A program made the translations under genes and the position numbers. This document shows, piece after piece, positions 1-53,117 of a stretch of 53,117 nt of DNA. Every line of letters starts with the position of its first letter. The stretch's first letter is position 1. Source of the DNA: a virus (lineage: Duplodnaviria > Caudoviricetes); IMG/VR virus record IMGVR_UViG_3300030110_004955, positions 1-53,117 of that record, one strand, 5' to 3'. A model generated the notes under the pieces. It worked only from the letters and a program-made list of their open reading frames with translations. It had not been told where the DNA came from and ran no database searches.

Positions 1-1
1 G

Positions 2-2686
2 CAGAAGATCGAGCAGGGTATTGCTACGGAAGGCGACAAGCGTGCTTTGGCTGATGCCAAGAACCAGTTGGAGTACTACAAGGCCGAGACGAACGCGTTG
101 GTTAAGTTGAGGGGCATCGAACGAAAAAGTTTAGACGACCGGCTTAAGATTCGTGCGGATATCTATCGTACGTTTATCGATGCTGAGCAGCGGTACAACA
201 ACAAGGTTCGATCAACCGATACGAAACTAGTCTTTTCTGCGTTGGATGGTTTTTCGAATCCTGTAGGCCAGGACCCACTTTTAGCCGGGTTCAATGCTTT
301 GTACCCAACGGATAAGATTACGGGAATTAAAAAGCCTGCAATTGCTTTGGATAGCCCTCAATACATACCGACTATTCGTGCCATCTTAGACGGCATGAAC
401 GATAAAAATATAAAAGATTTATTTATCTTTACGCCTGACGGTAGGGTTGATGTTGAGGCATCAAAAGCCGCGATTAAGGGTGATCAAGGTACGCGAGACC
501 TTGGTAGTCTTGACTTTAATCGAATCTTTGAGTTTGTTGATCAATACAACCAGAATCTTACCCGACGTATAGCGTATGAAACTCAACGCAGAACGGAGGG
601 TACAAACGCGGTAAAGCTGTATGAGCGAGCCCAACAAGCGGCAGACGCAGGTAATGACGCAGAAGCTGAACGTTTCTTAGAGGAAGCTAATGAGTCATTT
701 GTACTGAAGCAGCTTGGATTCAGATCTTATAATCAACTTGGTGACCCAGATGACCTGAAGGCCCGTGTAGCCGATGCACGTATGCGTCAGCAATCACACC
801 AGTTTGCAGAAGAATATGTAGAGAAACTTCGCGCTCAGATCATGGGTGGTGAGACCAGCGACAGTGTAAGGTCGGGTATCGCAAAGGGTATTGCCGATCC
901 GGTTTTCCGCGCTTGGGCTGCTGACTACGGTTGGGATCGCCTCGGTAGAGTTTCAATGAATGAGGATGGCACCCCTGACTACTCAACCTACGTTGCTGGC
1001 GGTGACGATATTGCGGCTCTGCTTGCTTGGGAGCGCCAATCGAAGCGTGCGGCGGGTAACTATGGGTTGAGGGGTATCGATACTGGCGAGGTTTTGCGTA
1101 TCGAGTTTACGGACGGCACAGCGATTACTGGTAAGCGCCTTCGTCGTCATGCGGCTGATCCCAAGGGCGTCATTCGTATCGTAACTCCTGAGGGTGCGCG
1201 GCAGGTTTACCCTGGTGAGGTTAAGCGGGCGATCTATCTTGAGAAGCCTGCACCTGATGTCACTCGAATCGACCGTCGTGCGAAGCGTATCTATGAGCGT
1301 GAGATAGGCAATTATAGTCGATTAGAAACTGACGCAGTTTTAATGGCGGATCAGACTCCCCTTGCTCGGGTGGGTGACGATGTTTTGGAGGATGCCGAGG
1401 GTAACCTCGTTGCTGAAGATGCTTTGAAAGAAGCACAAGATAATCGCTTACGTGAGACGGCTTATCACTACATTAGTACTGATGGAACACGAACAGCAGC
1501 CTATGTTGAAGGTGACGCTATTTCACCGGAGTTACTGGCAGCTAATCCTCAATTAGGTGTGCAACTGCATCATGTTGTGTCGCCTGAGGGCGATGTTTAT
1601 GAAATCGATGGAGAGGGTAACTTAATTCAGCTTGATGATGAGCAAGCTAGCGGTGTCTTAAGTTTAGCTGCAGAAGAACCCGGAAATCGTAATTATATGT
1701 TTGTTGAGGATGAAGCTGGTGGTCTGAAGATGTTTTCTGGCGACGATTTTCAGTCAGCACTTACGTCAGGTAACATAAAGTTTCATGCGAAAATGCCCAC
1801 CGACTCACAAGAAGAAATTGCTGCTTTAGACGCGGCAACAGCCGCGCACATCAATCCGGGTGTTTTTGGTTATAAGGCTGTACCCGATGAGGGTTTGTTT
1901 GGGCCACGTAGTCTTCAAGGTAGCGCGTTCATTGATGAGTACGGTTCAAAAGGTATTGATCCCGAAGATTTGATACCAACTGATTCTGAACTACCTGAAG
2001 ATCTTGAAAAGTCACCTGATCCTGTGGAGAAAGCGAAAAATGAGGCTTTTGCTGCGGCAATAAATCTTGACGAAGATCATCCGGGTAAGATCCCAGGCAC
2101 TCCCCCGCGCGATCCTGACGCACCTGGCGCATTGCCTAGAGTAGACTCAGAAGAAAGCGCTCGCGAGGAAACAGACAGTCAGGCGGACGAGTTTATCGTT
2201 GGTGGTGGTGAGCCTTCTAAAGAAGACGTTAAGGAGGCGAAAAAAGGTACGCGTAAAAGCTTTGGTGAGCGTCGGAAGATGACGGGTAAGAAAACGCCTA
2301 AGTCTCTTAAAACGCAAGAGGATATTGCTGGTCGCATGTTCTTAAATATTAACCCTGAAGTATTTGCTCCAGCGACTGAAGTACCCGAAGAAGAAAAGAC
2401 TTCGGGTGAGTTACCGGAACCCACAGGTGACATGGGAATAGGTCAATTGTTTGGTCCTGGTAGTCTATTTGCTAAGATGATGGAGCGTCGGAAAAAGAAG
2501 AAAGAAGACCGCCAATCGAAGAAAGCACGAAAAAATCAAGACGCTAATGACGACGCAAAAAAGTCAGATATGACCGTACTTGGGCAGGGCGGACAACCTA
2601 ATCTTAAAACGCAGATTTCTGCGGAAACACTCCATGCAGGTTTCCCGCCCGACAAAGACGATAAGCAAGGACAAAACAATGAGTAA
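2..2686 (+). CDS. Large virion/internal (ejection-type) protein, 5'-truncated
   Basis: Frame is open from position 2. Over 890 aa, charged and helical, with a low-complexity acidic/Lys-rich C-terminus. Lies upstream of other giant virion-type ORFs; function inferred from context only. Confidence 0.5.
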   Translation, partial: QKIEQGIATEGDKRALADAKNQLEYYKAETNALVKLRGIERKSLDDRLKIRADIYRTFIDAEQRYNNKVRSTDTKLVFSALDGFSNPVGQDPLLAGFNALYPTDKITGIKKPAIALDSPQYIPTIRAILDGMNDKNIKDLFIFTPDGRVDVEASKAAIKGDQGTRDLGSLDFNRIFEFVDQYNQNLTRRIAYETQRRTEGTNAVKLYERAQQAADAGNDAEAERFLEEANESFVLKQLGFRSYNQLGDPDDLKARVADARMRQQSHQFAEEYVEKLRAQIMGGETSDSVRSGIAKGIADPVFRAWAADYGWDRLGRVSMNEDGTPDYSTYVAGGDDIAALLAWERQSKRAAGNYGLRGIDTGEVLRIEFTDGTAITGKRLRRHAADPKGVIRIVTPEGARQVYPGEVKRAIYLEKPAPDVTRIDRRAKRIYEREIGNYSRLETDAVLMADQTPLARVGDDVLEDAEGNLVAEDALKEAQDNRLRETAYHYISTDGTRTAAYVEGDAISPELLAANPQLGVQLHHVVSPEGDVYEIDGEGNLIQLDDEQASGVLSLAAEEPGNRNYMFVEDEAGGLKMFSGDDFQSALTSGNIKFHAKMPTDSQEEIAALDAATAAHINPGVFGYKAVPDEGLFGPRSLQGSAFIDEYGSKGIDPEDLIPTDSELPEDLEKSPDPVEKAKNEAFAAAINLDEDHPGKIPGTPPRDPDAPGALPRVDSEESAREETDSQADEFIVGGGEPSKEDVKEAKKGTRKSFGERRKMTGKKTPKSLKTQEDIAGRMFLNINPEVFAPATEVPEEEKTSGELPEPTGDMGIGQLFGPGSLFAKMMERRKKKKEDRQSKKARKNQDANDDAKKSDMTVLGQGGQPNLKTQISAETLHAGFPPDKDDKQGQNNE

Positions 2687-3038
2687 GTTTGAGGGACTTG
2701 ATACACCTGAGTTTAAAGTCAAACCAAAATCAGAGGGGTTTTATCAGGCACCAAAGCCTGAGTTGTCGATCAAAAAACCTAAGGAAGATGAGTTTGATCT
2801 GATGAAGGACGTACCCGGTACACCAAAGAAGACTAGTTCGAAAGCCGATAAAAAGATCGATCGTTACGCGAAGTTTAAGAAGAACCAGCCGAAGGCCCAA
2901 GCGGTTGCGGGTGTCCTTGGTGGTATGGGTAAGAAAGACTCGACAAATGGTCAGCGTTACAAGCCCGCAAGTGATGGTGTTGATGCGGCTTTTGATAGAA
3001 TCATCGATACACTAACGATGCGTAGAAGTGCGAAGTAG
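2679..3038 (+). CDS. Hypothetical Lys-rich protein (119 aa)
   Basis: ATG at 2679 overlaps the end of the previous ORF (ATGAGTAA), with AAGGA upstream; a more likely start than the one in the track. Confidence 0.6.
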   Translation: MSKFEGLDTPEFKVKPKSEGFYQAPKPELSIKKPKEDEFDLMKDVPGTPKKTSSKADKKIDRYAKFKKNQPKAQAVAGVLGGMGKKDSTNGQRYKPASDGVDAAFDRIIDTLTMRRSAK

Positions 3039-3047
3039 AGGTGTTTA

Positions 3048-4283
3048 ATGGGCGTTCTTGACTTCGGACAAGCAACACGGAAAGTAGTACAAGCGGCGGC
3101 AACTCCTGGAGCACAAGACGTTGCGGCGACTGCCGTTACACCACCTGCGGCTGCTGCTCCACCACCTGCGGCTGCTGCTCCACCACCTGTTGCACCGCCC
3201 GCAATTCCGTCTGAACCCGATCCAGTTGAGCCGCCACCAGTTGAGCCCACACCTGAGCCAGAGCCAGAGCCTGTGGCTGTCGAGGGTGATCTGGACGAGT
3301 TGAACAAGCGTGCCGATGCTCTTGAATTAGAAATTAAAAACCTTCAGTCTTCGGTTCGTGGTCAGGCTCCGGTCAAACTTCGTGCGACGATTGAAGAACG
3401 TGAAATGGCTCAGTTGGAAAAAGACGAAGCCACGCAATTACTTTCAGCGAAAAGAGGTGAGTTGCGTCAGGTTTTAGAGCAAATAGAGTCTCTTTCTGGT
3501 GTGGCTGAGCCCGCTAAAGCACCTTCGGCTCCCCCTCCTGGCGTTGAGTTTGACGAGAAACGCGGCCCTGTGTACCCAGGTAGATCGAGAGAGCGGTCAC
3601 AAGAAAAGTTGATTGAAGCCGAGACTGGGGCGAGAACGATTGAGCAAACTCAACCCGGTATTTATGAGTACTTTAGTTCCGGTCCAGAGATGCGTGAAGT
3701 TGAGTTACCCATCGAAGGAGAAGAACCTCGAGTGTACGCTCGTTCTCGTAAGAGACAAGCGATGAAACAGTTGTTCGATCCTCGGACTGGTGGCGTTGCT
3801 TTAAACAACCCTTTGGGAGAGGCACTAATAAAATCTCCTGCGAGGTTGGGTATTGCTGCAGGTCAATCAGTTTATGACCAAACATTGGGCAGCGGCGACA
3901 AACCGACGGCAGACAGTATTTCTCCTGAGTCACTAAGGGCTCCGTTTTCGAGTGGTGTGATGTTTGCTCCGCGAGCACCAATGGGTCAACAGTTTGACGC
4001 GGATAAAACCGGCGAGAAATTGAGCGTAGAAATTTTGTCGCGTAAAAGAAATATCCGTGGTGCAAATTCGAGACTAACAGAGCTTCAAGATAGTATCGGT
4101 GACACGAGTCGACCTGGTGATATTTACGCTGAGATCGAGGCGTTGAAAGATGAGAAAGAGCAAATGCAAGCTGAGTTGAATCAATTGCTTCGCATAAAAG
4201 ACGTTACAATACCTCGACGAGAGGCAGAAGAAGAATCAGAGCCAGAGAAACATCTTTTGGGTGATTTTGCGTCTCAGTTTTAA
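3048..4283 (+). CDS. Pro/Ala-rich coiled-coil protein, putative internal virion protein
   Basis: 411 aa, GAGGT RBS, PPAAAAP repeats and two predicted coiled-coil segments; tightly packed in the operon. Confidence 0.55.
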   Translation: MGVLDFGQATRKVVQAAATPGAQDVAATAVTPPAAAAPPPAAAAPPPVAPPAIPSEPDPVEPPPVEPTPEPEPEPVAVEGDLDELNKRADALELEIKNLQSSVRGQAPVKLRATIEEREMAQLEKDEATQLLSAKRGELRQVLEQIESLSGVAEPAKAPSAPPPGVEFDEKRGPVYPGRSRERSQEKLIEAETGARTIEQTQPGIYEYFSSGPEMREVELPIEGEEPRVYARSRKRQAMKQLFDPRTGGVALNNPLGEALIKSPARLGIAAGQSVYDQTLGSGDKPTADSISPESLRAPFSSGVMFAPRAPMGQQFDADKTGEKLSVEILSRKRNIRGANSRLTELQDSIGDTSRPGDIYAEIEALKDEKEQMQAELNQLLRIKDVTIPRREAEEESEPEKHLLGDFASQF

Positions 4284-4295
4284 TCGGGGATTGTC

Positions 4296-7200
4296 GTGGC
4301 TAAGGAAGAGCAAGGTACCAAAATTGTTGAGGAAGAAACCCTTGCCGTCGATGCTGAGCAACCTGAAGTTAAACAGCCTGAGGTTACACAGTTTGATAAG
4401 GAAAAATTAGGTAAGCTGACGAAAGACTTGAAGATCGAGCGGCTGGGTCTGATCATTGCTGAGTACGCAGAAACAGAGCGTTCATACGACCCTAAAGCTG
4501 TTGAGAAGCGTAAAGCAGAAGAAGCGCCAACGTTTAACTACGAAGATGCTCTGAGCGAAGTCACAGATTTTACGGGGCTGACGCCGACAGAATACAAAGA
4601 AGCAGCAACGTATCAGAATATTCCACTCGACGACCTGTTTACGCGGGTGGCGGAAAAGGGTGAGCCGGTCAGTGATGTAGTTAAGTCTTTCAAACTTCAG
4701 AGAGAGCAGGCTGGCGAGACCAAAGAGAAGCGTGAGGTAAAGCAACGGGGAACAGACATTGCTTTGTCAGGACTTAAGCGCCTTCAAACAGGTAAGAAAA
4801 AGCTACCAAAGAAAGAGCGTGAGGCGGCACAACGGCGAATACTCTCACGCTTTGATCCTCGAGAACAACCACCGATAATCTTCGACGGCAACACGGAAGG
4901 TGAGGCCGAGGATGCGATTATCCGTGTCGGTCAACCTGGGTGGGATCAACTTGATAAGATGGGTGAGTTGATCATCAATGACAAAGTGGCGGAAGACCCT
5001 GAACGAGCCAAGCTTTGGCAACAACAGCTACAGAGTTTGGGTACTCCATCTTCCGGTAAAATGATTCGCGACGTCCTGGCGGACAGTAAGTTTCGAGACA
5101 TTATCGGGAACATCGCTACGTATGACCTCAACAAGATGTCCAAGAAAGAGGGTATCGGTCGAGGTCAGATCCGAGAGGACGGTGTTTCGTACGAAGATTT
5201 GAAAGACAAAGCAATGAAGAACGCTTTGTATGATGCAACACTTCTCCGTACACTGAACAAGTTTTATCTTCCGGCTTTCATTTCATACGACTTGATTGAC
5301 CCACTCAAGAAGATTCCAAACACAGAAAACGAAGACGACAAGAGTTGGTTTTCGAAAGCGTGGAACAATGCGAGTGAGGTTCGTGTAGAAGTTATTGGCT
5401 TAGACGCGAAAAACAAAGCACCGGTTTACCGTCTTGACTCACCTACATGGCACCTCTTTGAGTTGATGGATGCACCTCAAGCTGCCTTCACAGGTGCGGT
5501 AGAGAGACTCGCCAAAGGGCCTGAGGGTGAATCGTTTCTCGACGCTATCTCAGAAGGATCACTTGAAGGTATTAAAGACCGTAGGGATCTCATAAAAGCT
5601 GCGCTATCCACTGAGGCGGCTGAGTCTGACGGCCTTACTGCAGTTGCTTTGGGTATGCTTGGCTTGGGTGGTGCTATTGTTTTCCCCGATGCATTTATTG
5701 GTGCCGCTGCTGCCGCACGCATAACAAAGAAGTTGGGCACATCTGCCGCAGACGTGGCTCGACTTAGAAAGCTTGCCCCAGGTTTAACGGGCAGCTTGGG
5801 TGATGGTGCAGAGTCTTTGGCCAAAGCCGAAGAGATTCTGAGTGATGGTGTGGCTGATGCTATTCTTGCAGGTAACTACGATGAGGCTCTGCGTTTGCTT
5901 GATGAAGCACAGGAGTTTGCAAAGAAGTCTGATGCATCGATATCCGAGGCACGCGGATTAGATAGAAACGCAGCAACCGTTGTTGATGAGTTAGATACGG
6001 AAATTGCCCGTAAGCTGAGTAAAGAAACACCTGAAATGGCTGGTGGTGAAGGCAACCGATTGGCCTCAATCATACCTGGTTCATTTGGTTTCATTGAGCA
6101 GAATATCCATCAGGGTTTACGACGTAAACTTCTTCGTGGTGACATGGATGAGCAGACCGTCGGTTTCGGTGAATTACTCAGTATGAGTGAGTCGATCGAG
6201 CATCTAAAAGACTCTGTTCGTGTGTTGAAAGAGGGCAACATTAACGAACAGCTTTTGAGTGCTAATCGACAAGAAGCGTCTAGCTTTCTATCGAAAGTAC
6301 GAGACTTCATGCGTGAGATCAATGTCGGTACAGCTAATCCAGATTTGACTACAGATCAGCGTCAACTATCAATCGACCTTGTTCGTTACTTGGAGTCTGC
6401 TGAGTCGATTAAACTACTTCGTGATGATCCGAATGCTTGGAAACTTCGGGTAACGGAGTTGGCGCAGAAACTTCCGTTTGATCCTGAGAAGTTGACCGAT
6501 ACGAATATCTTTCTTTCTAAGCTAAACAAAGAAATGTCTACCACGGTGACTTCGATGAAGAAGACTCGTGCAGCATTGAAAACCAAGGTTACACCTGAGA
6601 TTGCGGCAAGTGCTACGGCAAAAGGCGTCAAAGCTATTCGCGGTCAGTTTGAGTCTCGTGCAGCGGCCATGGCGTTTACGCGTGAGAAAATAGCGGAAAA
6701 AGCAGGTCTGTCCGTTGATCCATTGATTGTTTCAATCACAGAGAAGCACAAAGCTGTTGGTCGCTCAGGTTTGTCTCCTGATGGATTGGCTTTTTTAGAT
6801 CAGCTTCAAGAAGCTGCACCGAATATTTCAGCCGATGAAGCGCTTAGAATTACGAAGAATGTAGACAACCAAGCAAAGAAGTGGGCGAAGCAGAACGAGC
6901 GTACTGTACAGGCTTTCTACGACGAGACTTTTGAGGCAATTGTTGGTGCGCCATCACCGAGACCTCGGCCCCGTGGTCTTGCTCCTGATGCACCGCCTAA
7001 GGCTCCGACACCTGAGGCGCCTACACCGAAAGATGTAGAGACACCGCCTACAGCGAAGGCACTTGACGAGTATCCGCCTGCGGGTCCAATGGAGGAAAAG
7101 CTACCTACAGGTCTTCGAGAAGCTTTGACGGGGCTTGATGAGTCTGTCTTTAAGCCTAAGGTAGCGGGTAAGGCTGCTCGTGGGGCGTTTGAGGGTCCTG

Positions 7201-10200
7201 TAGCTACGGCACCAAAACAGAAACCATTGCCAGATATTGAACCGTCTACACCTCGTGGTTTGTTTGTTGGTTGGTTTCAACGTAGCGAACCTGTGGGCAG
7301 TTTGTCCGCTGAAGATCTTTACAACCATCTACGTCAATTTGAGGGACCAGGTGAAGGCGCAAAGGTTGTTGAGTTTTTGGCGAACCATGCAGCGTTGCCT
7401 GCTACCAGAGCAATTGCACGACGCATCTTACCGACAATCAGAAGAAACGCTCCTTCGTTTAAGATTGTTGACGGTCGTGAAATTGATACGACTGGAATGA
7501 ATAACAGCTATGGTCAGTATTCGAGTATTTTAAACGAGGTACGAATTCGGGGTATTGCTGGTGCCTTGCGAACGGGCTTGGATGAAGAGACAATCCTGCA
7601 TGAGTTTATTCATGCTGCAACATCAATTTTTATTGATGCATCTCCTAATAACGCTACGATTAAAAACTTAGAGGATCTATCCGACGAGACGCTTACTGCT
7701 TTACGTAATTACCGAAACACACAAGATTTGACTGAAGATGTCGCAGTAAAAATCGACGCCATGTTAATGGGCTGGGACTATTTCGGTTCGACGAAAGAGT
7801 TTCTTGCTTGGAGTTTAAGTAGTTCGAGTTTTCAACGGATGCTCCAAACTTTAGAGATTGGACCAAAAACTACTTTGTGGAACAAGTTTACGCGTTTAAT
7901 CGCTAAGTTGTTTGGTATTACGGCAGAGGACGAGACCGGTGCTTTGGCTCAAGTATTGGTGGCAAACGATCGGCTGTTAACGGCGGCATCTAAGTTTGAT
8001 CCCCGCGTTGTTTCTGATGCTGAACCTATCGTGACTGTATCCGAAGGCGGCACAAAAGTTACATCACCGGTTTTAGTTACAATTTACAGGCGACAAATTA
8101 AAAAGTCTGATGAACGACCTAAGTTAAAAAAATATGATGAACCTTTGGGTGAAATACTTTTCCGCGAGAACAAAGTTTTTGGTTCAAGAGTCTTTCAGGT
8201 AGACTCTGTTGAGGTTCCAGCATCTCTGCGGCGTAAGGGGCTTGGAACAGATTTATATCTTAGGGCACTCAAGCACGCGCAGAATGAGGGTGTGGGCTTT
8301 GTTAGTGATTTAACGCCTACGGAAGATGCTGTTCGTGTCTACAACAAGTTACAGAATTTAGGGGTCAAGTTTCAGCGTAAACCTTTACCTGATGCACAAG
8401 GCGAATTGACCGATGTCTATTTTATTAGCTCGCGTAACTTGGCTAAATTAGACTTGGATAAAATTGCAATTGAACACGGAAAGAGATTTTCGCTTGATTA
8501 CCTTTATGCTCTCGTCAACGAGGGTTCTGTTAGTCGCTTTGCTGCCCGTGGTGATGACTTTGTAGCTAACCCTGTGGTTGTAGACTTCATGGAGGATGGC
8601 CGTGCCGTTATCCGTGCTTTGACGGAGACCGCAACGGCAGATGATTTCATGCTGGCAATCGGTCGGGTGACTCGTCGAAACTTTGATGACTCGGATATGA
8701 AGGCTTTGGTTACCTGGCTGGGAACCAAGGGCATTAAGGTTGGTCATCGTGGTTCAGTGCTCACAGCAGACGATGCTTCTGTCGTAGAAGCCGCTGAACA
8801 AGAATTTGCGAGGGCGTTCCTACATTACGTGAAGTCAGGTCAGGCTGATCAACCAGAAATTCAAGGGGCTTTGAGTAAGGCAAATGAGTGGCTTAAAGAT
8901 ACATATACCTCAATCACAAGTCGTAGTGCTGGCGGACCACTGCCAGGAACAGACCCCGGACTCACACGATCATTGGACAAGCTTTTGCGGACGCGCTCTG
9001 AACGGGTTGCGCTTCCGAATATCTTTAAGCTTACGAAAGATGCGATGCTGTCTACTGCGAAGAAAGAGGGTACGAAGTTTGATGTCTTGGACGAGATCTA
9101 CCGAGAGTTGTATCGCTTGGGCAATCCGGTATCAAAAGCAGATCTTGAGAAGCAATGGGCTGATGCGCTAAAAAGATACGATCCAAATAAGCCCGATGCC
9201 GCAGTACTGAAATTTCCCGTCGCGATTAAACTCGGCGGTGCTTTAGGTAAACCAAAAGATCAGTTTACTTTGACTGATTTGGCGAAGGCTCAGAGGCAGC
9301 TTGAGGATGCTCGGTTGTTTGAGATACAGCCGAAGAAAACTGTGCCTTTGCCTATTGGTGGTGCTGAGAAAGCAATCGAAGAGCGTTCAGCCGCAGAGTT
9401 AACTGACCAGGCGATGCTTAATAGACCATTGGGTCGGGTATTTCGCAACATATTCCTCGGTGGTGATGCGTACGCTGACATGCGCCATCTACCTCCTGCG
9501 ATTCGAGAATCGGTCAAAGCGGGTGAGCGGCTGGTTCAGCAAGCTATTGGTGACGCGATTACGCTTGTTGTCGAAGGTGACATCAATAATTTGATGCGGT
9601 ACCTGACGGGTACCAAGACTGTTCAGTTTGCCAAGGGTGGTCGGTCAGCGATGAGTGCTGGTCATGACTCAGTGACTTCTGTTGTGAAGAGTATGGAGAA
9701 GTACTTCAAAGCAATGGCGACCGAGGAAGTAGGGAAGATTCAAATAGAGATTCTTCAAACGTACGCGGCTCTTGTAAGGCAAAATAACTCAGCCTCAGAA
9801 GCTTTGAAAACAATCACCCAGATGAAAGTCGGGGGCGAGGATATCACCCAAAAGCAGATCATCGAAGCGTTTAATGCTGTGGTGAAGGGTGATAAATCAA
9901 ACCGGTTTATCAAAGAAGCGTTTGAGGCAGCGGGGTACAAGTCATCTGAGTTTTACCCTCAGTTTTTGACACAACCAAAAGGTGCTACTGAAGCCGGTGG
10001 GTTGCTCGAAGCGTTTATGTATTACGCAAACTTAGTCGAGCGTGTCGATCCTGCGGATAACAAAAGCAAACTGTACTCCACGATGATGTCTGATGCCGGT
10101 ATTGTTGACGTACCTCAAAACACATTTATTCGTTTGTATGATGAGATTTCGACGCTATTCCCTGAAGATAACAAAGTTGCGAACCGTGTAGCTATTCTGG

Positions 10201-12620
10201 TAGCAGGTCATGGTGTGGCTCATAAGGCCCGTCTTAACTGGGTTAAGCTTGGTATTGCTGCCGATGAAGAACTTGCAAGCGCCGTCAATATGTACCTGGT
10301 CGGTGAGAAAGTATCTGATGAGCAATTGGTCCAGGTCAAACGTTTCGTAGATCTTATGGGGTACAACCCCCGTATGGTTGACGTGTTCAGTTTGGACGGC
10401 GTCACAATGTATCTTCCAAACGCGGCACGCAACCGTCTTGCGATGGCTATGTCTCAGGCGAATGATCCAACCATCATAAAGTCACTTAACGGCGACCTAT
10501 TTGATGCGATGCATACTGTGATGGCGGCTGGTGAGGACGTGATCTCAAAAGGTACGAACACAACGACCAAGTTGAATATGGCGTTGATCTATCGGTACCT
10601 CAAAACACGTATGGTTCGTGGTCACTTTGTCTTGAAGTCTCGATACTTTTGGATGAATACATTCGATCACTTCAACCAAACAGCCCTTCGTGCGGGATAC
10701 GGAACAGCATTTGTCTCAACCACTCGAATGTTTACTCAGAATGTGTTGTCGAATCCGATAGGTCAAGCTGCTGTATTCGCTGCACGTCGAGCCGGTAAGG
10801 GTGAAGAAGTTGAGGCATTTCGACGCGTGCTGCAGTCCGGTGGTGATAAGGCGGCACAGTGGGCGAAGAAATTTAGCCGTGGTTCTAAGTGGCACATCAA
10901 TGTTAATGACGTAATTCGTGGCGGTGATGAGATTATTCTCTTGGGTGGTAAGCCCTATGTGATGAGCGATCTGCGTCAGATATTTCTGGAAGCAGGTGTC
11001 TTCGCCTCATTCGACACCAGTCAATTGGGTACGAAGATTGAGAATGTCGGAAACTTGTTTTTGATGGAGCAGCAGAAAAAAGGGAATTTGTCTCAAGCGG
11101 GCAAAGATATTCTTGGTGATCTCAAAGGCGCATCAGAAGATATTGCAGAAGCTTGGGCTGAGCGAGAGCGCGCAGGTCTTGCAATCACTTTGATTGAAGG
11201 CGGCATGGACCCCAAAACTGCGGCACGTATCGCAGTTGAAGCGCTCTATGACTACGCAGGCAGCATGTCTAAGGGCGATCGAAACTTCCTGGTCAACCTA
11301 TTCTTCCCTTTCTGGGCTTTCCAAAAGAACGCAAACCGCCAGATGTTTGACGTCTTATTCAGCCCCGAAGGCGCGTACAGGCTGGGTGTTATGCGTCGAG
11401 CCTATGATAAGGGTAGCGATGCTCTCAGTGAGCTTGTTTACGCGGCATCTGTTGATGAAAACGGAATCTATGTGGATGGACTGCCAGATGATTTGAGGCA
11501 AAGCTACTTTGCTTTGAAGAAAGAAATCTATGGTCGGTACGAAGTTGATGGTCGTATCCCACCAATCGTTCGAGAAGAATTACGTTTGTTTGTTTCGGGT
11601 TCAGTTGTTCGCGCATCTTTGGGTCAATTGCGACAAACAACAGAGCTTACAGAAGAATTTGTCGATATTGCTCGTGGCTTGAAAGACGAAGAGGGTAAAC
11701 CTTTGTTGGTGGATCGTCGTTCTCTGGCAGCATTTTATGTACCGAGAACAGATCGTTCCTCAATGCCTAATTACTTACACGATAGAATTTCTCTGAGGCT
11801 TCCGTACCTACCAGAGCGTGCAGTTGACGTGTCAATTGACCCCGAAATTCCTGGTGAGTTTAAACAAACGATGAAAACTTGGACGGATTTGTATCGACAA
11901 AATCGTCCAGATGCGCCGTACATGGGGCTGTTTTTACCTGACCCAACCTACAATGCTGCAATGAATCACTTTACGTATTTGGCTTCTACGATGCTGCTGG
12001 CAATAGGTGAGGTTGAAGAGTTGGGTGATGCCTGGTTTACGGATGAAGATGATGGATCGGATGCAATTAGTCCGATCACACCACTAAATGCTTTGTTGAA
12101 CACAGAAAGAACAATTGGTGTGTCTGATGCAATGGCGTCTTTAGGTATTGGTGGATCTCAAATACCGAGAAAGGTGCATCCTGCTTTTGCTTTTTTTGCT
12201 GATTACTCAGGATTAGATGTACTTGAATTAGACGAAAGAGATGACCCATATTCTTTGTTGATTGAGCGTAAAAAAGACATTGATGCGGGGAAAGATGTAG
12301 ATCCTTTGCCCCTTAAACGGCCTGGGGTAGAAACTAAACAAGATAAAGTCTATTACCTGATGCCCGGTGTCATGCAGTTGGCATTTAATAACAGTCCTTT
12401 TGGTGAGGTAAATGACATCTTGTTGAAGATGGAGAAGACGTCGCCTGAAAAAGCTGCGGGTATGCGGGGCAATCTTCAAGTTGCGATACGTACAGCGTTG
12501 GGTCTTGATATGCGTGACATTACTCGTGAAAGAACCGCGTCAGCCGCAAAATATCAAGCTGAAGAAGACAGTAGTCGTTTGGTTCAGAAAAAAGCTAAGC
12601 CAGGGCAGAGGTTAAAGTAG
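4296..12620 (+). CDS. Giant polyvalent/ejected virion protein with zincin metallopeptidase-like (HEFIH) and GNAT-like (RRKGLG) domains
   Basis: 2774 aa. ILHEFIHAAT at ~7593-7622; VEVPASLRRKGLGTDLYLRAL acetyl-CoA-binding motif around 8229-8246; C-terminal FFPFWAFQ-type segment typical of large phage internal proteins. Confidence 0.7.
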   Translation: MAKEEQGTKIVEEETLAVDAEQPEVKQPEVTQFDKEKLGKLTKDLKIERLGLIIAEYAETERSYDPKAVEKRKAEEAPTFNYEDALSEVTDFTGLTPTEYKEAATYQNIPLDDLFTRVAEKGEPVSDVVKSFKLQREQAGETKEKREVKQRGTDIALSGLKRLQTGKKKLPKKEREAAQRRILSRFDPREQPPIIFDGNTEGEAEDAIIRVGQPGWDQLDKMGELIINDKVAEDPERAKLWQQQLQSLGTPSSGKMIRDVLADSKFRDIIGNIATYDLNKMSKKEGIGRGQIREDGVSYEDLKDKAMKNALYDATLLRTLNKFYLPAFISYDLIDPLKKIPNTENEDDKSWFSKAWNNASEVRVEVIGLDAKNKAPVYRLDSPTWHLFELMDAPQAAFTGAVERLAKGPEGESFLDAISEGSLEGIKDRRDLIKAALSTEAAESDGLTAVALGMLGLGGAIVFPDAFIGAAAAARITKKLGTSAADVARLRKLAPGLTGSLGDGAESLAKAEEILSDGVADAILAGNYDEALRLLDEAQEFAKKSDASISEARGLDRNAATVVDELDTEIARKLSKETPEMAGGEGNRLASIIPGSFGFIEQNIHQGLRRKLLRGDMDEQTVGFGELLSMSESIEHLKDSVRVLKEGNINEQLLSANRQEASSFLSKVRDFMREINVGTANPDLTTDQRQLSIDLVRYLESAESIKLLRDDPNAWKLRVTELAQKLPFDPEKLTDTNIFLSKLNKEMSTTVTSMKKTRAALKTKVTPEIAASATAKGVKAIRGQFESRAAAMAFTREKIAEKAGLSVDPLIVSITEKHKAVGRSGLSPDGLAFLDQLQEAAPNISADEALRITKNVDNQAKKWAKQNERTVQAFYDETFEAIVGAPSPRPRPRGLAPDAPPKAPTPEAPTPKDVETPPTAKALDEYPPAGPMEEKLPTGLREALTGLDESVFKPKVAGKAARGAFEGPVATAPKQKPLPDIEPSTPRGLFVGWFQRSEPVGSLSAEDLYNHLRQFEGPGEGAKVVEFLANHAALPATRAIARRILPTIRRNAPSFKIVDGREIDTTGMNNSYGQYSSILNEVRIRGIAGALRTGLDEETILHEFIHAATSIFIDASPNNATIKNLEDLSDETLTALRNYRNTQDLTEDVAVKIDAMLMGWDYFGSTKEFLAWSLSSSSFQRMLQTLEIGPKTTLWNKFTRLIAKLFGITAEDETGALAQVLVANDRLLTAASKFDPRVVSDAEPIVTVSEGGTKVTSPVLVTIYRRQIKKSDERPKLKKYDEPLGEILFRENKVFGSRVFQVDSVEVPASLRRKGLGTDLYLRALKHAQNEGVGFVSDLTPTEDAVRVYNKLQNLGVKFQRKPLPDAQGELTDVYFISSRNLAKLDLDKIAIEHGKRFSLDYLYALVNEGSVSRFAARGDDFVANPVVVDFMEDGRAVIRALTETATADDFMLAIGRVTRRNFDDSDMKALVTWLGTKGIKVGHRGSVLTADDASVVEAAEQEFARAFLHYVKSGQADQPEIQGALSKANEWLKDTYTSITSRSAGGPLPGTDPGLTRSLDKLLRTRSERVALPNIFKLTKDAMLSTAKKEGTKFDVLDEIYRELYRLGNPVSKADLEKQWADALKRYDPNKPDAAVLKFPVAIKLGGALGKPKDQFTLTDLAKAQRQLEDARLFEIQPKKTVPLPIGGAEKAIEERSAAELTDQAMLNRPLGRVFRNIFLGGDAYADMRHLPPAIRESVKAGERLVQQAIGDAITLVVEGDINNLMRYLTGTKTVQFAKGGRSAMSAGHDSVTSVVKSMEKYFKAMATEEVGKIQIEILQTYAALVRQNNSASEALKTITQMKVGGEDITQKQIIEAFNAVVKGDKSNRFIKEAFEAAGYKSSEFYPQFLTQPKGATEAGGLLEAFMYYANLVERVDPADNKSKLYSTMMSDAGIVDVPQNTFIRLYDEISTLFPEDNKVANRVAILVAGHGVAHKARLNWVKLGIAADEELASAVNMYLVGEKVSDEQLVQVKRFVDLMGYNPRMVDVFSLDGVTMYLPNAARNRLAMAMSQANDPTIIKSLNGDLFDAMHTVMAAGEDVISKGTNTTTKLNMALIYRYLKTRMVRGHFVLKSRYFWMNTFDHFNQTALRAGYGTAFVSTTRMFTQNVLSNPIGQAAVFAARRAGKGEEVEAFRRVLQSGGDKAAQWAKKFSRGSKWHINVNDVIRGGDEIILLGGKPYVMSDLRQIFLEAGVFASFDTSQLGTKIENVGNLFLMEQQKKGNLSQAGKDILGDLKGASEDIAEAWAERERAGLAITLIEGGMDPKTAARIAVEALYDYAGSMSKGDRNFLVNLFFPFWAFQKNANRQMFDVLFSPEGAYRLGVMRRAYDKGSDALSELVYAASVDENGIYVDGLPDDLRQSYFALKKEIYGRYEVDGRIPPIVREELRLFVSGSVVRASLGQLRQTTELTEEFVDIARGLKDEEGKPLLVDRRSLAAFYVPRTDRSSMPNYLHDRISLRLPYLPERAVDVSIDPEIPGEFKQTMKTWTDLYRQNRPDAPYMGLFLPDPTYNAAMNHFTYLASTMLLAIGEVEELGDAWFTDEDDGSDAISPITPLNALLNTERTIGVSDAMASLGIGGSQIPRKVHPAFAFFADYSGLDVLELDERDDPYSLLIERKKDIDAGKDVDPLPLKRPGVETKQDKVYYLMPGVMQLAFNNSPFGEVNDILLKMEKTSPEKAAGMRGNLQVAIRTALGLDMRDITRERTASAAKYQAEEDSSRLVQKKAKPGQRLK

Positions 12621-12699
12621 ATATCAATTTGTATCTCAGTACCGCGTATTGAGGTTTTAGTGTTACACTAGTCGCAGATTTGCGTCAGGAGTCTCAGAG

Positions 12700-13131
12700 A
12701 TGATTCAACAATTCACGAAGTACGGTTACTCATGCTCGGCTGTAGATGTTGCTATCGGTACAACTTATTCAGTCACTGCGATCACAAATTTAGCTGCGAA
12801 TAATAAGTCTGGTGTCGTGCCTGACGATTGTTTTCTTGAGTCTATCGAATTTGAGCTTAGCGCGATTGCTACAGGGGATACAATTACGATGTATCTTTCT
12901 CGTGATTCTAACGGTCATGTTCCACTGACGTCGGATCAATTGGGTGGTGCCACTCAAGCTGTGACAAAAGTCAGTAACGCAGCAAGCACTGGTGGCGTTT
13001 CTTTTACGGTTGGTAAAGATTATCATTACGACACAACAGCTTCTAATGCTGCGAGCGGCACTATTTATGTTGTGGCAAAAGCTAACGCAGCATGTGTGGC
13101 TGAAAACATTCGGCTCAACTGGAGAGCGTAA
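12700..13131 (+). CDS. Small beta-rich structural protein
   Basis: 143 aa, AGGAG RBS, S/T/A/V-rich, TAATG-coupled to the fibre gene. Confidence 0.55.
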   Translation: MIQQFTKYGYSCSAVDVAIGTTYSVTAITNLAANNKSGVVPDDCFLESIEFELSAIATGDTITMYLSRDSNGHVPLTSDQLGGATQAVTKVSNAASTGGVSFTVGKDYHYDTTASNAASGTIYVVAKANAACVAENIRLNWRA

Positions 13132-15698
13132 TGAGTACTTCAAGTAACGTAGTTGGAAATGTTTTTGATTCATCCGTTACGACTACGGCTGATGGAAGTG
13201 TCGTCGTCAAGGGTGATTTGACTGTTGAGGGTACAACTACGACGGTCGAAAGTACTTCTGTTCTCGTCGAAGATAAAATTATGGAGTTGGCTCACGGTAC
13301 CTCAGGCACACCATCTGGTGATGCGGGTATTATTGTAGAGCGTGGTACTTCAACAAACTCAGCGCTTATCTGGGATGAGAGTGCTGATGAATGGGTAATC
13401 GCCACCACCAGTGCAACTGGCGCTAGTTCGGGCGACCTGACCCTAACAGATGCAAATTTGCGTTTGGCGAATGTGGCTATCTCTGGTGACATTACTCTTG
13501 ATGATGGTGGGTCAATCAAAGAAGCCGGTGGGACTGCTGCGATTACTATTGATGCTTCTGGCCACGTTACAAAGATTGGCCAAGATTCTCCGAGTAGCGC
13601 GGACGTTCTTACATACGATGGTGCGAAGTGGGTGGCTGAAGCACCTACTACTGGTGATATTACTGGTGTTACTGCAGGTGATGGTCTTTCCGGTGGTGGT
13701 AATACTGGGGGTGTTACTCTTGCGGTTGACCTCAATGGACTTTCTACCGCTACAGTAGCAGTAGCAAGTGATAGTATTGCAATCATTGATGCTGATGACA
13801 GTAATGCATCCAAGAAGGAAACCATTACTGATTTAGTTAGTGGTATCGCGGGATCTTCTGCAACAACAGGTCTTACTGCTAGCAATGGAACGTTGGTTGT
13901 TTCTGACCTTCATCCTGTAGGTGTTAGCGGAGCGAATAACCAGATTCTAACTGACGATGGTGATGGGACAGTTACCTCAGAGTCTAAGCTTACCTTTGAC
14001 GGTACAACGCTTCTTGTGGATTCAGATGTCACAGCGACAACAAACCACACAACCGTTGGCGCACATATCGACTACGATGCAACAGGCATTATTGCTTCGG
14101 GTCAAACTGGTAATAATGTTGGCTTCGACTTGGACATTAACTCCAATAGCCCCACGATGGTTGGTACAGTCAACAACACTGGTTTAGACATTGATCTTAC
14201 TGGTGGAACATCTGGTACTCAGAAAAATGTGGGTATTGATGTCAATGTGACGGGCGCAGACACCAACTACGCGGCACTATTTAGTGGTGGCAACGTTGGT
14301 GTTGGGACAACCGCTCCAAGTAATTTGCTTCATGTTGCGGGCGCAGATGCGTACATTACACTACAAAACACCACAGATGAAAATGGTGAAGGTGGGGCAG
14401 AGACTCGCGTTCTTTTTGGTGACCATAGCGGTGCTGGCTTGGCGATGATCGAAGGCAGTCACAGTGGAACAGCCAATGATACCAAAGGTAAGTTTAGTGT
14501 TGCTACGAATAACGGTAGTTCAATAGCGACCGCATTGACGATTGATGACACGCGCAAGTCGACATTCACAACCACGTCAACCGACGGCATTGTAATTGAT
14601 CAAGATTACAGTGTTACCGCAGATTCAACGCTTACCGGCCTAACCATTGACATTGATAAAACTGGTGCGAGTGAGGGCGCCAATACAATGTATGGCATCA
14701 ACATTGACATGGACAATACAACCGCGATTGCCGGGTCAAACACAATGACGGGGATTAAGGTTACCCCGACGTGTACTCATCCGTCAGGGTCAGGAACGGT
14801 AACCGTAAGAGGTATGGAAGTTGTTGCTACAGGATCAACAAGTCCAGAGACGAGCACTGTCCGCGCTTTGGATTTGACCGCCAGTGGTGGAGACTACAAC
14901 CAGGGCATCTATATGCAGATTGCTGATGGTGGACCTGACATTAAGATGGTTAGTTCTGCCGATGCGGGCGACTATGCAACAATTGCTGTTGGGGCTGCAG
15001 GTTTAACGACAATTCAAACTGTTGATGACGATGGGGCCGCTGCTCACCTGAAACTAGAGCCTGACGGGAATGTCATTATTGGCTCAAATGGAGCAACACC
15101 GAAGCTTGTGATCGGTGACGCTGTTGCAGAAGACACCATGCTTGCTTTTGACGGAAATGCCCAGGATTATCGAATGGGTATTGTTGACTCGTCGGATACT
15201 TTCGAGATCGGTATTGGTCAAACGCACGGCACAACGCCTACTATGATTCTCGATCCTGCCCAGAACATTGACATTTTTGGAATGTTGACCATTGATACTG
15301 CCATTGCAGATGAAAAGTGCTCGGGTATCACGGCGGCTTTTACCGCAGGTGAGTCGCTTGTTCGCGGTGACGTAGTATACTTTAAGGCAGGTGACTCTAA
15401 GATGCACAAGGTCAACATGACCGCAGGCAACTCAGAAGCTATTCCGGCTGTTGCTATGGCTGCAGAAGATATTTCAGCCGATGCTGTGGGTAAGTTTTTG
15501 ATGCAGGGTGTCATTCACGATGCGGGAACATTCCCATCCTTTACTGTTGCAGGGCGTCTTTACGCGCCCGAAGCGGAAGGCCCACCAACTCAAACAAAAC
15601 CATCCACAGACGGTGATCTGGTTCAAGTAATTGGTTGGGCGATCACAGCAGATAAAATCTATTTCAACCCAAGTCCAGACTACATTGAGGTTGCTTGA
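13131..15698 (+). CDS. Tail fibre / virion fibre-like protein
   Basis: 855 aa, G/T/S/D-rich. Contains GDLTVEGTTTTV..VEDK..DAGIIVERG..WDESADEW and GNVGVGTTAP motifs common in phage fibres, and a C-terminal AGESL..GDVVY..VQVIGWA decoration-type domain. Confidence 0.7.
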   Translation: MSTSSNVVGNVFDSSVTTTADGSVVVKGDLTVEGTTTTVESTSVLVEDKIMELAHGTSGTPSGDAGIIVERGTSTNSALIWDESADEWVIATTSATGASSGDLTLTDANLRLANVAISGDITLDDGGSIKEAGGTAAITIDASGHVTKIGQDSPSSADVLTYDGAKWVAEAPTTGDITGVTAGDGLSGGGNTGGVTLAVDLNGLSTATVAVASDSIAIIDADDSNASKKETITDLVSGIAGSSATTGLTASNGTLVVSDLHPVGVSGANNQILTDDGDGTVTSESKLTFDGTTLLVDSDVTATTNHTTVGAHIDYDATGIIASGQTGNNVGFDLDINSNSPTMVGTVNNTGLDIDLTGGTSGTQKNVGIDVNVTGADTNYAALFSGGNVGVGTTAPSNLLHVAGADAYITLQNTTDENGEGGAETRVLFGDHSGAGLAMIEGSHSGTANDTKGKFSVATNNGSSIATALTIDDTRKSTFTTTSTDGIVIDQDYSVTADSTLTGLTIDIDKTGASEGANTMYGINIDMDNTTAIAGSNTMTGIKVTPTCTHPSGSGTVTVRGMEVVATGSTSPETSTVRALDLTASGGDYNQGIYMQIADGGPDIKMVSSADAGDYATIAVGAAGLTTIQTVDDDGAAAHLKLEPDGNVIIGSNGATPKLVIGDAVAEDTMLAFDGNAQDYRMGIVDSSDTFEIGIGQTHGTTPTMILDPAQNIDIFGMLTIDTAIADEKCSGITAAFTAGESLVRGDVVYFKAGDSKMHKVNMTAGNSEAIPAVAMAAEDISADAVGKFLMQGVIHDAGTFPSFTVAGRLYAPEAEGPPTQTKPSTDGDLVQVIGWAITADKIYFNPSPDYIEVA

Positions 15699-16852
15699 TG
15701 GGTGACTTTGAAAAAGTCAACGATGTTGCTGCTGCTGACATTGAAAAGGTGAATGATATTGCGAAAAGCAGTATTCAGAACATCAATGGTGTTGATACGC
15801 CTTCATCCGGTCAAGTTGCAACCCGTTGGGTAATGGGTCACGATGGGAACGGGTCCAATTGGTATATTTCTTACTGCGCTCACAGTGATCGTACATCATG
15901 GACAGGTACAACGGCTCAATCCTCAACTCCCGATGTTTACGACATCGCGTATGGAAAGGACGGCAGCGGAAATCCTTTATGGGCTACGGTTAACAACTCT
16001 GGCAGTATGGAAATTGCTCACGACGGAAACAATGACATTACCGATTCGAGCACTTGGACCAAAGTAAACGTGTCCAAAAAATGTAGGACTATCGAATGGG
16101 GTAACAATGTTTGGATTGCCATGGGCCACATGGATGCCTCGAATAGAGAGTTATACCGCAGCACAGATGGTTCATCTTGGTCTGAAGTTGACTTGTCTGG
16201 AGTGTCTGGTATTCAAAACGCTGTTACTGTCTTTGGTTTAGCAAGCGATGGCGCAGGAAGCTGGATGTTCGGCCAGGGCTCAAATATCTTTGCCAGCACA
16301 GACAATGGAAGCACCTGGGCTGAAATGACTTCTTATCCAGGCGCAAACGTCTGCGATATTGGTTTTACAAACAACACTTGGGTTGTTCTTGATGCCGGAA
16401 CGCCAGGACAGCTAAATACTGTTGGCGCGTCTGCATTTGCTACAGAAATGGGTGGCGGCTCAAATGCTACGTGGGGCACACAAGAATTGACCTCTGGTGG
16501 CGACAGCATCACAACTGCAGATTCTGGGGCGCAAAGAACCGTTATAGCGTGTGGTGACGGTGTAGTTATTGCGGCACACTCGGAATATACAATGTCGTTC
16601 GATGTCAACGGCACTTCAATTTCTATAAGATCGCCAGGTAGAAAGACTGTTGGTGAAGGCGAAATAGTTGAGGGTGATATTGAAACTATTGCGACTGATG
16701 GAAATGGAACTTGGCTTATTGGTTCGTTTGGCGGCGACATTGCTGAAAGCACAGATAACGGTGCCAATTGGACTCAGATTGTGGATAACTTCAGTTTCAA
16801 TGGCGAAAGAGAAAACCTAGCACTTCGCGCAAATGTATACTTACCAGTTTAG
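15698..16852 (+). CDS. Asp-box/BNR-repeat beta-propeller protein (putative receptor-binding or tail accessory)
   Basis: Three SxDxGxxW-type boxes (YRSTDGSSW, ASTDNGSTW, ESTDNGANW); N-terminal EKVND repeats; TGATG coupling. Confidence 0.65.
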   Translation: MGDFEKVNDVAAADIEKVNDIAKSSIQNINGVDTPSSGQVATRWVMGHDGNGSNWYISYCAHSDRTSWTGTTAQSSTPDVYDIAYGKDGSGNPLWATVNNSGSMEIAHDGNNDITDSSTWTKVNVSKKCRTIEWGNNVWIAMGHMDASNRELYRSTDGSSWSEVDLSGVSGIQNAVTVFGLASDGAGSWMFGQGSNIFASTDNGSTWAEMTSYPGANVCDIGFTNNTWVVLDAGTPGQLNTVGASAFATEMGGGSNATWGTQELTSGGDSITTADSGAQRTVIACGDGVVIAAHSEYTMSFDVNGTSISIRSPGRKTVGEGEIVEGDIETIATDGNGTWLIGSFGGDIAESTDNGANWTQIVDNFSFNGERENLALRANVYLPV

Positions 16853-16862
16853 AGGATAGAAA

Positions 16863-17243
16863 ATGGCACTTAAAACCGCAAATTTTGACTCATCTGTACT
16901 TCAATACAAATTAGTCTCGGAAGATTCACTAAGCACACCGATTGTTGATGTGACTCAATCAAGTGGTAGTTTGTACTACATAAAGTTGGATGCCGTTACA
17001 GGAATCTCAAATGATTACTATGTAAAGTTTTGTTTTACTGAATCAGAAATAACTGTTGGTACTACGTCCGCCGATATGATTCTGTATTTGAAGCAGGCCA
17101 CAGATTTGTGCGTGTCTATCCCAGGCGGAATTCCATTCACAAAATTGAGTGTTTGGACTGTAGATGGTCCGAAAGATAGCATCAGTGCGAGAACAACATC
17201 AGGTAACTCATCAACCGTTAAACTTACAATGGTCACATCTTAG
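16863..17243 (+). CDS. Small beta-sandwich virion protein, paralog 1
   Basis: 126 aa; SGSLYYIKLD...IPGGIPFTKLSVW pattern shared with three neighbours. Confidence 0.55.
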   Translation: MALKTANFDSSVLQYKLVSEDSLSTPIVDVTQSSGSLYYIKLDAVTGISNDYYVKFCFTESEITVGTTSADMILYLKQATDLCVSIPGGIPFTKLSVWTVDGPKDSISARTTSGNSSTVKLTMVTS

Positions 17244-17252
17244 GAGTTTATC

Positions 17253-17642
17253 ATGGCAGTAACAGTATCAAAAATTGCAGATAGACTGGCCGAGACGCTA
17301 ATTCTCGACACGACTACAAATGCGACAAGTGAAACAAATATTTTTACGGGCACAAGCTTGGCGACAAAAGTGTGGATGGTTGAAATTACAAACACACAAA
17401 ATGGTGTCGCTACATACGTAAAGGCCCAAACATCTACAAATGCATATGCTGTAGGGACAGGCCCGTCATTTTGTCAGCTTTATGCACCATCGGGCGCCTC
17501 AATTCGTTATCTGTTTCCACACGGATATACTTTTGCTACCGGATTAAGTGTTGTTGGTTCCTCACTTAGAGCCAATGATGGTTCTACGGCAGAAGTCGAT
17601 CCATCTAAATCCGTCTCATTAAAAATTCTCGGGGGAACATGA
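17253..17642 (+). CDS. Small beta-sandwich virion protein, paralog 2
   Basis: 129 aa; TKVWMVEITN...FPHGYTFATGLSVV; GGAG RBS. Confidence 0.55.
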   Translation: MAVTVSKIADRLAETLILDTTTNATSETNIFTGTSLATKVWMVEITNTQNGVATYVKAQTSTNAYAVGTGPSFCQLYAPSGASIRYLFPHGYTFATGLSVVGSSLRANDGSTAEVDPSKSVSLKILGGT

Positions 17643-17842
17643 TTATGAAAAATTTTATCAACCAACTTTTTTGTTCGCAGAAGCGCGTTTCTTGGCGTCG
17701 GCTCGCAGTTTTGGTACTTGGTACCGGCCTACTCATTTCTGGTATGCTGGACTCTGAGAAGTGGCTTTACTTGGCTTTGGCTTACATTGCTGGTGACAGT
17801 GCTGAAAAGGCAATGGCTGCAATTGGTATCGGGAAAAAGTAA
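17639..17842 (+). CDS. Small two-TM membrane protein, holin-like
   Basis: Two hydrophobic segments with basic N- and C-termini; two possible starts (17639/17645). Confidence 0.5.
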   Translation: MIMKNFINQLFCSQKRVSWRRLAVLVLGTGLLISGMLDSEKWLYLALAYIAGDSAEKAMAAIGIGKK

Positions 17843-17845
17843 TAG

Positions 17846-18205
17846 ATGGCTGCGTCACTTACAATTACCGGTTTTCATGATTCTATTGATTACAAAGTAG
17901 TTAATTGTACTTCAATTGAAGACGCAACTGTATTTGTGAATGTCACAGAAAGCGCGGGCACACTTTACGCAGCTTATATTAATTCGGCTAACTGTAATGC
18001 TAATGTGTCATTACATATTCTCGACGGAAAAGATCAGTCAAACTCGGAGATAGTAATTAAGGGCGTGGCAACTGAGATTAGGTCACTTCAAATACCAAAA
18101 GGATTCGCATTTGACATGCTTAACTTTCGGGTGAGCGCTAACAGTGCTGAAGATGACACAACAGATTTTGCGGGTACAGTTAGCGTTACCTTGATTTGTA
18201 GTTGA
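17846..18205 (+). CDS. Small beta-sandwich virion protein, paralog 3
   Basis: 119 aa; AGTLYAAYINS...IPKGFAFDMLNFRV. Confidence 0.55.
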   Translation: MAASLTITGFHDSIDYKVVNCTSIEDATVFVNVTESAGTLYAAYINSANCNANVSLHILDGKDQSNSEIVIKGVATEIRSLQIPKGFAFDMLNFRVSANSAEDDTTDFAGTVSVTLICS

Positions 18206-18211
18206 GGCGAT

Positions 18212-18583
18212 ATGGCTTTTACAAAAACAACAGAAACGACTAAAGTTGGTAGCCTCATCATTGACTTTGATGCAGACTCGTCTGTTGAGGCTCATGTCAC
18301 AGGCAATACTTCCGGTAAGCTTTATCTCGTTGATATCGACAATACTGCAAATGCATCATCGTCGGCTTATCTGAGAATTAAAGACGCGCAATCAGCAGGT
18401 TCGGCAGGGACCCTTGTGCCCTGGTGGTTGTTCGTTGCTGGTCCAGGGGCAAAGGCGTCATATGTTTTAAGTGAGGGTCATGATTATTCAACTGGGCTTA
18501 CTTTATGGTGTTCGACTTCAAACACACCAGAAAATACCTCTTCACCCTCCGAAAGTGTAATCGTTAAAATTATAGCGACTTAG
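18212..18583 (+). CDS. Small beta-sandwich virion protein, paralog 4
   Basis: 123 aa; SGKLYLVDIDN...LSEGHDYSTGLTLW; GAGG RBS. Confidence 0.55.
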   Translation: MAFTKTTETTKVGSLIIDFDADSSVEAHVTGNTSGKLYLVDIDNTANASSSAYLRIKDAQSAGSAGTLVPWWLFVAGPGAKASYVLSEGHDYSTGLTLWCSTSNTPENTSSPSESVIVKIIAT

Positions 18584-18591
18584 GTTATTTC

Positions 18592-18834
18592 ATGGTTGAG
18601 ACAACGAGTATATTGTTAGCTGCAATCGTCGCATTAATCGCGACGATTTTTGGTATTAAGCGCGACAAGAAGAAAGAAAAAGAACAGCGACCACCAAAAA
18701 ATAAAGTGGCGGACAAGGCGAGAGAAATCTCAAATGAAGAGTTTCAAAAGAATCTTGAAGCTATCAAGGGAGATTTAGAGGGTAAGTCACCTGCAGATGA
18801 TCTAGCATCCAGAGGGAATGCGAGGCGTCGATGA
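18592..18834 (+). CDS. N-terminally anchored membrane protein (lysis accessory/spanin-like)
   Basis: N-terminal TM segment followed by a charged helix; located in the lysis cassette. Confidence 0.4.
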   Translation: MVETTSILLAAIVALIATIFGIKRDKKKEKEQRPPKNKVADKAREISNEEFQKNLEAIKGDLEGKSPADDLASRGNARRR

Positions 18835-19271
18835 TACTGCTTTTGCTATCACAGTTGGCTTTTGCCGCAGATGCGCCGGAAAGACCCGAACCACCAAAGC
18901 CGGTAGCTGGTCAATGCGAAAGGGTTTATGGTATCAACGAGGGGCAGCAGTTGCCCACTTCCCTTGTTGTTGATCCCGGCTTCGCCGCCTGTTCTGCAGT
19001 TGCTGTCCCTCTTTCTGATTACGCGGATCTTTTGGCGACGGAAGAATGGGCGAAGCATGTTGCACAAAGATACGAAATCGACACAGCGTCTCTTGAGAGG
19101 GACTTAGATTGGTATAAAGCGAAGTTAGACGAGGCAAATAAGCCGGTGCCTTGGATGGAAAAACCCTCTACACAGCGTTGGTTTGGTAGAATAGAGACAC
19201 TGGCGGTCGTCGTGGTTGTCAGTGCCGGGTTAGGGGCTACATATTACTACTCGTCAGGGGCAGGAAAATGA
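18831..19271 (+). CDS. Secreted/membrane protein with signal peptide, coiled coil and C-terminal TM (spanin-like)
   Basis: Signal peptide ending AFA, two Cys, a coiled coil and a C-terminal hydrophobic helix; ATGA overlaps on both sides. Confidence 0.4.
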   Translation: MILLLLSQLAFAADAPERPEPPKPVAGQCERVYGINEGQQLPTSLVVDPGFAACSAVAVPLSDYADLLATEEWAKHVAQRYEIDTASLERDLDWYKAKLDEANKPVPWMEKPSTQRWFGRIETLAVVVVVSAGLGATYYYSSGAGK

Positions 19272-19555
19272 ATACAAAAGAATGGGTGGTTCCCGGCATT
19301 ACTGTAGTTTTTGCAGCAGGCATTTCTTTCGCGTCTTTTGAGTCAGCGGCTCAAGATGTAGAAGAGATTGATCAGCGTGTCGAAGTCCTTGAGTCTAAAT
19401 CAGGAAAGCAAGAGTTGGTTGACCTCAAGATTGAGGGTGTTGAGAAACGCCTCGATAAGATGGAAGACCTAATGGCTAAGATGCTTGAAGTGCAGCAACA
19501 GCAAGCCATTAACCAAGCCAAGATTTGCTCTGCCACTAACGCGGACTGTGACTGA
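19268..19555 (+). CDS. TM plus coiled-coil protein in the lysis cassette
   Basis: N-terminal hydrophobic segment and heptad pattern; coupled to the endolysin candidate. Confidence 0.45.
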   Translation: MNTKEWVVPGITVVFAAGISFASFESAAQDVEEIDQRVEVLESKSGKQELVDLKIEGVEKRLDKMEDLMAKMLEVQQQQAINQAKICSATNADCD

Positions 19556-20130
19556 TGCGCCCTGTTCTCTTAGATTATGTAGCTTCGTTAGGGTACACGG
19601 TCTTTGAGAGAGGCGAGTACAACCTGAACATCATCGGCATCCGTAGCAAGGATCACCAAGCCAACAGCTTTGACGACCGCATGTGTGTCGTGTTCCGTGA
19701 TGAGCAGGGCTGGATCACTCGCACTTGGGAATGTACTACTGAGCCTGGAAAATACTGGCTTGAGAACCCCACTCGCGTCGAAGGGACTGCTATTCTTGTA
19801 CCTGGACAATATCGATCTGTTTGGAAGATTGATAAGCATCAGGGAAAATATGACGCGCTCTGCCAGAGGAACGGTACGGTTAAAACTTACCGGGATAGCA
19901 ATAAAGACGACGTTATTGATCTTGATGTACAGTCTATTACTGAAGGCTATTATGGAATCAACATCCACAAAGCGGGCTCAGCATCGACGCAAGTAGATAA
20001 GTGGTCTGCTGGATGTCAGGTATTCAGTCACAGCAAGGACTTTGAAGAATTTATGTCCATCTGCTACGCGGCCAGGGATAAGTGGGGCAATAGCTTCAGC
20101 TATACTCTGATCGACGAACCGGAGTTTTAA
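19555..20130 (+). CDS. Putative endolysin, YkuD/L,D-transpeptidase-like fold
   Basis: GINIHKAG...WSAGCQV matches the His...S-x-G-C catalytic motif; flanked by holin-like genes. Confidence 0.6.
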   Translation: MRPVLLDYVASLGYTVFERGEYNLNIIGIRSKDHQANSFDDRMCVVFRDEQGWITRTWECTTEPGKYWLENPTRVEGTAILVPGQYRSVWKIDKHQGKYDALCQRNGTVKTYRDSNKDDVIDLDVQSITEGYYGINIHKAGSASTQVDKWSAGCQVFSHSKDFEEFMSICYAARDKWGNSFSYTLIDEPEF

Positions 20131-20435
20131 TGGAAGCCCTGGTAGACACACTGCTATCAGGGGGTCACTTAGGCGTTTTCGCGGCGTTCTTGGTGTATCA
20201 GTTTATGGCTATGCAAAAGCGCCTTGATAAACTAGTAGAGGGTTTTCAAGAACAGCTTGATGAGATTCGTAAAGAGTATGAGGCTCGGTCTGAAAAAATG
20301 CGTGAGCGGTACGATCGAGTAATCCAAGAGTATCGTTCTACTGCAGACAATCAATCTAAAGACTTTTTGATCACACGCACAAAAGTCCACAACGATATTG
20401 TTGCAAAGCTTGATCGACTTCTGGACAAAAAATAA
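20130..20435 (+). CDS. Holin-like protein (single TM plus coiled coil)
   Basis: N-terminal TM and long charged helix; TAATG-coupled to the endolysin candidate. Confidence 0.5.
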   Translation: MEALVDTLLSGGHLGVFAAFLVYQFMAMQKRLDKLVEGFQEQLDEIRKEYEARSEKMRERYDRVIQEYRSTADNQSKDFLITRTKVHNDIVAKLDRLLDKK

Positions 20436-20467
20436 ACCCACCTGAGTCGTGACACTCAGATGGGCTC
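20427..20467 (-). terminator. Rho-independent terminator for minus-strand transcripts
   Basis: Minus strand reads GAGCCCATCTGAGT-gtcacg-ACTCAGGTGGGTTT followed by ATTTTTT; lies between convergent genes. Confidence 0.75.
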
Positions 20468-20556
20468 AGCTTTAATCCACGGGATTAGATAAGTCTCAGA
20501 CCATCCGAGACTTGTGAACACCACCGTTAAGTGGACTAGTCACTAATGTGACCAAA
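20468..20556 (-). ncRNA. Candidate structured RNA / 3' UTR with four tandem hairpins
   Basis: Four consecutive stems upstream of the terminator; most mismatches resolve as G-U pairs on the minus strand. Confidence 0.35.
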
Positions 20557-20588
20557 GATCCTAACCAGGTTGTGTCTGATTACAAGAT

Positions 20589-20849
20589 TTATGACTCTGG
20601 TGTGTCGTGATAAAAAAGATCAGCTACGCGATCAAGTAGGTTTTCAGATGCTTCAAGTGCATCATCACCGATACCAATCGCAATTTGTTCGCCGCTGATT
20701 GTAAGTGCAAATCCGTCTTCAATCGGCAGCACATCAATATCGTCGTAGCCTAAGTCTTCGAGAGCATCGATTAACTTTGTCGAATTCAGAGAAGCTAGGG
20801 CGATTGAAGCAAGATCTGGTGTCATTGGAATAAATGTATTGTAACTCAT
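20589..20849 (-). CDS. Hypothetical acidic protein
   Basis: 86 aa; ATGA overlap with the upstream HTH gene. Confidence 0.6.
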   Translation of the reverse strand: MSYNTFIPMTPDLASIALASLNSTKLIDALEDLGYDDIDVLPIEDGFALTISGEQIAIGIGDDALEASENLLDRVADLFYHDTPES

Positions 20850-21145
20850 CTTTTAGACCATCTTCCAGGTCCACTACGAGCATCTATTCTTGCACGTTCA
20901 CCTAAGTCAACAAGGTGTGCCACCCAACTTTCGTATCTAACGGGCTCATTCTCCCCTATTTTTGGTGAGGAAGAAAAAGCTTCAGCCAATCCCTTAACGT
21001 GGCGCATTGTAGGTAAGCGTGTACCAGATTCAATCCGACTGACTTCTGATTGACTTAAACCTGAAGCACGAGAAAGATCTGCAAGCGTCCACTTCCGAGA
21101 CTCACGGGACTTTCGCATAAAACGAGAAAATGAACTAACAGACAT
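20846..21145 (-). CDS. XRE/Cro-CI family HTH transcriptional regulator
   Basis: RESRKWTLADLSRASGLSQSEVSRIESGTRLP is a canonical HTH_3 pattern; AGGAG RBS precedes the ATG at 21145. Confidence 0.85.
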   Translation of the reverse strand: MSVSSFSRFMRKSRESRKWTLADLSRASGLSQSEVSRIESGTRLPTMRHVKGLAEAFSSSPKIGENEPVRYESWVAHLVDLGERARIDARSGPGRWSKR

Positions 21146-21165
21146 AAAATCTCCTAAGCACCGTA

Positions 21166-21194
21166 ACGGTAGCCTAAAAAACACACTACGTCAA
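21166..21194 (-). promoter_or_regulatory. Sigma70-type promoter for the XRE gene
   Basis: TTGACG-N17-TACCGT on the minus strand, ~20 nt upstream of the ATG. Confidence 0.55.
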
Positions 21195-21203
21195 CTTTTA
21201 GTC

Positions 21204-21232
21204 TTGACACCCTGTCAACGATGCTTTACGCT
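21204..21232 (+). promoter_or_regulatory. Sigma70-type promoter for the replication operon, overlapping the palindrome TTGACA-CCC-TGTCAA
   Basis: TTGACA-N17-TACGCT; the predicted +1 falls at about the ATG at 21239. Confidence 0.6.
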
Positions 21233-21238
21233 CAGAAC

Positions 21239-23161
21239 ATGACCCCACAACCCCACATACTTTATCGAGTCCCTGGTCAGTGTAATTTTGACCTGCTCCA
21301 AAGTTTCGAAGCATTGATCCCTGGTACACTTGTTTATGGGAAACGATCGTATGGGCGTCGGTTCCGATTGAAGAATGCGACGGACGATGAAAAGCGGGAG
21401 ATCGTGACATGCGAAATTTACGCACCACTACACGCCGCATGGCTCGTGGAATCTTCACTCGCACACAACTCATTGGCCTTTACTTTCTCGGCTACGGACA
21501 TCGACGGTATCACGGGATGGTCAAACGAAGAAAATCAAAGAAGTCTTTTCGAAGACGTAGGTAGACAATCGTCCAACCAGTCAGTTTTGTCTGGTGAATT
21601 ACGCGAGCACGTGCTTGAGATAGCCACTCCGTATCAATTTATGGGTGTAGCCTGGGCTCAGAAGCGACCGTGGGTCATGAATGTCTGGGCTTGTGGTTCA
21701 GGTAAAACCCTTGGCGCTATTATGGCGTCTCTTAGTCGTCCTGGTCCCGTCGTTGTGGTTTGTCCCGCTAAAGCGAGGCACGTATGGTGGAGTCAAGTAC
21801 AAGAGTACACGCACATAAAACCCTACCGTGTTCGACCAAGCTCTGAGAAACGCAAGAAACACCAGACGTTTGAAGATTACTTAGATGAGTGCCGTCGCGA
21901 GAGTCAAAGACCCTTTGTGGTTGTCGGTGCAGAAGCATTGGTAGACAACATAAGTATTGTGCGCGACCTAAAACCGAAGATATTGATTCTCGATGAAATC
22001 CACACACACGGGAGCCGCAAACGTTGGACAGCTATACAGGAGGCAGACGGTAGCGTCTCGTTCGAGAGGCGCAAAACTGCAGCCAGTAACCGGGCTAACT
22101 CTGCGATTAACCGCGAGAACCGTGCTGTTGCTGCGATGGATCTCAGCAGGCTTCGCAGTCTTGATTTGCGCATTGGTCTAACAGCAACGCCGTTGGATGA
22201 CGGTCGTCCTCGCAGGCTCTGGTCTCAGCTAGACTTGCTTGCTCCTGGCGGCTTCTCACACAGCTATTCTAATTTTGCTCATCGCTACTGTGCTGCAAGG
22301 CCCGGTCAATATGGTGGGCTCGATGACACTGGTGCGAGTAACCTTGCTGAATTGAAAGCCCGTTGTTCTTTTCTGGTTCACGAGGTTCCATACTCTGAGT
22401 CGCACGCTGCGTTGCCTGATACTCGAGTACAGGTTGTGTACCTTAGCTCAACAGAGTTGAATCGAGCCGAGCGTTGGAGTGACGAACACACATTTGGTCA
22501 AGCCATGAAAGGTTTTGTGAAGGAAGCACGTGCAAATCCCCTGGCACGTGAGCGGGTAGTGGAGGCACGATTAGCCGAAGCTTGTAGTAGAAAGCGGAAA
22601 TACGTTGTGGGTGAAGCCCTTGAAGGTTTAAAGGGCGGGGGTAAGGTAGTAATCTTCACCGCGCGTCGGCGTGAAACGGAGTTGTGGGAGCACGATTTAC
22701 GTCGCGCGCTAAAGCGTGGGGATGAAGCCTTAGGCGAGGTTCCGGTTTGGATGGCACACGGCGGTGTCCCTGAATCTGAACGGGATATCATGGTTGACGC
22801 GTTCAGGGAATCGAAGGGGCCCTGCTGTCTTGTTGCTACAGGACAGAGCGTTGGCACTGGTGTTGATGGTATGCAGACTGCGGACCTCGCCATTTTTGCT
22901 ATGCTTCCTTGGAAACCAGGCGACTTCGTTCAGTGGAAGGGTCGGTTTGACCGACTGGGCGGTAGTGCCACACTATTGAAAGTCGTGGTTGCCCAAGGAA
23001 CCTACGATGAACGTGTAGTTGAGATCCTTGTCGAGAAGTTTGGGCCTATCGAAAGCTTCTTGAAAGCAGATGAGCTTGACGGATTGGGTGACAAACTACT
23101 CGGAATGGAAGACGAGGGTGCTCTTGTCAGCAGCATCATTAGTAAGTTGGAGGTTGCATGA
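21239..23161 (+). CDS. SNF2-like superfamily 2 helicase
   Basis: Motif I CGSGKT, motif II LILDEIH, motif III GLTATP, motif VI QWKGRFDRLG. Confidence 0.85.
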   Translation: MTPQPHILYRVPGQCNFDLLQSFEALIPGTLVYGKRSYGRRFRLKNATDDEKREIVTCEIYAPLHAAWLVESSLAHNSLAFTFSATDIDGITGWSNEENQRSLFEDVGRQSSNQSVLSGELREHVLEIATPYQFMGVAWAQKRPWVMNVWACGSGKTLGAIMASLSRPGPVVVVCPAKARHVWWSQVQEYTHIKPYRVRPSSEKRKKHQTFEDYLDECRRESQRPFVVVGAEALVDNISIVRDLKPKILILDEIHTHGSRKRWTAIQEADGSVSFERRKTAASNRANSAINRENRAVAAMDLSRLRSLDLRIGLTATPLDDGRPRRLWSQLDLLAPGGFSHSYSNFAHRYCAARPGQYGGLDDTGASNLAELKARCSFLVHEVPYSESHAALPDTRVQVVYLSSTELNRAERWSDEHTFGQAMKGFVKEARANPLARERVVEARLAEACSRKRKYVVGEALEGLKGGGKVVIFTARRRETELWEHDLRRALKRGDEALGEVPVWMAHGGVPESERDIMVDAFRESKGPCCLVATGQSVGTGVDGMQTADLAIFAMLPWKPGDFVQWKGRFDRLGGSATLLKVVVAQGTYDERVVEILVEKFGPIESFLKADELDGLGDKLLGMEDEGALVSSIISKLEVA

Positions 23162-24147
23162 CGGAAAAAATACTGATCGATGCGGGACGTAGTAGCCGTG
23201 GTTGGTCGCGGATTGGTTCATTCTTCCGTTGCCCCCAACTGTTTGCTTACCAAAACCGGTTGGACATGAGTCTTATTCCTGCGGGCGCTTTGACCCGAGG
23301 GAGTATGGGACACATCGTCCAGGCGCACCAACATGCTATTTGGGGGGCGCGTTCCCGTGAAGGTGTGTGGGTTGATGAGACAAGGTACGATGACCCCAAT
23401 GTCTTTTTCGAACCTGAAGAAGCCGTACGTATCTGGTGCGATACCAATGGTGGGCATGAGTATCTTGATCGTATGATTGAAACGTTTCATCGTTATATGG
23501 AAGCGTATCCAGAGTGCCCCGGTGAGGTTGTTGCTGTAGAGTACCCGATCACCGCAGTCTTAGGTACGAAGGACAATAAATGGGGTTTGTGGGTTGTTCA
23601 CCCAGAAGAGCAGCATTTTAATCGTAGGGCTGCATCAGTGAAGGCGTGGGACGGATCAAAGATTATTCCGTCACCGCTTAATTGCCCAGGCCACCCTGAC
23701 TCTGGTTCTGCTGTGGTGCTCACACGTAGGCTGGACTTAGTTATTCGTGACCGTGCCGGTAAGATTTACATCTGGGACCACAAACACCAAGCGCGAGTTT
23801 CACCGAATAAAAGCGTGGATGGCTACGCTGTTGATGGTGGTTTTGCGGCCTTTCGAATCATGGGCAAGCAGCTTTACGGTAGTAGCTTCGGCGGTGTAGC
23901 CCTCAACCTTATTCAAACACAGGCGCCGTGGAAGGTTGCACGTCCAATGGTTCCCGCAACGCCGCACAGAGATCAGCACTTTGCCGATATGTTATGGCGA
24001 GCGGAACACAATCTTGCACGTCTCGACTTAGACCTACCTAAGTTTTGGGACTGGCCAAAGGTACAACATGAGACCACCTGTGTGGGTCGATACGGTTCGT
24101 GCCCCGCTATCAAGATGTGTTTCTATGGCGAAGCTGCCACAATTTGA
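23158..24147 (+). CDS. PD-(D/E)xK Cas4/RecB-like exonuclease with probable Fe-S cluster
   Basis: N-terminal CP; RLDLV...IWDHK catalytic motif; C-terminal C-x6-CP-x4-C, giving a 1+3 Cys arrangement. Confidence 0.75.
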   Translation: MTEKILIDAGRSSRGWSRIGSFFRCPQLFAYQNRLDMSLIPAGALTRGSMGHIVQAHQHAIWGARSREGVWVDETRYDDPNVFFEPEEAVRIWCDTNGGHEYLDRMIETFHRYMEAYPECPGEVVAVEYPITAVLGTKDNKWGLWVVHPEEQHFNRRAASVKAWDGSKIIPSPLNCPGHPDSGSAVVLTRRLDLVIRDRAGKIYIWDHKHQARVSPNKSVDGYAVDGGFAAFRIMGKQLYGSSFGGVALNLIQTQAPWKVARPMVPATPHRDQHFADMLWRAEHNLARLDLDLPKFWDWPKVQHETTCVGRYGSCPAIKMCFYGEAATI

Positions 24148-24212
24148 CCGGTTTAACAGAGTCGCATCTGTTACCCTCTATGACCCAAAGCTTAAACAAC
24201 CTGGAGAATCGA

Positions 24213-25193
24213 ATGACATCAGACACTTTGTTGCCCACCGTAATGATTACGGTGTACGGCAAGCCGAAACAGAAAAAGACCAGTGACGCACTGGCCACGT
24301 TTCCTACGGCACTGTTCCTGGGTGTGCCCTCGGCCATCACGCTTGTGGCGCAAAATGAATTAGGGTTCACTCCCTCAGTCCACCCCAACTCACCGAAGAC
24401 ATTACCTGAGTTGGTGAATCTTCTGCAGTCTCTCGCAGACAGTGGTGAGGCGCTAAAGTACGGTGCAATTGTCGTCGATGACTTGAGCCACCTGTGTCAG
24501 CGTTCGATGCTTGAGTGGGCTGAAGCAGCGCCTACAGGCAGGAGTGGAAAGAAAGACCGCTTTTACCCCTACCAGCAACTCAATCATTACTTGCTCGAGA
24601 TCGCGCACTTGTCTCGTCATGTAGGTGTTCACTTGCTGATGACCTTCCATGAACGGACTCCAGGCACCAATGCTGACGGACGATTCTGTCCTGGCGGTCC
24701 CGATGTTCCAAGTCGCAACCAAGTTGAGACATTGCCCTCTTGGTGTGACATTAATGTTCGAGCAATGGTCGACCCTAACTATCCAGACCCGTGGTTCCCG
24801 AGTATCTACTACTGTGACCCAACCAACCCAGAATGGGTGACGGGTGATCGCACAGGTGTCTGTACTCAGAAGACACCTGGTAACCTTCGAGAGATTTTAC
24901 GTGCGAGCGAAAGCAACTATCGTCTAAGTAGACTACCTGAATTAGAGTGGCAAGATGAGGTAGCTGATCTTGTTGCTGCAGGTATGGTTTCCGGGTCACC
25001 TGTACAAGAAGCTATTCAATCTGCTGTAGCAGGTCGCTCAGATAATCCACTGCATCTTCGTTGGGCTTGCCAAGACGGAATTGCCCGAGGTGTATTGGCT
25101 CAACAAGCGAAGCAATCTTTGTTTGATTTCACCGAGAAAGAAGAACGTGTAAGCAATTCACCAACATTGCCGCCACCACCGCCTTCGTCATAG
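24213..25193 (+). CDS. Sak4-like / AAA_24 P-loop ATPase (single-strand annealing)
   Basis: ITVYGKPKQKKTS deviant Walker A, IVVDDLS Walker B, TFHE motif; GGAG RBS; sits between nuclease and SSB as usual for Sak4. Confidence 0.7.
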   Translation: MTSDTLLPTVMITVYGKPKQKKTSDALATFPTALFLGVPSAITLVAQNELGFTPSVHPNSPKTLPELVNLLQSLADSGEALKYGAIVVDDLSHLCQRSMLEWAEAAPTGRSGKKDRFYPYQQLNHYLLEIAHLSRHVGVHLLMTFHERTPGTNADGRFCPGGPDVPSRNQVETLPSWCDINVRAMVDPNYPDPWFPSIYYCDPTNPEWVTGDRTGVCTQKTPGNLREILRASESNYRLSRLPELEWQDEVADLVAAGMVSGSPVQEAIQSAVAGRSDNPLHLRWACQDGIARGVLAQQAKQSLFDFTEKEERVSNSPTLPPPPPSS

Positions 25194-25241
25194 TTTTAAC
25201 CCCCGGTCTTTTGACCATCAACATCAACAACGGAGCCAACA

Positions 25242-25850
25242 ATGGCTATTAAAATCGCAGGTAACGCGTTCCAAGGTATTAGTTCCTTGGGTTCATCCAC
25301 ACCAGAAGAAGGGTTTTATCCCGTCACTATCGTTAACATTGAAACCGGTCCAAACGATAAGCCTGGTACTCGACGGTTTCACGTTCAGTTTGAAGCTGGA
25401 TTCAAGATGTTCACGTTTGTGAGTCTACCTTATGACGAAGGCGGCAATATGCTGCCTGGTCTTTCGGACAAGCAGGTTCGTGGTCGCATGGCTGCTCTTC
25501 GCACCATTCTTGAGTCTCTTGGATACACCAAGGAAAACATTGAAACCGCTCAAGAGATTAATGACTCTTGGTTCTTGTCGAGCATGAACAATGGTCGTCA
25601 GGCTTATGTCGAGTTTGTCCCTGGTCAAAAGGGTGTTTCCGGTTCTTACAATGAGATCCGTAAATTCTTGACGAAGGTTCAGTACGAAGCCCTGAAGTCT
25701 TCAGGTGAGTCGGCTCCAGTACAAGAAAGTCCTGTGGTTCAAGCAGCACCAGTAACACCAGCAGCACCACCAACGAACGGTGCTCCAGTCCCTTCTGCCG
25801 GTGTTTCCCTACCACCAGCCGTAAGCGCTGCACAAAACATTGTGAGTTAA
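25242..25850 (+). CDS. Putative ssDNA-binding protein (DUF669-like)
   Basis: PEEGFYPVTIVNIE N-terminus, YNEIRKF motif, flexible Pro/Ala tail; follows the Sak4-like gene. Confidence 0.55.
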   Translation: MAIKIAGNAFQGISSLGSSTPEEGFYPVTIVNIETGPNDKPGTRRFHVQFEAGFKMFTFVSLPYDEGGNMLPGLSDKQVRGRMAALRTILESLGYTKENIETAQEINDSWFLSSMNNGRQAYVEFVPGQKGVSGSYNEIRKFLTKVQYEALKSSGESAPVQESPVVQAAPVTPAAPPTNGAPVPSAGVSLPPAVSAAQNIVS

Positions 25851-25853
25851 ATA

Positions 25854-28634
25854 GTGCCGTCCTTTAACCCTAAGAGTTGTGGCGCTCAGTGCGACATATG
25901 TCCTTTAGGGCCAGAGGGACCACTACGTAAAGATGAGTGGAAGCCCGTCGGTGGAGAGTTTCATCGGGGGGCTTCCGTCATCGCTATTGCTGAATCACCT
26001 AGTTCCGATGAGGTTCAGCACGGTCGACCCTTGGTTGGTCGGTCAGGTGGAGAATGGAACAACACACTTACAGCTATAGGTAAGCGCAGGATTGAGGTTG
26101 ATTTAGACCACGTAATTTCGTGTCGACCTACAGGACAAGAATCTGGTGCGTGGCGGCGAATGGATAAGAGTCTTGATCGCCTCAACCGTAAGCGAATCAA
26201 GGAAGGTGATGAACCATATCCTCATCCCGCTACGTGTTGTCGCCCCCGTCTACTACAGGTCGTGTCGAAGTACCGCAACATCATTACCTTAGGTAAGACC
26301 GCAACTTCAGCCTTGACGGGTCAATCAAGCAGTATCCAGTCAATGCGAGGCGGACCCATGCTTATTGATGACGAGTGGGATTGGGTTGGTGAGAATGGGA
26401 CACGGAAGCTTTTACCTACGCTACATCCATCATTCATCCTTCGCGCACCAAGTTGGCGGCATGTCTTACATTCTGACGTAGCCAAAGCGTTTCGTTGGTT
26501 CAATGGGTGTCTGCGATGGACTGAACCGGATTCAGTTATTAATCCTACGCCAGAAGAATTGGAAGAATGGTTGGCTCAGCCTGCGCCGTTTTGGACGTAC
26601 GATGTTGAGACGGATGGTATTGAGCCGCTTGAATGTAAGCTTAGAACCATAGCTATTGCGATACCTGACCTCGACGAGAACGGTAAGGCAGCACGAAATA
26701 TCGTACATCAAAAGGCACGGGCAATCGGTATTGGTATCCTTTCAACCGATGGTGTTTCTCGTATCTACCCGAGAGACCAGGAGGAAAAGATACTTGATAT
26801 TTTACGTCGAGCATTCACAGATGGTCGCACGTGGGTAGGTCATAACGCTGGTTACTACGACCGTATGGTGGTTGAAGCCCAGTGGGGTGTGACACCTACA
26901 CCCCTGGTTGACACACTGTTTCACGCCCGCTTCCGAGCACCCGATCTACCGAAAGGTTTGAAGACAATTGGTTCAGTGCTCACTGACGTTGAACGCTGGG
27001 AGACAACTGAAAAAGGGACGAAGATCTCAACAGGTAGTCAGGATGACGCAGAGCTTCTTCGATACAACATCGTGGATTCAACTGTAAACGCCCGCATTGT
27101 GGTCCCTTTGATAGACGCATCGAGAATCGCAGGCGCCTTCAACCCAGCGAACGAAGAATTAAAACCATCAGGTTGGCCGACTAATCGTGCCTGGAACCTG
27201 AACGAAGTTGATCATGCAACACAAGAAATGTGCGTTGGGATGCATAAGTCAGGTGTTTGGATTGACCAGAAGCTTCGTAGTGATCTTGAGTTGGAGTATG
27301 AGATCTCAGTTAAGAAACGCTACAAGAACCTACAATCATTGGCACAAGAGATCGGCATTAAGAGCCTTGATTCAGACTCGGTGAATGAGTTGAACCCTGG
27401 CAGTGCGGATCAGATTCGACGACTTTTGTACGATCGGTGGGGTCTGGGCATTCCGGCTTCGATGGATGCGCGTGAGTTTTATACTGAGACAGGTGCTCCA
27501 GGTACAGGTGACGCAGTAATACGCGGGCACTTAGCATCGGGTCGGCTGGACAAAAACCAAGAATCATTTTTAAAAGAGCTTCGCTTATATAGAAGAGAGA
27601 AAAACAAAATCCTCGGTACCGTTCTTATTCCTCTGCGTCGACGAGACGTAGATGAGAAGAAAGGGTTGGTACATGAAGACGGTAGGGTTCGATCTACCTG
27701 GAATGCTCATGTAACGAGTGTCGGTAGATTATCCAGTAGTGGGCCCAACCTACAAAACATTGGAAACCGAAAGGGTCAGGGTAGACTAAAGAAGGTGTTT
27801 GCCGCACCTCCTGGCCGCATTCTAGTGGGCGCGGACTTAGACCAGGCGCATCTTAGAATCACTGCTTGCTACTGGCAGATACCCCGTCTTCTCGAATGCT
27901 TTGACACAGGCAAAGATCCTCACAACTTACTAGCCTATGACGTGTTTGGTAAAGACTTTAAGAATGCCACAGGCTGGGGTCCTGACGGTTTCAGTCTGGA
28001 CCGTAAACCAACTGGTGGCGAGGCGAAAGCAATGCGTGATGTGATGAAGACATTTCGTTACGCATCAATATATTGGGCTGATCCGACGACAGTTTGGCAG
28101 GTATTGACAAGCACCGAGACGGATGATGGTCGTATGCCTTACCTCAAATTTGAGACACGAGAAGTCAGGCACTTTCACAACAAGTGGTTGGAAGCTGAGC
28201 CCGAATGGGAGAATGCTTGGAAGCAGATGATCAGTATGTACAACGGCCAGGGATATATGGAAGAGCCTGTGCTCGGTCGACGTTCAGGCCCACTATCTGA
28301 TGGAAAGAAAAACGAAGTAGTAAACTACCCAATACTCGCAGCAGAATCATCAATCATGCGGTTGGCTGAACAAGAAATCATCAACGCGTTTCCGTTTGAT
28401 TTTGCCGGTAAGGGAACCGGGATGATTCATCAATGCCATGATTCAATCGCTGTAGAGATTCCACTACCTGATGGGGTACCACCTAACTGGGAACCAACCC
28501 GAGGTGAAGATATGCACCCTGCTTTGAAAGATGCTCAACAGCTTGTCGAGCAATGTATGACCGTAACAATCCCTGGTTGGGAAGTAACTATGACTGCAGA
28601 AGCTGATGTGGGTCGTAGTCTAAAAGATATTTAG
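25854..28634 (+). CDS. polA: Family A DNA polymerase with N-terminal family-4 uracil-DNA glycosylase-like domain and 3'-5' exonuclease
   Basis: UDG-like: CDICPL, AESPSSDEVQHGRPLVGRSG, CRP, LHPSFILR. Exo: YDVET, GHNAGYYD, YNIVD. Pol: GRLSSSGPNLQNI, DLDQAHLR, RDVMKTFRYASIY, HDS. Confidence 0.9.
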   Translation: MPSFNPKSCGAQCDICPLGPEGPLRKDEWKPVGGEFHRGASVIAIAESPSSDEVQHGRPLVGRSGGEWNNTLTAIGKRRIEVDLDHVISCRPTGQESGAWRRMDKSLDRLNRKRIKEGDEPYPHPATCCRPRLLQVVSKYRNIITLGKTATSALTGQSSSIQSMRGGPMLIDDEWDWVGENGTRKLLPTLHPSFILRAPSWRHVLHSDVAKAFRWFNGCLRWTEPDSVINPTPEELEEWLAQPAPFWTYDVETDGIEPLECKLRTIAIAIPDLDENGKAARNIVHQKARAIGIGILSTDGVSRIYPRDQEEKILDILRRAFTDGRTWVGHNAGYYDRMVVEAQWGVTPTPLVDTLFHARFRAPDLPKGLKTIGSVLTDVERWETTEKGTKISTGSQDDAELLRYNIVDSTVNARIVVPLIDASRIAGAFNPANEELKPSGWPTNRAWNLNEVDHATQEMCVGMHKSGVWIDQKLRSDLELEYEISVKKRYKNLQSLAQEIGIKSLDSDSVNELNPGSADQIRRLLYDRWGLGIPASMDAREFYTETGAPGTGDAVIRGHLASGRLDKNQESFLKELRLYRREKNKILGTVLIPLRRRDVDEKKGLVHEDGRVRSTWNAHVTSVGRLSSSGPNLQNIGNRKGQGRLKKVFAAPPGRILVGADLDQAHLRITACYWQIPRLLECFDTGKDPHNLLAYDVFGKDFKNATGWGPDGFSLDRKPTGGEAKAMRDVMKTFRYASIYWADPTTVWQVLTSTETDDGRMPYLKFETREVRHFHNKWLEAEPEWENAWKQMISMYNGQGYMEEPVLGRRSGPLSDGKKNEVVNYPILAAESSIMRLAEQEIINAFPFDFAGKGTGMIHQCHDSIAVEIPLPDGVPPNWEPTRGEDMHPALKDAQQLVEQCMTVTIPGWEVTMTAEADVGRSLKDI

Positions 28635-28641
28635 GTAAATC

Positions 28642-29073
28642 ATGTCAAGATCACAATGGTTTCTCGCGCACTCCAGACACGACCAACTCGAAGAAGTTGA
28701 GTGTTGGTGTAAGGATCTAGTAGAACAACTGAGCGGTGACGGCTGGAAAGCCACTGTAATCTCAGGTCGAGACGACTACGAAAATAGAGCCGCTGCATTG
28801 GGTGGTTGGAATGATTGGTGTCGCGATGTACCTTGTGGTACAGACTATACAGGCGCACCACTATACCACGGTGTCATAATACCAATAGATTCTCTTGACG
28901 AGTCACCAACTGTTGGTCGAGCAACAGCACAAATAATCAAAGGTTTTCTATCAGAATCGAAGCACGTCTACGCTTGGTGCCCGAATGAAAAGTCTTTTAG
29001 ATCTGTCGCAGATATCGTTCAACTACTTGAAGATAGTTGGACTTCATGGGCACGGTTAGAGTTTAATCCTTGA
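28642..29073 (+). CDS. Hypothetical protein
   Basis: 143 aa in the operon, AGGT RBS. Confidence 0.6.
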   Translation: MSRSQWFLAHSRHDQLEEVECWCKDLVEQLSGDGWKATVISGRDDYENRAAALGGWNDWCRDVPCGTDYTGAPLYHGVIIPIDSLDESPTVGRATAQIIKGFLSESKHVYAWCPNEKSFRSVADIVQLLEDSWTSWARLEFNP

Positions 29074-29098
29074 CCCTGTGGTATTTATCCGATAGTTT
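29070..29098 (+). promoter_or_regulatory. Sigma70-type promoter
   Basis: TTGACC-N17-TAGTTT upstream of a GGAGG RBS and the ATG at 29135. Confidence 0.5.
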
Positions 29099-29134
29099 CT
29101 TGAGTAACCCAAAGCAAAAACCCCTGGAGGATAT

Positions 29135-31138
29135 ATGCGTCCGTTTGTAAATCGTATTTACAGTAATCTAAAGTCACCTAAGGATTCGGGAGAACCCTGG
29201 GATATTGAACTAGGTCAGCACACTTTGTTGGTTGGCTCAAACACAAGTCACAAAAGCAGTATTATTCAATCTGTAGAACTTTCAGTTGCTGGTTCTGCCG
29301 ATGATATTTTTGGTAGGAGCGCTGTTTCTGACGCAGCATTGCTGCTGACATTGGCTCCTGCTGATGAGTTAGGTATATCGAGTACACTTTCAAATGGTGC
29401 AACGGCATCGTTCAATGCTCGCCGTGAAGATGGGAAGACAAAGCGACCCACTCACTTGGGTCCTGGTTCCGATACGTTGGTTCATCGAGACGTGACTACC
29501 GCACTGTCAGGATCTCCTGCTTCGGCAAGAAAGGCATTTCTTTCTTGGTCAGGCGCTAAGGTAACTCTTGACGATGTGCTTTCGAACCTACCAGATAACC
29601 TACGTAACAAGTACGAAGACATTGCGGCTCATAAGGGTCGCGGAAAAACAGCCGTACAAACTCTACTCGAGGTTGTGACCTACGCAGGTCAACGTCAAAG
29701 AGAAGCCGCCAAGGAAGCCAAGGGTGCTGAGATCATTCTTGAAAGCATTGGTGATACCGTTGAGGCTCGACCGACAGAAGAAGATATGGGCAATATGAAG
29801 ATGGCCGTTGCTCAAGCCCGTGAGATACTTGATGTATCTATTCGTGCGTCAGGTTCTGGTGTCGGTATGTCTGGTGGTGAGAAGGCCGAAGCATTGAGAG
29901 AGGCAAATGAAAAGCTTAGCTTCTTCAAAAATGAGACCACAACGTCAGCAAATATCCTGGAAGAATTGCAAACCAGTTTGCCGAGTAAGGGCGAGAACGT
30001 AGACTACGCAATCAAGATTGTCGATGTAGCCATTCGTCACAGCCTTGAAGCATGTCCTGTGTGTAGCAGCCAGGTGGGATCAGAGCACCTCAAGAATTGT
30101 CAGTCGTTCTACCAGCAGCAGCAAACGCAATGGGAAGAGCAGTCCGCACAGAAGCTTGGGCAGATCACCAAGCTAAAGGCTGACATGGAGACGTGTGAGC
30201 GGCAGGTGAATCACTTCACTTCAGAAATTCGACGACTGGAAAACGTAAGGGTATCCACAACGGATAGTCGAGCGTTGCCTGTATCAGATGCTCAGTCTCG
30301 TCTGGAAGCTGCGATGGATGCACTTAGTAAGATGGAGATCGCAAACTCTCAGTGGGAGAACCTGGCTAATGCACGTGAGCGTGTCTTCAGTATGAAAGCT
30401 GAAGTGGACACGTATAAAGAATTGAAGCTTGCTTGTGAAGTTACCGTAGGTCGTCTGCTTTCGGAACAAGCAAAAGACTTTTCCGTCCGCGTACAGAAGT
30501 ACCTACCGAATCATTGGGACTTCAACATTGAATTGTTGGATGGGGTCAAAGAGGTTTTCCGTATGGGGATCATGCGGGATGGTAAGCTTCACGCGGCTTT
30601 GTCTGGTGCTGAATGGACTTCAGTAGTCACAGCAATCTCTATGGCTGTATCTGAGCGTTTGCCTAATGATGTGCCAGCGATTCTTATTCCAGAAGATCGT
30701 GCCTGGGATGGCAAGACTCTTAGTTCTGTGATGAAGGGCTTCTCTAACTTTGAAGGTCAGGTCATCATGGCAAGTACGATTCGTCCTACAGGTCGACCAC
30801 CTAAAGGCTGGACCATTATTGATATGGATCAAGTCAGCGAGTCGTGGTGTATGATTGATGCTACGGACGAAGAAGAACAGCCTGTAGAAGAAAAGCCAGT
30901 AAGTAAGACGAGTATCAACCATGCCAGTGGTGGGTTCCGTGTAACTAGTCGTAGCTCTTTGATTCTTGAAGAGACTGGTTTCGATACAGACATGATTCAG
31001 AAGATGTCACGGGACACAGTAGCTTCCATCATCAAAGATGGTTTGTCACCTGAGAATGTTTCAGTCAACGACGACGGTACCTACAACATCGTACGGAGTG
31101 CAAAGGTACTTCCGATGCCACCTGCACCGAATGTGTAA
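29135..31138 (+). CDS. Rad50/SbcC-like ABC ATPase with coiled coil and zinc hook
   Basis: LVGSNTSHKSS Walker A-like, central CPVC hook within coiled coils, LSGAE signature, deviant Walker B IPEDRAWD. Confidence 0.75.
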   Translation: MRPFVNRIYSNLKSPKDSGEPWDIELGQHTLLVGSNTSHKSSIIQSVELSVAGSADDIFGRSAVSDAALLLTLAPADELGISSTLSNGATASFNARREDGKTKRPTHLGPGSDTLVHRDVTTALSGSPASARKAFLSWSGAKVTLDDVLSNLPDNLRNKYEDIAAHKGRGKTAVQTLLEVVTYAGQRQREAAKEAKGAEIILESIGDTVEARPTEEDMGNMKMAVAQAREILDVSIRASGSGVGMSGGEKAEALREANEKLSFFKNETTTSANILEELQTSLPSKGENVDYAIKIVDVAIRHSLEACPVCSSQVGSEHLKNCQSFYQQQQTQWEEQSAQKLGQITKLKADMETCERQVNHFTSEIRRLENVRVSTTDSRALPVSDAQSRLEAAMDALSKMEIANSQWENLANARERVFSMKAEVDTYKELKLACEVTVGRLLSEQAKDFSVRVQKYLPNHWDFNIELLDGVKEVFRMGIMRDGKLHAALSGAEWTSVVTAISMAVSERLPNDVPAILIPEDRAWDGKTLSSVMKGFSNFEGQVIMASTIRPTGRPPKGWTIIDMDQVSESWCMIDATDEEEQPVEEKPVSKTSINHASGGFRVTSRSSLILEETGFDTDMIQKMSRDTVASIIKDGLSPENVSVNDDGTYNIVRSAKVLPMPPAPNV

Positions 31139-31146
31139 GACTTCTT

Positions 31147-31386
31147 ATGCGGTGTATGAAGTGCGGCCATAAAACAAAAGTTATCGATTCACGTAACAGC
31201 GAATCTAAAACAACGTTTGGTGGTCAGAAACGCATTGAGGACAGTGTCTCCTGGTACACCCAAGATTGGGTTTATCGAAGGAGACTCTGCCTCTCATGCT
31301 CTGAATCATTCATTACAATCGAGATCCCCGTAGATGATCTCGAAGATGGTTGGACACCAACCGATCACAACTCAGAGACTTTATAA
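31147..31386 (+). CDS. NrdR-like zinc-ribbon protein (no ATP cone)
   Basis: MRCMKCG..TKVIDSR...RRRLCLSC..F.TIE matches the NrdR N-terminal Zn ribbon. Confidence 0.7.
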   Translation: MRCMKCGHKTKVIDSRNSESKTTFGGQKRIEDSVSWYTQDWVYRRRLCLSCSESFITIEIPVDDLEDGWTPTDHNSETL

Positions 31387-31730
31387 CTCTGGATTGTTTT
31401 AAACGAACACTTCTGACCGGGCGAAAAGATCGTTCGGTTAGTTGCTGACCTTGACCCACCTGATGTTGAAGGCGTCGACTTAACAATGGCCATTGCTGCT
31501 TCGAAAGTACTGTCATCCGTAAAGCTAAGCTTGTATGCGCCAGCATTTGTTTCAAGCTCAAGGATACGATGCTTGGGTGCAGGAGCCTTCGGCGCCGGAG
31601 CAGACACTTTAGGTGCCGCAGCTTTCTTTGGTGCTGCAGCTTTCTTTGGTGCTGACTTGGTTGCCTTTTTTGCCGTAGTCTTTTTCTTTGCGGCAGGCTT
31701 CTTTACTGTTGGTTTCTTCGCGGTTGGCAT
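31365..31730 (-). CDS. Histone H1-like Lys/Ala/Pro-rich DNA-binding protein with small C-terminal domain
   Basis: AKKPTVKKPAAKKKTTAKKA..PKKAAA repeats; GGAGG RBS before the ATG at 31730; TGTTATACT extended -10 upstream. Confidence 0.6.
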   Translation of the reverse strand: MPTAKKPTVKKPAAKKKTTAKKATKSAPKKAAAPKKAAAPKVSAPAPKAPAPKHRILELETNAGAYKLSFTDDSTFEAAMAIVKSTPSTSGGSRSATNRTIFSPGQKCSFKTIQSYKVSEL

Positions 31731-31949
31731 GGGTCCTCCTAATACCTCAGTGGTTAGTATAACAGCATGTTGGGCTTTGGTGTTTGACACGAACCCAGGG
31801 TGCCCGATAGAGTTGTTTAGTCTGAGTCATTATCCCCCAGGTAAATGTTTCGGGCTTTGGGTTGTGCCGTCTGGATTTTCGGGTCCAGGCGGTGCGTTCC
31901 TGTGTAGTTGATTTTCGAATTATTCTTTTTGGACTTTGATTTTTAGGCG

Positions 31950-34076
31950 GTGACAATGGAAAGTGATGGCTCAGCGACGGTAGAAGAACCTCGCAGTGCA
32001 GATGAGGCTGAGCCCCAACAAACGGTTAGTGAGCAAGCAGAAGAAATACTGACGCGCTTATTGGCTTCTTTGCAGGAAGGTGGTCGTGATGACCATCGTG
32101 CCGCTTGGGTTGCAATACAAGATCCTGATGTAATGGCAACACTCGCAGATGGGTGGAGACAATCAGAGAGTAGTTTAAGTGCTTTGATCTCAATCCTTGA
32201 GACAATCCCTGGTCAGGTACAGCGCTCAAGAAACTTTCGTTCGGCAGTACGTAGGCTGGCAGAAGAGCGTAGTCGACGGGATGCAGAAGCACTGATCGAT
32301 CAACTGGAAGAACAGTTAGGCGAGCCAAACAATCTCGCCAGTCAGTTTGGTACAGGTGCTCCACCGCCTGCGGTTGTTGAGCATCAAACGTTGGAGAATC
32401 TACGCGTACCGCCCGGATACGATATTGATCTGATGGGTGTGTATCGTTTATCTGCAACGTTAGACGGTGCGATCAATCGTACAAGAATCGCATCAGCACC
32501 GATCTTTATTGGTGGTAGAACTGTTGACGTGTACACAGGAGAAGCTAAGCGCCAAGTCATCTGGCGTGGACCAAGCGGCTGGTGCTCACGTGTAATCGAG
32601 CGCCGTACTATTCTTGACGCGTCAAAGATTGTTCTACTTACAAACCTTGAGGCACCAATCAATTCAAACTCATCGGGTCAGATGGTTGCGTATCTGGCTG
32701 ACTTCGAAGCTGAGAACAATCACAGGTTTCCTGTCGTTCGTTCTGCTGCTCGTATGGGCTGGCAACCTGATGGAGGCTTTCTCCTACCCGATGTGTTCTA
32801 CGCTGCGAATGATGAGGCAAGCTCTAACTTTGCACTAACGCCACCAAGCGGACTCGAAACGTTATCATCGGGGTGGACAACCGCTGGGACCTGGGAAGAA
32901 TGGCTTGGTGCTATGGAGCTTGTCTCATCATTCCCTTACATGTACATCGCTATGTACGCTGGTGCTGCTGCACCACTTCTATCCATCCTGAAGGTGCCAG
33001 GTTTCGTTGTCGACTTCAGCGGTGAAACGAGTGGTGGTAAGACAACTGCACTACGATTTGCTTCGTCAGTATGGGGCCGACCATCAGAATCCTACCCGAC
33101 AGCCATGTACTCATGGGATGCAACAAAGGTTTGGATTGAACGAACAAGTGGGTTTCTCAATAACCTTCCACTGATACTCGATGAAACAAAGCGTGCCCGA
33201 CATCCTCGTATCGTACGAGACGTGATCTATGACTTCTGCCAAGGACAAGGACGGGGTCGTGGATCAGTCGAGGGAACCAGGCACACAGAATCGTGGCGCT
33301 CTATCCTGATCAGTAGTGGTGAGGGTGCTGCAACATCGTTCTCTCAAGACGCTGGTACGCGTGCTCGTGTACTCAGCCTAAAGGGGAAACCACTTGGTAC
33401 TGATGTCGACATCGGCTCAAGAGTAAGTGAGGAAGCACAGATCATATTGGCTGAAAACTATGGCCACTTGGGTAGACGGATAGCAGAGTACCTTGTAGCA
33501 AACCAAGCATCACACGAAGACATCCGGCAGATCTTTCAACGCGCGAGAGAGAAGTACGCTGGCATAGCAAAGACGGCTGTAGCACGACGGCACGCTGGTC
33601 ACCTTGCAGTCCTCGAAGTCATTGCAGCCATCACACATATACTGGGCGTTCCACAGCCTGATGTTGACCCCTTCGGTTACTTGATTGAATCGCAAGAGAT
33701 GGCTGGGCTGGATGCTGATCGTCCGTTGGCTGCACTGCAGGACCTACTATCTTGGTGTGCTACGCACCAAACAAGGTTTTGGGGTAGGGGCGACACTGAC
33801 TTTCATGGGCAAAGTAAAGCACCCACGTTGGGCTGGGCTGGTACTTGGGGTAGCGGTGACGATTGGGACTACATAGCAATTTCAGTCATCACATTTAAAC
33901 AAGTGATTAAAGAAATTGGTCATGATCCTGATGAGATAATCCAGCGATGGACAGCAAGAGGTTGGTTGAGTATTGGTAATGGCCGACACCGCAGTCGAGT
34001 CGTCCGAGTCGATGGTGCGCCAACTCGTTGCTACTGTATTGATAGAAGTGCATCTGACTTCGCGTTGAGGGTTTGA
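31950..34076 (+). CDS. DUF927-domain replicative helicase (AAA+ NTPase)
   Basis: MGWQ..GFLLP DUF927-type segment, Walker A GETSGGKTT, Walker B LILDE, GQGRGRG, W-x5-SSGE, ENYGHLG. Confidence 0.75.
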   Translation: MTMESDGSATVEEPRSADEAEPQQTVSEQAEEILTRLLASLQEGGRDDHRAAWVAIQDPDVMATLADGWRQSESSLSALISILETIPGQVQRSRNFRSAVRRLAEERSRRDAEALIDQLEEQLGEPNNLASQFGTGAPPPAVVEHQTLENLRVPPGYDIDLMGVYRLSATLDGAINRTRIASAPIFIGGRTVDVYTGEAKRQVIWRGPSGWCSRVIERRTILDASKIVLLTNLEAPINSNSSGQMVAYLADFEAENNHRFPVVRSAARMGWQPDGGFLLPDVFYAANDEASSNFALTPPSGLETLSSGWTTAGTWEEWLGAMELVSSFPYMYIAMYAGAAAPLLSILKVPGFVVDFSGETSGGKTTALRFASSVWGRPSESYPTAMYSWDATKVWIERTSGFLNNLPLILDETKRARHPRIVRDVIYDFCQGQGRGRGSVEGTRHTESWRSILISSGEGAATSFSQDAGTRARVLSLKGKPLGTDVDIGSRVSEEAQIILAENYGHLGRRIAEYLVANQASHEDIRQIFQRAREKYAGIAKTAVARRHAGHLAVLEVIAAITHILGVPQPDVDPFGYLIESQEMAGLDADRPLAALQDLLSWCATHQTRFWGRGDTDFHGQSKAPTLGWAGTWGSGDDWDYIAISVITFKQVIKEIGHDPDEIIQRWTARGWLSIGNGRHRSRVVRVDGAPTRCYCIDRSASDFALRV

Positions 34077-34123
34077 ATGGTTGTCGAGTGGTGCCTTATG
34101 AATAAATCAGGTAGACTCCGAAT

Positions 34124-34681
34124 ATGAGTGACGAGTCAACAGTAGACCTACCGCCTGCACCAAACACAGGGGCAGCGCCAGCAAACCAACCACTACATCT
34201 TGTGCCTACCTCAGTAGTGCCTGCGGGAGAACAAGAGGTTGCGTCGATGCTTGCAGAGCAAGCAAGGTTCAACGATGAGCCGGAAATGAAAGCTGTCGCA
34301 AGTAGGCTTTTAGAGGCTGGGTATACCGTGCAAGCAACAGCGCGGCGTCTCGGCTTGAGGTCGTCGACGGTGTGGTCCTGGTCGAAGGAGCCTGTGATAT
34401 CGGGTGCCATTACGTCAGGTGCAGAGCGCAGACGTACAGTGCTTGGCCAAGGGTTGGAAGAAGCCGCAGAGCAAGCGCTTGGTGCATTGATCGAAGTGGC
34501 TAATGATGTGGGTGCGCAACCCAGGGATCGGGTCAAGGCATCAGAAGCAATACTTGATCGGTGTGGTATTACTCCGTCAACAGGGCAAACAGATGTGGCT
34601 GTTGGTGTCACGGTTGATGTGGACTTTGATGAGCGGTTGGCTCGCATCGTTGCTGGTGCGGCAACAAAGAGTGAGACCTAA
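34124..34681 (+). CDS. HTH protein, terminase small subunit-like
   Basis: HTH YTVQATARRLGLRSSTVWSW followed by helices and DRVKASEAILDRCG, a pattern typical of TerS-like proteins. Confidence 0.5.
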   Translation: MSDESTVDLPPAPNTGAAPANQPLHLVPTSVVPAGEQEVASMLAEQARFNDEPEMKAVASRLLEAGYTVQATARRLGLRSSTVWSWSKEPVISGAITSGAERRRTVLGQGLEEAAEQALGALIEVANDVGAQPRDRVKASEAILDRCGITPSTGQTDVAVGVTVDVDFDERLARIVAGAATKSET

Positions 34682-34729
34682 CGGGCTCTATAGGATACAC
34701 TATTGGTACGGTAATCCGATGGAGGTCGT

Positions 34730-35083
34730 ATGCATGGTAGTGGTCCAGCGCTTTTGATCCTGGCGAAGCGTGAAGTTGCAGGAGATGAGTTGCCTGATTT
34801 TTCGGGTGACTCGATGGTTAAAGCGAAAAAGAAAATGTTGGATGGAGAATCCGAGTCGGCGGTACCGCAGTCCCACGACAAAGGGGAGGGGGAGAAGAAG
34901 TATTCGGAAGACCCGCATATGGCTATGAAGGAAATGGCGGAAGAGTTGTACAAGGCATCAAAGATGCACGCGGGGCAGGCGGATAAACTGATTGAGATTT
35001 GTGAGGACATGTACGGGAAAGAACATGGTGAGCACAAAGCGGCAGGGCATAATCCGCATGGTAAGGGTAAAGACCTTTATTGA
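34730..35083 (+). CDS. Hypothetical charged protein
   Basis: 117 aa, GGAGG RBS. Confidence 0.55.
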   Translation: MHGSGPALLILAKREVAGDELPDFSGDSMVKAKKKMLDGESESAVPQSHDKGEGEKKYSEDPHMAMKEMAEELYKASKMHAGQADKLIEICEDMYGKEHGEHKAAGHNPHGKGKDLY

Positions 35084-35104
35084 ATGCGTTGTGAATGCTG
35101 ACAT

Positions 35105-35146
35105 AAAAAAACGCCCAACCGGCGAAAGTGAAAACCGGAAGGGCGT
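35105..35146 (-). terminator. Rho-independent terminator of the minus-strand early operon
   Basis: Minus strand reads ACGCCC-TT-CCGG...CCGG-TT-GGGCGT followed by a T run. Confidence 0.65.
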
Positions 35147-35227
35147 AAGGGGCTAAGCCCCAGGCTGATTTCGAATTGACCGTGAAGTCGAATAGTGGTT
35201 AACCAGGCGGTGGGTTGTGTGCCAGGG

Positions 35228-35932
35228 TCAATGACTGAGGAAGACGATGAGTGAACCGGCCTCGCCTGCGTAGCGAGAGATGCCTGTGTGCTTGGCATCG
35301 CATAAACCACAAGTGTTGCAGTTGACGCCTTGCTTATACTGGGCGGGACACACGATGCCTTTGCGGCCTTTGGGTGTGACGAACAGTGATTGACCATTCC
35401 ATTCGGGGAGGTGTTTGAGGTTGGGTCTACGTGAGCCGGGTACACGATACTGGTCGGTAACCATGGCAGTGCGCCACCCGGCATCGATGAGGTCGTCGGC
35501 TTCCTCGAGGGTATGTACGGAAGCCATGGCCAAACCTTTGAGGTGTTTGCCTTTGTCTTTGGCGAAGTGGGTGTAGAGAAGGAGACCGCGAAGGCCAGCG
35601 TTGCGGATCTGGTCGACCCAACCTTCCACGGTTTCGCGGGTGAATACCCATGGGTCACCACCTACTGCGCCCCGGACGTAGCGGGAGGAACGTATGGACT
35701 TGGTCAGCGCGGCGGACAAACTGTATTGGTCGGGATGGGTAGTGTACTTCTTTTGCATGGAGGAATGGCCCATGACGGCGGTACCTTGCCAATAGTAGCA
35801 TCCGTTGGTTCGCATTGGGCAGCCGTCGCATGAGGCGTTGGCCTGGGCTTTGGTGGCGCCTACATATCCCTGGGGGATGTCGCCGGTTTTTGAGTTTTTT
35901 GAACGACCGGTCCACAGCATTGTTGTCATCAT
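35228..35932 (-). CDS. Cys-rich phage protein (gp88-like, possible Fe-S/radical-SAM-related)
   Basis: NSKTG, SCDGCP..GCY, YTH, CPAQ...CNTCGLC, FLSH; ATGA-coupled start. Confidence 0.55.
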   Translation of the reverse strand: MMTTMLWTGRSKNSKTGDIPQGYVGATKAQANASCDGCPMRTNGCYYWQGTAVMGHSSMQKKYTTHPDQYSLSAALTKSIRSSRYVRGAVGGDPWVFTRETVEGWVDQIRNAGLRGLLLYTHFAKDKGKHLKGLAMASVHTLEEADDLIDAGWRTAMVTDQYRVPGSRRPNLKHLPEWNGQSLFVTPKGRKGIVCPAQYKQGVNCNTCGLCDAKHTGISRYAGEAGSLIVFLSH

Positions 35933-36159
35933 TCCTCCAGGGCGAGTTGTTGGGCTTTGATAAGGTGGTAATTGTCCCACCGTTCTTTTGTACATTTCAT
36001 GCAGTTGCATAGATGATCAGGTTGCGCATCCCAATTGGGCAGTACGTTGTAAACCTTTTCGCCGCCTTCGATACGGTTGAGTTGGTTGGTCGTCACAGCT
36101 AGTGGTGTGGGTTCTGAGAGGGTGTAGGTTTCACCGTCGTCGAGTACATAGATGATCAT
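35929..36159 (-). CDS. Hypothetical protein with CxCxxC
   Basis: 76 aa; ATGA overlaps on both sides. Confidence 0.55.
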   Translation of the reverse strand: MIIYVLDDGETYTLSEPTPLAVTTNQLNRIEGGEKVYNVLPNWDAQPDHLCNCMKCTKERWDNYHLIKAQQLALEE

Positions 36160-36431
36160 TGGTCTTCTCGAGGTGGTGGTCCGTTGGGAATAGATGGTTG
36201 GTTGACGTCATCGTTGATACTGAATGGATTGAATGGTGGGCGGGTGGCGTAGTCTTGCAGGATCATGTGAATGACTGACATCAACCCATCGAGGCGTAGT
36301 TGTTCCTCTTCGCGACAGGCGCGGACCTCGTCCATGGTAGCGTCGGCGGTGTTACAATAGACCTCGGTTTTGGTGCGAGATTCGACCGCGATGCGGTAGG
36401 CGTCTATTTGGTCGCGGATCATGTGGAGCAT
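36156..36431 (-). CDS. Hypothetical protein
   Basis: 91 aa; part of the tiled early operon. Confidence 0.55.
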   Translation of the reverse strand: MLHMIRDQIDAYRIAVESRTKTEVYCNTADATMDEVRACREEEQLRLDGLMSVIHMILQDYATRPPFNPFSINDDVNQPSIPNGPPPREDQ

Positions 36432-36435
36432 TGGG

Positions 36436-36639
36436 TCACCAGATAGGTTTGTAGTTTGGGATGGGTACGATGGAATCTTTACAGATGTTACGAGTGACGT
36501 TGTAGAACGGATCGTCCCAATCGTCAGGCAGGTGGTCTTGTGGGAAGACGGTGTGTATGATTGTAAGGGCGTCGGAAAACCACACGCCTTTAATTAGTAG
36601 GCGGGCCATGGCGGCTTGTAAGAAACTACTGCGTGGCAT
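36436..36639 (-). CDS. Hypothetical protein
   Basis: 67 aa; GAGGT RBS. Confidence 0.5.
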   Translation of the reverse strand: MPRSSFLQAAMARLLIKGVWFSDALTIIHTVFPQDHLPDDWDDPFYNVTRNICKDSIVPIPNYKPIW

Positions 36640-37012
36640 TGGTACCTCGTTGGGCTTTTTCTATGTGAAGGAAAACATCTTCGATTGTGCATAGGTCTGC
36701 GTCGAGCGCTTGTTGCATTATGACCTGGTGGCCGTGCTTGTCGTAGTCCATTGAATGATCATAGGTTGGGAAGTCGCGGATATCGAATTCAAAATAGGTA
36801 TGGTCGACATCGCTCATCGCGGGAGGGTGATTGGCGGGGTCGCCGTCGTGGAGCGTGTACCAGTAGCTTAGGCGTTCGTTGTAGTCGTCGTTTTTGTATG
36901 CGTGAAATACCTGGTAGATCCACAAACTAGCGCGTTCGGTTTTTGTGGTGGGTTTGAATTTGGTGACGGTGAATGCTAAATCAGGTTGAACCCATTCGTG
37001 TTTCCAAGGCAT
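36626..37012 (-). CDS. Hypothetical protein
   Basis: Likely start MPWKHEW at 37012 (TGATG coupling). Confidence 0.55.
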   Translation of the reverse strand: MPWKHEWVQPDLAFTVTKFKPTTKTERASLWIYQVFHAYKNDDYNERLSYWYTLHDGDPANHPPAMSDVDHTYFEFDIRDFPTYDHSMDYDKHGHQVIMQQALDADLCTIEDVFLHIEKAQRGTNATQ

Positions 37013-37260
37013 CAGTCTTCCTGGCCGTCGGTGGTATCGTCGACGGTACGGCGGGTCAGCTCGTTTGTGCAATTGGTAACGAGCCACTGAAGTTGGGCGT
37101 CGGTGAAGTCGTCGAGATCATCCGTGGATATACAGATACGAGCATCAGCTTCGAAGTCCTGGACCTCGATAGTCAAACATTCGTATTGCACTTCAATGTC
37201 GACATTCGCAATGGATATGTAGGCAGGCCAGTCGAGGGTTAAGGGTTCGGTGGTAGACAT
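37012..37260 (-). CDS. Hypothetical acidic protein
   Basis: 82 aa, very D/E-rich; tiled in the operon. Confidence 0.55.
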   Translation of the reverse strand: MSTTEPLTLDWPAYISIANVDIEVQYECLTIEVQDFEADARICISTDDLDDFTDAQLQWLVTNCTNELTRRTVDDTTDGQED

Positions 37261-37270
37261 GGTAGGGCCT

Positions 37271-37714
37271 TTAGGAGTTGGATACGACGCGTAGTCCGCG
37301 TGCGATTTCGGGGATAGCGGGAGTGTTAGAGTCGACGTCTTCGAGGATCAACTCACCATCGAAACGGGTGCTGCCGGAACGGGGGCGTTCTTTGTACGGC
37401 ATGACAATGTCGAGGCGCGCTTCGTAGGTACGTTCGTTCTTATGTTCGAAGCGACCTTTACGGATGTCGTGTAGGTTTGCTACGAGGGCGTGGTATTCGG
37501 TAGCCGAAAGACGGTCGAGTAGATAGCGTACGATGTTTGCGCTACCACTGTCATCACGTCGGCGGGTTAATCCGGGTTTGCCCTTGCGAAGGACACCGAG
37601 CAGAGTTGCAGTGAATTGAATGTTGTATATGCCGGGTTGAATTTCGGCGGCAAAGTGCTCAGCGTTTTTGCCTTGGTTGAATTTTTGCAGGGCAACTTTG
37701 GTGATTGCGTCCAT
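37271..37714 (-). CDS. Hypothetical protein
   Basis: 147 aa; AGGAGG RBS. Confidence 0.65.
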   Translation of the reverse strand: MDAITKVALQKFNQGKNAEHFAAEIQPGIYNIQFTATLLGVLRKGKPGLTRRRDDSGSANIVRYLLDRLSATEYHALVANLHDIRKGRFEHKNERTYEARLDIVMPYKERPRSGSTRFDGELILEDVDSNTPAIPEIARGLRVVSNS

Positions 37715-37722
37715 GTAACCTC

Positions 37723-38094
37723 CTATGGAATTGAGACGTTGGGGTTGTGGTGGTTTGTCGTGGCGTTGTACCGGGTGGTGAAGAGTGCGTAGGGCGCAGA
37801 GTTTACCGGGACAAGCGTTTCTGATTCGACGAATGTGGTGTGGTCGTATGGGTTGTATGTCACGCCACGGGAGATACCGGCGCGCAGGTCGTCAGCAACG
37901 TGGTAGACACGGTGACCGCGAGCAAACGCGTGGACATTCTTACGACGTTGATGGCGTACCCGAGCATTACCACCGGGTTGAACCACGAATTCAACATCCT
38001 CAAGGGCGATATAGGGTACGTGTTCAATGACCTTGCCTTTGTGCCGGACACTGAAACATTTTTTTCGAATGTTCCAATAGACGTCGACTTTCAT
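37723..38094 (-). CDS. Conserved phage hypothetical protein (VY.N..K.CFSV / RKNVHAF / YNPY family)
   Basis: Motifs recognisable from widespread phage early proteins; GGAGG RBS. Confidence 0.65.
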   Translation of the reverse strand: MKVDVYWNIRKKCFSVRHKGKVIEHVPYIALEDVEFVVQPGGNARVRHQRRKNVHAFARGHRVYHVADDLRAGISRGVTYNPYDHTTFVESETLVPVNSAPYALFTTRYNATTNHHNPNVSIP

Positions 38095-38273
38095 GATTGA
38101 CCTCCTTCGAGTTTATAGGTTTCCCAAACGATGTGGGCTTGTTCGAATAGGGCATCCAGCTCGTCGTCATCGATATCCATCTCAAGGCACAGAGCATCGC
38201 AATCGAGGTGGGCTTGGGTTGCGTTGATCTCACAGATGAATCGGGCAAACTGGATTAGATTATTGTGTCGCAT
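38091..38273 (-). CDS. Hypothetical protein
   Basis: 60 aa; ATGA overlap. Confidence 0.5.
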   Translation of the reverse strand: MRHNNLIQFARFICEINATQAHLDCDALCLEMDIDDDELDALFEQAHIVWETYKLEGGQS

Positions 38274-38425
38274 GGGTCATTCCTGCTTGTAGGGGAAGGC
38301 GATCCGTCATCACTCACCTTCCTGTCTGATGTTGGGAACCGGTATCAAATATCCCCACGGGTCCATCAACCATGCATATCCAATACAATCAATCCAATAT
38401 GTTTCATACTTGCGGTTTGGGTTCA

Positions 38426-38608
38426 TTACTCACCGCCGTTGGCGTCATCAGACTTGAACATGTTCAAGACTCCATGAGCGTTACACATGACGCGGTTCAA
38501 TGAGCCATCATCGTCGCCATCGTATAGGTTCGGGTCGGCCTCGAGGTAGTTGACCAGGAGTTGTAGAGCGTCGTACGCGCGTTGCAATTTGTAGATGTTG
38601 GTTTTCAT
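38426..38608 (-). CDS. Hypothetical protein
   Basis: MKTNIYKLQ start, TAATG-coupled. Confidence 0.5.
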   Translation of the reverse strand: MKTNIYKLQRAYDALQLLVNYLEADPNLYDGDDDGSLNRVMCNAHGVLNMFKSDDANGGE

Positions 38609-38970
38609 TACGCACCTTCCTGCATAGTCCAAGTGTATAGGCAGCCATTCGATCGATAGACGTCGTTACGCCAATCGGTCGCATACTCAGTGGTCGGGGG
38701 ATCGGCCTGCTGTATCAGAGAGACGGGACAGTCCCAATAGCAAGGTCCCATCGACTCATCGATAGCTTTGTATCCCCAGTCGCCTTGGTATGAAGACAAC
38801 CTGAATAGGCATACAAACGAGGGGCCTTGTTTGGGTTGGATGAGCATCCATAGGTGACGACCGAAGTTAGTAGCTTTCCGGTCAATGATGGTGAATATGT
38901 CGTTGCTGTACATTTTGACCAGCGTATCGACGACATCTTTGCGGCTGTAGAATCCTGTTGTTGTCCCCAT
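38608..38970 (-). CDS. DUF6927-like protein
   Basis: WGYKAIDESMGPCYWDCP...A..WR motif. Confidence 0.55.
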   Translation of the reverse strand: MGTTTGFYSRKDVVDTLVKMYSNDIFTIIDRKATNFGRHLWMLIQPKQGPSFVCLFRLSSYQGDWGYKAIDESMGPCYWDCPVSLIQQADPPTTEYATDWRNDVYRSNGCLYTWTMQEGA

Positions 38971-39206
38971 TAATCACCGCCTTCATACGCGAGCCAACTA
39001 TGCACAAGGTTGTGTGCGTCGGGGTCAGTGTTGGGGGTCTCCTTAAAACAGTTGCGCAAGGTCCATCCAAGTCGCTTTGGAGAAGAGACGACTGATTGCC
39101 GGACATCGTCGAGCAGTGCATCCTTTGCGCGCTGTATAGCTTCGGGTGTGTTGGGTACTGTGTAGGTGTTGATCACCAGGGATACGTTTACGTGTTCGGG
39201 TTTCAT
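38970..39206 (-). CDS. Hypothetical protein
   Basis: 78 aa; coupled on both sides. Confidence 0.5.
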   Translation of the reverse strand: MKPEHVNVSLVINTYTVPNTPEAIQRAKDALLDDVRQSVVSSPKRLGWTLRNCFKETPNTDPDAHNLVHSWLAYEGGD

Positions 39207-39463
39207 CGGTTTCGCTCCATGCGTTCGAGTTTCCAGTCTTCATAGCGTCGGTCATCCTCGGCATCTTTGAGACCTTGGACGTGGTCGGCTGCACCCTGTT
39301 CGGTGACCTCTTCTTCTTCGTGGTCTTCGAGTTCGATGGGTTGTCCAGTCTCGCAGTTAATTGCCTTTAGGATTTCCATTTCGTCGTAGTCGGGGTAGAA
39401 GACGCAGTCGACTTCGATCTCTATGGTGCGGGTTATGTGGTAGGTGAAGTGTTGCTTACGCAT
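39203..39463 (-). CDS. Hypothetical acidic protein
   Basis: 86 aa; AGGAG RBS immediately after the repeat array. Confidence 0.6.
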   Translation of the reverse strand: MRKQHFTYHITRTIEIEVDCVFYPDYDEMEILKAINCETGQPIELEDHEEEEVTEQGAADHVQGLKDAEDDRRYEDWKLERMERNR

Positions 39464-39476
39464 GAAGACTCCTAAG

Positions 39477-39617
39477 AATGCGTGGCATGGAAAGTACTGG
39501 GCTGGTTAGGGCAGGATAGGAATGTGCTGCGTCGGCGCGGCGTGGGTAAAAATGCGTGGTCTGGTGAGAGGGGGGTGGGGCCAGAAACGGATAGGCGCGA
39601 CCTGGAATGATGAGGCA
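39477..39617 (-). repeat. Pentamer-periodic array, two units (12 and 13 pentamers), candidate guide RNAs
   Basis: Plus strand: AATGCG tgg ca tgg aa agt ac tgg gc tgg tt agg gc agg at agg aa tgt gc tgc gt cgg cg cgg cg tgg gt, then AAAAATGCG tgg tc tgg tg aga... The central G is invariant every 5 nt, with one 1-nt slip in a G run. Confidence 0.85.
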
Positions 39618-39648
39618 CCTGTTCGCCGTGCCTCCCTGCGCGATATGA

Positions 39649-40269
39649 TTACTTGGCGGCGGCGCTGTTCATACGGTACTTGCCGTTTGAGTCAGCGACT
39701 GAGACGTCGAAGCGACCCCATCCCCAGCCACGGCTGGCACCGATACCGGTGTACATACCCGCGTCGGTGATGTACTTGATGATGGCGTCTTCATCCATTT
39801 CGTCCTGCATGTAGGTGATGGTGATCTCGGCGGACCAGTCATAGAATACAGCACGGGTTTTTGGAATCATCTTACCGTTGACCTTGACCAAAGATTCGTA
39901 GTGGAAACGGTCGTCTTTGAGTAGGCCTTTTAATGTTTTGGGTCCGTCGTAATCGAGGACAGCGTCACGCATAACGCTACAATAACGTTTACATGCGGCA
40001 CCACCTTTACTTAGTTTGGCGCCTTCGATGAGAGCAGCGCGAATGTTTTCGGCGGGGATTACTACCTTGCCTTTGTCGTTGAGGTAGAGGCACGCTTCGA
40101 ATTCGACAAGCGCCATCTGGTCAAGGATTGCATCAACGTCGGCGGTCTTGCCTTTCTTTTTTGTGTTGAGTTCCTTGAGACGGCGGGCGTATTTATTGCG
40201 TGGGTTCGCGGTCTGGTTGTTTTGCAGCATGAGGCGGTCGCCTTGCAGCAGGAAAGTTACGTCGGGCAT
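39649..40269 (-). CDS. Stand-alone RAMP/Cas7-like protein (Vipr-like)
   Basis: N-terminal beta strand then L(M)LQN; VIPAENIRAALIEGA resembles IPGSSLKGALR; C-terminal Gly-rich loop GIGASRGWGWGRFDV; 206 aa; no other cas genes nearby. Confidence 0.75.
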   Translation of the reverse strand: MPDVTFLLQGDRLMLQNNQTANPRNKYARRLKELNTKKKGKTADVDAILDQMALVEFEACLYLNDKGKVVIPAENIRAALIEGAKLSKGGAACKRYCSVMRDAVLDYDGPKTLKGLLKDDRFHYESLVKVNGKMIPKTRAVFYDWSAEITITYMQDEMDEDAIIKYITDAGMYTGIGASRGWGWGRFDVSVADSNGKYRMNSAAAK

Positions 40270-40805
40270 TAGTTGTCCTGGGTTGGGGGGGTGTTGGTCG
40301 GTTGGACAGGAGCGTCCTGGTAGCGTTGAAGACGGTTGGCTTCTACTCGGGCACGTCGTACGTGACTTGCAAGTGCAGACATACGAGTCTGGGCGGCTTG
40401 TTTGCGGCGGCGATCTTCATCAGACAGGTCGCTGTTGCGCGTTAGGCGCAGGATCTTGCGTCCACGACCAATGGTTTTGCTGATGTCTTTGAGCACGTTG
40501 GTGTCAACGAAGGCAACGTTTTGGTCGGGCTCAAGAAGTTTGAAGCCTTCGCCCCATAATGTTTTCGGCCAACGGCCAGTGCGTTCGAGTACGATCATCC
40601 GAAACTCAGCGCGGAGAGTGAGCAGGGTGAGGTTCCATTGCTTGTGTAGATCGATGGGATCGGTGTTGGTAGGAGGGGCAAGTCCAGACCATTCAATCAA
40701 TTGTTCGGTCGTTATTAGATTGAATTCAGGGCTGGCTACGAGGATATCGTCGAGACGATCGGCTGCATGTTCGGCAGCTTTGAAGACTACGGGTGTAGGG
40801 TACAT
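40269..40805 (-). CDS. Partner protein of the RAMP-like gene (178 aa, helical, possible winged helix)
   Basis: GGAG RBS before the ATG at 40805; TAATG-coupled to the RAMP-like gene. The track's longer N-terminus is translated repeat array. Confidence 0.7.
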   Translation of the reverse strand: MYPTPVVFKAAEHAADRLDDILVASPEFNLITTEQLIEWSGLAPPTNTDPIDLHKQWNLTLLTLRAEFRMIVLERTGRWPKTLWGEGFKLLEPDQNVAFVDTNVLKDISKTIGRGRKILRLTRNSDLSDEDRRRKQAAQTRMSALASHVRRARVEANRLQRYQDAPVQPTNTPPTQDN

Positions 40806-40822
40806 GGTCACTCCGGGTGGGG

Positions 40823-40988
40823 AAGATGCGCGGTTTGTAAGGGCACGGGTTGGTATGACGCGGAATGGAAAGTCGCGTACTGGTGAGAACAAATAAATAT
40901 GCATGGTTTGGTGAGGCGCGCTGTGGTGCGGGCAGGAAAGGTCGGGTCGGACTGGGCCTGCTGCGTCGAGGACGGCTCTGGTTTGTGT
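40823..40988 (-). repeat. Pentamer-periodic array, two units (17 and 12 pentamers), candidate guide RNAs
   Basis: Plus strand: AAGATGCG cgg tt tgt aa ggg ca cgg gt tgg ta tga cg cgg aa tgg aa agt cg cgt ac tgg tg aga ac; then AAATAAATATGCA followed by 17 in-phase NGN-NN pentamers (40904-40988). Confidence 0.85.
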
Positions 40989-41071
40989 CAGGTTTTTTGG
41001 TGGTGACTGACGAACCACAAAGGGGGGGATTTTGTTTCCGTTCACCGCAGATCCCGTACTGCGCGAAAGTG

Positions 41072-41260
41072 TTACCTGGCCTCCTGGCCGCAGATGGCAC
41101 AGGTCCAGATGTCATCGGCGTCTGGAGCGTGTAGTACCTGGCAGTCAGATTTTTTGGATAGTTCGATGAAGTTTCCGTGATGATCTATGACCCAGTCCTC
41201 AGTGACATGGGCCGTGGCTATGAAGCGATCATGTGTGGGATCGCTGGGGCATACTTTCAT
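41072..41260 (-). CDS. Small Zn-ribbon-like protein
   Basis: MKVCP...WTCAICG; ATGA-coupled. Confidence 0.55.
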   Translation of the reverse strand: MKVCPSDPTHDRFIATAHVTEDWVIDHHGNFIELSKKSDCQVLHAPDADDIWTCAICGQEAR

Positions 41261-42186
41261 TTGGCCTCGCCAACGTCTACGTACTCACGAATACTCAGGT
41301 CGAACGCAGGGATGTGCGCGTCGGTTACTGAACCACCAGCAAGGGCGATAGCCTTTGTCGCATGGTCAATGCCAGCGAAGTGACGGAAAGCTTGGTTGGG
41401 TGGGGTGCGTTGACCGGCGGCAGTGACAGCCTGGTATGCAGAGAACAAGTCATTGGTGCCGTGTTCACTGTGAAGATCACCGTTGTGGCAATCGTTCCAG
41501 TAACGGAAGGCAGCGGTAAACGAGTTGGGCTTGATCAAACCACGACTAAATAAGACACCCATGTATGCACCAAACAAATCGTTCTGTACTGGTATGTCCT
41601 TCCACCCTTCAATCATGCGAATACGTTCGAGGACTGGGGTGACTGCTGTGTCAGTAATGTCGTCCAACATATTACCGAGAGTGGAGAATACGTTGGTAGT
41701 ATGCTTGGCACTGACCATGTGTTCGCCAGAGAAACAACCGTTGGCACATACGAACGGAGCGCTACCAATAGCTATCTGGTTGGAGATAGTCTTGTCGTAG
41801 CTGGACCGTAGGGCAACGGTGATGGCCTGACCAGTGAGGCCGGAACCGAAACCAATCATGCCAAAGAGTTGGCTACCCTTTTTATTCAGGGCATAGGTTT
41901 CGAATAGGGGTTCAGCGTTGAGGACATTGGCCATTGCATCACGGGCACCGTCAATGAGGGACGCGTATGGTACAGGTTGGTAGCTGGCATTGCCTGAACG
42001 TGGATGCAATTCAGGCTCGGGCACAGGTACTTCGCACACGCTACGGTAGTCGGTACGATAGGCTTCGGGTGCACCGATGGTGCATATCTGTTGGCGTTTT
42101 AGTTGTGGGGGAGGAGCGACGGGAGCACGATTGATGCTTGTATTCAGACGCTCTACGGAGAGTGGTACGCAACTATGTTCTTGCAT
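41257..42186 (-). CDS. DUF932-like protein
   Basis: LRSSYDKT....IG...FVCANG...KHT, plus a C-terminal LFSAYQAVT motif. Confidence 0.65.
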   Translation of the reverse strand: MQEHSCVPLSVERLNTSINRAPVAPPPQLKRQQICTIGAPEAYRTDYRSVCEVPVPEPELHPRSGNASYQPVPYASLIDGARDAMANVLNAEPLFETYALNKKGSQLFGMIGFGSGLTGQAITVALRSSYDKTISNQIAIGSAPFVCANGCFSGEHMVSAKHTTNVFSTLGNMLDDITDTAVTPVLERIRMIEGWKDIPVQNDLFGAYMGVLFSRGLIKPNSFTAAFRYWNDCHNGDLHSEHGTNDLFSAYQAVTAAGQRTPPNQAFRHFAGIDHATKAIALAGGSVTDAHIPAFDLSIREYVDVGEAK

Positions 42187-42198
42187 TGGTATGTAGTC

Positions 42199-42483
42199 CT
42201 ATGAAGTACGGGGTTCTCGGGGTGGTAGCCAAAGCGCATCGTCGTCGAGGCAGGGAACCTGGAGACGCTCGGATTGGCCAGATGCTGGGTGGTACCGATG
42301 CCGAAACAAATGGTACCAATGGTGTTGAACAGGATTGGTGTATGGGTGAGATCCCATGTATTGCCAACGTTCAAAGGTTGTGACGGGGTGCTTGGCTGTG
42401 TGCGGTATTGGTGTACTAAACACAACAGCCCAGGCACGTTCCCATTCATCGCTATCTTTTTTCAGGCATTGGAAATCGGCCAT
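42199..42483 (-). CDS. Hypothetical protein
   Basis: 94 aa; WQYMGS...HLFRHRYHP motif; tiled in the operon. Confidence 0.55.
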   Translation of the reverse strand: MADFQCLKKDSDEWERAWAVVFSTPIPHTAKHPVTTFERWQYMGSHPYTNPVQHHWYHLFRHRYHPASGQSERLQVPCLDDDALWLPPREPRTS

Positions 42484-42743
42484 GCTTTATCAGTTCCTTC
42501 TTTGCGTGGGTTACGCGGGAGGTCCTGAAGCAATAGATTCAAGTGCTGTTCAGGACTAAGTGGTAGCAGTCCATCGTATACAGCCAGGGACAATACAGCA
42601 GTTTGTTCCAACATAGGTTGTTGGTTTTTGCTGAAGTGAGTCCCGCCCTTCTTGATTACGGTTGCGGTGGGGGATGTCATTTGATTGAGGTAGTCAACGT
42701 AACGCTGACGGTGGGTACGAGTATCAGGTTTTCTTTTTGGCAT
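42462..42743 (-). CDS. Hypothetical protein
   Basis: 93 aa; AGGAGG RBS. Confidence 0.5.
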   Translation of the reverse strand: MPKRKPDTRTHRQRYVDYLNQMTSPTATVIKKGGTHFSKNQQPMLEQTAVLSLAVYDGLLPLSPEQHLNLLLQDLPRNPRKEGTDKAWPISNA

Positions 42744-42755
42744 GGCGCCTCCTGT

Positions 42756-43139
42756 TTAGAATGGGATGTCATCGTATGTGGATGACGGGTGGGATTGTGA
42801 CTGTCCGTTCATAGACTCAGCACGGGAGATAAACTCGACGCGGTCAGCAAGAATCTCGCGGGCGGTACGTTCTTGGTTGTCACGCGTCTTGTACTTACGA
42901 GTGCGAAGCTTACCCTCGACGATAACCTTGGAGCCTTTGGTCAGATACTTTCCGCAGGTCTCTGCCTGTTTGCCGAAGACGACAACCTGGTGCCATTCGG
43001 TATGGTCAGTGTATGTGCCGTCGGGTTGGCGGTTCCGTTCGTTGGTAGCGACACTAAGGTTGACTACCTTGGTACCGCTTTTGGTGTCCTTGACCTCGGG
43101 GTTGGCGCCAAGGTTGCCAGATATAAATACTCGGTTCAT
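42756..43139 (-). CDS. ssb: Single-stranded DNA-binding protein
   Basis: MNRVFISGNLGANPE..SVATN..TEWHQVVVFGKQAE..YLTKGSKVIVEGKLRTR; C-terminal DDIPF. Confidence 0.95.
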   Translation of the reverse strand: MNRVFISGNLGANPEVKDTKSGTKVVNLSVATNERNRQPDGTYTDHTEWHQVVVFGKQAETCGKYLTKGSKVIVEGKLRTRKYKTRDNQERTAREILADRVEFISRAESMNGQSQSHPSSTYDDIPF

Positions 43140-43141
43140 GA

Positions 43142-43588
43142 TTATTCCTCGTTGGTTGGGGTGATCATACTGTTGTCACAAATGTAACGGAGTTCGTAGA
43201 GTCTGCGTTCAGATGTACGCATGAAGTTGTTGTCGGTATCAAGGCAGTTGAATGATACGGTTTGTTCGGTATCGATAAGTGTTGTAATTGCGTGAACGAT
43301 CGTGTCGATTAACTCGGACGTTCGGGAATCGGTTGGGAGGTTTGCTTCGTCGATGGTCAACACTAAGCCGTTGACATTACTTATCGTAAGACACAGGGAA
43401 GTGTCGGCACCAAGGCGGACAGAATCTGACCAGACAATCCATGGCGCACCGATGATATACTTACGGCCCCAGAGGTAGCCAGCGTAGAGTACCAGGTCCA
43501 TTGCAGTGCCACGCCAATGGGGCCAGTCGTGTATGCGTACGGCCTTTGGGTTGAGCATCGGGGATGCTATGTCAGAGCGTGTTGCCAT
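43142..43588 (-). CDS. Hypothetical protein
   Basis: 148 aa; AGGAG RBS. Confidence 0.6.
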   Translation of the reverse strand: MATRSDIASPMLNPKAVRIHDWPHWRGTAMDLVLYAGYLWGRKYIIGAPWIVWSDSVRLGADTSLCLTISNVNGLVLTIDEANLPTDSRTSELIDTIVHAITTLIDTEQTVSFNCLDTDNNFMRTSERRLYELRYICDNSMITPTNEE

Positions 43589-43596
43589 GGTGTCTC

Positions 43597-43818
43597 CTAA
43601 AAGGGTTTGTCGAAATCGGGTGCGTCATCGGATGCGTAGTTGGATAGGAAGGAGATTGCGTTGCGGGCCCAGGCGACAGCTTCCTCGAATTCTTCTATGG
43701 CGTCGGGACCATCGGCAGGTGTGGGTGCAGATAGAAGTAAGTCCTGGAGGTCAGCCTCGAGAGACTTGATACGTTCGTATGCCTGCTTGGGTGTGATGGT
43801 ATTGGAATCGGTGGACAT
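43597..43818 (-). CDS. Hypothetical helical protein
   Basis: 73 aa; tiled in the operon. Confidence 0.55.
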   Translation of the reverse strand: MSTDSNTITPKQAYERIKSLEADLQDLLLSAPTPADGPDAIEEFEEAVAWARNAISFLSNYASDDAPDFDKPF

Positions 43819-43821
43819 GGT

Positions 43822-43908
43822 TTACTTCATGAATAGGGTTGAGAAACAGAGTAGGTAGATGGCGCCGATGAATACGGCGGACACATTCCATATGAGAGTT
43901 GGGAACAT
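43822..43908 (-). CDS. 28-aa single-TM peptide (not in the ORF track)
   Basis: AGGAG RBS; MFPTLIWNVSAVFIGAIYLLCFSTLFMK fills the intergenic gap exactly. Confidence 0.5.
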   Translation of the reverse strand: MFPTLIWNVSAVFIGAIYLLCFSTLFMK

Positions 43909-43916
43909 AGGTACTC

Positions 43917-44267
43917 CTACCAGTCGGCGGTGTAGAAAAGTTTGTTGCCTTTGCGCAATGAGGCTTTGGCTTTTTTGATGAAGCTTGCAGTCGCCTGGTC
44001 ACTGTGGACTCCGGATGTACCGAAGAAGAAACCCGTGGTGTAAGGCAACTGGTCGTAGACTAATTCGAGGCGAATGATATCGTCCATTGTTAATTCCACA
44101 TCCTTACAGTTCATGCTGGCATCTTCCGGGGGGTTGGTCTTTATACGCCACAGTTGTTCCATCCAACCTTGTAGGTCAGCGTGCTTACGCCAGTAGAACA
44201 GTTCGTCGACTGGTTCATCGGGTGGGTGATTGGGTGGTACTTCGAAAACATATTGGTCAAGTCCCAT
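43917..44267 (-). CDS. Conserved phage protein (MGLDQY...YWRKH family)
   Basis: MGLDQY, YWRKH..LQGWM, LP.T.GFFFG, FY.ADW motifs; AAGGAG RBS. Confidence 0.7.
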   Translation of the reverse strand: MGLDQYVFEVPPNHPPDEPVDELFYWRKHADLQGWMEQLWRIKTNPPEDASMNCKDVELTMDDIIRLELVYDQLPYTTGFFFGTSGVHSDQATASFIKKAKASLRKGNKLFYTADW

Positions 44268-44433
44268 GGGTATTCTCCTTAGAACGGGCGATGTCGGTTA
44301 CAGGCGTAGTCGTTGACTGTATTGTCTGACTACGCAGATAGTATTCGTGTTCACGCTCGATCCATTCCTGGTCCATGCGGTCTTGCATGATGGCGTCGGT
44401 GCGTTTGCGGATAGCGTCGAATGGATTGTCCAT
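44257..44433 (-). CDS. Hypothetical 58-aa protein (not in the ORF track)
   Basis: MDNPFDAIRKRTDAIMQ...; GGAGG RBS; fills the gap between neighbours. Confidence 0.5.
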   Translation of the reverse strand: MDNPFDAIRKRTDAIMQDRMDQEWIEREHEYYLRSQTIQSTTTPVTDIARSKENTHGT

Positions 44434-44939
44434 CATTCCTCCTGAGCGAGAGCATGTTGGCTCCAGAAGTTAGAAGCAGCACGAGCATCGCTGGACCATT
44501 GGTCGATGAGGGCAGAAGCTTCGGCGGGTGGTACAGCAGTAAGGTTTATAGGGGGAAGGTCCCACCATTCGCGGGGGCTGGGCGTGTCTGATTGGGTACC
44601 GTATGCAGTGAAGAGCATCAACGAACCGTCTTCTACACGCATACCAATGACAACCATGTTGCGGGCTGGACGCATGGGTGCATCGATTAAGCGGGAGGGT
44701 CCACGGCGTTTGGCACGTTGGACATAGGTGACCTGGTCGTCATCGATAGGTTCATCACCAACGCTCGGGCCGTACAGTGCGGAAGGTAGACTCTCGCATG
44801 TGTCTGGAAGCGACAGGACTTGGATGAGGAAGGAACCATCCCAGTCAGCGAGCGCTGTGTCGATGAATGAAAGGTGGTCAGCGTTGAGGCCGTGGTCATC
44901 GTGAGCGATGACGATTCCGTTTGGTGTTGTAGTTGGCAT
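44433..44939 (-). CDS. Hypothetical protein
   Basis: 168 aa; GAGGT RBS. Confidence 0.65.
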   Translation of the reverse strand: MPTTTPNGIVIAHDDHGLNADHLSFIDTALADWDGSFLIQVLSLPDTCESLPSALYGPSVGDEPIDDDQVTYVQRAKRRGPSRLIDAPMRPARNMVVIGMRVEDGSLMLFTAYGTQSDTPSPREWWDLPPINLTAVPPAEASALIDQWSSDARAASNFWSQHALAQEE

Positions 44940-44958
44940 GAGTTGGTAACCTCTTTGG

Positions 44959-45621
44959 TTATTTGGTTGTGGGTACAGGGCCTGTAGGAAACGCAGGGTA
45001 GTCGCAGTACGTGGAGTCAGGTGCGATCGTCAGGTTGTTGTACACGTATTCGAAGTTGAAGGTAATACAATCACGAGCGCGAGTAACAGTACTTTGCTGT
45101 TCGTGTAGCGGAGTGAAGGACAGGATGAGATCTTCGTACTCGGTCGTTGTGAGTGCGATGATCTTTCTTGTGGCTTCGTCTTCTGCGACGGTAGGGAAGG
45201 ACACTTGGATTTCCATTTTGAGACGTTCGTAACCTGCCAATGTGGTGTCGCAGTACGGATGATGTGTGTCAAACTCAGGGGTCCATACATGAACGAAGAG
45301 ATGTTCACGTAGATCATCGGGGTCGAAGGTAATATCTTCTAAGTGCTCAATGATTCTTTTGAGTTGAGATTTAAGCGACTGTTCAACGGTTTGGGTGACT
45401 GCGTGATTTCGGTTGTCACGCATGTTGCAGCAAGCTGCGAGAACCGGAGTGTACATATCCAGCAGTTTGTTGTTGAGGTCGTTGTACATTGCTTCAACAC
45501 GAGGCTTGAGTTCTTCGTACAGTTTGATTTGATCGCGCTCGCACTGATGTATGATTGTGTTCAGTGCACTATCAAACGGGATCGTTGGTTTGCTATCAGG
45601 TTTGGTTTTGGCTGATGACAT
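44959..45621 (-). CDS. Hypothetical protein, first gene of the early operon
   Basis: AGGAG RBS before MSSAKTKP at 45621. Confidence 0.6.
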   Translation of the reverse strand: MSSAKTKPDSKPTIPFDSALNTIIHQCERDQIKLYEELKPRVEAMYNDLNNKLLDMYTPVLAACCNMRDNRNHAVTQTVEQSLKSQLKRIIEHLEDITFDPDDLREHLFVHVWTPEFDTHHPYCDTTLAGYERLKMEIQVSFPTVAEDEATRKIIALTTTEYEDLILSFTPLHEQQSTVTRARDCITFNFEYVYNNLTIAPDSTYCDYPAFPTGPVPTTK

Positions 45622-45820
45622 GGGTTGACTCCTACTTACAAAGCTATGAAATGTTGGCACCCCCTATAGATGCTGCAACGTCACGGGGATGCCGGTTAAA
45701 TGACGCTGCTCGTTTGTGTTTGGTCAGGCACAAATTACCTGGCGTGATGGGTTCAGTTGGACATACAACGATGTAGACCATCAAGTCTTGGAGACACTAC
45801 GGGTAGTGTGTTGACACTGT

Positions 45821-46139
45821 GTAACCACCAAGATGCAGGTGGTAACGGGATAACCCAGTAACAACCTGACTTATCGAGGTGTAACCCAGTTACCCACTTT
45901 GGTAGAGTATGGATAGGTATACGCGAGCACCGGGCAAAAGGGCTTTAATACATATAAACGAAAGGATACGAGGAAGATTCACTCAGACTTTCTATGTATT
46001 CAATTATGTGGTTACAGTGGTTACACTTGTTTATATATAAGGATGAACCTTGAGTATGGTGTAACCCATGAGTGGTAACGCTTTGGGTAACTGGGTAACC
46101 GGAACAGAGTATAAATGGAAAGTGGAACAGAGTATAAAT
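45821..46139. repeat. Iteron-like cluster, candidate replication origin
   Basis: 11 GTAAC/GTTAC copies in both orientations around an AT-rich core; a 15-bp inverted repeat (45881-45895 / 46085-46099, 1 mismatch); a 16-bp direct repeat GGAACAGAGTATAAAT (46101, 46124). Confidence 0.55.
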
Positions 46140-46279
46140 CTTTCCTGGTACCGCAGTCGAAAGTGCTCTTGCCTTACTCGACCACGCTGGAAGTGGGAGT
46201 GTATAGACTTTAAGAAAAGTTCTAAAGTGTCGACCAATGGAATAAAAGTATGTCGAAGACATTCCTTTTCACGGAGAAG

Positions 46280-46313
46280 AAAAAAGCCCCGAGTCACCGA
46301 AGTGACCCGAGGC
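46280..46313 (-). terminator. Strong Rho-independent terminator with UUCG tetraloop
   Basis: Minus strand reads GCCTCGGGTCAC-TTCG-GTGACTCGGGGC-TTTTTT. Confidence 0.85.
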
Positions 46314-46337
46314 AGAATAACGAGAGAAGCTTAGAGC

Positions 46338-47129
46338 CTACTCTCCGATTAAGTTACTCAACTTTTCGCGGACTTCGCGATTGTACTCCCTGGCTGTGGC
46401 ACGCTGCGCATCATCTGGATGGATCGTGTCATCAGGACCGTAAGACTCATCGACTTCGTCGACGGGACGAGCCCGGAAGCGAAGACCGAAAGCGTTGAAG
46501 TCTTCGGCGTCGTACGCCTTCTCCTGTACAGAGAATTCGTAGAAGTTGTAAGCAAACTGGGCTTGCTCTTTGGGCCAGTTGAACAAGAACGTCTTGCCAG
46601 TCTGCTCGTTGACACCTTCGTCGCGCCAGCAAGAGAACGTCTCAACGTGGCGAAGGACTCGATTGAGTGCCTTCAGACGCCGCATGTGTTGATGTTCGCT
46701 GAGTTGCTGAGGTTGCCGAGTCTTGACATCAAGCCCTTCGAGTCCCTTAATGACACGCTTAACAATCATGAGGAACGCGTCGAAGGAGACCAGAATGGCC
46801 AAGTGAGTCTCACCTTGGTACTCTTCACCAGAGGACAAGAAGTCATCAAGGTCAAAGTCCTGAGCCATGTCTACTTTCGGCGCATACATGAGTCGCAGAG
46901 CGTCGAAGGGTCTGACGTCGCCATTCTTATCAGGGTTAAGACGAGGACCGTACTTAGCTGACGCACCCTTCACCATAAGCTCAACCTTTGCTCGGTTGGC
47001 GGGAGTATCAGTGAGGTTACGCCAAGGCTCAGCAAGTAGACGCTTAAGGTGACCAGCAGTACGAGTCTGAAGGTCGACGATTCTCTTCTGTGTAGGAGTT
47101 AGCTTCGAGTTAGTTTTTTCAACAGTCAT
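46338..47129 (-). CDS. Hypothetical protein (263 aa), monocistronic
   Basis: Probable start MTVEKTNSK; has its own terminator directly downstream. Confidence 0.65.
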   Translation of the reverse strand: MTVEKTNSKLTPTQKRIVDLQTRTAGHLKRLLAEPWRNLTDTPANRAKVELMVKGASAKYGPRLNPDKNGDVRPFDALRLMYAPKVDMAQDFDLDDFLSSGEEYQGETHLAILVSFDAFLMIVKRVIKGLEGLDVKTRQPQQLSEHQHMRRLKALNRVLRHVETFSCWRDEGVNEQTGKTFLFNWPKEQAQFAYNFYEFSVQEKAYDAEDFNAFGLRFRARPVDEVDESYGPDDTIHPDDAQRATAREYNREVREKLSNLIGE

Positions 47130-47650
47130 TTTTTCACTTCCGTTATTGGTTATGACAGATTTACAAGGATGAACACCATGTTCACCCAACAAGAGAAAAG
47201 AAAACAAACAAACAAATAAACATAAACAAATAAAGTATTATGAAACTCATTTGATAATCTCCTTGTCTCACTTGCTGGACATGGAGATTATTGAGGGTGA
47301 TAGGGATTTAGTAGTAGTAGTTAAAACATTGGGTATGAAGCAAAAGCGTCGGCCCGCTCAGGGTCGACATCCAAGCAGCGTAGCGATTGCGGCCAATGTT
47401 TTAGCTGCACCCTTCCTGAAAAGGGGTCCATTATGATTATATTTTTGGCATCAAAATATAATCTAGGTCATGGCCATGGAACATGGACAAGCGGCGCGGT
47501 GACCGAAACAAGGAGTAGTTATTAAGATTAAATAACTTGTTAGTTAATGTTAATAAATGCGACCAAGAAGCCCCCTTTTCCACTGGCCCATAGGCATAGT
47601 CGGCAAGGTCAGCGGGACATTCGGTGAGTGGAGAATCGCTGTGAACATGG

Positions 47651-47837
47651 ATCACGTATCGTGATTCTGCGATTATACACCTTGGCCCGAAGGGATCACC
47701 GGAAAGGAGTCGCACTTTACCTTAGAATAAAAACAAGAAGTAAAGTCCGGTCGACCATAAGACAGAGATCAAAGCGAGCGAAGCTTACCGCTTTGATAAG
47801 TCCGTTCGTTCGCTACCGGCAATCACGTATCGTGATT
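47651..47837. promoter_or_regulatory. Two identical operator-like palindromes ATCACG-TAT-CGTGAT
   Basis: Exact 16-bp ATCACGTATCGTGATT at 47651 and 47822 within a non-coding region. Confidence 0.5.
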
Positions 47838-48230
47838 GGGGCTGCGGGAGGGCAAGAACCGCGAGGGACGAGTGGAAGATTGACGATCCGCCAACGACTA
47901 TCCAATCCAATCCACCAATCCACCCACCAAGATCAATCCGCCCCCCCGCCGAGAGTAGGAGCGCCAACGTGATCTTACCGGAACGATCCGATCCGCCACC
48001 GGACCTTCTGTAGTATCTGTGATGTATATTGTCTCGCCGGACGAATACCCCAAGGGGGGGAGGCATACCCCTTTTACCGTAGTACCTCCCCTAATGCCGA
48101 GGACCCTTTCCCCGACCGGACATGTTTTCAAAACGCTTTACCGCTGTGGTATTCCTTTCTTGCTCCAAAACGCGTTACATGGTACGTTCCTGTGGTACTC
48201 AACTACGGAACCACTATGACAAGAGGCAAA

Positions 48231-48824
48231 ATGAACCCTATAAAGCTTACACTTGAAGAAGAGATGCTTAGTCGGTTGGACAATTTGGTCCCGATGGTCG
48301 GTGATTCGGCTGCAGCGAGGGAGTTTGGCATCAAAGTTGACCGCCATGTGGTCGCCAGGGTTGCACTTTTGCGCGGCTTGACTGCTATGGAGGCCGCAAT
48401 TCCCGCCGAGAAGCCGGAATCTGTGCCCGATTCGGTGGTTGCGCCCCCTCCGCCACTGACTTTGCCCGCTATTCCCGAGGAATCGCCGCCTTCAAAAGCC
48501 GATACGCCCGATTCTGGGGTGGCTGAAGACGTTGACGTAGGCGAAGATGGCCTGATTGTCCCTCCAGAGGGCTGGCACGCGTGGTCTTTGTCGGAAAAGG
48601 TGCCTATGGCGCACGAAAAGGTGGATGCTCACTACAAATCGGGGGGTTGGCGGCGTTATTGGGGCCATGCGGGGGAAGAAGTCATCGCATTTTACTGGAG
48701 CCCCGAAGAATCCTTGCAGGATTACCCCTCATACAAGCAATCTGACCATAATGGGCAGACAATTAAAGTACAATCCACGCCATATGGGCCTGGTCACATC
48801 ATTCCCCACGGATGGTCCGAATGA
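48231..48824 (+). CDS. Hypothetical protein with possible N-terminal ribbon-helix-helix
   Basis: IKLTLEEEMLSRLDNL...DRHVVARVALLRGL, a Pro-rich linker and a Trp-rich C-terminal domain. Confidence 0.55.
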   Translation: MNPIKLTLEEEMLSRLDNLVPMVGDSAAAREFGIKVDRHVVARVALLRGLTAMEAAIPAEKPESVPDSVVAPPPPLTLPAIPEESPPSKADTPDSGVAEDVDVGEDGLIVPPEGWHAWSLSEKVPMAHEKVDAHYKSGGWRRYWGHAGEEVIAFYWSPEESLQDYPSYKQSDHNGQTIKVQSTPYGPGHIIPHGWSE

Positions 48825-49333
48825 AAATCGATATTGCTAAACCAGACGAGATTATCTCAGTTTTGGAAGAATGTAACCCCGAAGCAATCATGTATGATGA
48901 TTTAGACGACGCTCTTGTGGGTATAATTTCGCGTGCAGGCACTGAGCCTTTGGCGCTTTACGACCGTAATAAGATATTAGAGATATTTATCGCTGACGGT
49001 TTGACGCATGAGCAGGCTGAAGAGCACGTTTGTTTTAATGTTGAGGGTTGCTGGGCGGGGCCCCACACACCTTTCCTGGTTTCATTCAACCTTGACCCGA
49101 TAGGAATCCGCTATCCCGTAGAAGACCTGGGTGTCGTTACAAGCGACAGCGCTGAGGCGGAAATATTCTTTGGCACTCAAGTCGGCGGGGATATTCCTGT
49201 TGATTCTGCAGATATTGGGTCTGACCTCGTAGATGTCGCATCCGAAGCCGGGGGTCCCGTCGGGTCTAGTGATGGAGATGAGGTGTCCGCAGGAGCCGTC
49301 GTCGTTGATCGGGACGTTAAATCCAACGTCTAA
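48821..49333 (+). CDS. Conserved phage protein (D.LDDALVG..YD..K..EQAEE..FN..G.W.G..TP family)
   Basis: Recognisable N-terminal ~88 aa; ATGA-coupled. The acidic tail overlaps an antisense gene. Confidence 0.65.
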   Translation: MKIDIAKPDEIISVLEECNPEAIMYDDLDDALVGIISRAGTEPLALYDRNKILEIFIADGLTHEQAEEHVCFNVEGCWAGPHTPFLVSFNLDPIGIRYPVEDLGVVTSDSAEAEIFFGTQVGGDIPVDSADIGSDLVDVASEAGGPVGSSDGDEVSAGAVVVDRDVKSNV

Positions 49334-49426
49334 GTCATTTTCTTCGCAGATTTGTTTGAAGTTTCCCGCTAATCTGCAGCACGCGCCACACATTGTACAG
49401 GGAAACTTTTCATTGGAGATACTCAT
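49082..49426 (-). CDS. YkgJ-family CxxCxxCC cysteine-cluster (Zn/Fe-chelating) protein
   Basis: FPCTMCGACCR...DGSCGHL...CDIYEVRPNICR is the canonical motif set. Confidence 0.75.
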   Translation of the reverse strand: MSISNEKFPCTMCGACCRLAGNFKQICEENDLDVGFNVPINDDGSCGHLISITRPDGTPGFGCDIYEVRPNICRINRNIPADLSAKEYFRLSAVACNDTQVFYGIADSYRVKVE

Positions 49427-49427
49427 T

Positions 49428-49613
49428 ATGCCCCTCTATGTTTTCGAGTGTAACGCTTGTGGTCGGATTTTGGAAACTTTGCAGAGTTTTGCTGCTCCTT
49501 GGCCTGATTGTCAGAAGTGCGACAAGCAGATGAAGAAAAAGCCAGCTTTAACCAGCTTTAAGCTTGAGGGAGAAGGTTGGGCTCGAGACAATTATGGTTT
49601 GAAAAGCTCTTAG
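49428..49613 (+). CDS. FmdB-family zinc-ribbon protein
   Basis: MPLYVFECNACG..E.LQ....CQKC...MKK...FKLEGEGW; GGAG RBS. Confidence 0.8.
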   Translation: MPLYVFECNACGRILETLQSFAAPWPDCQKCDKQMKKKPALTSFKLEGEGWARDNYGLKSS

Positions 49614-49925
49614 TTATCGCATTGCTTCTATGCGGAATTTGAGCATTTCGTTCTCTTGTTTGAGGAATTTCACTTCTACTTTGAGTGCAGCCAACTCAGA
49701 CATCATGTCGATAATTTGTTCGAGGTGTTCGTCGCGTTCTTGCTCCAAGCGCTCGACTCTTTTGATGAGATCGTCTCTGTATAGAGTTTGTTCCGCCCTT
49801 TCTTCTTGTTGTGCTTCTCTTTTTTGCTTCAGAATAAACTCATAAAACTTAAACGCACCAGCACTGAACACGCCTGTAACGGCGGCAACGATCGCAGCGG
49901 TAGTAGTTGGTGACGGTTTATCCAC
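49614..49925 (-). CDS. TM plus coiled-coil protein
   Basis: N-terminal hydrophobic helix and long heptad region. Confidence 0.6.
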   Translation of the reverse strand: MDKPSPTTTAAIVAAVTGVFSAGAFKFYEFILKQKREAQQEERAEQTLYRDDLIKRVERLEQERDEHLEQIIDMMSELAALKVEVKFLKQENEMLKFRIEAMR

Positions 49926-50337
49926 GGAGGTCCTTATGCACTATTTCCACACGCATTTTAACGTATATCCAAACCCACAGGGTAAAGTATACGCCAGTCA
50001 CAACAAGGCTACGCCCGACGTCGCCTGCGGCGAATTCGGGGTCATTGAGCACACTGATAAGGAATTTAGTTGTCGAAAAGACGTAGAGCAGCAAGTACGT
50101 ACCGACAAATCTGGAGCAGGATCGGATGTTGGGCAAACTGAACAACATGCCCAGGGCAACCACAAAGTACAGGCAGTATTGAAAGTAGGCCCACTCATTG
50201 CCCCCATCCAGGGCCTCGCCGTAGGACATCCAAAGCACGCGGTTGTTTGCGAGGTCAGCAACGTTCCAGAACAGCAGCAGGGGTCCGTAGTCGTGGTAGA
50301 CCAGGATGTCTCTGTATGCCTTGAAGAATCCTCTCAT
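49918..50337 (-). CDS. Multi-TM membrane protein
   Basis: 139 aa with 3-4 hydrophobic segments; overlaps the downstream gene. Confidence 0.6.
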   Translation of the reverse strand: MRGFFKAYRDILVYHDYGPLLLFWNVADLANNRVLWMSYGEALDGGNEWAYFQYCLYFVVALGMLFSLPNIRSCSRFVGTYLLLYVFSTTKFLISVLNDPEFAAGDVGRSLVVTGVYFTLWVWIYVKMRVEIVHKDLRG

Positions 50338-50371
50338 TGAGTCACCTACCCCATCATAACGCGGAGATAAA

Positions 50372-50863
50372 ATGCCTGATCATTCTTTAGATGACATTGT
50401 TCATTCCATACAATCTGCTGTCGTTGCAGCTACCGATATGGCTGAGCGCCACGAATTAGATTCGATAATGAATCAGGAGTTTTGGGAGTTGAAAGTTGAT
50501 GATGAGGGGAACCCAGTCAAAGACGAGCATGGCAGAGACGTGTATTCTCCTAAGATGGTGACAATGGAAATCCCTATGTGGGAAGATGGTGTCCTAACAA
50601 AAAAGAATATTCCTGTGCCATTACAATCACTTACGACTGGTCAGAGTTTACGAGTAGATAAATTAGAAGTAGAAATGTCTGTTGAGATTTCCGGCTTGGA
50701 GTCGGGTAAGAAAAAAGGAAAGCTAATGGTACGGCCTTGTCCGACTACTTCTTGGTTTCAAAAAGAGAGTAATACTGCTAAACTAAAGCTGGTTTTCAAG
50801 GGCAGCGAGCCCCCTGAAGGTTATGCAAGAATCGATGATCAATTAATTAAACTACTTCCGTAG
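50372..50863 (+). CDS. DUF2589-family protein
   Basis: LDDIVHSIQSAV..A; VPLQSL....L.V..LEVEM; C-terminal PPEG motif. Confidence 0.65.
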   Translation: MPDHSLDDIVHSIQSAVVAATDMAERHELDSIMNQEFWELKVDDEGNPVKDEHGRDVYSPKMVTMEIPMWEDGVLTKKNIPVPLQSLTTGQSLRVDKLEVEMSVEISGLESGKKKGKLMVRPCPTTSWFQKESNTAKLKLVFKGSEPPEGYARIDDQLIKLLP

Positions 50864-50872
50864 GAGGCCCCA

Positions 50873-51478
50873 GTGCCAGATCAACTCGTAAACATGTCAT
50901 CCCAGTTTGGTGGTCTTCCCATGGATCAGCTTATTGGTGGTCCTCTCAAGGCTGCTTGCTCAGCACAAACGCTGCTTGCTAAGGCATCTACGGATTTCAT
51001 TAAGGATGTAGGTCTCGATACAACAGGCACAACTGGGGCGATGTCTGCTCGCACGGTGGACTTTAGTTTCAACAAACCTGTTCAGGGTGCTGATGGTACC
51101 ACTACGATGGAAAAGGTGGATCTGCAGGTCCCGCTTCTTGCGATTGTCAACACACCATCGCTGTCGGTAAAAGAGGTTGATGTTAATTTCACGATGGAAG
51201 TGAAGTCTTCTACGTCGAGTAAGACCACTTCTGACACCAAGGCAGAGCTTACGGCACACGCTAAGTACAATGCGGGGCTATTTAGTTGTGATGTCACTAT
51301 TCACGGTTCTGTGGCCAACCACAGCGAGAATAGCCGTAAGAGCGACAACAGCGCCAAGTATGACGTGAAGGTGATTGCACGTGATGATGGTCCACCCGAA
51401 GGGCTTATGAAGGTTCTGGATATGCTTAACGATGCGATTGCGCCGACTCAGGGTGTACCTGCTCCAGCCAAGAAGTAG
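50873..51478 (+). CDS. DUF2589-family protein
   Basis: FGGLPMDQLIGGPLKAA..AQ..LA..T.DFI..VG; VPLLAIVNTPSL.V.EV.V.F.MEVK; SDNSAKY.V.V.A...PPEGL.KVLD. Confidence 0.8.
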   Translation: MPDQLVNMSSQFGGLPMDQLIGGPLKAACSAQTLLAKASTDFIKDVGLDTTGTTGAMSARTVDFSFNKPVQGADGTTTMEKVDLQVPLLAIVNTPSLSVKEVDVNFTMEVKSSTSSKTTSDTKAELTAHAKYNAGLFSCDVTIHGSVANHSENSRKSDNSAKYDVKVIARDDGPPEGLMKVLDMLNDAIAPTQGVPAPAKK

Positions 51479-51486
51479 TTTTTATT

Positions 51487-51708
51487 GTGGAAAAGAGAAG
51501 AGCATCGGTATCAGGTTCTTTCGGTAAGCCGAAGTCGGCTTCGGGTGTGACCTCAATTGGCAGGCAAGATAAAGTCCATTCAGCTTTGGGCGCTATGACC
51601 GGTGGCATTGGTTACGGCATGTTTAGTGGTATTGCTGGCCCAAAAGGCCATTCATCTGCAGCCGTGGCGCGGTTACAGGATAGACGAAAAAATAAGTTGG
51701 CTAAGTAG
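51487..51708 (+). CDS. Small basic Gly-rich protein
   Basis: 73 aa; fills the gap in the operon; GTG start without a clear RBS. Confidence 0.4.
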   Translation: MEKRRASVSGSFGKPKSASGVTSIGRQDKVHSALGAMTGGIGYGMFSGIAGPKGHSSAAVARLQDRRKNKLAK

Positions 51709-51717
51709 GAGTTTTAG

Positions 51718-53117
51718 ATGGCTACCCCAGAAAACATTGAGCGTTTGAAGACTCGTCGTAAGGATATTGCTGACGCAGAGGCTTTGGGTGAGGATGACGC
51801 TGTTGAAGGCTTTATGCCTGTGGAGCAATCAGAGTTTGAGTCTCGTGAAGATTATCGAGGCTACAAAATGCCGAAGGGTATGAGTCTTCCGCAAAGACGT
51901 GCGTATAAGAAAGCGATTGATGAGCGTGAGAATTTTCGCTCAAAAGCTGCACGTCAATTGCCCCGACAAGTAGAAGATTATATAAAAGAGCCGCTCAAGG
52001 ATTTTGGTCGTTCTGCAAAAGAAGTTGGTAAGGGTGTAGGTGAGTTTGCCGTTGATGCAGCCCTGACTGTTCCACGGGCTAAAGCTGCCATGTACACCGA
52101 TCCTGAGGGCTCAAAAGAGTTTATGGGTGCTGTTGCGTCTGGTGACCGTGAAGCACGTAAGCAGCTTGCTACAGGCGCATCTGAGTCAATGGTGGAGCCT
52201 GCCGCGACTATGGGTGACGCTGCGTTGACTAAGTATGCTGCCGAAGAGGGTGACTACGGTACTGCCGCTCTGTACGGTGCATCCGTTCTTTTGCCTTTTG
52301 TTTCGGTGGGTTGGTTGAAGGCCGCGTTGAAAGCAGGTGAGGTTCCCCCTGAGGCGGCGAAAAAGATTGCTGATCTAGAGAAGAGATACGAGGCTGGCGA
52401 CGTCACAGATGACATGCAGGTCCGACGTGAGTTGGCTCAGATCGAAGACGATCATGCATATGATTATCAGGCGTCGTTAGGTGAGCGCGACACAGACTTT
52501 GACTTTGAGTCAGTTAGCGGCAAGCCCCCAAGCGGTGGTCGTAGTATCGACGAGCGTTTAGCCGCAGAGGGTATTCCAGTCCGTTTTCCAGGGAGAACAG
52601 GTCCTCGTGATCCAGACTTCGAAATGCGCCGAGAAATTTCTACTCGAGACGCTTTTTATGGTGGTCAAGAAAGTGGTGGAAAACTGTTTCGTATTGGTGA
52701 TCGCTATATTGAAGCTGCTAATGTGGATGACGCGATTAGACTCGCGACAAACGAAGACGGTTTCGAGCACTATATAGCCGTACCGGACATACAGACAAGG
52801 TTTAATGTTCGGACTGAGGATGACTTGCGTCGTATTATAACTGAGGCTTCACCAGAAGAATCAGCGAAATATTTTGATATGAAAGGCGGCGGTCGTAGCA
52901 TTGACGATATTGAGGGACCGTCTGAGGCTGAGATCCAACAAATGGTCGAGACGAGCAAGTTTGGTGATCCTGAGGAATTAGAAATGATGAAAGAAGACAT
53001 GCGCCGTATGGCTGAGTTGGAACAGGGCGCTCAAATTGAAAGTGGTCGCGTTCGTCGTTCACGTACTCCTGGTGCTGCTGGTGCTTCCGGTAAGGTACCT
53101 GAGGGTACTTCTCGTGC
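51718..53117 (+). CDS. Large acidic protein, 3'-truncated (not in the ORF track)
   Basis: AGGAG RBS, MATPENIERLKTRRKDIAD...; the frame appears open to the window end. Confidence 0.7.
   Translation, partial: MATPENIERLKTRRKDIADAEALGEDDAVEGFMPVEQSEFESREDYRGYKMPKGMSLPQRRAYKKAIDERENFRSKAARQLPRQVEDYIKEPLKDFGRSAKEVGKGVGEFAVDAALTVPRAKAAMYTDPEGSKEFMGAVASGDREARKQLATGASESMVEPAATMGDAALTKYAAEEGDYGTAALYGASVLLPFVSVGWLKAALKAGEVPPEAAKKIADLEKRYEAGDVTDDMQVRRELAQIEDDHAYDYQASLGERDTDFDFESVSGKPPSGGRSIDERLAAEGIPVRFPGRTGPRDPDFEMRREISTRDAFYGGQESGGKLFRIGDRYIEAANVDDAIRLATNEDGFEHYIAVPDIQTRFNVRTEDDLRRIITEASPEESAKYFDMKGGGRSIDDIEGPSEAEIQQMVETSKFGDPEELEMMKEDMRRMAELEQGAQIESGRVRRSRTPGAAGASGKVPEGTSR

Follow-up and report, generated by a model that had tools for sequence, protein, structure and literature searches.

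The window analysed here, i.e. the whole 53,117-base stretch, comes from an uncultured marine phage and very probably harbours a VIPR system, since it encodes a 206-aa Vipr homologue together with a 178-aa partner from the SUSP1-type accessory family. The original prediction had described a non-CRISPR RNA-guided system composed of a lone RAMP gene and pentamer arrays and had likened it to VIPR, and this is where protein homology, the family of the partner and the phased arrays flanking the two genes point as well. Taken as a whole, strand included, the reading that we favour from the sequences, a VIPR system with sense, C-based guides of the unit N-C-C|N-N, has about an even chance of being correct.

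VIPR, a CRISPR-like RNA-guided DNA silencer, was first described in 2026 and has been in print since April 2026 (available text of 10.64898/2026.04.26.720920). The reference for our comparisons is the type II VIPR of Escherichia phage SUSP1 and its Felixounavirus relatives, e.g. wV8, which in the descriptions available consists of Vipr, vap1 and vrRNAs.

Organization of the locus

The layout originally predicted for the minus strand of the window (the gene strand), i.e. four cassettes in 5-nt phase around a 178-aa and a 206-aa gene, was recovered. Leader element 1 (41026..41063) starts 9 nt past the stop of a 62-aa gene and can form an H-type pseudoknot-like fold, with CGCAG..CTGCG interleaved with GGGAT..ATCCC. 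The upstream array starts with a conserved box, TTTGTGGTTCG, and a hairpin (GTCAG..CTGAC; together 40987..41021), followed by cassette A (40902..40986; 17 pentamers, reading NNNCC on the minus strand and GGNNN-type on the plus strand), a linker (40889..40901) with the gene-strand sequence CATATTTATTTGT, and cassette B (40829..40888; 12 pentamers). Cassette B is separated by 23 nt, including a GGAG ribosome-binding site, from the start of the vap1-like accessory gene (40269..40805; 178 aa), which overlaps vipr (39649..40269; 206 aa) by 1 nt (TAATG), in the order vap, vipr; the latter encodes a RAMP protein of the VIPR family, 'GIGASR' G-loop branch. Past the vipr stop, a pseudoknot-like hairpin (39612..39643; TCGC..GAGGCAC..GCGA..GTGCCTC) begins after 6 nt, followed by cassette C (39555..39615; 9 pentamers, a 1-nt slip and 3 pentamers), a linker (39546..39554) reading CATTTTTAC on the gene strand, which is a shortened version of the 16-22-nt pyrimidine-rich linkers of relatives, and cassette D (39481..39545; 13 pentamers). 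From there it is 17 nt, with AGGAG inside, to the ATG of the next gene (39463), i.e. cassettes take up the space between co-directional genes as far as the following ribosome-binding site.

The locus is minimal, consisting of vipr and the accessory vap gene, with neither a CRISPR array nor cas1/cas2. The absence of CRISPR repeats had been noted originally, and indeed no CRISPR-like direct repeats occur in positions 37500-43500. Pfam returned neither a cas nor a nuclease match for the five local proteins scanned, and PADLOC, whose library is older than VIPR, returned 0 matches for 8 of 8 local proteins. Zero matches were likewise obtained with Rfam (E up to 1, both strands, 38800-41500) and with blastn of 38900-42200 against the phages collection. 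As for the phage itself, an N4-like identity was considered and rejected, being unsupported by Pfam and PHROGs.

The Vipr protein and its accessory partner

In a phmmer comparison with the PDB, the 206-aa protein matched 36pp_D, annotated 'SUSP1 Vipr protein', nearly end to end (E 1.6e-13; residues 9-193 aligned with 9-191 of 202), and it also matched phrog_4652, the Vipr PHROG (E 1.1e-33), to which the Viprs of wV8, Medea1 and MakoManhole match at 1e-66 to 1e-96. A Foldseek search with its AF2 model (pLDDT 87.7), suggested as a check along with the original prediction, gave Csm3/Cas7 chains as best matches (probability 1.00, E 3e-5 to 9e-5, TM 0.42-0.51), so that the three comparisons agree with the RAMP/Cas7-like assignment initially made for this gene. 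Like Cas7/Csm3 of class 1 CRISPR effectors (9g9f_D, 6ae2_A, 8yhe_B), the protein is predicted to have an RRM-based RAMP fold, but identity to these chains is 10-14 %, the register is 5 nt instead of 6 nt, and, unlike class 1 CRISPR loci, the locus lacks a further RAMP, a large subunit, Cas6 and a repeat-spacer array.

The 178-aa protein matched phrog_5926 (E 1.1e-7), the family of the gene found beside vipr in wV8, Medea1 and MakoManhole, and hhalign of the clade vap against the vap of these three phages gave a probability of 91.9 % (E 6.8e-7, 128 columns). Based on these sequence comparisons, the partner is assigned to the SUSP1-type (vap1-type) accessory family, the wV8 gene being taken as vap1 because the wV8 Vipr is near-identical to the SUSP1 chain. 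Its MY(T/P)T start and the corresponding ribosome-binding site are kept across relatives.

The locus resembles SUSP1 VIPR in several respects, i.e. it is phage-borne, combines a homologous Vipr with a member of the same accessory family in the absence of a CRISPR array and of cas1/cas2, and has the gene pair flanked by 5-nt cassettes with an invariant scaffold and free bases that are hypervariable between close relatives. In contrast to SUSP1 VIPR, protein identity to which is about 30 %, vap precedes vipr, the gene-strand scaffold is CC rather than GG, and the third scaffold base shows no pyrimidine preference. Cassettes are joined here by unstructured, pyrimidine-rich linkers of 9-22 nt, whereas the available text on SUSP1 describes tails of roughly 58 nt with a pseudoknot each; each of the present arrays has a single pseudoknot-like element, located at the end next to the genes and thus on the other side, and the individual vrRNAs would carry no structured 3' tail.

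A further difference concerns the guanine pockets. In SUSP1 Vipr, H17 and D177 read G1, and R138 and W178 read G2 (available text of 10.64898/2026.04.26.720927). The guanine-reading H17, D177 and W178 correspond to N17, A178 and S179 in the window Vipr, whose G-loop is one residue longer and which does not possess a guanine-reading pocket of the SUSP1 type. R139, the equivalent of SUSP1 R138, is kept, as are K33 and R179. All 19 aligned sequences of the clade have N17 and R139, and each of A178 and S179 occurs in at least 90 % of them.

Phase, composition and register of the arrays

The phased C (G on the plus strand) is unbroken over 17, 12, 9 and 13 units in cassettes A to D, and these four are the only single-base period-5 runs of at least 8 units, whichever base is considered, in the whole window; in 200 block shuffles the longest run had 12 units, compared with the 17 and 13 observed. 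A middle C that is invariant in all 54 pentamers, as initially reported, is found only if cassette C is counted across its 1-nt slip (9+3), and the 12 pentamers of this unit are in a single phase in relative L011. The first C of 'CC' is a C in about 36 of the 54 pentamers, as calculated from the fractions.

Across the clade (525 internal pentamers, 56 distinct units), the base after CC was A in.37, C in.16, G in.19 and T in.28 of cases, with an entropy of 1.93 bits, i.e. it is as free as the second base after CC (2.00 bits). Each pentamer had been described as a constant triplet plus a free dinucleotide; fixed and free bases do alternate, but the third base of that triplet, which is the one following CC, varies. 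The register was examined in 29 related cassette pairs, which are not independent of each other, comprising 374 pentamer columns. Differences per position numbered 81 at z, 48 at p1, 44 at y, 33 at x and 0 at p2, the last value being a consequence of how runs were called. In related cassettes, changes are most frequent at the last base of the initially proposed dinucleotide and least frequent at the two bases that follow CC. Because of these substitution patterns, we place the guide dinucleotide directly after CC, and the initial division into a CCN triplet followed by two guide bases was probably one base off.

Relatives and their arrays

Searching viral_contigs with the single protein revealed no close relatives, and the relatives in this collection were recovered with the clade alignment as query. 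When their flanks were examined for a 5-nt period, as had been recommended at the outset, C-phased runs of at least 9 units were present on the vipr strand in 20 of the 22 clade sources and G-phased runs in 0 of 22. The gene strand hence reads NNNCC in these 20 marine sources and also in a second clade, from soil. The 68 cassettes of the marine clade comprise 9-19 units each, lie on both sides of the gene pair and have an invariant scaffold C throughout. The two sources without arrays, L023 and L017, are contigs that end just past vipr, and L017 has no upstream array either. In the soil clade (L028 and L029; 33 % identical), the order is array-vipr-array-vap-array, with CC on the gene strand too. 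GG is found on the gene strand in six canonical lineages, i.e. wV8, Medea1, MakoManhole, L026, L031 and L032.

The pocket residues follow the same division: H and D/E-W/Y are kept in the GG lineages, and N17, A178 and S179 are found in both CC clades. The coincidence of the CC/GG strand split with the guanine-reading residues counts for sense C-based guides, although the two CC clades may go back to a single ancestral event, in which case the correlation amounts to one observation. L030, with a canonical pocket, has two weak 9-unit C runs on the gene strand 1.5 kb upstream, its downstream side being cut off. A scan of genome_contigs for further 'GIGASR' Viprs yielded only three, all canonical.

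Arrays are hypervariable, with cassettes gained and lost, between phages that have 99-100 % identical Vipr proteins and 87-95 % identical flanks, and the gene downstream of the array differs among relatives. In L008, a tRNA-Leu on the gene strand begins 1 nt past the final pentamer, with the ATG of the next gene 13 nt beyond the tRNA; it follows that the C strand of this cassette must be transcribed.

Hairpins, linkers and transcription signals

Both stems of leader element 1 are kept in L022, with a changed pair (GGGGGT/ACCCCC), and the element is missing from L010, in which units A and B persist. The TTTGTGGTTCG box and its hairpin are kept in the window and in L008-L010, L012-L017, L019 and L022; the stems covary (GCCGGGT/ACCCGGC versus GCAGGGT/ACCCTGC), the element occurs a single time in the window, and in L017 it is present with no array behind it. 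The upstream hairpin of L009 contains an A.C mismatch when read on the gene strand and a G.U pair at this place when read on the opposite one. A conserved box, TTGTGGTTCG, was considered as a general phage promoter and dismissed, there being one copy in the window and a 2-mismatch count no better than chance.

The pseudoknot-like hairpin after the vipr stop is present in every clade locus that reaches that far, and its helices covary (ACGA/TCGT and GAGGCAT/ATGCCTC in the L012 type; GGTG/CACC and CCAGG/CCTGG in L008); its minimum free energy in the window is -12.9 kcal/mol (z -1.1). Leader folding energies were indistinguishable from those of shuffles on both strands (z -1.1 to +0.9) and therefore do not indicate the strand. 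No U-run terminator follows the hairpin on either strand. Scans of 38800-42300 gave 1 sigma-70 promoter-like site against 2.1 expected, inside vipr on the plus strand, and 4 terminator-like sites against 3.7 expected; neither kind was seen at the arrays. A look-up of sequencing runs for positions 39300-41300 yielded no RNA run. Reading by eye, we noticed a -10-like TAAAAAT in the plus-strand linker of the window. As read on the gene strand, every cassette is extended at its 3' side by a short conserved stretch.

Searches for targets

Guides of VIPR systems would be expected to match natural targets by a 1-nt skip rule. When the 56 clade guides were compared with both strands of the window (registers xy and yz, skips 0-3), none scored above shuffled guides, with the sole exception of the arrays matching themselves at skip 3, and with skips 0-2 in the two registers no window site reached 80 %. 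Exact gapped scans of viral_contigs in register xy gave 0 matches for unit D (10 pairs), unit A (11 pairs), unit B and a guide common to L014 and L019. With 9 pairs, unit D had 1 match, in a ClpA-like gene of L033, which was judged to be due to chance because it comprises only 18 of 26 bases and its skip falls off the wobble position (out of codon register). Unit D gave 0 matches in the relative genome G001 at up to 3 mismatches.

Mechanism and strand of the guides

According to the available text of 10.64898/2026.04.26.720920 and 10.64898/2026.04.26.720927, VIPR works with one protomer per pentamer, the fixed triplet being held by the protein and the NN being read with gaps, and the polymerisation, gapped-pairing and partner steps have been demonstrated for SUSP1. 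A mechanism with one subunit per 5 nt, a constant triplet and gapped NN pairs, as proposed initially, is this published one. By homology, RNA-guided silencing would be the function of the present locus too, through the same steps: the 206-aa Vipr RAMP would polymerise along cassette-derived guide RNAs with one protomer per 5 bases, hold three bases of each pentamer and expose the other two, which would pair with gaps to double-stranded DNA, be it that of a competing mobile element or of another target, assisted by the 178-aa vap1-like DNA-binding partner.

Repeat units other than GGY have been reported, i.e. NNNGG, YNNNG and NNNNG in the methods of 10.64898/2026.04.26.720920, and GAC/NN, CAC/NN, WGT/NN and TGH/NN across 21 clusters in the available part of 10.64898/2026.10.21.760802. 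The present locus resembles these non-canonical systems in having a Vipr-like fold beside 5-nt arrays whose fixed bases depart from GGY; the plus strand fits the listed NNNGG, and the gene-strand NCC/NN shares a third-position C with GAC/NN and CAC/NN. The running text of these two sources names no NCC, CCN or other CC-based unit and links the motif neither to changed pocket residues nor to its strand with respect to vipr; the branch may be shown in the accompanying figures and supplements (Fig. 5A, S16-S18, data S4; Fig. S10).

Between the two strands, we slightly prefer sense C-based guides. Guides would be read from the gene strand within the operon transcript, with the unit 5'-N-C-C|N-N-3', in which the two bases following CC are the guide bases; the invariant C would occupy the pocket in which SUSP1 Vipr accommodates the GGY pyrimidine, the pockets once used for the two guanines would be relaxed or retuned, and cleavage within the short U/C-rich linkers or, in one relative, beside the tRNA would set the cassettes free. 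The conserved 3'-side extension of each cassette would then parallel the 3' tail of published vrRNAs, and, by analogy, the published GAC/NN and CAC/NN scaffolds likewise end in C. The separability of hairpins and arrays in L017 and L010 also counts for this reading, as do the placement of cassettes between co-directional genes ahead of a downstream gene that varies, the transcribed C strand in L008 and the gene-strand CC of the soil clade with its other gene order; against it stands the opposite strand, which is the NNNGG consensus listed in the available text of 10.64898/2026.04.26.720920. It is tempting to speculate, at roughly even odds, that in the 'GIGASR' branch, a deep one found in marine and soil phages, the scaffold alphabet switched from GGY to 5'-N-C-C, with sense transcription along with the operon. 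The protein side of this switch, with the guanine-reading Asp, Trp and His replaced and an Asn gained in the pyrimidine pocket, seems to us neither more nor less probable.

That the same VIPR uses canonical G-based guides, with plus-strand (NNNGG)n RNAs antisense to vap and vipr, the terminal pseudoknot as 3' tail and a staggered array lacking individual tails, is a serious competitor with somewhat under an even chance. Binding by Vipr has been demonstrated for the GG scaffold, NNNGG variants are reported (available text of 10.64898/2026.04.26.720920 and 10.64898/2026.04.26.720927), and staggered arrays with abutting vrRNAs are mentioned in the legend of Fig. S18 (10.64898/2026.04.26.720920, as far as available). 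Read on the plus strand, GG is followed by the base under least constraint, at the place that Y has in GGY, and the succession of repeats, hairpin and loop-pairing 3' segment equals the tail topology of wV8/SUSP1, with both helices covarying; the L009 hairpin has G.U on this strand instead of A.C. Yet transcription of such guides requires promoters within the 5' parts of the coding regions of vap and the variable post-array gene, where the sigma-70 scan detected none. The phage may use other promoters, however, and antisense promoters may lie at the arrays, for which the TAAAAAT in the plus-strand linker is a candidate. Tails would be present on one cassette per array only and without a U-run terminator after the hairpin, and hairpins occur without arrays (L017) and arrays without pseudoknot 1 (L010). 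Moreover, the sense transcript crosses the arrays, as judged from the tRNA in L008, and would be fully complementary to antisense guides. G1 would be the invariant base, yet its readers H17 and D177 have been lost, and the strand of the arrays relative to the genes is constant in two clades with different gene orders.

Arrays that are not guide genes at all, but DNA elements or mRNA leaders and trailers (phased binding sites, decoys, operon regulators), with Vipr taking its guides from elsewhere or the system decaying, would be in keeping with the phase slip in cassette C, with the solo vrRNAs and decoy logic in SUSP1-family conflicts (available part of 10.64898/2026.10.15.759431) and with target searches that ended without an accepted target, although these required exact matches in one collection. 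We consider this improbable, as hypervariability falls exactly on the non-scaffold positions beside a C that is invariant in 68 cassettes, whole units turn over beside near-identical vipr genes, and vipr and vap are flanked in the way known from proven vrRNA arrays. Translation of the arrays, e.g. from a GTG at 41045 so that the 178-aa protein is extended at its N-terminus, deserves hardly any credence. Starting at 41045, a 258-aa frame does stay open across cassettes A and B and on into vap, but a 5-nt period is not a codon period, near-identical phages differ by unit-sized indels and a 1-nt slip, and the downstream arrays have no such open frame. Conserved peptides encoded by the arrays, the outcome that would have spoken against the original prediction, were looked for among relatives: read-through peptides are unconserved, in contrast to the MY(T/P)T start behind GGAG.

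Significance

VIPR has already been described, and one more instance is ordinary. The interest lies in the branch, in which over 20 marine loci and a distinct clade from soil have CC repeats on the gene strand and lack the guanine-reading residues. If antisense G-based guides are in use, the branch would represent a new array architecture, convergent with the effector operon and with one tail per array, in which the guanines would be read by other residues. If the guides are C-based, it would show how the protein-RNA 'handle' of the family can be rewritten and would offer orthogonal Vipr/guide pairs for multiplexed gene silencing. A switch of scaffold, if true, would provide a second, possibly orthogonal guide code, along with a residue-level rule predicting scaffold specificity.

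The VIPR locus and its arrays

VIPR systems were first reported in 2026 (10.64898/2026.04.26.720920; 10.64898/2026.04.26.720927; 10.64898/2026.10.15.759431). According to these reports, Vipr is a minimal RAMP protein that builds filaments on a guide RNA (vrRNA) of ~100 nt, each protomer covering one YNNGG unit; the protein holds GGY and NN pairs with DNA, every third target base being skipped. The targets described there are competing phages and satellites, and seven types with accessory genes vap1 to vap6 are distinguished, as well as the alternative repeats NNNGG, YNNNG and NNNNG (10.64898/2026.04.26.720920). A further text lists 21 clusters with other scaffolds, i.e. GAC/NN, CAC/NN, WGT/NN and TGH/NN (10.64898/2026.10.21.760802).

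The IMG/VR record of the window has 53,117 bases and an estimated completeness of 74 %, and the region gave no DNA match in the phage collection. The locus lies in a co-directional minus-strand run. In order, this run comprises a 309-aa gene, whose match to DUF932 is weak and below threshold; a 62-aa gene (41072-41260), which has two Cys pairs and by eye resembles a zinc ribbon; the 178-aa (40805..40269) and 206-aa (40269..39649) genes, which overlap at TAATG; and an 86-aa gene. Gaps of 265 nt before the 178-aa gene and 185 nt after the 206-aa gene are filled by cassettes phased at 5 nt, leaving only 23 nt before the vap gene and 17 nt before the 86-aa gene, both holding a ribosome-binding site. 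Elsewhere in the window, a 2,774-aa ORF (4296-12620) has a GNAT acetyltransferase domain (residues 1281-1352) as its sole Pfam match and no PHROG match.

The pentamer arrays originally described around the gene pair are present: on the gene strand, unbroken phased C extends over 17, 12, 9 and 13 units in cassettes A (40902..40986), B (40829..40888), C (39555..39615) and D (39481..39545), respectively. No other single-base period-5 run of at least 8 units, whichever the base, occurs in the window, and phased runs in 200 block shuffles reached 12 at most. The originally stated invariance of the C in all 54 pentamers holds only across a slip: cassette C loses phase after 9 units through a 1-nt insertion in a C run, followed by 3 more units. 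A relative (L011) carries the same cassette without the slip and in one phase, and the guide encoded by the window copy may thus be shorter or impaired. Repeat, PADLOC and domain searches of the neighbourhood found no CRISPR-like repeats, PADLOC matches, cas or nuclease domains, as originally noted.

The 206-aa protein has no Pfam family. It matches the SUSP1 Vipr protein (PDB 36pp_D; E 1.6e-13, residues 9-193 against 9-191 of 202) and phrog_4652 (E 1.1e-33), to which the vipr genes in phages wV8, Medea1 and MakoManhole belong. A tblastn search yielded 135 phage records, all below 60 % identity, with Medea1 at the top (35.9 %). Its AlphaFold2 model (19-sequence alignment; pLDDT 87.7) agrees with a RAMP fold: the best PDB matches in Foldseek were Csm3/Cas7 chains from effectors of types III, VII and IV (probability 1.00, E 3e-5, TM 0.42-0.51). 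The 178-aa protein matches phrog_5926 (E 1.1e-7), the family of the gene after vipr in the same three phages (E 7e-76 to 3e-12); profile-profile comparison of its family with those genes gave a probability of 91.9 % (E 6.8e-7, 128 columns).

Judged by its sequence, the locus belongs to the VIPR systems and has a vap1-like partner. Of the defining features of the family it shows a Vipr homologue, tandem 5-nt repeats next to vipr and a minimal gene set with an accessory vap gene, and the originally proposed match to VIPR was correct. It is not a standard type II locus, as it lacks three features of that type: a pseudoknot tail on each guide, the guanine-reading pocket and arrays that read GG on the vipr strand.

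Cassette turnover and guide register

All 18 relatives of the 206-aa protein (52-98 % identity) are metagenomic. We compared 4 loci from IMG/VR with 19 others found on metagenome contigs, for the most part or in large number from Tara Oceans; these 19 include one of canonical type (L026) and one fragment (L027). With vipr set to the + strand, 20 of the 22 clade sources (the window and L005-L025) had C-phased runs of at least 9 units on the vipr strand and none had G-phased runs. The two array-free sources are contigs stopping just past vipr (L023 and L017), the upstream array being absent in L017.

The clade holds 68 cassettes (56 distinct), each with 9-19 units. If the internal pentamers are written p1 p2 x y z, C accounts for 74 % of p1 bases and, owing to the way runs were called, for all p2 bases; the other three positions (x, y, z) come close to random, with C scarce at z. 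Cassettes differ strongly between phages whose Vipr is 99-100 % identical to that of the window and whose flanks are 87-95 % identical, and entire cassettes are gained or lost among these close relatives: L009 and L011 have one more than the window, and L010 lacks cassette D. Such turnover beside a constant effector is the expected behaviour of guide genes. L010 also lacks the 62-aa gene (window 41072-41260) together with the first leader pseudoknot (41026-41063), and the stop of its DUF932-like gene directly abuts a conserved box, followed by an array.

In 29 related cassette pairs (374 pentamer columns, the pairs not being independent), differences numbered 81 at z, 48 at p1, 44 at y, 33 at x and 0 at p2. 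Therefore, variation is greatest at the base preceding CC and least at the two that follow it. On these counts, z-C-C is probably the scaffold and x-y the guide dinucleotide, which moves the guide pair one position to the left of the originally proposed split into a CCN triplet and the following dinucleotide.

Searches for targets found no match of at least 80 % between clade guides and the window, and nothing in one relative genome when up to 3 mismatches were allowed. In IMG/VR, five gapped scans for exact matches yielded a single hit, which did not extend (18/26 bases, off codon register). Since an exact search of one collection has little power, this absence does not contradict guide function.

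Pocket residues and the GG/CC split

Repeats read GG on the vipr strand in six canonical lineages (wV8, Medea1, MakoManhole, L026, L031 and L032) and CC in the window clade and in a second clade of high-GC soil virus contigs (L028/L029, ~33 % identity; order array-vipr-array-vap-array, middle gene matching phrog_5926 with E 8e-4). This split coincides with pocket residues named in the text of the cryo-EM paper (10.64898/2026.04.26.720927). The numbering of the solved SUSP1 chain reproduces 8 of 9 named residues by letter; residue 175 (V, not T) was left out because its letter disagrees. Letters of the GG lineages were tabulated for three residues: H17 and D177, which read G1, are H and D or E there and N and A in both CC clades, while W178, which stacks on G2, is W or Y there and S in both CC clades. 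Both CC clades keep R138 of the G2 pocket (R139), K33, which contacts the target-strand backbone at the skip base (K32), and R179 of the pyrimidine pocket (R180), and have N75 for M72 of the latter pocket.

Several loci showed further features. The soil contigs (L028:2363-3835, L029:2363-3835) carry a 'GIGASR'-type vipr and three long arrays of 22-25 units with both Cs invariant and the first base mostly G/C, each ending, immediately ahead of the following ribosome-binding site, in a conserved CCTCACCT-like motif. In L026, with an H / D-W pocket and a GG array, an HNH endonuclease gene (L026:117-614; PHROG E 1e-10) overlaps the vipr start, which assigns this locus to a nuclease-associated type of VIPR and not to a vap1 type. 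An Ignavibacteria MAG (L030) with a canonical pocket has two overlapping 9-unit C-phased runs on the vipr strand (204-260), ~1.5 kb upstream; as the contig ends at the vipr 3' end, its real arrays would lie outside the visible sequence. In wV8 (L003:2238-2295, 3631-3688), the direct repeat 'DR_4' of the 2009 record is the vrRNA tail (hairpin and pseudoknot) of its VIPR system. The Gordonia phage MakoManhole (L002:1641-1772, 2885-3235) has a tRNA-like mini-helix after each GG-type array, with an acceptor-like stem and the T-arm look-alike GGTGGGGTTCGACTCCCCACC, in which ARAGORN calls no tRNA.

Strand of the guides

We give even chances to C-based guides transcribed from the gene strand. The cassettes separate co-directional genes and reach as far as the next ribosome-binding site, and the downstream gene varies among relatives, so that an antisense promoter would need to sit inside unrelated coding sequences. 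In the relative L008 (L008:3743-3895), a tRNA-Leu(TAA) gene on the vipr strand begins 1 nt past the last pentamer of the downstream array, with GGAG and ATG 13 nt past its CCA end; therefore, the C strand of the adjoining cassette must be transcribed there, and the cassette RNA might receive its 3' end from cleavage by RNase P. A short conserved extension follows every cassette on its gene-strand 3' side, the hairpins on the opposite side and the arrays can occur independently (in L017 the upstream hairpin stands without an array, in L010 arrays stand without the first pseudoknot), and the array strand is unchanged across two clades with differing gene orders. Antisense guides would also be fully complementary to the sense transcript. 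Going by the published pocket roles, the residue comparison and position conservation, gene-strand guides would place the invariant C in the pyrimidine pocket, which is retained, whereas the two pockets stripped of guanine-reading residues would receive the bases that are free or relaxed. The GAC and CAC scaffolds in the published text (10.64898/2026.10.21.760802) likewise end in C.

G-based guides from the plus strand are a serious contender, at somewhat short of even odds. Their unit would be NNNGG, a variant listed in the published text (10.64898/2026.04.26.720920), with the free base right after GG, in the same place as Y. The conserved element adjoining the arrays would then be a hairpin with pairing between its loop and a segment further 3', as in the wV8/SUSP1 tail; three versions show covariation in both helices, and an A.C on the gene strand of L009 becomes G.U on the plus strand. 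Abutting 'staggered' vrRNAs are already in print (10.64898/2026.04.26.720920), and TAAAAAT is present in the plus-strand linker of the window. Folding energies and scans for consensus promoters and terminators did not discriminate between the two strands, and a search for sequencing runs listed none of RNA.

Non-canonical VIPR scaffolds are already in print. The searchable text of the reports (10.64898/2026.04.26.720920, 10.64898/2026.10.15.759431, 10.64898/2026.10.21.760802), whose figures and supplements may cover more, contains no NCC/CC-based unit, no link from scaffold to pocket residues and no arrays on the strand opposite to vipr. The window locus is a real, well-defined VIPR locus, whose guides come slightly more probably from the gene strand than from the plus strand.

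What the first reader, a model, noticed from the sequence alone, without database searches (positions are those of the whole stretch)
39477..39634. Downstream array (units C and D) with decodable dinucleotide strings
Unit D has 13 perfectly phased triplets (39483-39545); its sense-strand NN string is AC CG CG AC GC TT AT GC AA GC GT TT TG. Unit C has 12 triplets (39557-39615) with one extra base in a G run near 39570-39582, either a slip mutation or an assembly error. Both end in CCACGCATT(C/T)TT. A constant scaffold with non-repeating variable positions is not what microsatellite slippage produces, so the variable positions probably carry information. If every third target base is skipped, recognition could ignore codon wobble positions (inference).
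Basis: partly seen in the sequence, partly recalled or inferred. Interest (0 to 1): 0.85.

Follow-up and report, generated by a model that had tools for sequence, protein, structure and literature searches.

The report
Phage VIPR guide arrays, cytosine scaffold
These five-base repeats are guide-RNA genes of a VIPR system, a CRISPR-like phage weapon first described in 2026, and here they seem to be built on a cytosine scaffold instead of the published guanine one.

Summary
Units D (13 pentamers) and C (12, with one 6-base unit) are phase-locked 5-nt repeats: three constrained bases, then two free ones. A second pair (A, B) lies 1.2 kb away.

The two arrays flank a two-gene cassette on the minus strand. 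ORF 39649-40269 is a Vipr protein (E 1.6e-13 to the solved SUSP1 Vipr; phrog_4652). ORF 40269-40805 is a vap1-type accessory gene (phrog_5926). This is therefore a VIPR system (bioRxiv 10.64898/2026.04.26.720920). In that system the two free bases of each unit form a gapped guide that pairs with DNA and skips every third target base.

What differs is the scaffold. On the vipr strand it reads C-C-D/NN, not GGY/NN, and H-G-G/NN on the other strand. The SUSP1 residues that hold the two guanines (H17, D177, W178) are replaced in all 10 relatives of this clade. The gene order is vap then vipr.

I favour guides made from the vipr strand (about 0.7), but no RNA data exist. No target was found in 131 kb of local sequence, and no database-wide target scan was run.

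Non-GGY VIPR arrays are already in print (10.64898/2026.10.21.760802). This scan has also noted VIPR loci with non-GGY scaffolds on other DNA.

The parts
39481..39545 (-). Unit D repeat tract: 13 pentamers (C-C-D then NN), a predicted vrRNA guide region
   Evidence: homologous units in L009 and L011
39474..39482 (-). Unit D short conserved 3' tail; it abuts the Shine-Dalgarno site (39469-39473) and the ATG (39461-39463) of the next ORF
39555..39615 (-). Unit C repeat tract: 12 units, one of them 6 nt long (extra base in the C run near 39571-39580)
   Evidence: the extra base is shared with L010 and absent in L011
39548..39556 (-). Unit C short conserved 3' tail
39612..39634 (-). 7-bp hairpin between the vipr stop codon and unit C. 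It is conserved in L008-L011 and L015, and in the VIPR-less relative L004
39649..40269 (-). vipr gene (206 aa, P0001), a RAMP protein with a glycine-rich loop
40269..40805 (-). vap1-type accessory gene (178 aa, P0002)
40829..40888 (-). Unit A repeat tract (12 pentamers). Its tail runs into the Shine-Dalgarno site of vap
40902..40986 (-). Unit B repeat tract (17 pentamers)
   Evidence: identical in L010
40987..41011 (-). Hairpin in front of array A/B, from the same family of hairpins that precedes arrays (and a tRNA-Leu) in relatives
39203..39463 (-). Downstream ORF (86 aa, no family hit). It is context only

Best explanation
Units C and D, and units A and B upstream, are vrRNA genes of a type-II-like VIPR system carried by an uncultured tailed phage.

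Proposed mechanism:
1. The arrays are transcribed with the minus-strand early operon and cut into RNAs of about 65-95 nt.
2. Each RNA is a tract of 11-17 pentamers followed by a short U-rich tail.
3. One Vipr protomer (ORF 39649-40269) binds each pentamer, hides the three scaffold bases and presents the two free bases.
4. The concatenated dinucleotides pair with a DNA strand while one target base is skipped per unit. The filament sits on the DNA of a competing phage, satellite or prophage and silences it. The vap1-type protein assists.

Shown here: the repeat architecture, the Vipr and vap1 homology, whole-unit gain and loss between strains, and the invariance of scaffold position 2.

Taken from the papers for the GGY systems: filament formation, the 1-nt skip and silencing.

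Inferred, at about 0.7: the guide is the vipr-strand RNA, whose scaffold is C-C-D (mostly CCA) instead of G-G-Y. On this reading the clade's Vipr has changed base specificity.
For: 1. Vipr homology. P0001 matches PDB 36pp_D 'SUSP1 Vipr protein' at E 1.6e-13 over residues 9-193. It matches phrog_4652 at E 1.1e-33. That family also takes the Viprs of wV8, Medea1 and MakoManhole at E 1e-96 to 4e-66. The AlphaFold model (pLDDT 76) finds Csm3/Cas7-type RAMPs: 11 chains at E<=1e-3, with low TM of about 0.4.

2. vap1 homology. P0002 matches phrog_5926 at E 1.1e-7. That is the family of the gene next to vipr in wV8, Medea1 and MakoManhole. Pairwise BLASTP gives 6e-6 and 1e-5.

3. Array architecture. 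Tracts have 9-17 phase-locked pentamers. Two positions have near-uniform base use and position 2 is fixed.

4. Relatives. Loci L002, L007, L008, L012, L016 and L020-L022 all have arrays on the same scaffold, with unrelated NN strings, flanking vap-vipr. Strains 90-95% identical to the window differ by whole units. L010 lacks unit D. L009 and L011 carry an extra unit. Relatives L003 and L004 lack both the cassette and the arrays.

5. Strand.
- In 81 of 81 other Vipr loci examined, a GG-context array lies on the vipr strand.
- The 10 loci with C-phased arrays on the vipr strand are exactly the 10 whose Vipr lacks H17 and has A/G-S in place of D177-W178. R138 is kept. The contact residues come from section 5 of 10.64898/2026.04.26.720927.
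- Every tract has its conserved short element on its 3' side in the vipr direction.
- There is no room for a promoter between the arrays and the next start codon, so the C-tract RNA must be made whenever vap and vipr are expressed. It would be fully complementary to any antisense guide.
- In L002 a tRNA-Leu on the same strand starts directly after the last unit.
Against: - There is no transcript evidence for either strand.
- No target was found. In one search, 27 guides derived from the window and relatives were tested against 130,728 bases on both strands under skip rules 0, 1 and 2. One of the 27 beat its 8 shuffles, by a single match, which is no more than chance predicts.
- The tail is only about 9-12 nt with no predicted fold, whereas the published tails are about 40 nt with a pseudoknot or hairpin.
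- The scaffold fails the published GGY definition on both strands.
- The plus-strand reading (first G fixed, second G about 70%) resembles the G(100)G(73) pattern of Medea1-type arrays. A guide on the other strand with GG retained is therefore not excluded.
- The 10 C-type loci form one clade, so the link between residues and scaffold is a single evolutionary event, not ten.
- In the SUSP1 structure the guanines bind in the syn conformation, which is unusual for pyrimidines.
- Fold-search TM scores are weak.
Confidence: 0.85

Rival explanations
1. This is the same VIPR system, but the guides are transcribed from the plus strand, antisense to vipr. They would read H-G-G/NN, which falls in the published 'NNNGG'-type relaxed consensus. 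Vipr would still grip guanines. The A-rich header would be a 5' handle and the hairpin at 39612-39634 a 3' tail.
For: - Paper 720920 (Methods) lists alternative NNNGG, YNNNG and NNNNG repeats, so GG with a lost Y is already known.
- The plus-strand profile (fixed G, then G at about 70%) resembles Medea1-type arrays, which show G100 then G73.
- In Listonella phage phiHSIC, three hairpin elements alternate with three tracts. Each tract has a structured 3' element only if it is read antisense to vipr.
- R138, one of the two G2 contacts, is conserved.
Against: - Three of the four guanine-contacting residues are replaced in all 10 loci of the clade. They are kept in 66 of the other 81 loci, and 80 of those 81 keep D/E or N at position 177.
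- All 81 other loci have their arrays on the vipr strand.
- The tails would differ between units of one array: an A-rich header for one unit, a hairpin for another.
- No sigma-70-like promoter was found on the plus strand inside the downstream ORFs.
- In L002 such a promoter would have to lie inside a tRNA gene.
- The obligatory sense transcript would pair with the guide along its full length.
Confidence: 0.22
2. The tracts are mainly cis-acting Vipr-binding leaders. A Vipr filament forming on the 5' untranslated region, which ends at the Shine-Dalgarno site, would control translation of vap-vipr and of the next gene. This resembles TRAP on the trp leader. Trans-acting guides would not be the main role.
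For: - Both arrays end 0-15 nt before a Shine-Dalgarno site.
- The tails are short and no separate promoter or terminator was detected.
- The spacing of one protein subunit per 5 nt is the geometry of TRAP sites. This comparison is recalled knowledge, not a call.
Against: - The NN positions and the number of units turn over between close strains, which a pure operator would not need.
- In L002 and L013 the array precedes a tRNA, not a coding gene.
- Homologous systems are proven trans-acting DNA binders.
- The two roles are not mutually exclusive.
Confidence: 0.08
3. The repeats are not functional: a slippage microsatellite, a Rho-utilisation C-rich stretch, or G-quadruplex/i-motif DNA with no link to the neighbouring genes.
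For: The minus strand is C-rich and G-poor (33 C against 11 G in unit D). The plus strand has GG every 5 nt.
Against: - The units are not copies of one another, so this is not slippage.
- Phase is held over 13-17 units with one invariant position. That position shows 0 changes in 144 compared sites.
- The third base of the plus-strand triplet is often not G, so many GG runs are broken.
- Arrays occur only where vap-vipr occurs: they are present in L002, L007, L008, L016 and L020-22 and absent in L003 and L004.
Confidence: 0.02

Closest known systems
Type II VIPR of Escherichia phage SUSP1 / wV8 (Vipr + vap1 + four vrRNAs). Papers: bioRxiv 10.64898/2026.04.26.720920 (Results and three Methods sections read) and 10.64898/2026.04.26.720927 (sections 5 and 6 read)
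   Same: - Homologous Vipr (E 1.6e-13) and homologous vap1 (phrog_5926).
- Arrays on both sides of the two genes.
- 5-nt units with three scaffold and two free bases, and 11-17 units per RNA.
- The tract is followed by a conserved element.
- Carried by a phage.
   Different: - The scaffold is C-C-D on the vipr strand instead of G-G-Y.
- H17, D177 and W178 are replaced, and the G-loop is one residue longer.
- The gene order is vap then vipr.
- The tail is about 10 nt with no pseudoknot.
- The arrays are embedded in an operon and run up to the next Shine-Dalgarno site.
- The target is unknown.
Pseudomonas phage Medea1 and Gordonia phage MakoManhole VIPR loci. These are the best phage hits to P0001, at 36% and 31% identity
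   Same: Same Vipr and vap families. The arrays lie on the vipr strand.
   Different: - They use GGY/NN with D/E-aromatic G-loops and H17.
- Their 3' tails are structured (a hairpin in Medea1, a tRNA-like T-arm in MakoManhole).
- Their gene order is vipr then vap.
Non-canonical VIPR arrays predicted from period-5 entropy. Paper: bioRxiv 10.64898/2026.10.21.760802 (passages and Methods 4.22 read). It reports 21 clusters with motifs such as GAC/NN, CAC/NN, WGT/NN and TGH/NN
   Same: Vipr-like fold next to 5-nt repeats whose fixed trinucleotide is not GGY.
   Different: The text I read does not name a CCD/NN (or HGG/NN) motif. The full list is in its Fig. S10, which I could not see. That work gives no contact-residue analysis and no strand argument. 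WGT/NN and TGH/NN could be opposite-strand readings of arrays like those of L008 and phiHSIC; this is my inference.
Class 1 CRISPR Cas7/Csm3 backbone on crRNA
   Same: RAMP fold. One protomer binds per fixed step of guide RNA, with bases flipped out at each step.
   Different: The step is 6 nt with one flipped base and a contiguous spacer. These systems have CRISPR repeats and cas operons. None of that is present here: Rfam found 0 hits, and no cas gene turned up among the ORFs scanned around the arrays.
TRAP (trp RNA-binding attenuation protein) sites. Considered from recalled knowledge before the Vipr hit
   Same: Triplets separated by 2-3 free bases, about 11 units, one subunit per 5 nt.
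   Different: TRAP triplets are GAG/UAG. There is no TRAP homologue here, and the neighbouring protein is a RAMP.

Membership tests
VIPR system | A Vipr protein (minimal RAMP with RRM core, G-loop and thumb) is encoded next to the repeats | tested here: met
   - phmmer E 1.6e-13 to PDB 36pp_D, the SUSP1 Vipr.
- phrog_4652 at E 1.1e-33, shared with known Viprs.
- Glycine-rich loop present.
- The model hits Csm3/Cas7 RAMPs at E 2e-4 to 1e-3, with TM of only about 0.4.
VIPR system | Tandem 5-nt repeats with three constrained and two hypervariable positions, about 9-16 per RNA | tested here: met
   The units have 13, 12, 12 and 17 pentamers. Positions 4 and 5 have near-uniform base use. The NN strings are unrelated between L002, L007, L016 and the window.
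VIPR system | Scaffold trinucleotide GGY (YNNGG) on the guide strand | tested here: not met
   The vipr strand reads C(about 70%)-C(100%)-D (A about 50%, C about 10%). The other strand reads H-G-G. Relaxed or alternative scaffolds are in print, so this departs from the canonical definition but not from the wider family.
VIPR system | Invariable structured 3' tail after the tract | tested here: inconclusive
   Each tract in the window, L002, L009-L011 and L016 is followed by a conserved 9-12-nt element. In L007 and L012 the element is about 15-18 nt, and the last unit before a gene lacks it. No fold stands out: the MFE is no different from shuffles.
VIPR system | Accessory vap gene in the same operon | tested here: met
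   P0002 falls in phrog_5926, the family of the vipr neighbours in wV8, Medea1 and MakoManhole. BLASTP gives 6e-6 and 1e-5. The gene order is reversed.
VIPR system | Guanine-contacting residues of SUSP1 Vipr (H17, D177, R138, W178) | tested here: not met
   H17 is replaced by Q, D or C (N by phmmer). D177 is replaced by A or G. W178 is replaced by S. R138 is kept. This holds in 10 of 10 loci of the clade. It fits a change of scaffold.
VIPR system | vrRNAs are expressed and bound by Vipr | not testable with these tools
   No RNA run was listed for 39150-41300.
VIPR system | Natural DNA targets match the NN string under the 1-nt skip rule | tested here: inconclusive
   Only 130,728 local bases were searched, and no enrichment over shuffles was seen. 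No scan of a public collection was made.
CRISPR array | Direct repeats of 25-40 nt alternating with spacers, with cas genes nearby | tested here: not met
   The period is 5 nt. Rfam found 0 hits. Tandem Repeats Finder shows no such repeats.

The most novel reading that the evidence does not exclude
The guides of this phage clade are read from the vipr strand and use a nearly guanine-free C-C-D scaffold. Vipr would have been re-specified from guanine to cytosine recognition by replacing the three G-contacting residues (H17, D177 and W178 of SUSP1 Vipr). That would make a natural orthogonal VIPR scaffold. Its guides would be cut out of an operon transcript, in one relative directly in front of a tRNA, without the structured tail of the published systems.
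Probability: 0.6. Interest if true: 0.6.

Novelty: new variant of a known kind. Interest (0 to 1): 0.42.

Why it matters
VIPR is a months-old discovery, and all of its biochemistry rests on GGY scaffolds. This is a clade in which the scaffold letters and the three guanine-contacting residues change together. That gives a concrete, testable pair of protein pocket and RNA base. It could show how Vipr reads its scaffold. It could also supply a second scaffold that does not cross-talk with GGY for programmable silencing.

The close strains in which whole units are gained, lost or swapped (L009, L010, L011 against the window) show how guide repertoires turn over in nature.

The case also makes the strand question for non-canonical arrays explicit. 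That question affects how the motifs listed in the October 2026 survey should be read.

If the plus-strand reading is right instead, this is simply another relaxed-consensus member of the family.

Tried and rejected
1. Ideas held before the Vipr hit and dropped once the neighbouring gene proved to be a Vipr:
- a TRAP-like ring-protein site;
- two-tetrad G-quadruplex or i-motif DNA;
- a Rho-utilisation site;
- a CsrA sponge;
- antisense sRNAs with -10-like headers. L007 headers have no -10-like sequence.

2. Searches that found nothing:
- Rfam at gathering threshold over the whole window: 0 hits.
- tRNA scan: none in the window.
- blastn of 38000-42500 against phage records: no match.
- Single-protein scan of viral contigs with Vipr: nothing.
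- Scan of genome contigs with the clade alignment: none.

3. The Medea1 locus is not syntenic.

4. The promoter/terminator scan of 39100-41400 gave nothing above shuffles and nothing at the arrays.

5. RNA evidence: no RNA holder was listed for 39150-41300.

6. Target search:
- A local gapped-match test used 27 guides, skip rules 0, 1 and 2, both strands, 130,728 bases and 8 order-shuffles each. It showed no enrichment. One guide, from L007, reached 16 of 20 against a shuffle maximum of 15.
- A wider scan of public collections with the gapped strings was not made.

It was not repeated.

8. The GGTTCG motif of the hairpin family is not enriched in the window: 24 found against 27.8 expected.

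9. An apparent 69-unit C-phased 'array' in L026 turned out to be a 15-nt tandem repeat. The real L026 array is GGC/NN next to vipr.

10. Twelve canonical loci had C-phased runs in a CC context. On inspection they were ordinary sequence, not arrays.

11. Arguments I dropped or count as weak:
- Scaffold 'conservation hierarchy'. Medea1-type arrays fix the first G while SUSP1-type arrays fix the second G and the T. This argument therefore does not decide the strand.
- MFE comparison. The sense tracts are less structured than the antisense ones, but canonical guides are also G-rich, so this is weak evidence.

Full report
WHAT IS IN THE SEQUENCE

The window is the whole 53,117-bp contig. It is a tailed-phage genome. 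Replication genes lie on the plus strand: helicase, DNA polymerase, primase/helicase and an SbcC-like protein. A block of small early-type genes lies on the minus strand from about 34 to 47 kb, including SSB and a DUF932 protein.

The finding lies in the 185-nt gap between two minus-strand ORFs, 39649-40269 and 39203-39463.
- On the plus strand, 39483-39545 holds 13 triplets exactly 5 nt apart, and the middle base is G in all 13.
- Read on the minus strand, the gene strand, each unit is C-C-D followed by two free bases.
- Unit C (39555-39615) has 12 units, one of them 6 nt long.
- Each tract ends, in the gene direction, in the same 12-nt element, whose core occurs exactly twice in the window.
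- The last tail abuts the Shine-Dalgarno site and start codon of the next ORF.
- A 7-bp hairpin (39612-39634) sits between the stop codon of the upstream ORF and unit C.
- A second pair of tracts, A (12 pentamers) and B (17), lies at 40829-40986 in the next gap upstream. It is also preceded by a hairpin and also runs into a Shine-Dalgarno site.

IS IT MORE THAN CHANCE?

- The 60-nt window at 39481 has the highest lag-5 autocorrelation of the contig. The window at 40904 ties for second.
- Phased GG counts of 9 of 12 exceed all 50 Markov simulations, whose maximum was 7.
- Runs of at least 9 phased C occur four times, all on the minus strand and all at these four units. Forty simulations gave longest runs of 7-10.
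- The extra base in unit C is shared with an independent contig (L010) and absent from another (L011). It is a real indel.

WHAT IT IS

The ORF between the two arrays, P0001 (206 aa), has a glycine-rich loop typical of RAMP proteins.
- Pfam and NCBIfam gave only sub-threshold RAMP, Cas6 and Csm4 hits, mostly to the L002 homologue P0003. P0001 itself got only a Csm4 hit at E 0.09.
- A sequence search of the PDB returned one clear hit: 36pp_D, 'SUSP1 Vipr protein', at E 1.6e-13 over nearly the full length.
- That hit led to three preprints on VIPR systems.
- Paper 720920 (Results read): Vipr is a minimal RAMP. vrRNAs consist of 9-16 YNNGG units, that is GGY alternating with hypervariable NN, followed by an invariable tail. 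The NN dinucleotides pair with double-stranded DNA while one target base is skipped per unit. The skipped bases fall mostly on codon wobble positions. Loci usually hold vipr, a vap gene and flanking arrays. Natural targets are satellites and prophages.
- P0001 belongs to phrog_4652, together with the Viprs of wV8 (SUSP1 clade), Medea1 and MakoManhole.
- The neighbouring 178-aa P0002 belongs to phrog_5926, together with the gene that follows vipr in those three phages.
- An AlphaFold model of P0001 (pLDDT 76) finds Csm3/Cas7-type RAMPs as its best PDB folds, at E 2e-4 to 1e-3 but with TM of only about 0.4. The copy of the fold library predates the Vipr entry.

The locus is therefore array, vap1-like gene, vipr, hairpin, array. 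It is a type-II-like VIPR system.

RELATIVES

- Protein-guided scans found the same cassette, with the same kind of arrays, in L002, L007, L008, L012, L016 and L020-L022.
- The scaffold is kept, but the NN strings, unit numbers (1 to 6 per array) and tails differ.
- Phages with 78-84% identical DUF932 neighbours (L003, L004) lack the cassette and the arrays.
- Contigs 90-95% identical to the window differ by whole units. L010 has unit C only. L009 has a different first unit, an extra 18-unit tract and unit D. L011 has C, the extra tract and D.
- Within 11 pairs of homologous units, substitutions at positions 1-5 were 20/143, 0/144, 10/143, 17/143 and 28/142. The pairs are not independent.
- Position 2 never changes. 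Position 3 changes half as often as the guide positions. Position 1 is as free as the guide positions.

WHAT IS DIFFERENT

In wV8, Medea1 and MakoManhole the arrays read GGY/NN on the vipr strand. Here the vipr strand reads C (about 70%), C (100%), D (A about 50%, C about 10%), N, N. The other strand reads H-G-G-N-N. Neither strand is GGY/NN. The array is the complement, not the reverse complement, of the canonical unit.

Section 5 of paper 720927 names the SUSP1 contacts:
- G1 is held by H17 and D177.
- G2 is held by R138 and W178.
- Y3 is held by a pocket of the next protomer.

I extracted and aligned Viprs from 91 loci. I left out L003 and L004 (no vipr). I also left out L006, L013, L015 and L023, which are the same contigs as, or duplicates of, loci already counted. 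L009-L011 were left out as near-identical to the window. Results:
- Ten loci lack H17 and have A/G-S in place of D177-W178, with a one-residue longer loop. These are the window, L002, L007, L008, L012, L014, L016 and L020-L022.
- Those ten are exactly the loci whose vipr strand carries C-phased arrays. Best runs have 11-45 hits, against 0-9 for G.
- The other 81 loci all carry a GG-context array on the vipr strand, with 9-26 hits.
- Twelve of those 81 also had CC-context C-runs. I inspected them and they are ordinary sequence.
- R138 is kept in 90 of the 91 loci.

WHICH STRAND IS THE GUIDE?

A target search cannot tell, because a 1-nt-skip pattern is its own kind under reverse complement. I favour the vipr strand at about 0.7, for these reasons:
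- Arrays are co-oriented with vipr in every other locus examined.
- The guanine contacts are lost precisely in this clade. If guanines were still read, that loss would have no explanation.
- Each tract has its conserved element on the 3' side only in this direction.
- There is no room for a promoter between the arrays and the next start codon. The C-tract RNA is therefore made whenever vap and vipr are expressed, and it would fully pair with any antisense guide.
- In L002 and L013 the last unit runs directly into a tRNA-Leu gene on the same strand.

Points against this reading:
- There are no RNA data.
- The plus-strand profile (fixed G, then G at about 70%) resembles Medea1-type arrays.
- Paper 720920 lists an 'NNNGG' alternative.
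- phiHSIC, a non-canonical GCA/NN locus, looks better organised when read antisense.
- The ten loci are one clade, so the correlation is a single event.
- Syn-bound pyrimidines would be unusual.

TARGETS

I derived 27 guides inside a script from the stored loci. I searched the window and 13 loci (130,728 bases, both strands) under skip rules 0, 1 and 2, with 8 order-shuffles per guide.
- No guide stood out. One exceeded its shuffles by a single match, which is no more than chance predicts.
- This agrees with the absence of self-targeting reported in the paper. It says nothing about real targets.
- No scan of public collections with the gapped strings was made.

NOVELTY

- VIPR itself is known (April 2026).
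- A later preprint, 10.64898/2026.10.21.760802 (passages and one Methods section read), reports 21 clusters of Vipr-associated period-5 arrays with non-GGY cores. Examples are GAC, CAC, WGT and TGH.
- In the text I could read, no CCD/NN or HGG/NN core is named.
- The figures and supplements that list all motifs were not visible to me.
- Earlier notes of this scan describe VIPR loci with non-GGY scaffolds on other DNA. These are unchecked AI notes. They agree that such variants recur, and they raise the same strand question.

I therefore file this as a new variant of a known kind. Its value lies in four things: the paired change of scaffold and contact residues, the reversed gene order, the tail-less operon-embedded arrays, and the strain-level unit turnover.

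Noticed in passing
window 4296-12620 (+): A 2774-aa ORF with no PHROG family at E<=1e-5. It is the largest gene of the contig and its function is unknown.
   Followed up: partly
L002 3912-3998; L003 6977-7062: Relatives carry a tRNA-Leu (anticodon TAA). In L002 it starts directly after the last vrRNA unit. In L003, which has no VIPR, it starts directly after the conserved hairpin. The window has no tRNA. Relative to L003, the cassette plus arrays looks like an insertion between the hairpin and the tRNA.
   Followed up: partly
window 40987-41011 and 39612-39634; L002 2402-2432; L003 6916-6946; L007 3634-3658; L016 about 3008-3036: A family of hairpins precedes every array, and in L003 the tRNA. 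The stems show compensatory changes between loci. L016 has one U-G pair that is possible only in the gene-strand RNA. It could be a processing site, a 5' protective structure or a phage promoter or terminator. The GGTTCG part is not enriched in the window.
   Followed up: partly
L018 (Listonella phage phiHSIC) 2097-2360: Three tracts of G-C-A/NN pentamers alternate with three hairpin elements, between vipr (ORF22) and ORF20. The annotated minus-strand ORF21 overlaps them and is probably not a gene. The Vipr there has N for H17 and A for R138 but keeps D-F in the loop.
   Followed up: partly
L017 (Gordonia phage MakoManhole) 2690-2740 and 2810-2860: The tails of the GGY-type vrRNAs look like tRNA mini-helices: an acceptor-like stem plus a T-arm with a GGTTCGA-type loop. 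This suggests processing by tRNA enzymes.
   Followed up: no
L026 205-555: A 15-nt tandem repeat of about 23 copies lies upstream of a canonical VIPR locus. It mimics a C-phased pentamer array in automatic scans.
   Followed up: partly
window 41072-41260 (-): A 62-aa ORF lies between the DUF932 gene and array A/B. It has no family hit. L008 has a similar small ORF, while L002 and L010 lack it.
   Followed up: no
window 3122-3189, 31607-31654: Tandem repeats with periods of 21 and 18 nt lie inside ORFs. They were not examined.
   Followed up: no

Follow-up and report, generated by a model that had tools for sequence, protein, structure and literature searches.

The region between about 39.4 and 41.1 kb of the DNA analyzed here (the window, 53,117 nt at its full length) contains two genes and, on both sides of them, tracts in which the plus strand carries a G at every fifth nucleotide. 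All genes in this region are on the minus strand. The DNA is viral: it is an IMG/VR virus record, and clear matches to an SSB gene (42756-43139) and to a phage L5 gp82-like gene (37723-38094) are located nearby. The sequencing runs listed for the virus are marine DNA metagenomes only, with no RNA run among them. The features of the locus are as follows; the gene names anticipate the identification given below.

40987-41037, plus strand: structured end of the upstream array (hairpin, possible pseudoknot, then a G-run and a T-rich stretch)
40899-40989, plus strand (G-bearing): upstream 17-pentamer unit ("unit A"); G run 40905-40985, tract 40905-40989
40899-40906, plus strand: conserved leader of the 17-pentamer unit, ATGCATGG; its GG opens the tract at 40905
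40826-40898, plus strand: upstream 12-pentamer unit ("unit B"); G run 40832-40887, tract 40832-40891, then an A/T-rich linker
40826-40833, plus strand: leader of the 12-pentamer unit, ATGCGCGG
40269-40805, minus strand: candidate vap-like accessory gene, 178 aa, ATG start at 40805; matches phrog_5926
39649-40269, minus strand: vipr gene, 206 aa, single-RRM RAMP (Cas7-like); matches phrog_4652
39612-39634, plus strand: hairpin closing the downstream array, with a stem of 7 bp and a loop of 9 nt; 15 nt separate it from the vipr stop codon
39552-39618, plus strand: downstream unit D2; leader ATGCGTGG at 39552-39559, 12 pentamers from 39558
39478-39551, plus strand: downstream unit D1; leader ATGCGTGG at 39478-39485, 13 pentamers at 39484-39548, then an A-rich linker

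The stop codon of the 178-aa gene overlaps the start of the 206-aa gene by one base (TAATG); the two are translationally coupled, and the 178-aa gene is conserved alongside its neighbor in the related loci L002-L005 and L018-L021. The last unit of the 17-pentamer tract overlaps the tail hairpin. On the other side of the genes, D1, whose 13-unit G run covers 39484-39544, adjoins the ribosome binding site and start (39463) of the next minus-strand gene, and the D2 tract can alternatively be read over 39554-39614 as 13 positions with one miss. Two further minus-strand reading frames border the locus. One (41257-42186), directly upstream, encodes a 309-aa protein with a sub-threshold match to DUF932 (E=3.7e-4, 20.8 bits vs a cut-off of 23). 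The other (41072-41260), a 62-aa ORF, lies between the upstream array and the DUF932-like gene; it has four Cys residues (C4, C40, C54, C57), matches no family and is absent from L019, a 96% relative.

Base pattern of the period-5 tracts

The G at every fifth position was seen by direct reading and by a script. No period-5 run of at least 8 was formed by any other base in the whole window, and runs of this length are well outside chance expectation: across 100 shuffles that preserved the dinucleotides, the longest period-5 run ranged from 7 to 12 (reaching 12 once) and never came to 13, against 17 in the real sequence. The sequence-only reading from which this work started had described the two upstream tracts as 12 and 17 NGN-NN pentamers (40831-40890 and 40904-40988) separated by an AT-rich linker. 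This description is accurate, as the G runs listed above and the linker, with A or T at 11 of the 13 positions of 40891-40903, indicate. Each of the two tracts is internally in phase, with an offset of 3 nt between them. The sequence-only reading had also reported arrays flanking the genes on either side, and the four tracts are indeed distributed two to each side (39484-39618 and 40832-40985). A 12-dinucleotide string given as the "unit B sense" sequence was also correct. Its reverse complement is the NN string of the 12-unit tract, so "unit B" is that tract as seen from the gene strand, opposite to the strand that bears the G.

Among 55 pentamers, the fixed position is G in 54. The base that follows it is G in 35 of the 55, the base that precedes it is more often T or A (T 21, A 13, C 11, G 10), and the remaining two positions are near uniform. 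There is no pyrimidine preference after the Gs, and the GGY/NN repeat known as canonical (see below) is absent here; across the clade formed by the window, L002-L005 and L018-L021, the third base of the fixed site prefers G (50-75%). Every tract is opened by the leader ATGCRYGG, the GG of which is the first unit. The leader motif is not enriched in the window as a whole (6 found, 6.8 expected), and four of the six occurrences are located exactly at the four tract starts. The periodicity scan proposed earlier for orphan units came up empty in the window, where the leader motif precedes a tract only at the four arrays. Tandem Repeats Finder made no call on the period-5 tracts. Two other low-complexity stretches of the window are unrelated to these arrays: an A-rich intergenic one with AAAC/AAAT-like runs at 47172-47256, and one at 3122-3253 made up of tandem repeats of 21 and 15 nt in which C recurs at every third base.

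Start of the 178-aa gene

A 258-aa ORF starting at a GTG at 41045 runs through both upstream tracts, so that 40806-41045 would encode a Pro/Arg/His-rich N-terminal extension of the 178-aa protein. The extension is false, as had been claimed from the letters of the window, and the start and ribosome binding site proposed at 40805 agree with what was found. A GGAG is located 5 nt upstream of the ATG at 40805, and the 11 aligned homologues, down to 36% identity, all start at the same M-Y. In a homologue search restricted to lengths of 97-312 aa, six homologues of 109-178 aa were recovered, of which the full-length ones have 172-178 aa. The frame upstream of the ATG is open for 102 codons in the window, 74 in L019, 50 in L018 and 5 in L020, a 91%-identical relative with an in-frame stop 5 codons upstream of the 40805 start; the L018 upstream peptide is unrelated to the extension in the window. 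Within 40806-41045, base identity is 0.36, 0.34 and 0.39 at lags 5, 10 and 15. The two real coding sequences show their identity peaks at lags 3, 6 and 9 instead.

An extension conserved in homologues with codon-type substitutions was the observation that the sequence-only reading had named as fatal to its own proposal. Instead, whole units are swapped or deleted between relatives and the periodicity is at lag 5. The lack of conservation of the extension, the lag-5 pattern, the common M-Y start and the ribosome binding site therefore favor the short protein. The case for a genuine 258-aa protein is the stretch of 102 codons without a stop that precedes the ATG in the window, on the C-rich minus strand of arrays in which stop codons are seldom found, and it is opposed by the L020 stop, the unrelated L018 peptide, the lag of the periodicity and the common start with its ribosome binding site. 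The periodic DNA could also be imagined as a site that a protein binds in double-stranded form, for example iterons or a partition site; here the strict G asymmetry between the strands and the link to Vipr described below point to a single-stranded reader. That either of these two explanations is correct is extremely improbable.

Structures at the ends of the arrays

A hairpin is found only at the last unit of each array, internal units having a short linker. In the upstream hairpin, 40987-40992 pairs with 41006-41011; 23 of 24 cells pair in a comparison of only four sequences, with three of the six pairs changed on both sides and one G.U pair. A possible pseudoknot between 41000-41004 and 41014-41018 is paired in 75% of the cells, without compensatory change. 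The downstream hairpin is present at the same place in L018, L019, L021 and L002, and its first arm is found in L003 and L004 at the end of the examined stretch; because it is invariant, it gives no covariation evidence. Folding energies at both array ends and on both strands were not better than those of shuffles (z -0.3 to -1.1) and are therefore uninformative. A search of Rfam at E<=1 returned no match in the array region and no model for the array end structures.

Identity of the two proteins

The AF2 model of the 206-aa protein (pLDDT 89.6) has a Cas7/Csm3-type fold. Foldseek returned 86 PDB matches at E<=0.001, with type VII Cas7, Csm3 (III-A), Cmr (III-B) and IV-A subunits at the top (probability 1.00, TM about 0.4-0.5), and the protein carries the G-loop GIGASRGWGWGRF and a long beta-hairpin thumb. 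It matches no Pfam family. Its family profile matches PDB 36pp_D, "SUSP1 Vipr protein", with E=1.8e-29 over 198 of 208 profile positions, and tblastn found it in 128 phage records, mostly Felixounavirus, at about 30% identity. A DNA similarity search with 39400-41300 against the phage collection had no matches. While a locus search with the single protein returned none, an alignment-based search recovered 15 IMG/VR loci with a Vipr homologue (24-56% identity, GC 31-69%), and all 15 have period-5 G or C runs of at least 8 beside the gene (at least 10 in 14 of them). The residues published as readers of G1 and G2, H17, D177 and W178, are replaced by Q16, A178 and S179 in the window Vipr, which keeps K32, E74, K85, G90, R139 (R138 in SUSP1) and R180. 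The homologue of phage wV8 has 13 of the 14 published SUSP1 contact residues.

In the Vipr proteins of this clade, the C-terminus (39649-39665 in the window) is a short Ala-rich tail ending in Lys (AAAK, MAAAAK and similar) in 14 of 17 aligned sequences. It is disordered in the model (pLDDT <50 at residues 202-206) and absent from SUSP1 and wV8. The tail may serve as a degradation tag, or its sequence may be under constraint from the RNA hairpin immediately downstream.

The 178-aa protein was modeled with high pLDDT (90.3) as helices plus a beta-hairpin. A fold search found no PDB match better than E=0.28, the weak top hits being winged-helix regulators. It resembles wV8 gp095, the product of the gene next to vipr in that phage (hhalign E=1.4e-4, probability 53%, 117 columns; blastp E=1.5e-5). 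From this similarity we tentatively assign the gene as a vap-like accessory gene.

VIPR (Viral Interference Programmable Repeat) is a CRISPR-like viral DNA-silencing system described in 2026 (bioRxiv 10.64898/2026.04.26.720920), with SUSP1 and P. fulva as the characterized systems. The Vipr protein polymerizes on vrRNAs made of GGY/NN pentamers, published with 9-16 units, and hides the fixed trinucleotide, leaving the NN bases to pair with dsDNA in such a way that every third target base is passed over; in this way VIPR silences competing phages and satellites (10.64898/2026.04.26.720920). The E=1.8e-29 match to 36pp, the Cas7-like fold and the presence of period-5 arrays beside the homologues in 15 of 15 loci led us to conclude that the region is very probably a VIPR locus of an uncultured marine phage. 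It would consist of vipr, a vap-like partner gene and four vrRNA units, two per side, acting, by analogy with the characterized systems, through a comparable silencing mechanism. The sequence-only reading had proposed several independent guides of variable length with a gapped code. Such guides were demonstrated experimentally for the family in the 2026 VIPR papers, and the neighbor of the present arrays is a Vipr homologue, which suggests that the same holds here.

Other systems were considered. A TRAP-like attenuation site and a RecT-type 5-nt footprint were dropped when the Cas7 fold and the Vipr match appeared. Class 1 CRISPR-Cas was rejected, there being no repeat-spacer array (Tandem Repeats Finder; repeats of about 25-40 nt) and no Cas families among the neighbors; PADLOC gave only four weak G-loop hits (E 0.017-0.038).

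Turnover of the units among relatives

The metagenome loci L018-L021 encode a partner protein 91-96% identical to that of the window. Both genes are intact and 90-98% conserved in the relatives, which keep the leaders and the array ends and have units replaced, lost or gained. D1 is present in L018 and L021, which have an extra unit between D1 and D2, and is missing from L019; its core is unchanged in three relatives. On the upstream side, L019 has the 17-unit tract and, with one substitution in 60 columns, the 12-unit tract, which is absent from L018 and L020. L018 carries an unrelated upstream unit, and L020 a single one, the 3' half of which is that of the 17-unit tract of the window. Tracts in the relatives reach 19-22 units.

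Seven of the 16 unit-relative pairs could be aligned, the 17-unit tract and its L020 counterpart being only partly homologous. In these seven pairs the fixed G was changed in 0 of 97 columns and the base before it in 3 of 98, and the three positions after it differed in 15, 10 and 8 columns (of 97-98). Between relatives, the greatest variability is thus found at the base that follows the fixed G, which varies as much as the NN pair. The turnover of units is cassette-like exchange under a period-5 constraint, not codon-type change. In L005 (3650-4094), the Vipr of which is 51% identical, the repeat core is a palindromic G-C (G 100%, C about 81%) that is the same on both strands. This core is a further repeat variant within the clade.

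Search for targets

Candidate targets were judged by the criterion of the VIPR papers, at least 80% of the NN bases under the 1-nt skip rule. Since the dsDNA target pattern NN-x-NN is the same under either strand, the searches are independent of the strand that gives the RNA. Across the window and 25 loci (159,314 bases), with five registers, di- and trinucleotide guides and skips of 0-3, no match exceeded 77% of the specified bases except self-matches of the arrays. The best local scores for two guide registers were 62-75%, not above chance, and there was no self-target.

The scans of the large collections covered the 17-unit tract, the 12-unit tract and D1. In the register of the sequence-only reading, exact scans of IMG/VR had no hits with 11-unit or 9-unit seeds of the 17-unit tract, with 12 units of the 12-unit tract or with 9 units of D1. 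A 9-unit seed of the 12-unit tract had one match in IMG/VR (L022), in which 1 of 8 non-seed units agreed, and a 10-unit seed had one in a soil MAG of the genome collection (L023), with 0 of 7. The published N4N5 register gave three matches to a 9-unit seed of the same tract in IMG/VR, with 0, 0 and 1 of 8 non-seed units. All these matches were discarded as chance. The gapped target search suggested at the outset therefore produced no match at the 80% level in the window, the 25 loci or the seeds from IMG/VR and the genome collection; this blank result is weak evidence because exact seeds were needed and the collections are limited.

The lack of a target could be taken to mean that the arrays are platforms for Vipr filaments without a guide role (decoys, sponges or autoregulatory mRNA sites), or eroded relics, with variable bases that drift neutrally. 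D2 has a 1-nt insertion in its third unit (a G-run, 39567-39573) relative to L021, shared with L019, so the pentamer phase shifts by one after 39572. This slip and the loosely kept position after the fixed G would agree with such a role. D2 may be a damaged or a tolerated guide. However, both genes are intact and 90-98% conserved, units are exchanged as whole cassettes with precise leaders and no decay, the D1 core is unchanged in three relatives, and the published members with the same architecture are guides. Together with the exact seeds and limited collections of the target searches, these observations make the platform or relic explanation very unlikely, and the arrays are treated below as putative guides.

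Strand and register of the putative guide RNA

The guide RNA probably originates from the G-bearing plus strand, antisense to the genes. Every repeat variant in the available text of the cited papers has a purine at the central fixed position. On the plus strand the hairpin, possibly with the pseudoknot, is 3' of the tract, as in wV8; read from the minus strand it would lie 5' of the tract, unlike the published 3' tails. Each of the two helices has one G.U pair in L018 that fits the plus strand alone and becomes an A.C mismatch on the other. In addition, the Vipr of the window retains R139, which corresponds to the Arg that holds G2. An A-rich nAAnAT element 6 nt before each leader GG may be -10-like.

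The same family of system could instead use guides read from the gene strand, in which c-C-w/NN units would be cut from the operon transcript and the fixed C would be held by the protein. Several observations agree with this proposal. In terms of G, all arrays are antisense to the genes in the window, L002-L005, L018-L021 and L007/L008, with tight same-strand gaps, whereas the canonical GGY loci (L006, L009-L017) have the G strand on the gene strand; read from the minus strand, the arrays would then be co-directional with vipr in all loci. Residues of the published G pocket have been replaced. The gaps of the one-strand operon are taken up by the arrays, which leaves little room for antisense promoters, and no convincing plus-strand promoter was found: no sigma-70-like site of at least 9/12 precedes the arrays, and promoter and terminator sites are no commoner than in shuffles, with none located ahead of an array. 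A CAC/NN variant is listed in the available text of 10.64898/2026.10.21.760802. Each unit would end in a short conserved CCRYGCAUU... that could serve as a 3' handle or RNase site. This unit end may resemble an RNase E motif. The orientation may, nonetheless, be a single inherited event in one clade, in which case the correlation is not independent evidence. Considering also the central purine, the position of the hairpin, the L018 pairs and the retention of R139, guides from the gene strand are a possibility that we hold to be doubtful. We give similarly little credit to the more specific idea that the fixed-base pockets (H17Q, D177A, W178S) switched from guanine to cytosine in the marine-phage clade, together with operon-strand guides cut from mRNA. 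The sole sigma-70-like site of the scan (AGGACA-16-TACAAT, 9/12; 39956-39983, plus strand) falls within the vipr gene on its antisense strand, some 850 nt ahead of the upstream arrays, and is no more than expected by chance.

With the plus strand as the probable source, a w-G-g/NN register, in which the variable pair is the NN of the sequence-only reading, fits if the invariant G is aligned to the invariant second G of wV8. The earlier NGN-NN register is compatible with the data and with the non-canonical repeats WGT/NN and TGH/NN in the available text of 10.64898/2026.10.21.760802. We infer the two bases after G-g as the guide pair and state it no more firmly because the base after the fixed G is just 66% G and is the most variable one between relatives.

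By analogy with the published systems, the arrays would be expressed as RNA and bound by Vipr, the protomers of which would polymerize along each RNA, one per pentamer. Each protomer would sequester the fixed trinucleotide (w-G-g) and expose the two variable bases, which would pair with the dsDNA of a competing mobile element in an NN-skip-NN pattern. This pairing would silence transcription of the competitor.

Discussion

The system is already published, and the locus is a somewhat unusual further member; this clade, its motif or its antisense layout may already be listed in print. With the type II VIPR of the Escherichia phage SUSP1 and of wV8 it shares a small single-RRM RAMP homologous to SUSP1 Vipr, one small, probably DNA-binding candidate partner gene adjoining vipr, vrRNA units (about 12-17 pentamers here) on both sides of two genes with differing variable bases, and a structured hairpin at the end of the tract; all are phage-borne. 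In wV8 the Vipr homologue is flanked by plain GGT-NN arrays, followed by the gene weakly similar to that of the 178-aa protein.

The differences are several. The repeat is w-G-g/NN rather than GG-Y/NN, and Q, A and S take the place of H17, D177 and W178 of SUSP1. The vap-like gene comes before vipr and overlaps it by one base, whereas in wV8 vipr comes before vap1. Unlike in SUSP1 and wV8, the G strand here runs antisense to the genes, and the units are joined by short A-rich linkers and preceded by the leader ATGCRYGG. Hairpins are confined to the last unit of each array, whereas every wV8 unit examined has its own, and each SUSP1 vrRNA has its own tail (10.64898/2026.04.26.720920 and the available text of 10.64898/2026.10.15.759431). 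The relatives of the window reach up to 19-22 units, compared with 9-16 in published VIPR.

Non-canonical VIPR repeats have been reported as NNNGG, YNNNG and NNNNG (10.64898/2026.04.26.720920, Methods) and, in the available text of 10.64898/2026.10.21.760802, as WGT/NN, TGH/NN, GAC/NN and CAC/NN. Since the papers accept related consensus forms, the missing GGY/NN excludes the canonical subtype, not the VIPR family. As far as the available text goes, these variants share with the present arrays the period of 5, a fixed central purine with degenerate neighbors, a variable dinucleotide that follows and an adjoining Vipr-like fold. They differ in the third base of the fixed site, which prefers G here and is T, C or H in the variants printed there. 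The resemblance to class 1 CRISPR-Cas (Cas7/Csm3/Cmr4 on crRNA) is in the RAMP fold with G-loop and thumb and in the formation of a helical filament of protein along a guide RNA whose bases are flipped at regular intervals, which the available text of 10.64898/2026.04.26.720927 describes for VIPR. The present locus differs in having no repeat-spacer array and no other cas genes, a period of 5 instead of 6 and a noncontiguous guide.

The locus opens no new kind of system. It illustrates that VIPR arrays are recognizable from raw sequence alone and that gene callers hide them within spurious ORF extensions. The family gains a marine clade in which the repeat is relaxed, the base-reading residues are altered, the guides are longer and the units turn over like cassettes, and this clade can help to identify the Vipr residues that determine the repeat code. 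If operon-strand guides were true, there would be a second, complementary VIPR "alphabet" and a different route of biogenesis. If the G strand is used, the novelty is smaller, namely guide arrays transcribed convergently, antisense to their own effector operon. The RNA strand of these arrays would show how far the VIPR code can vary.
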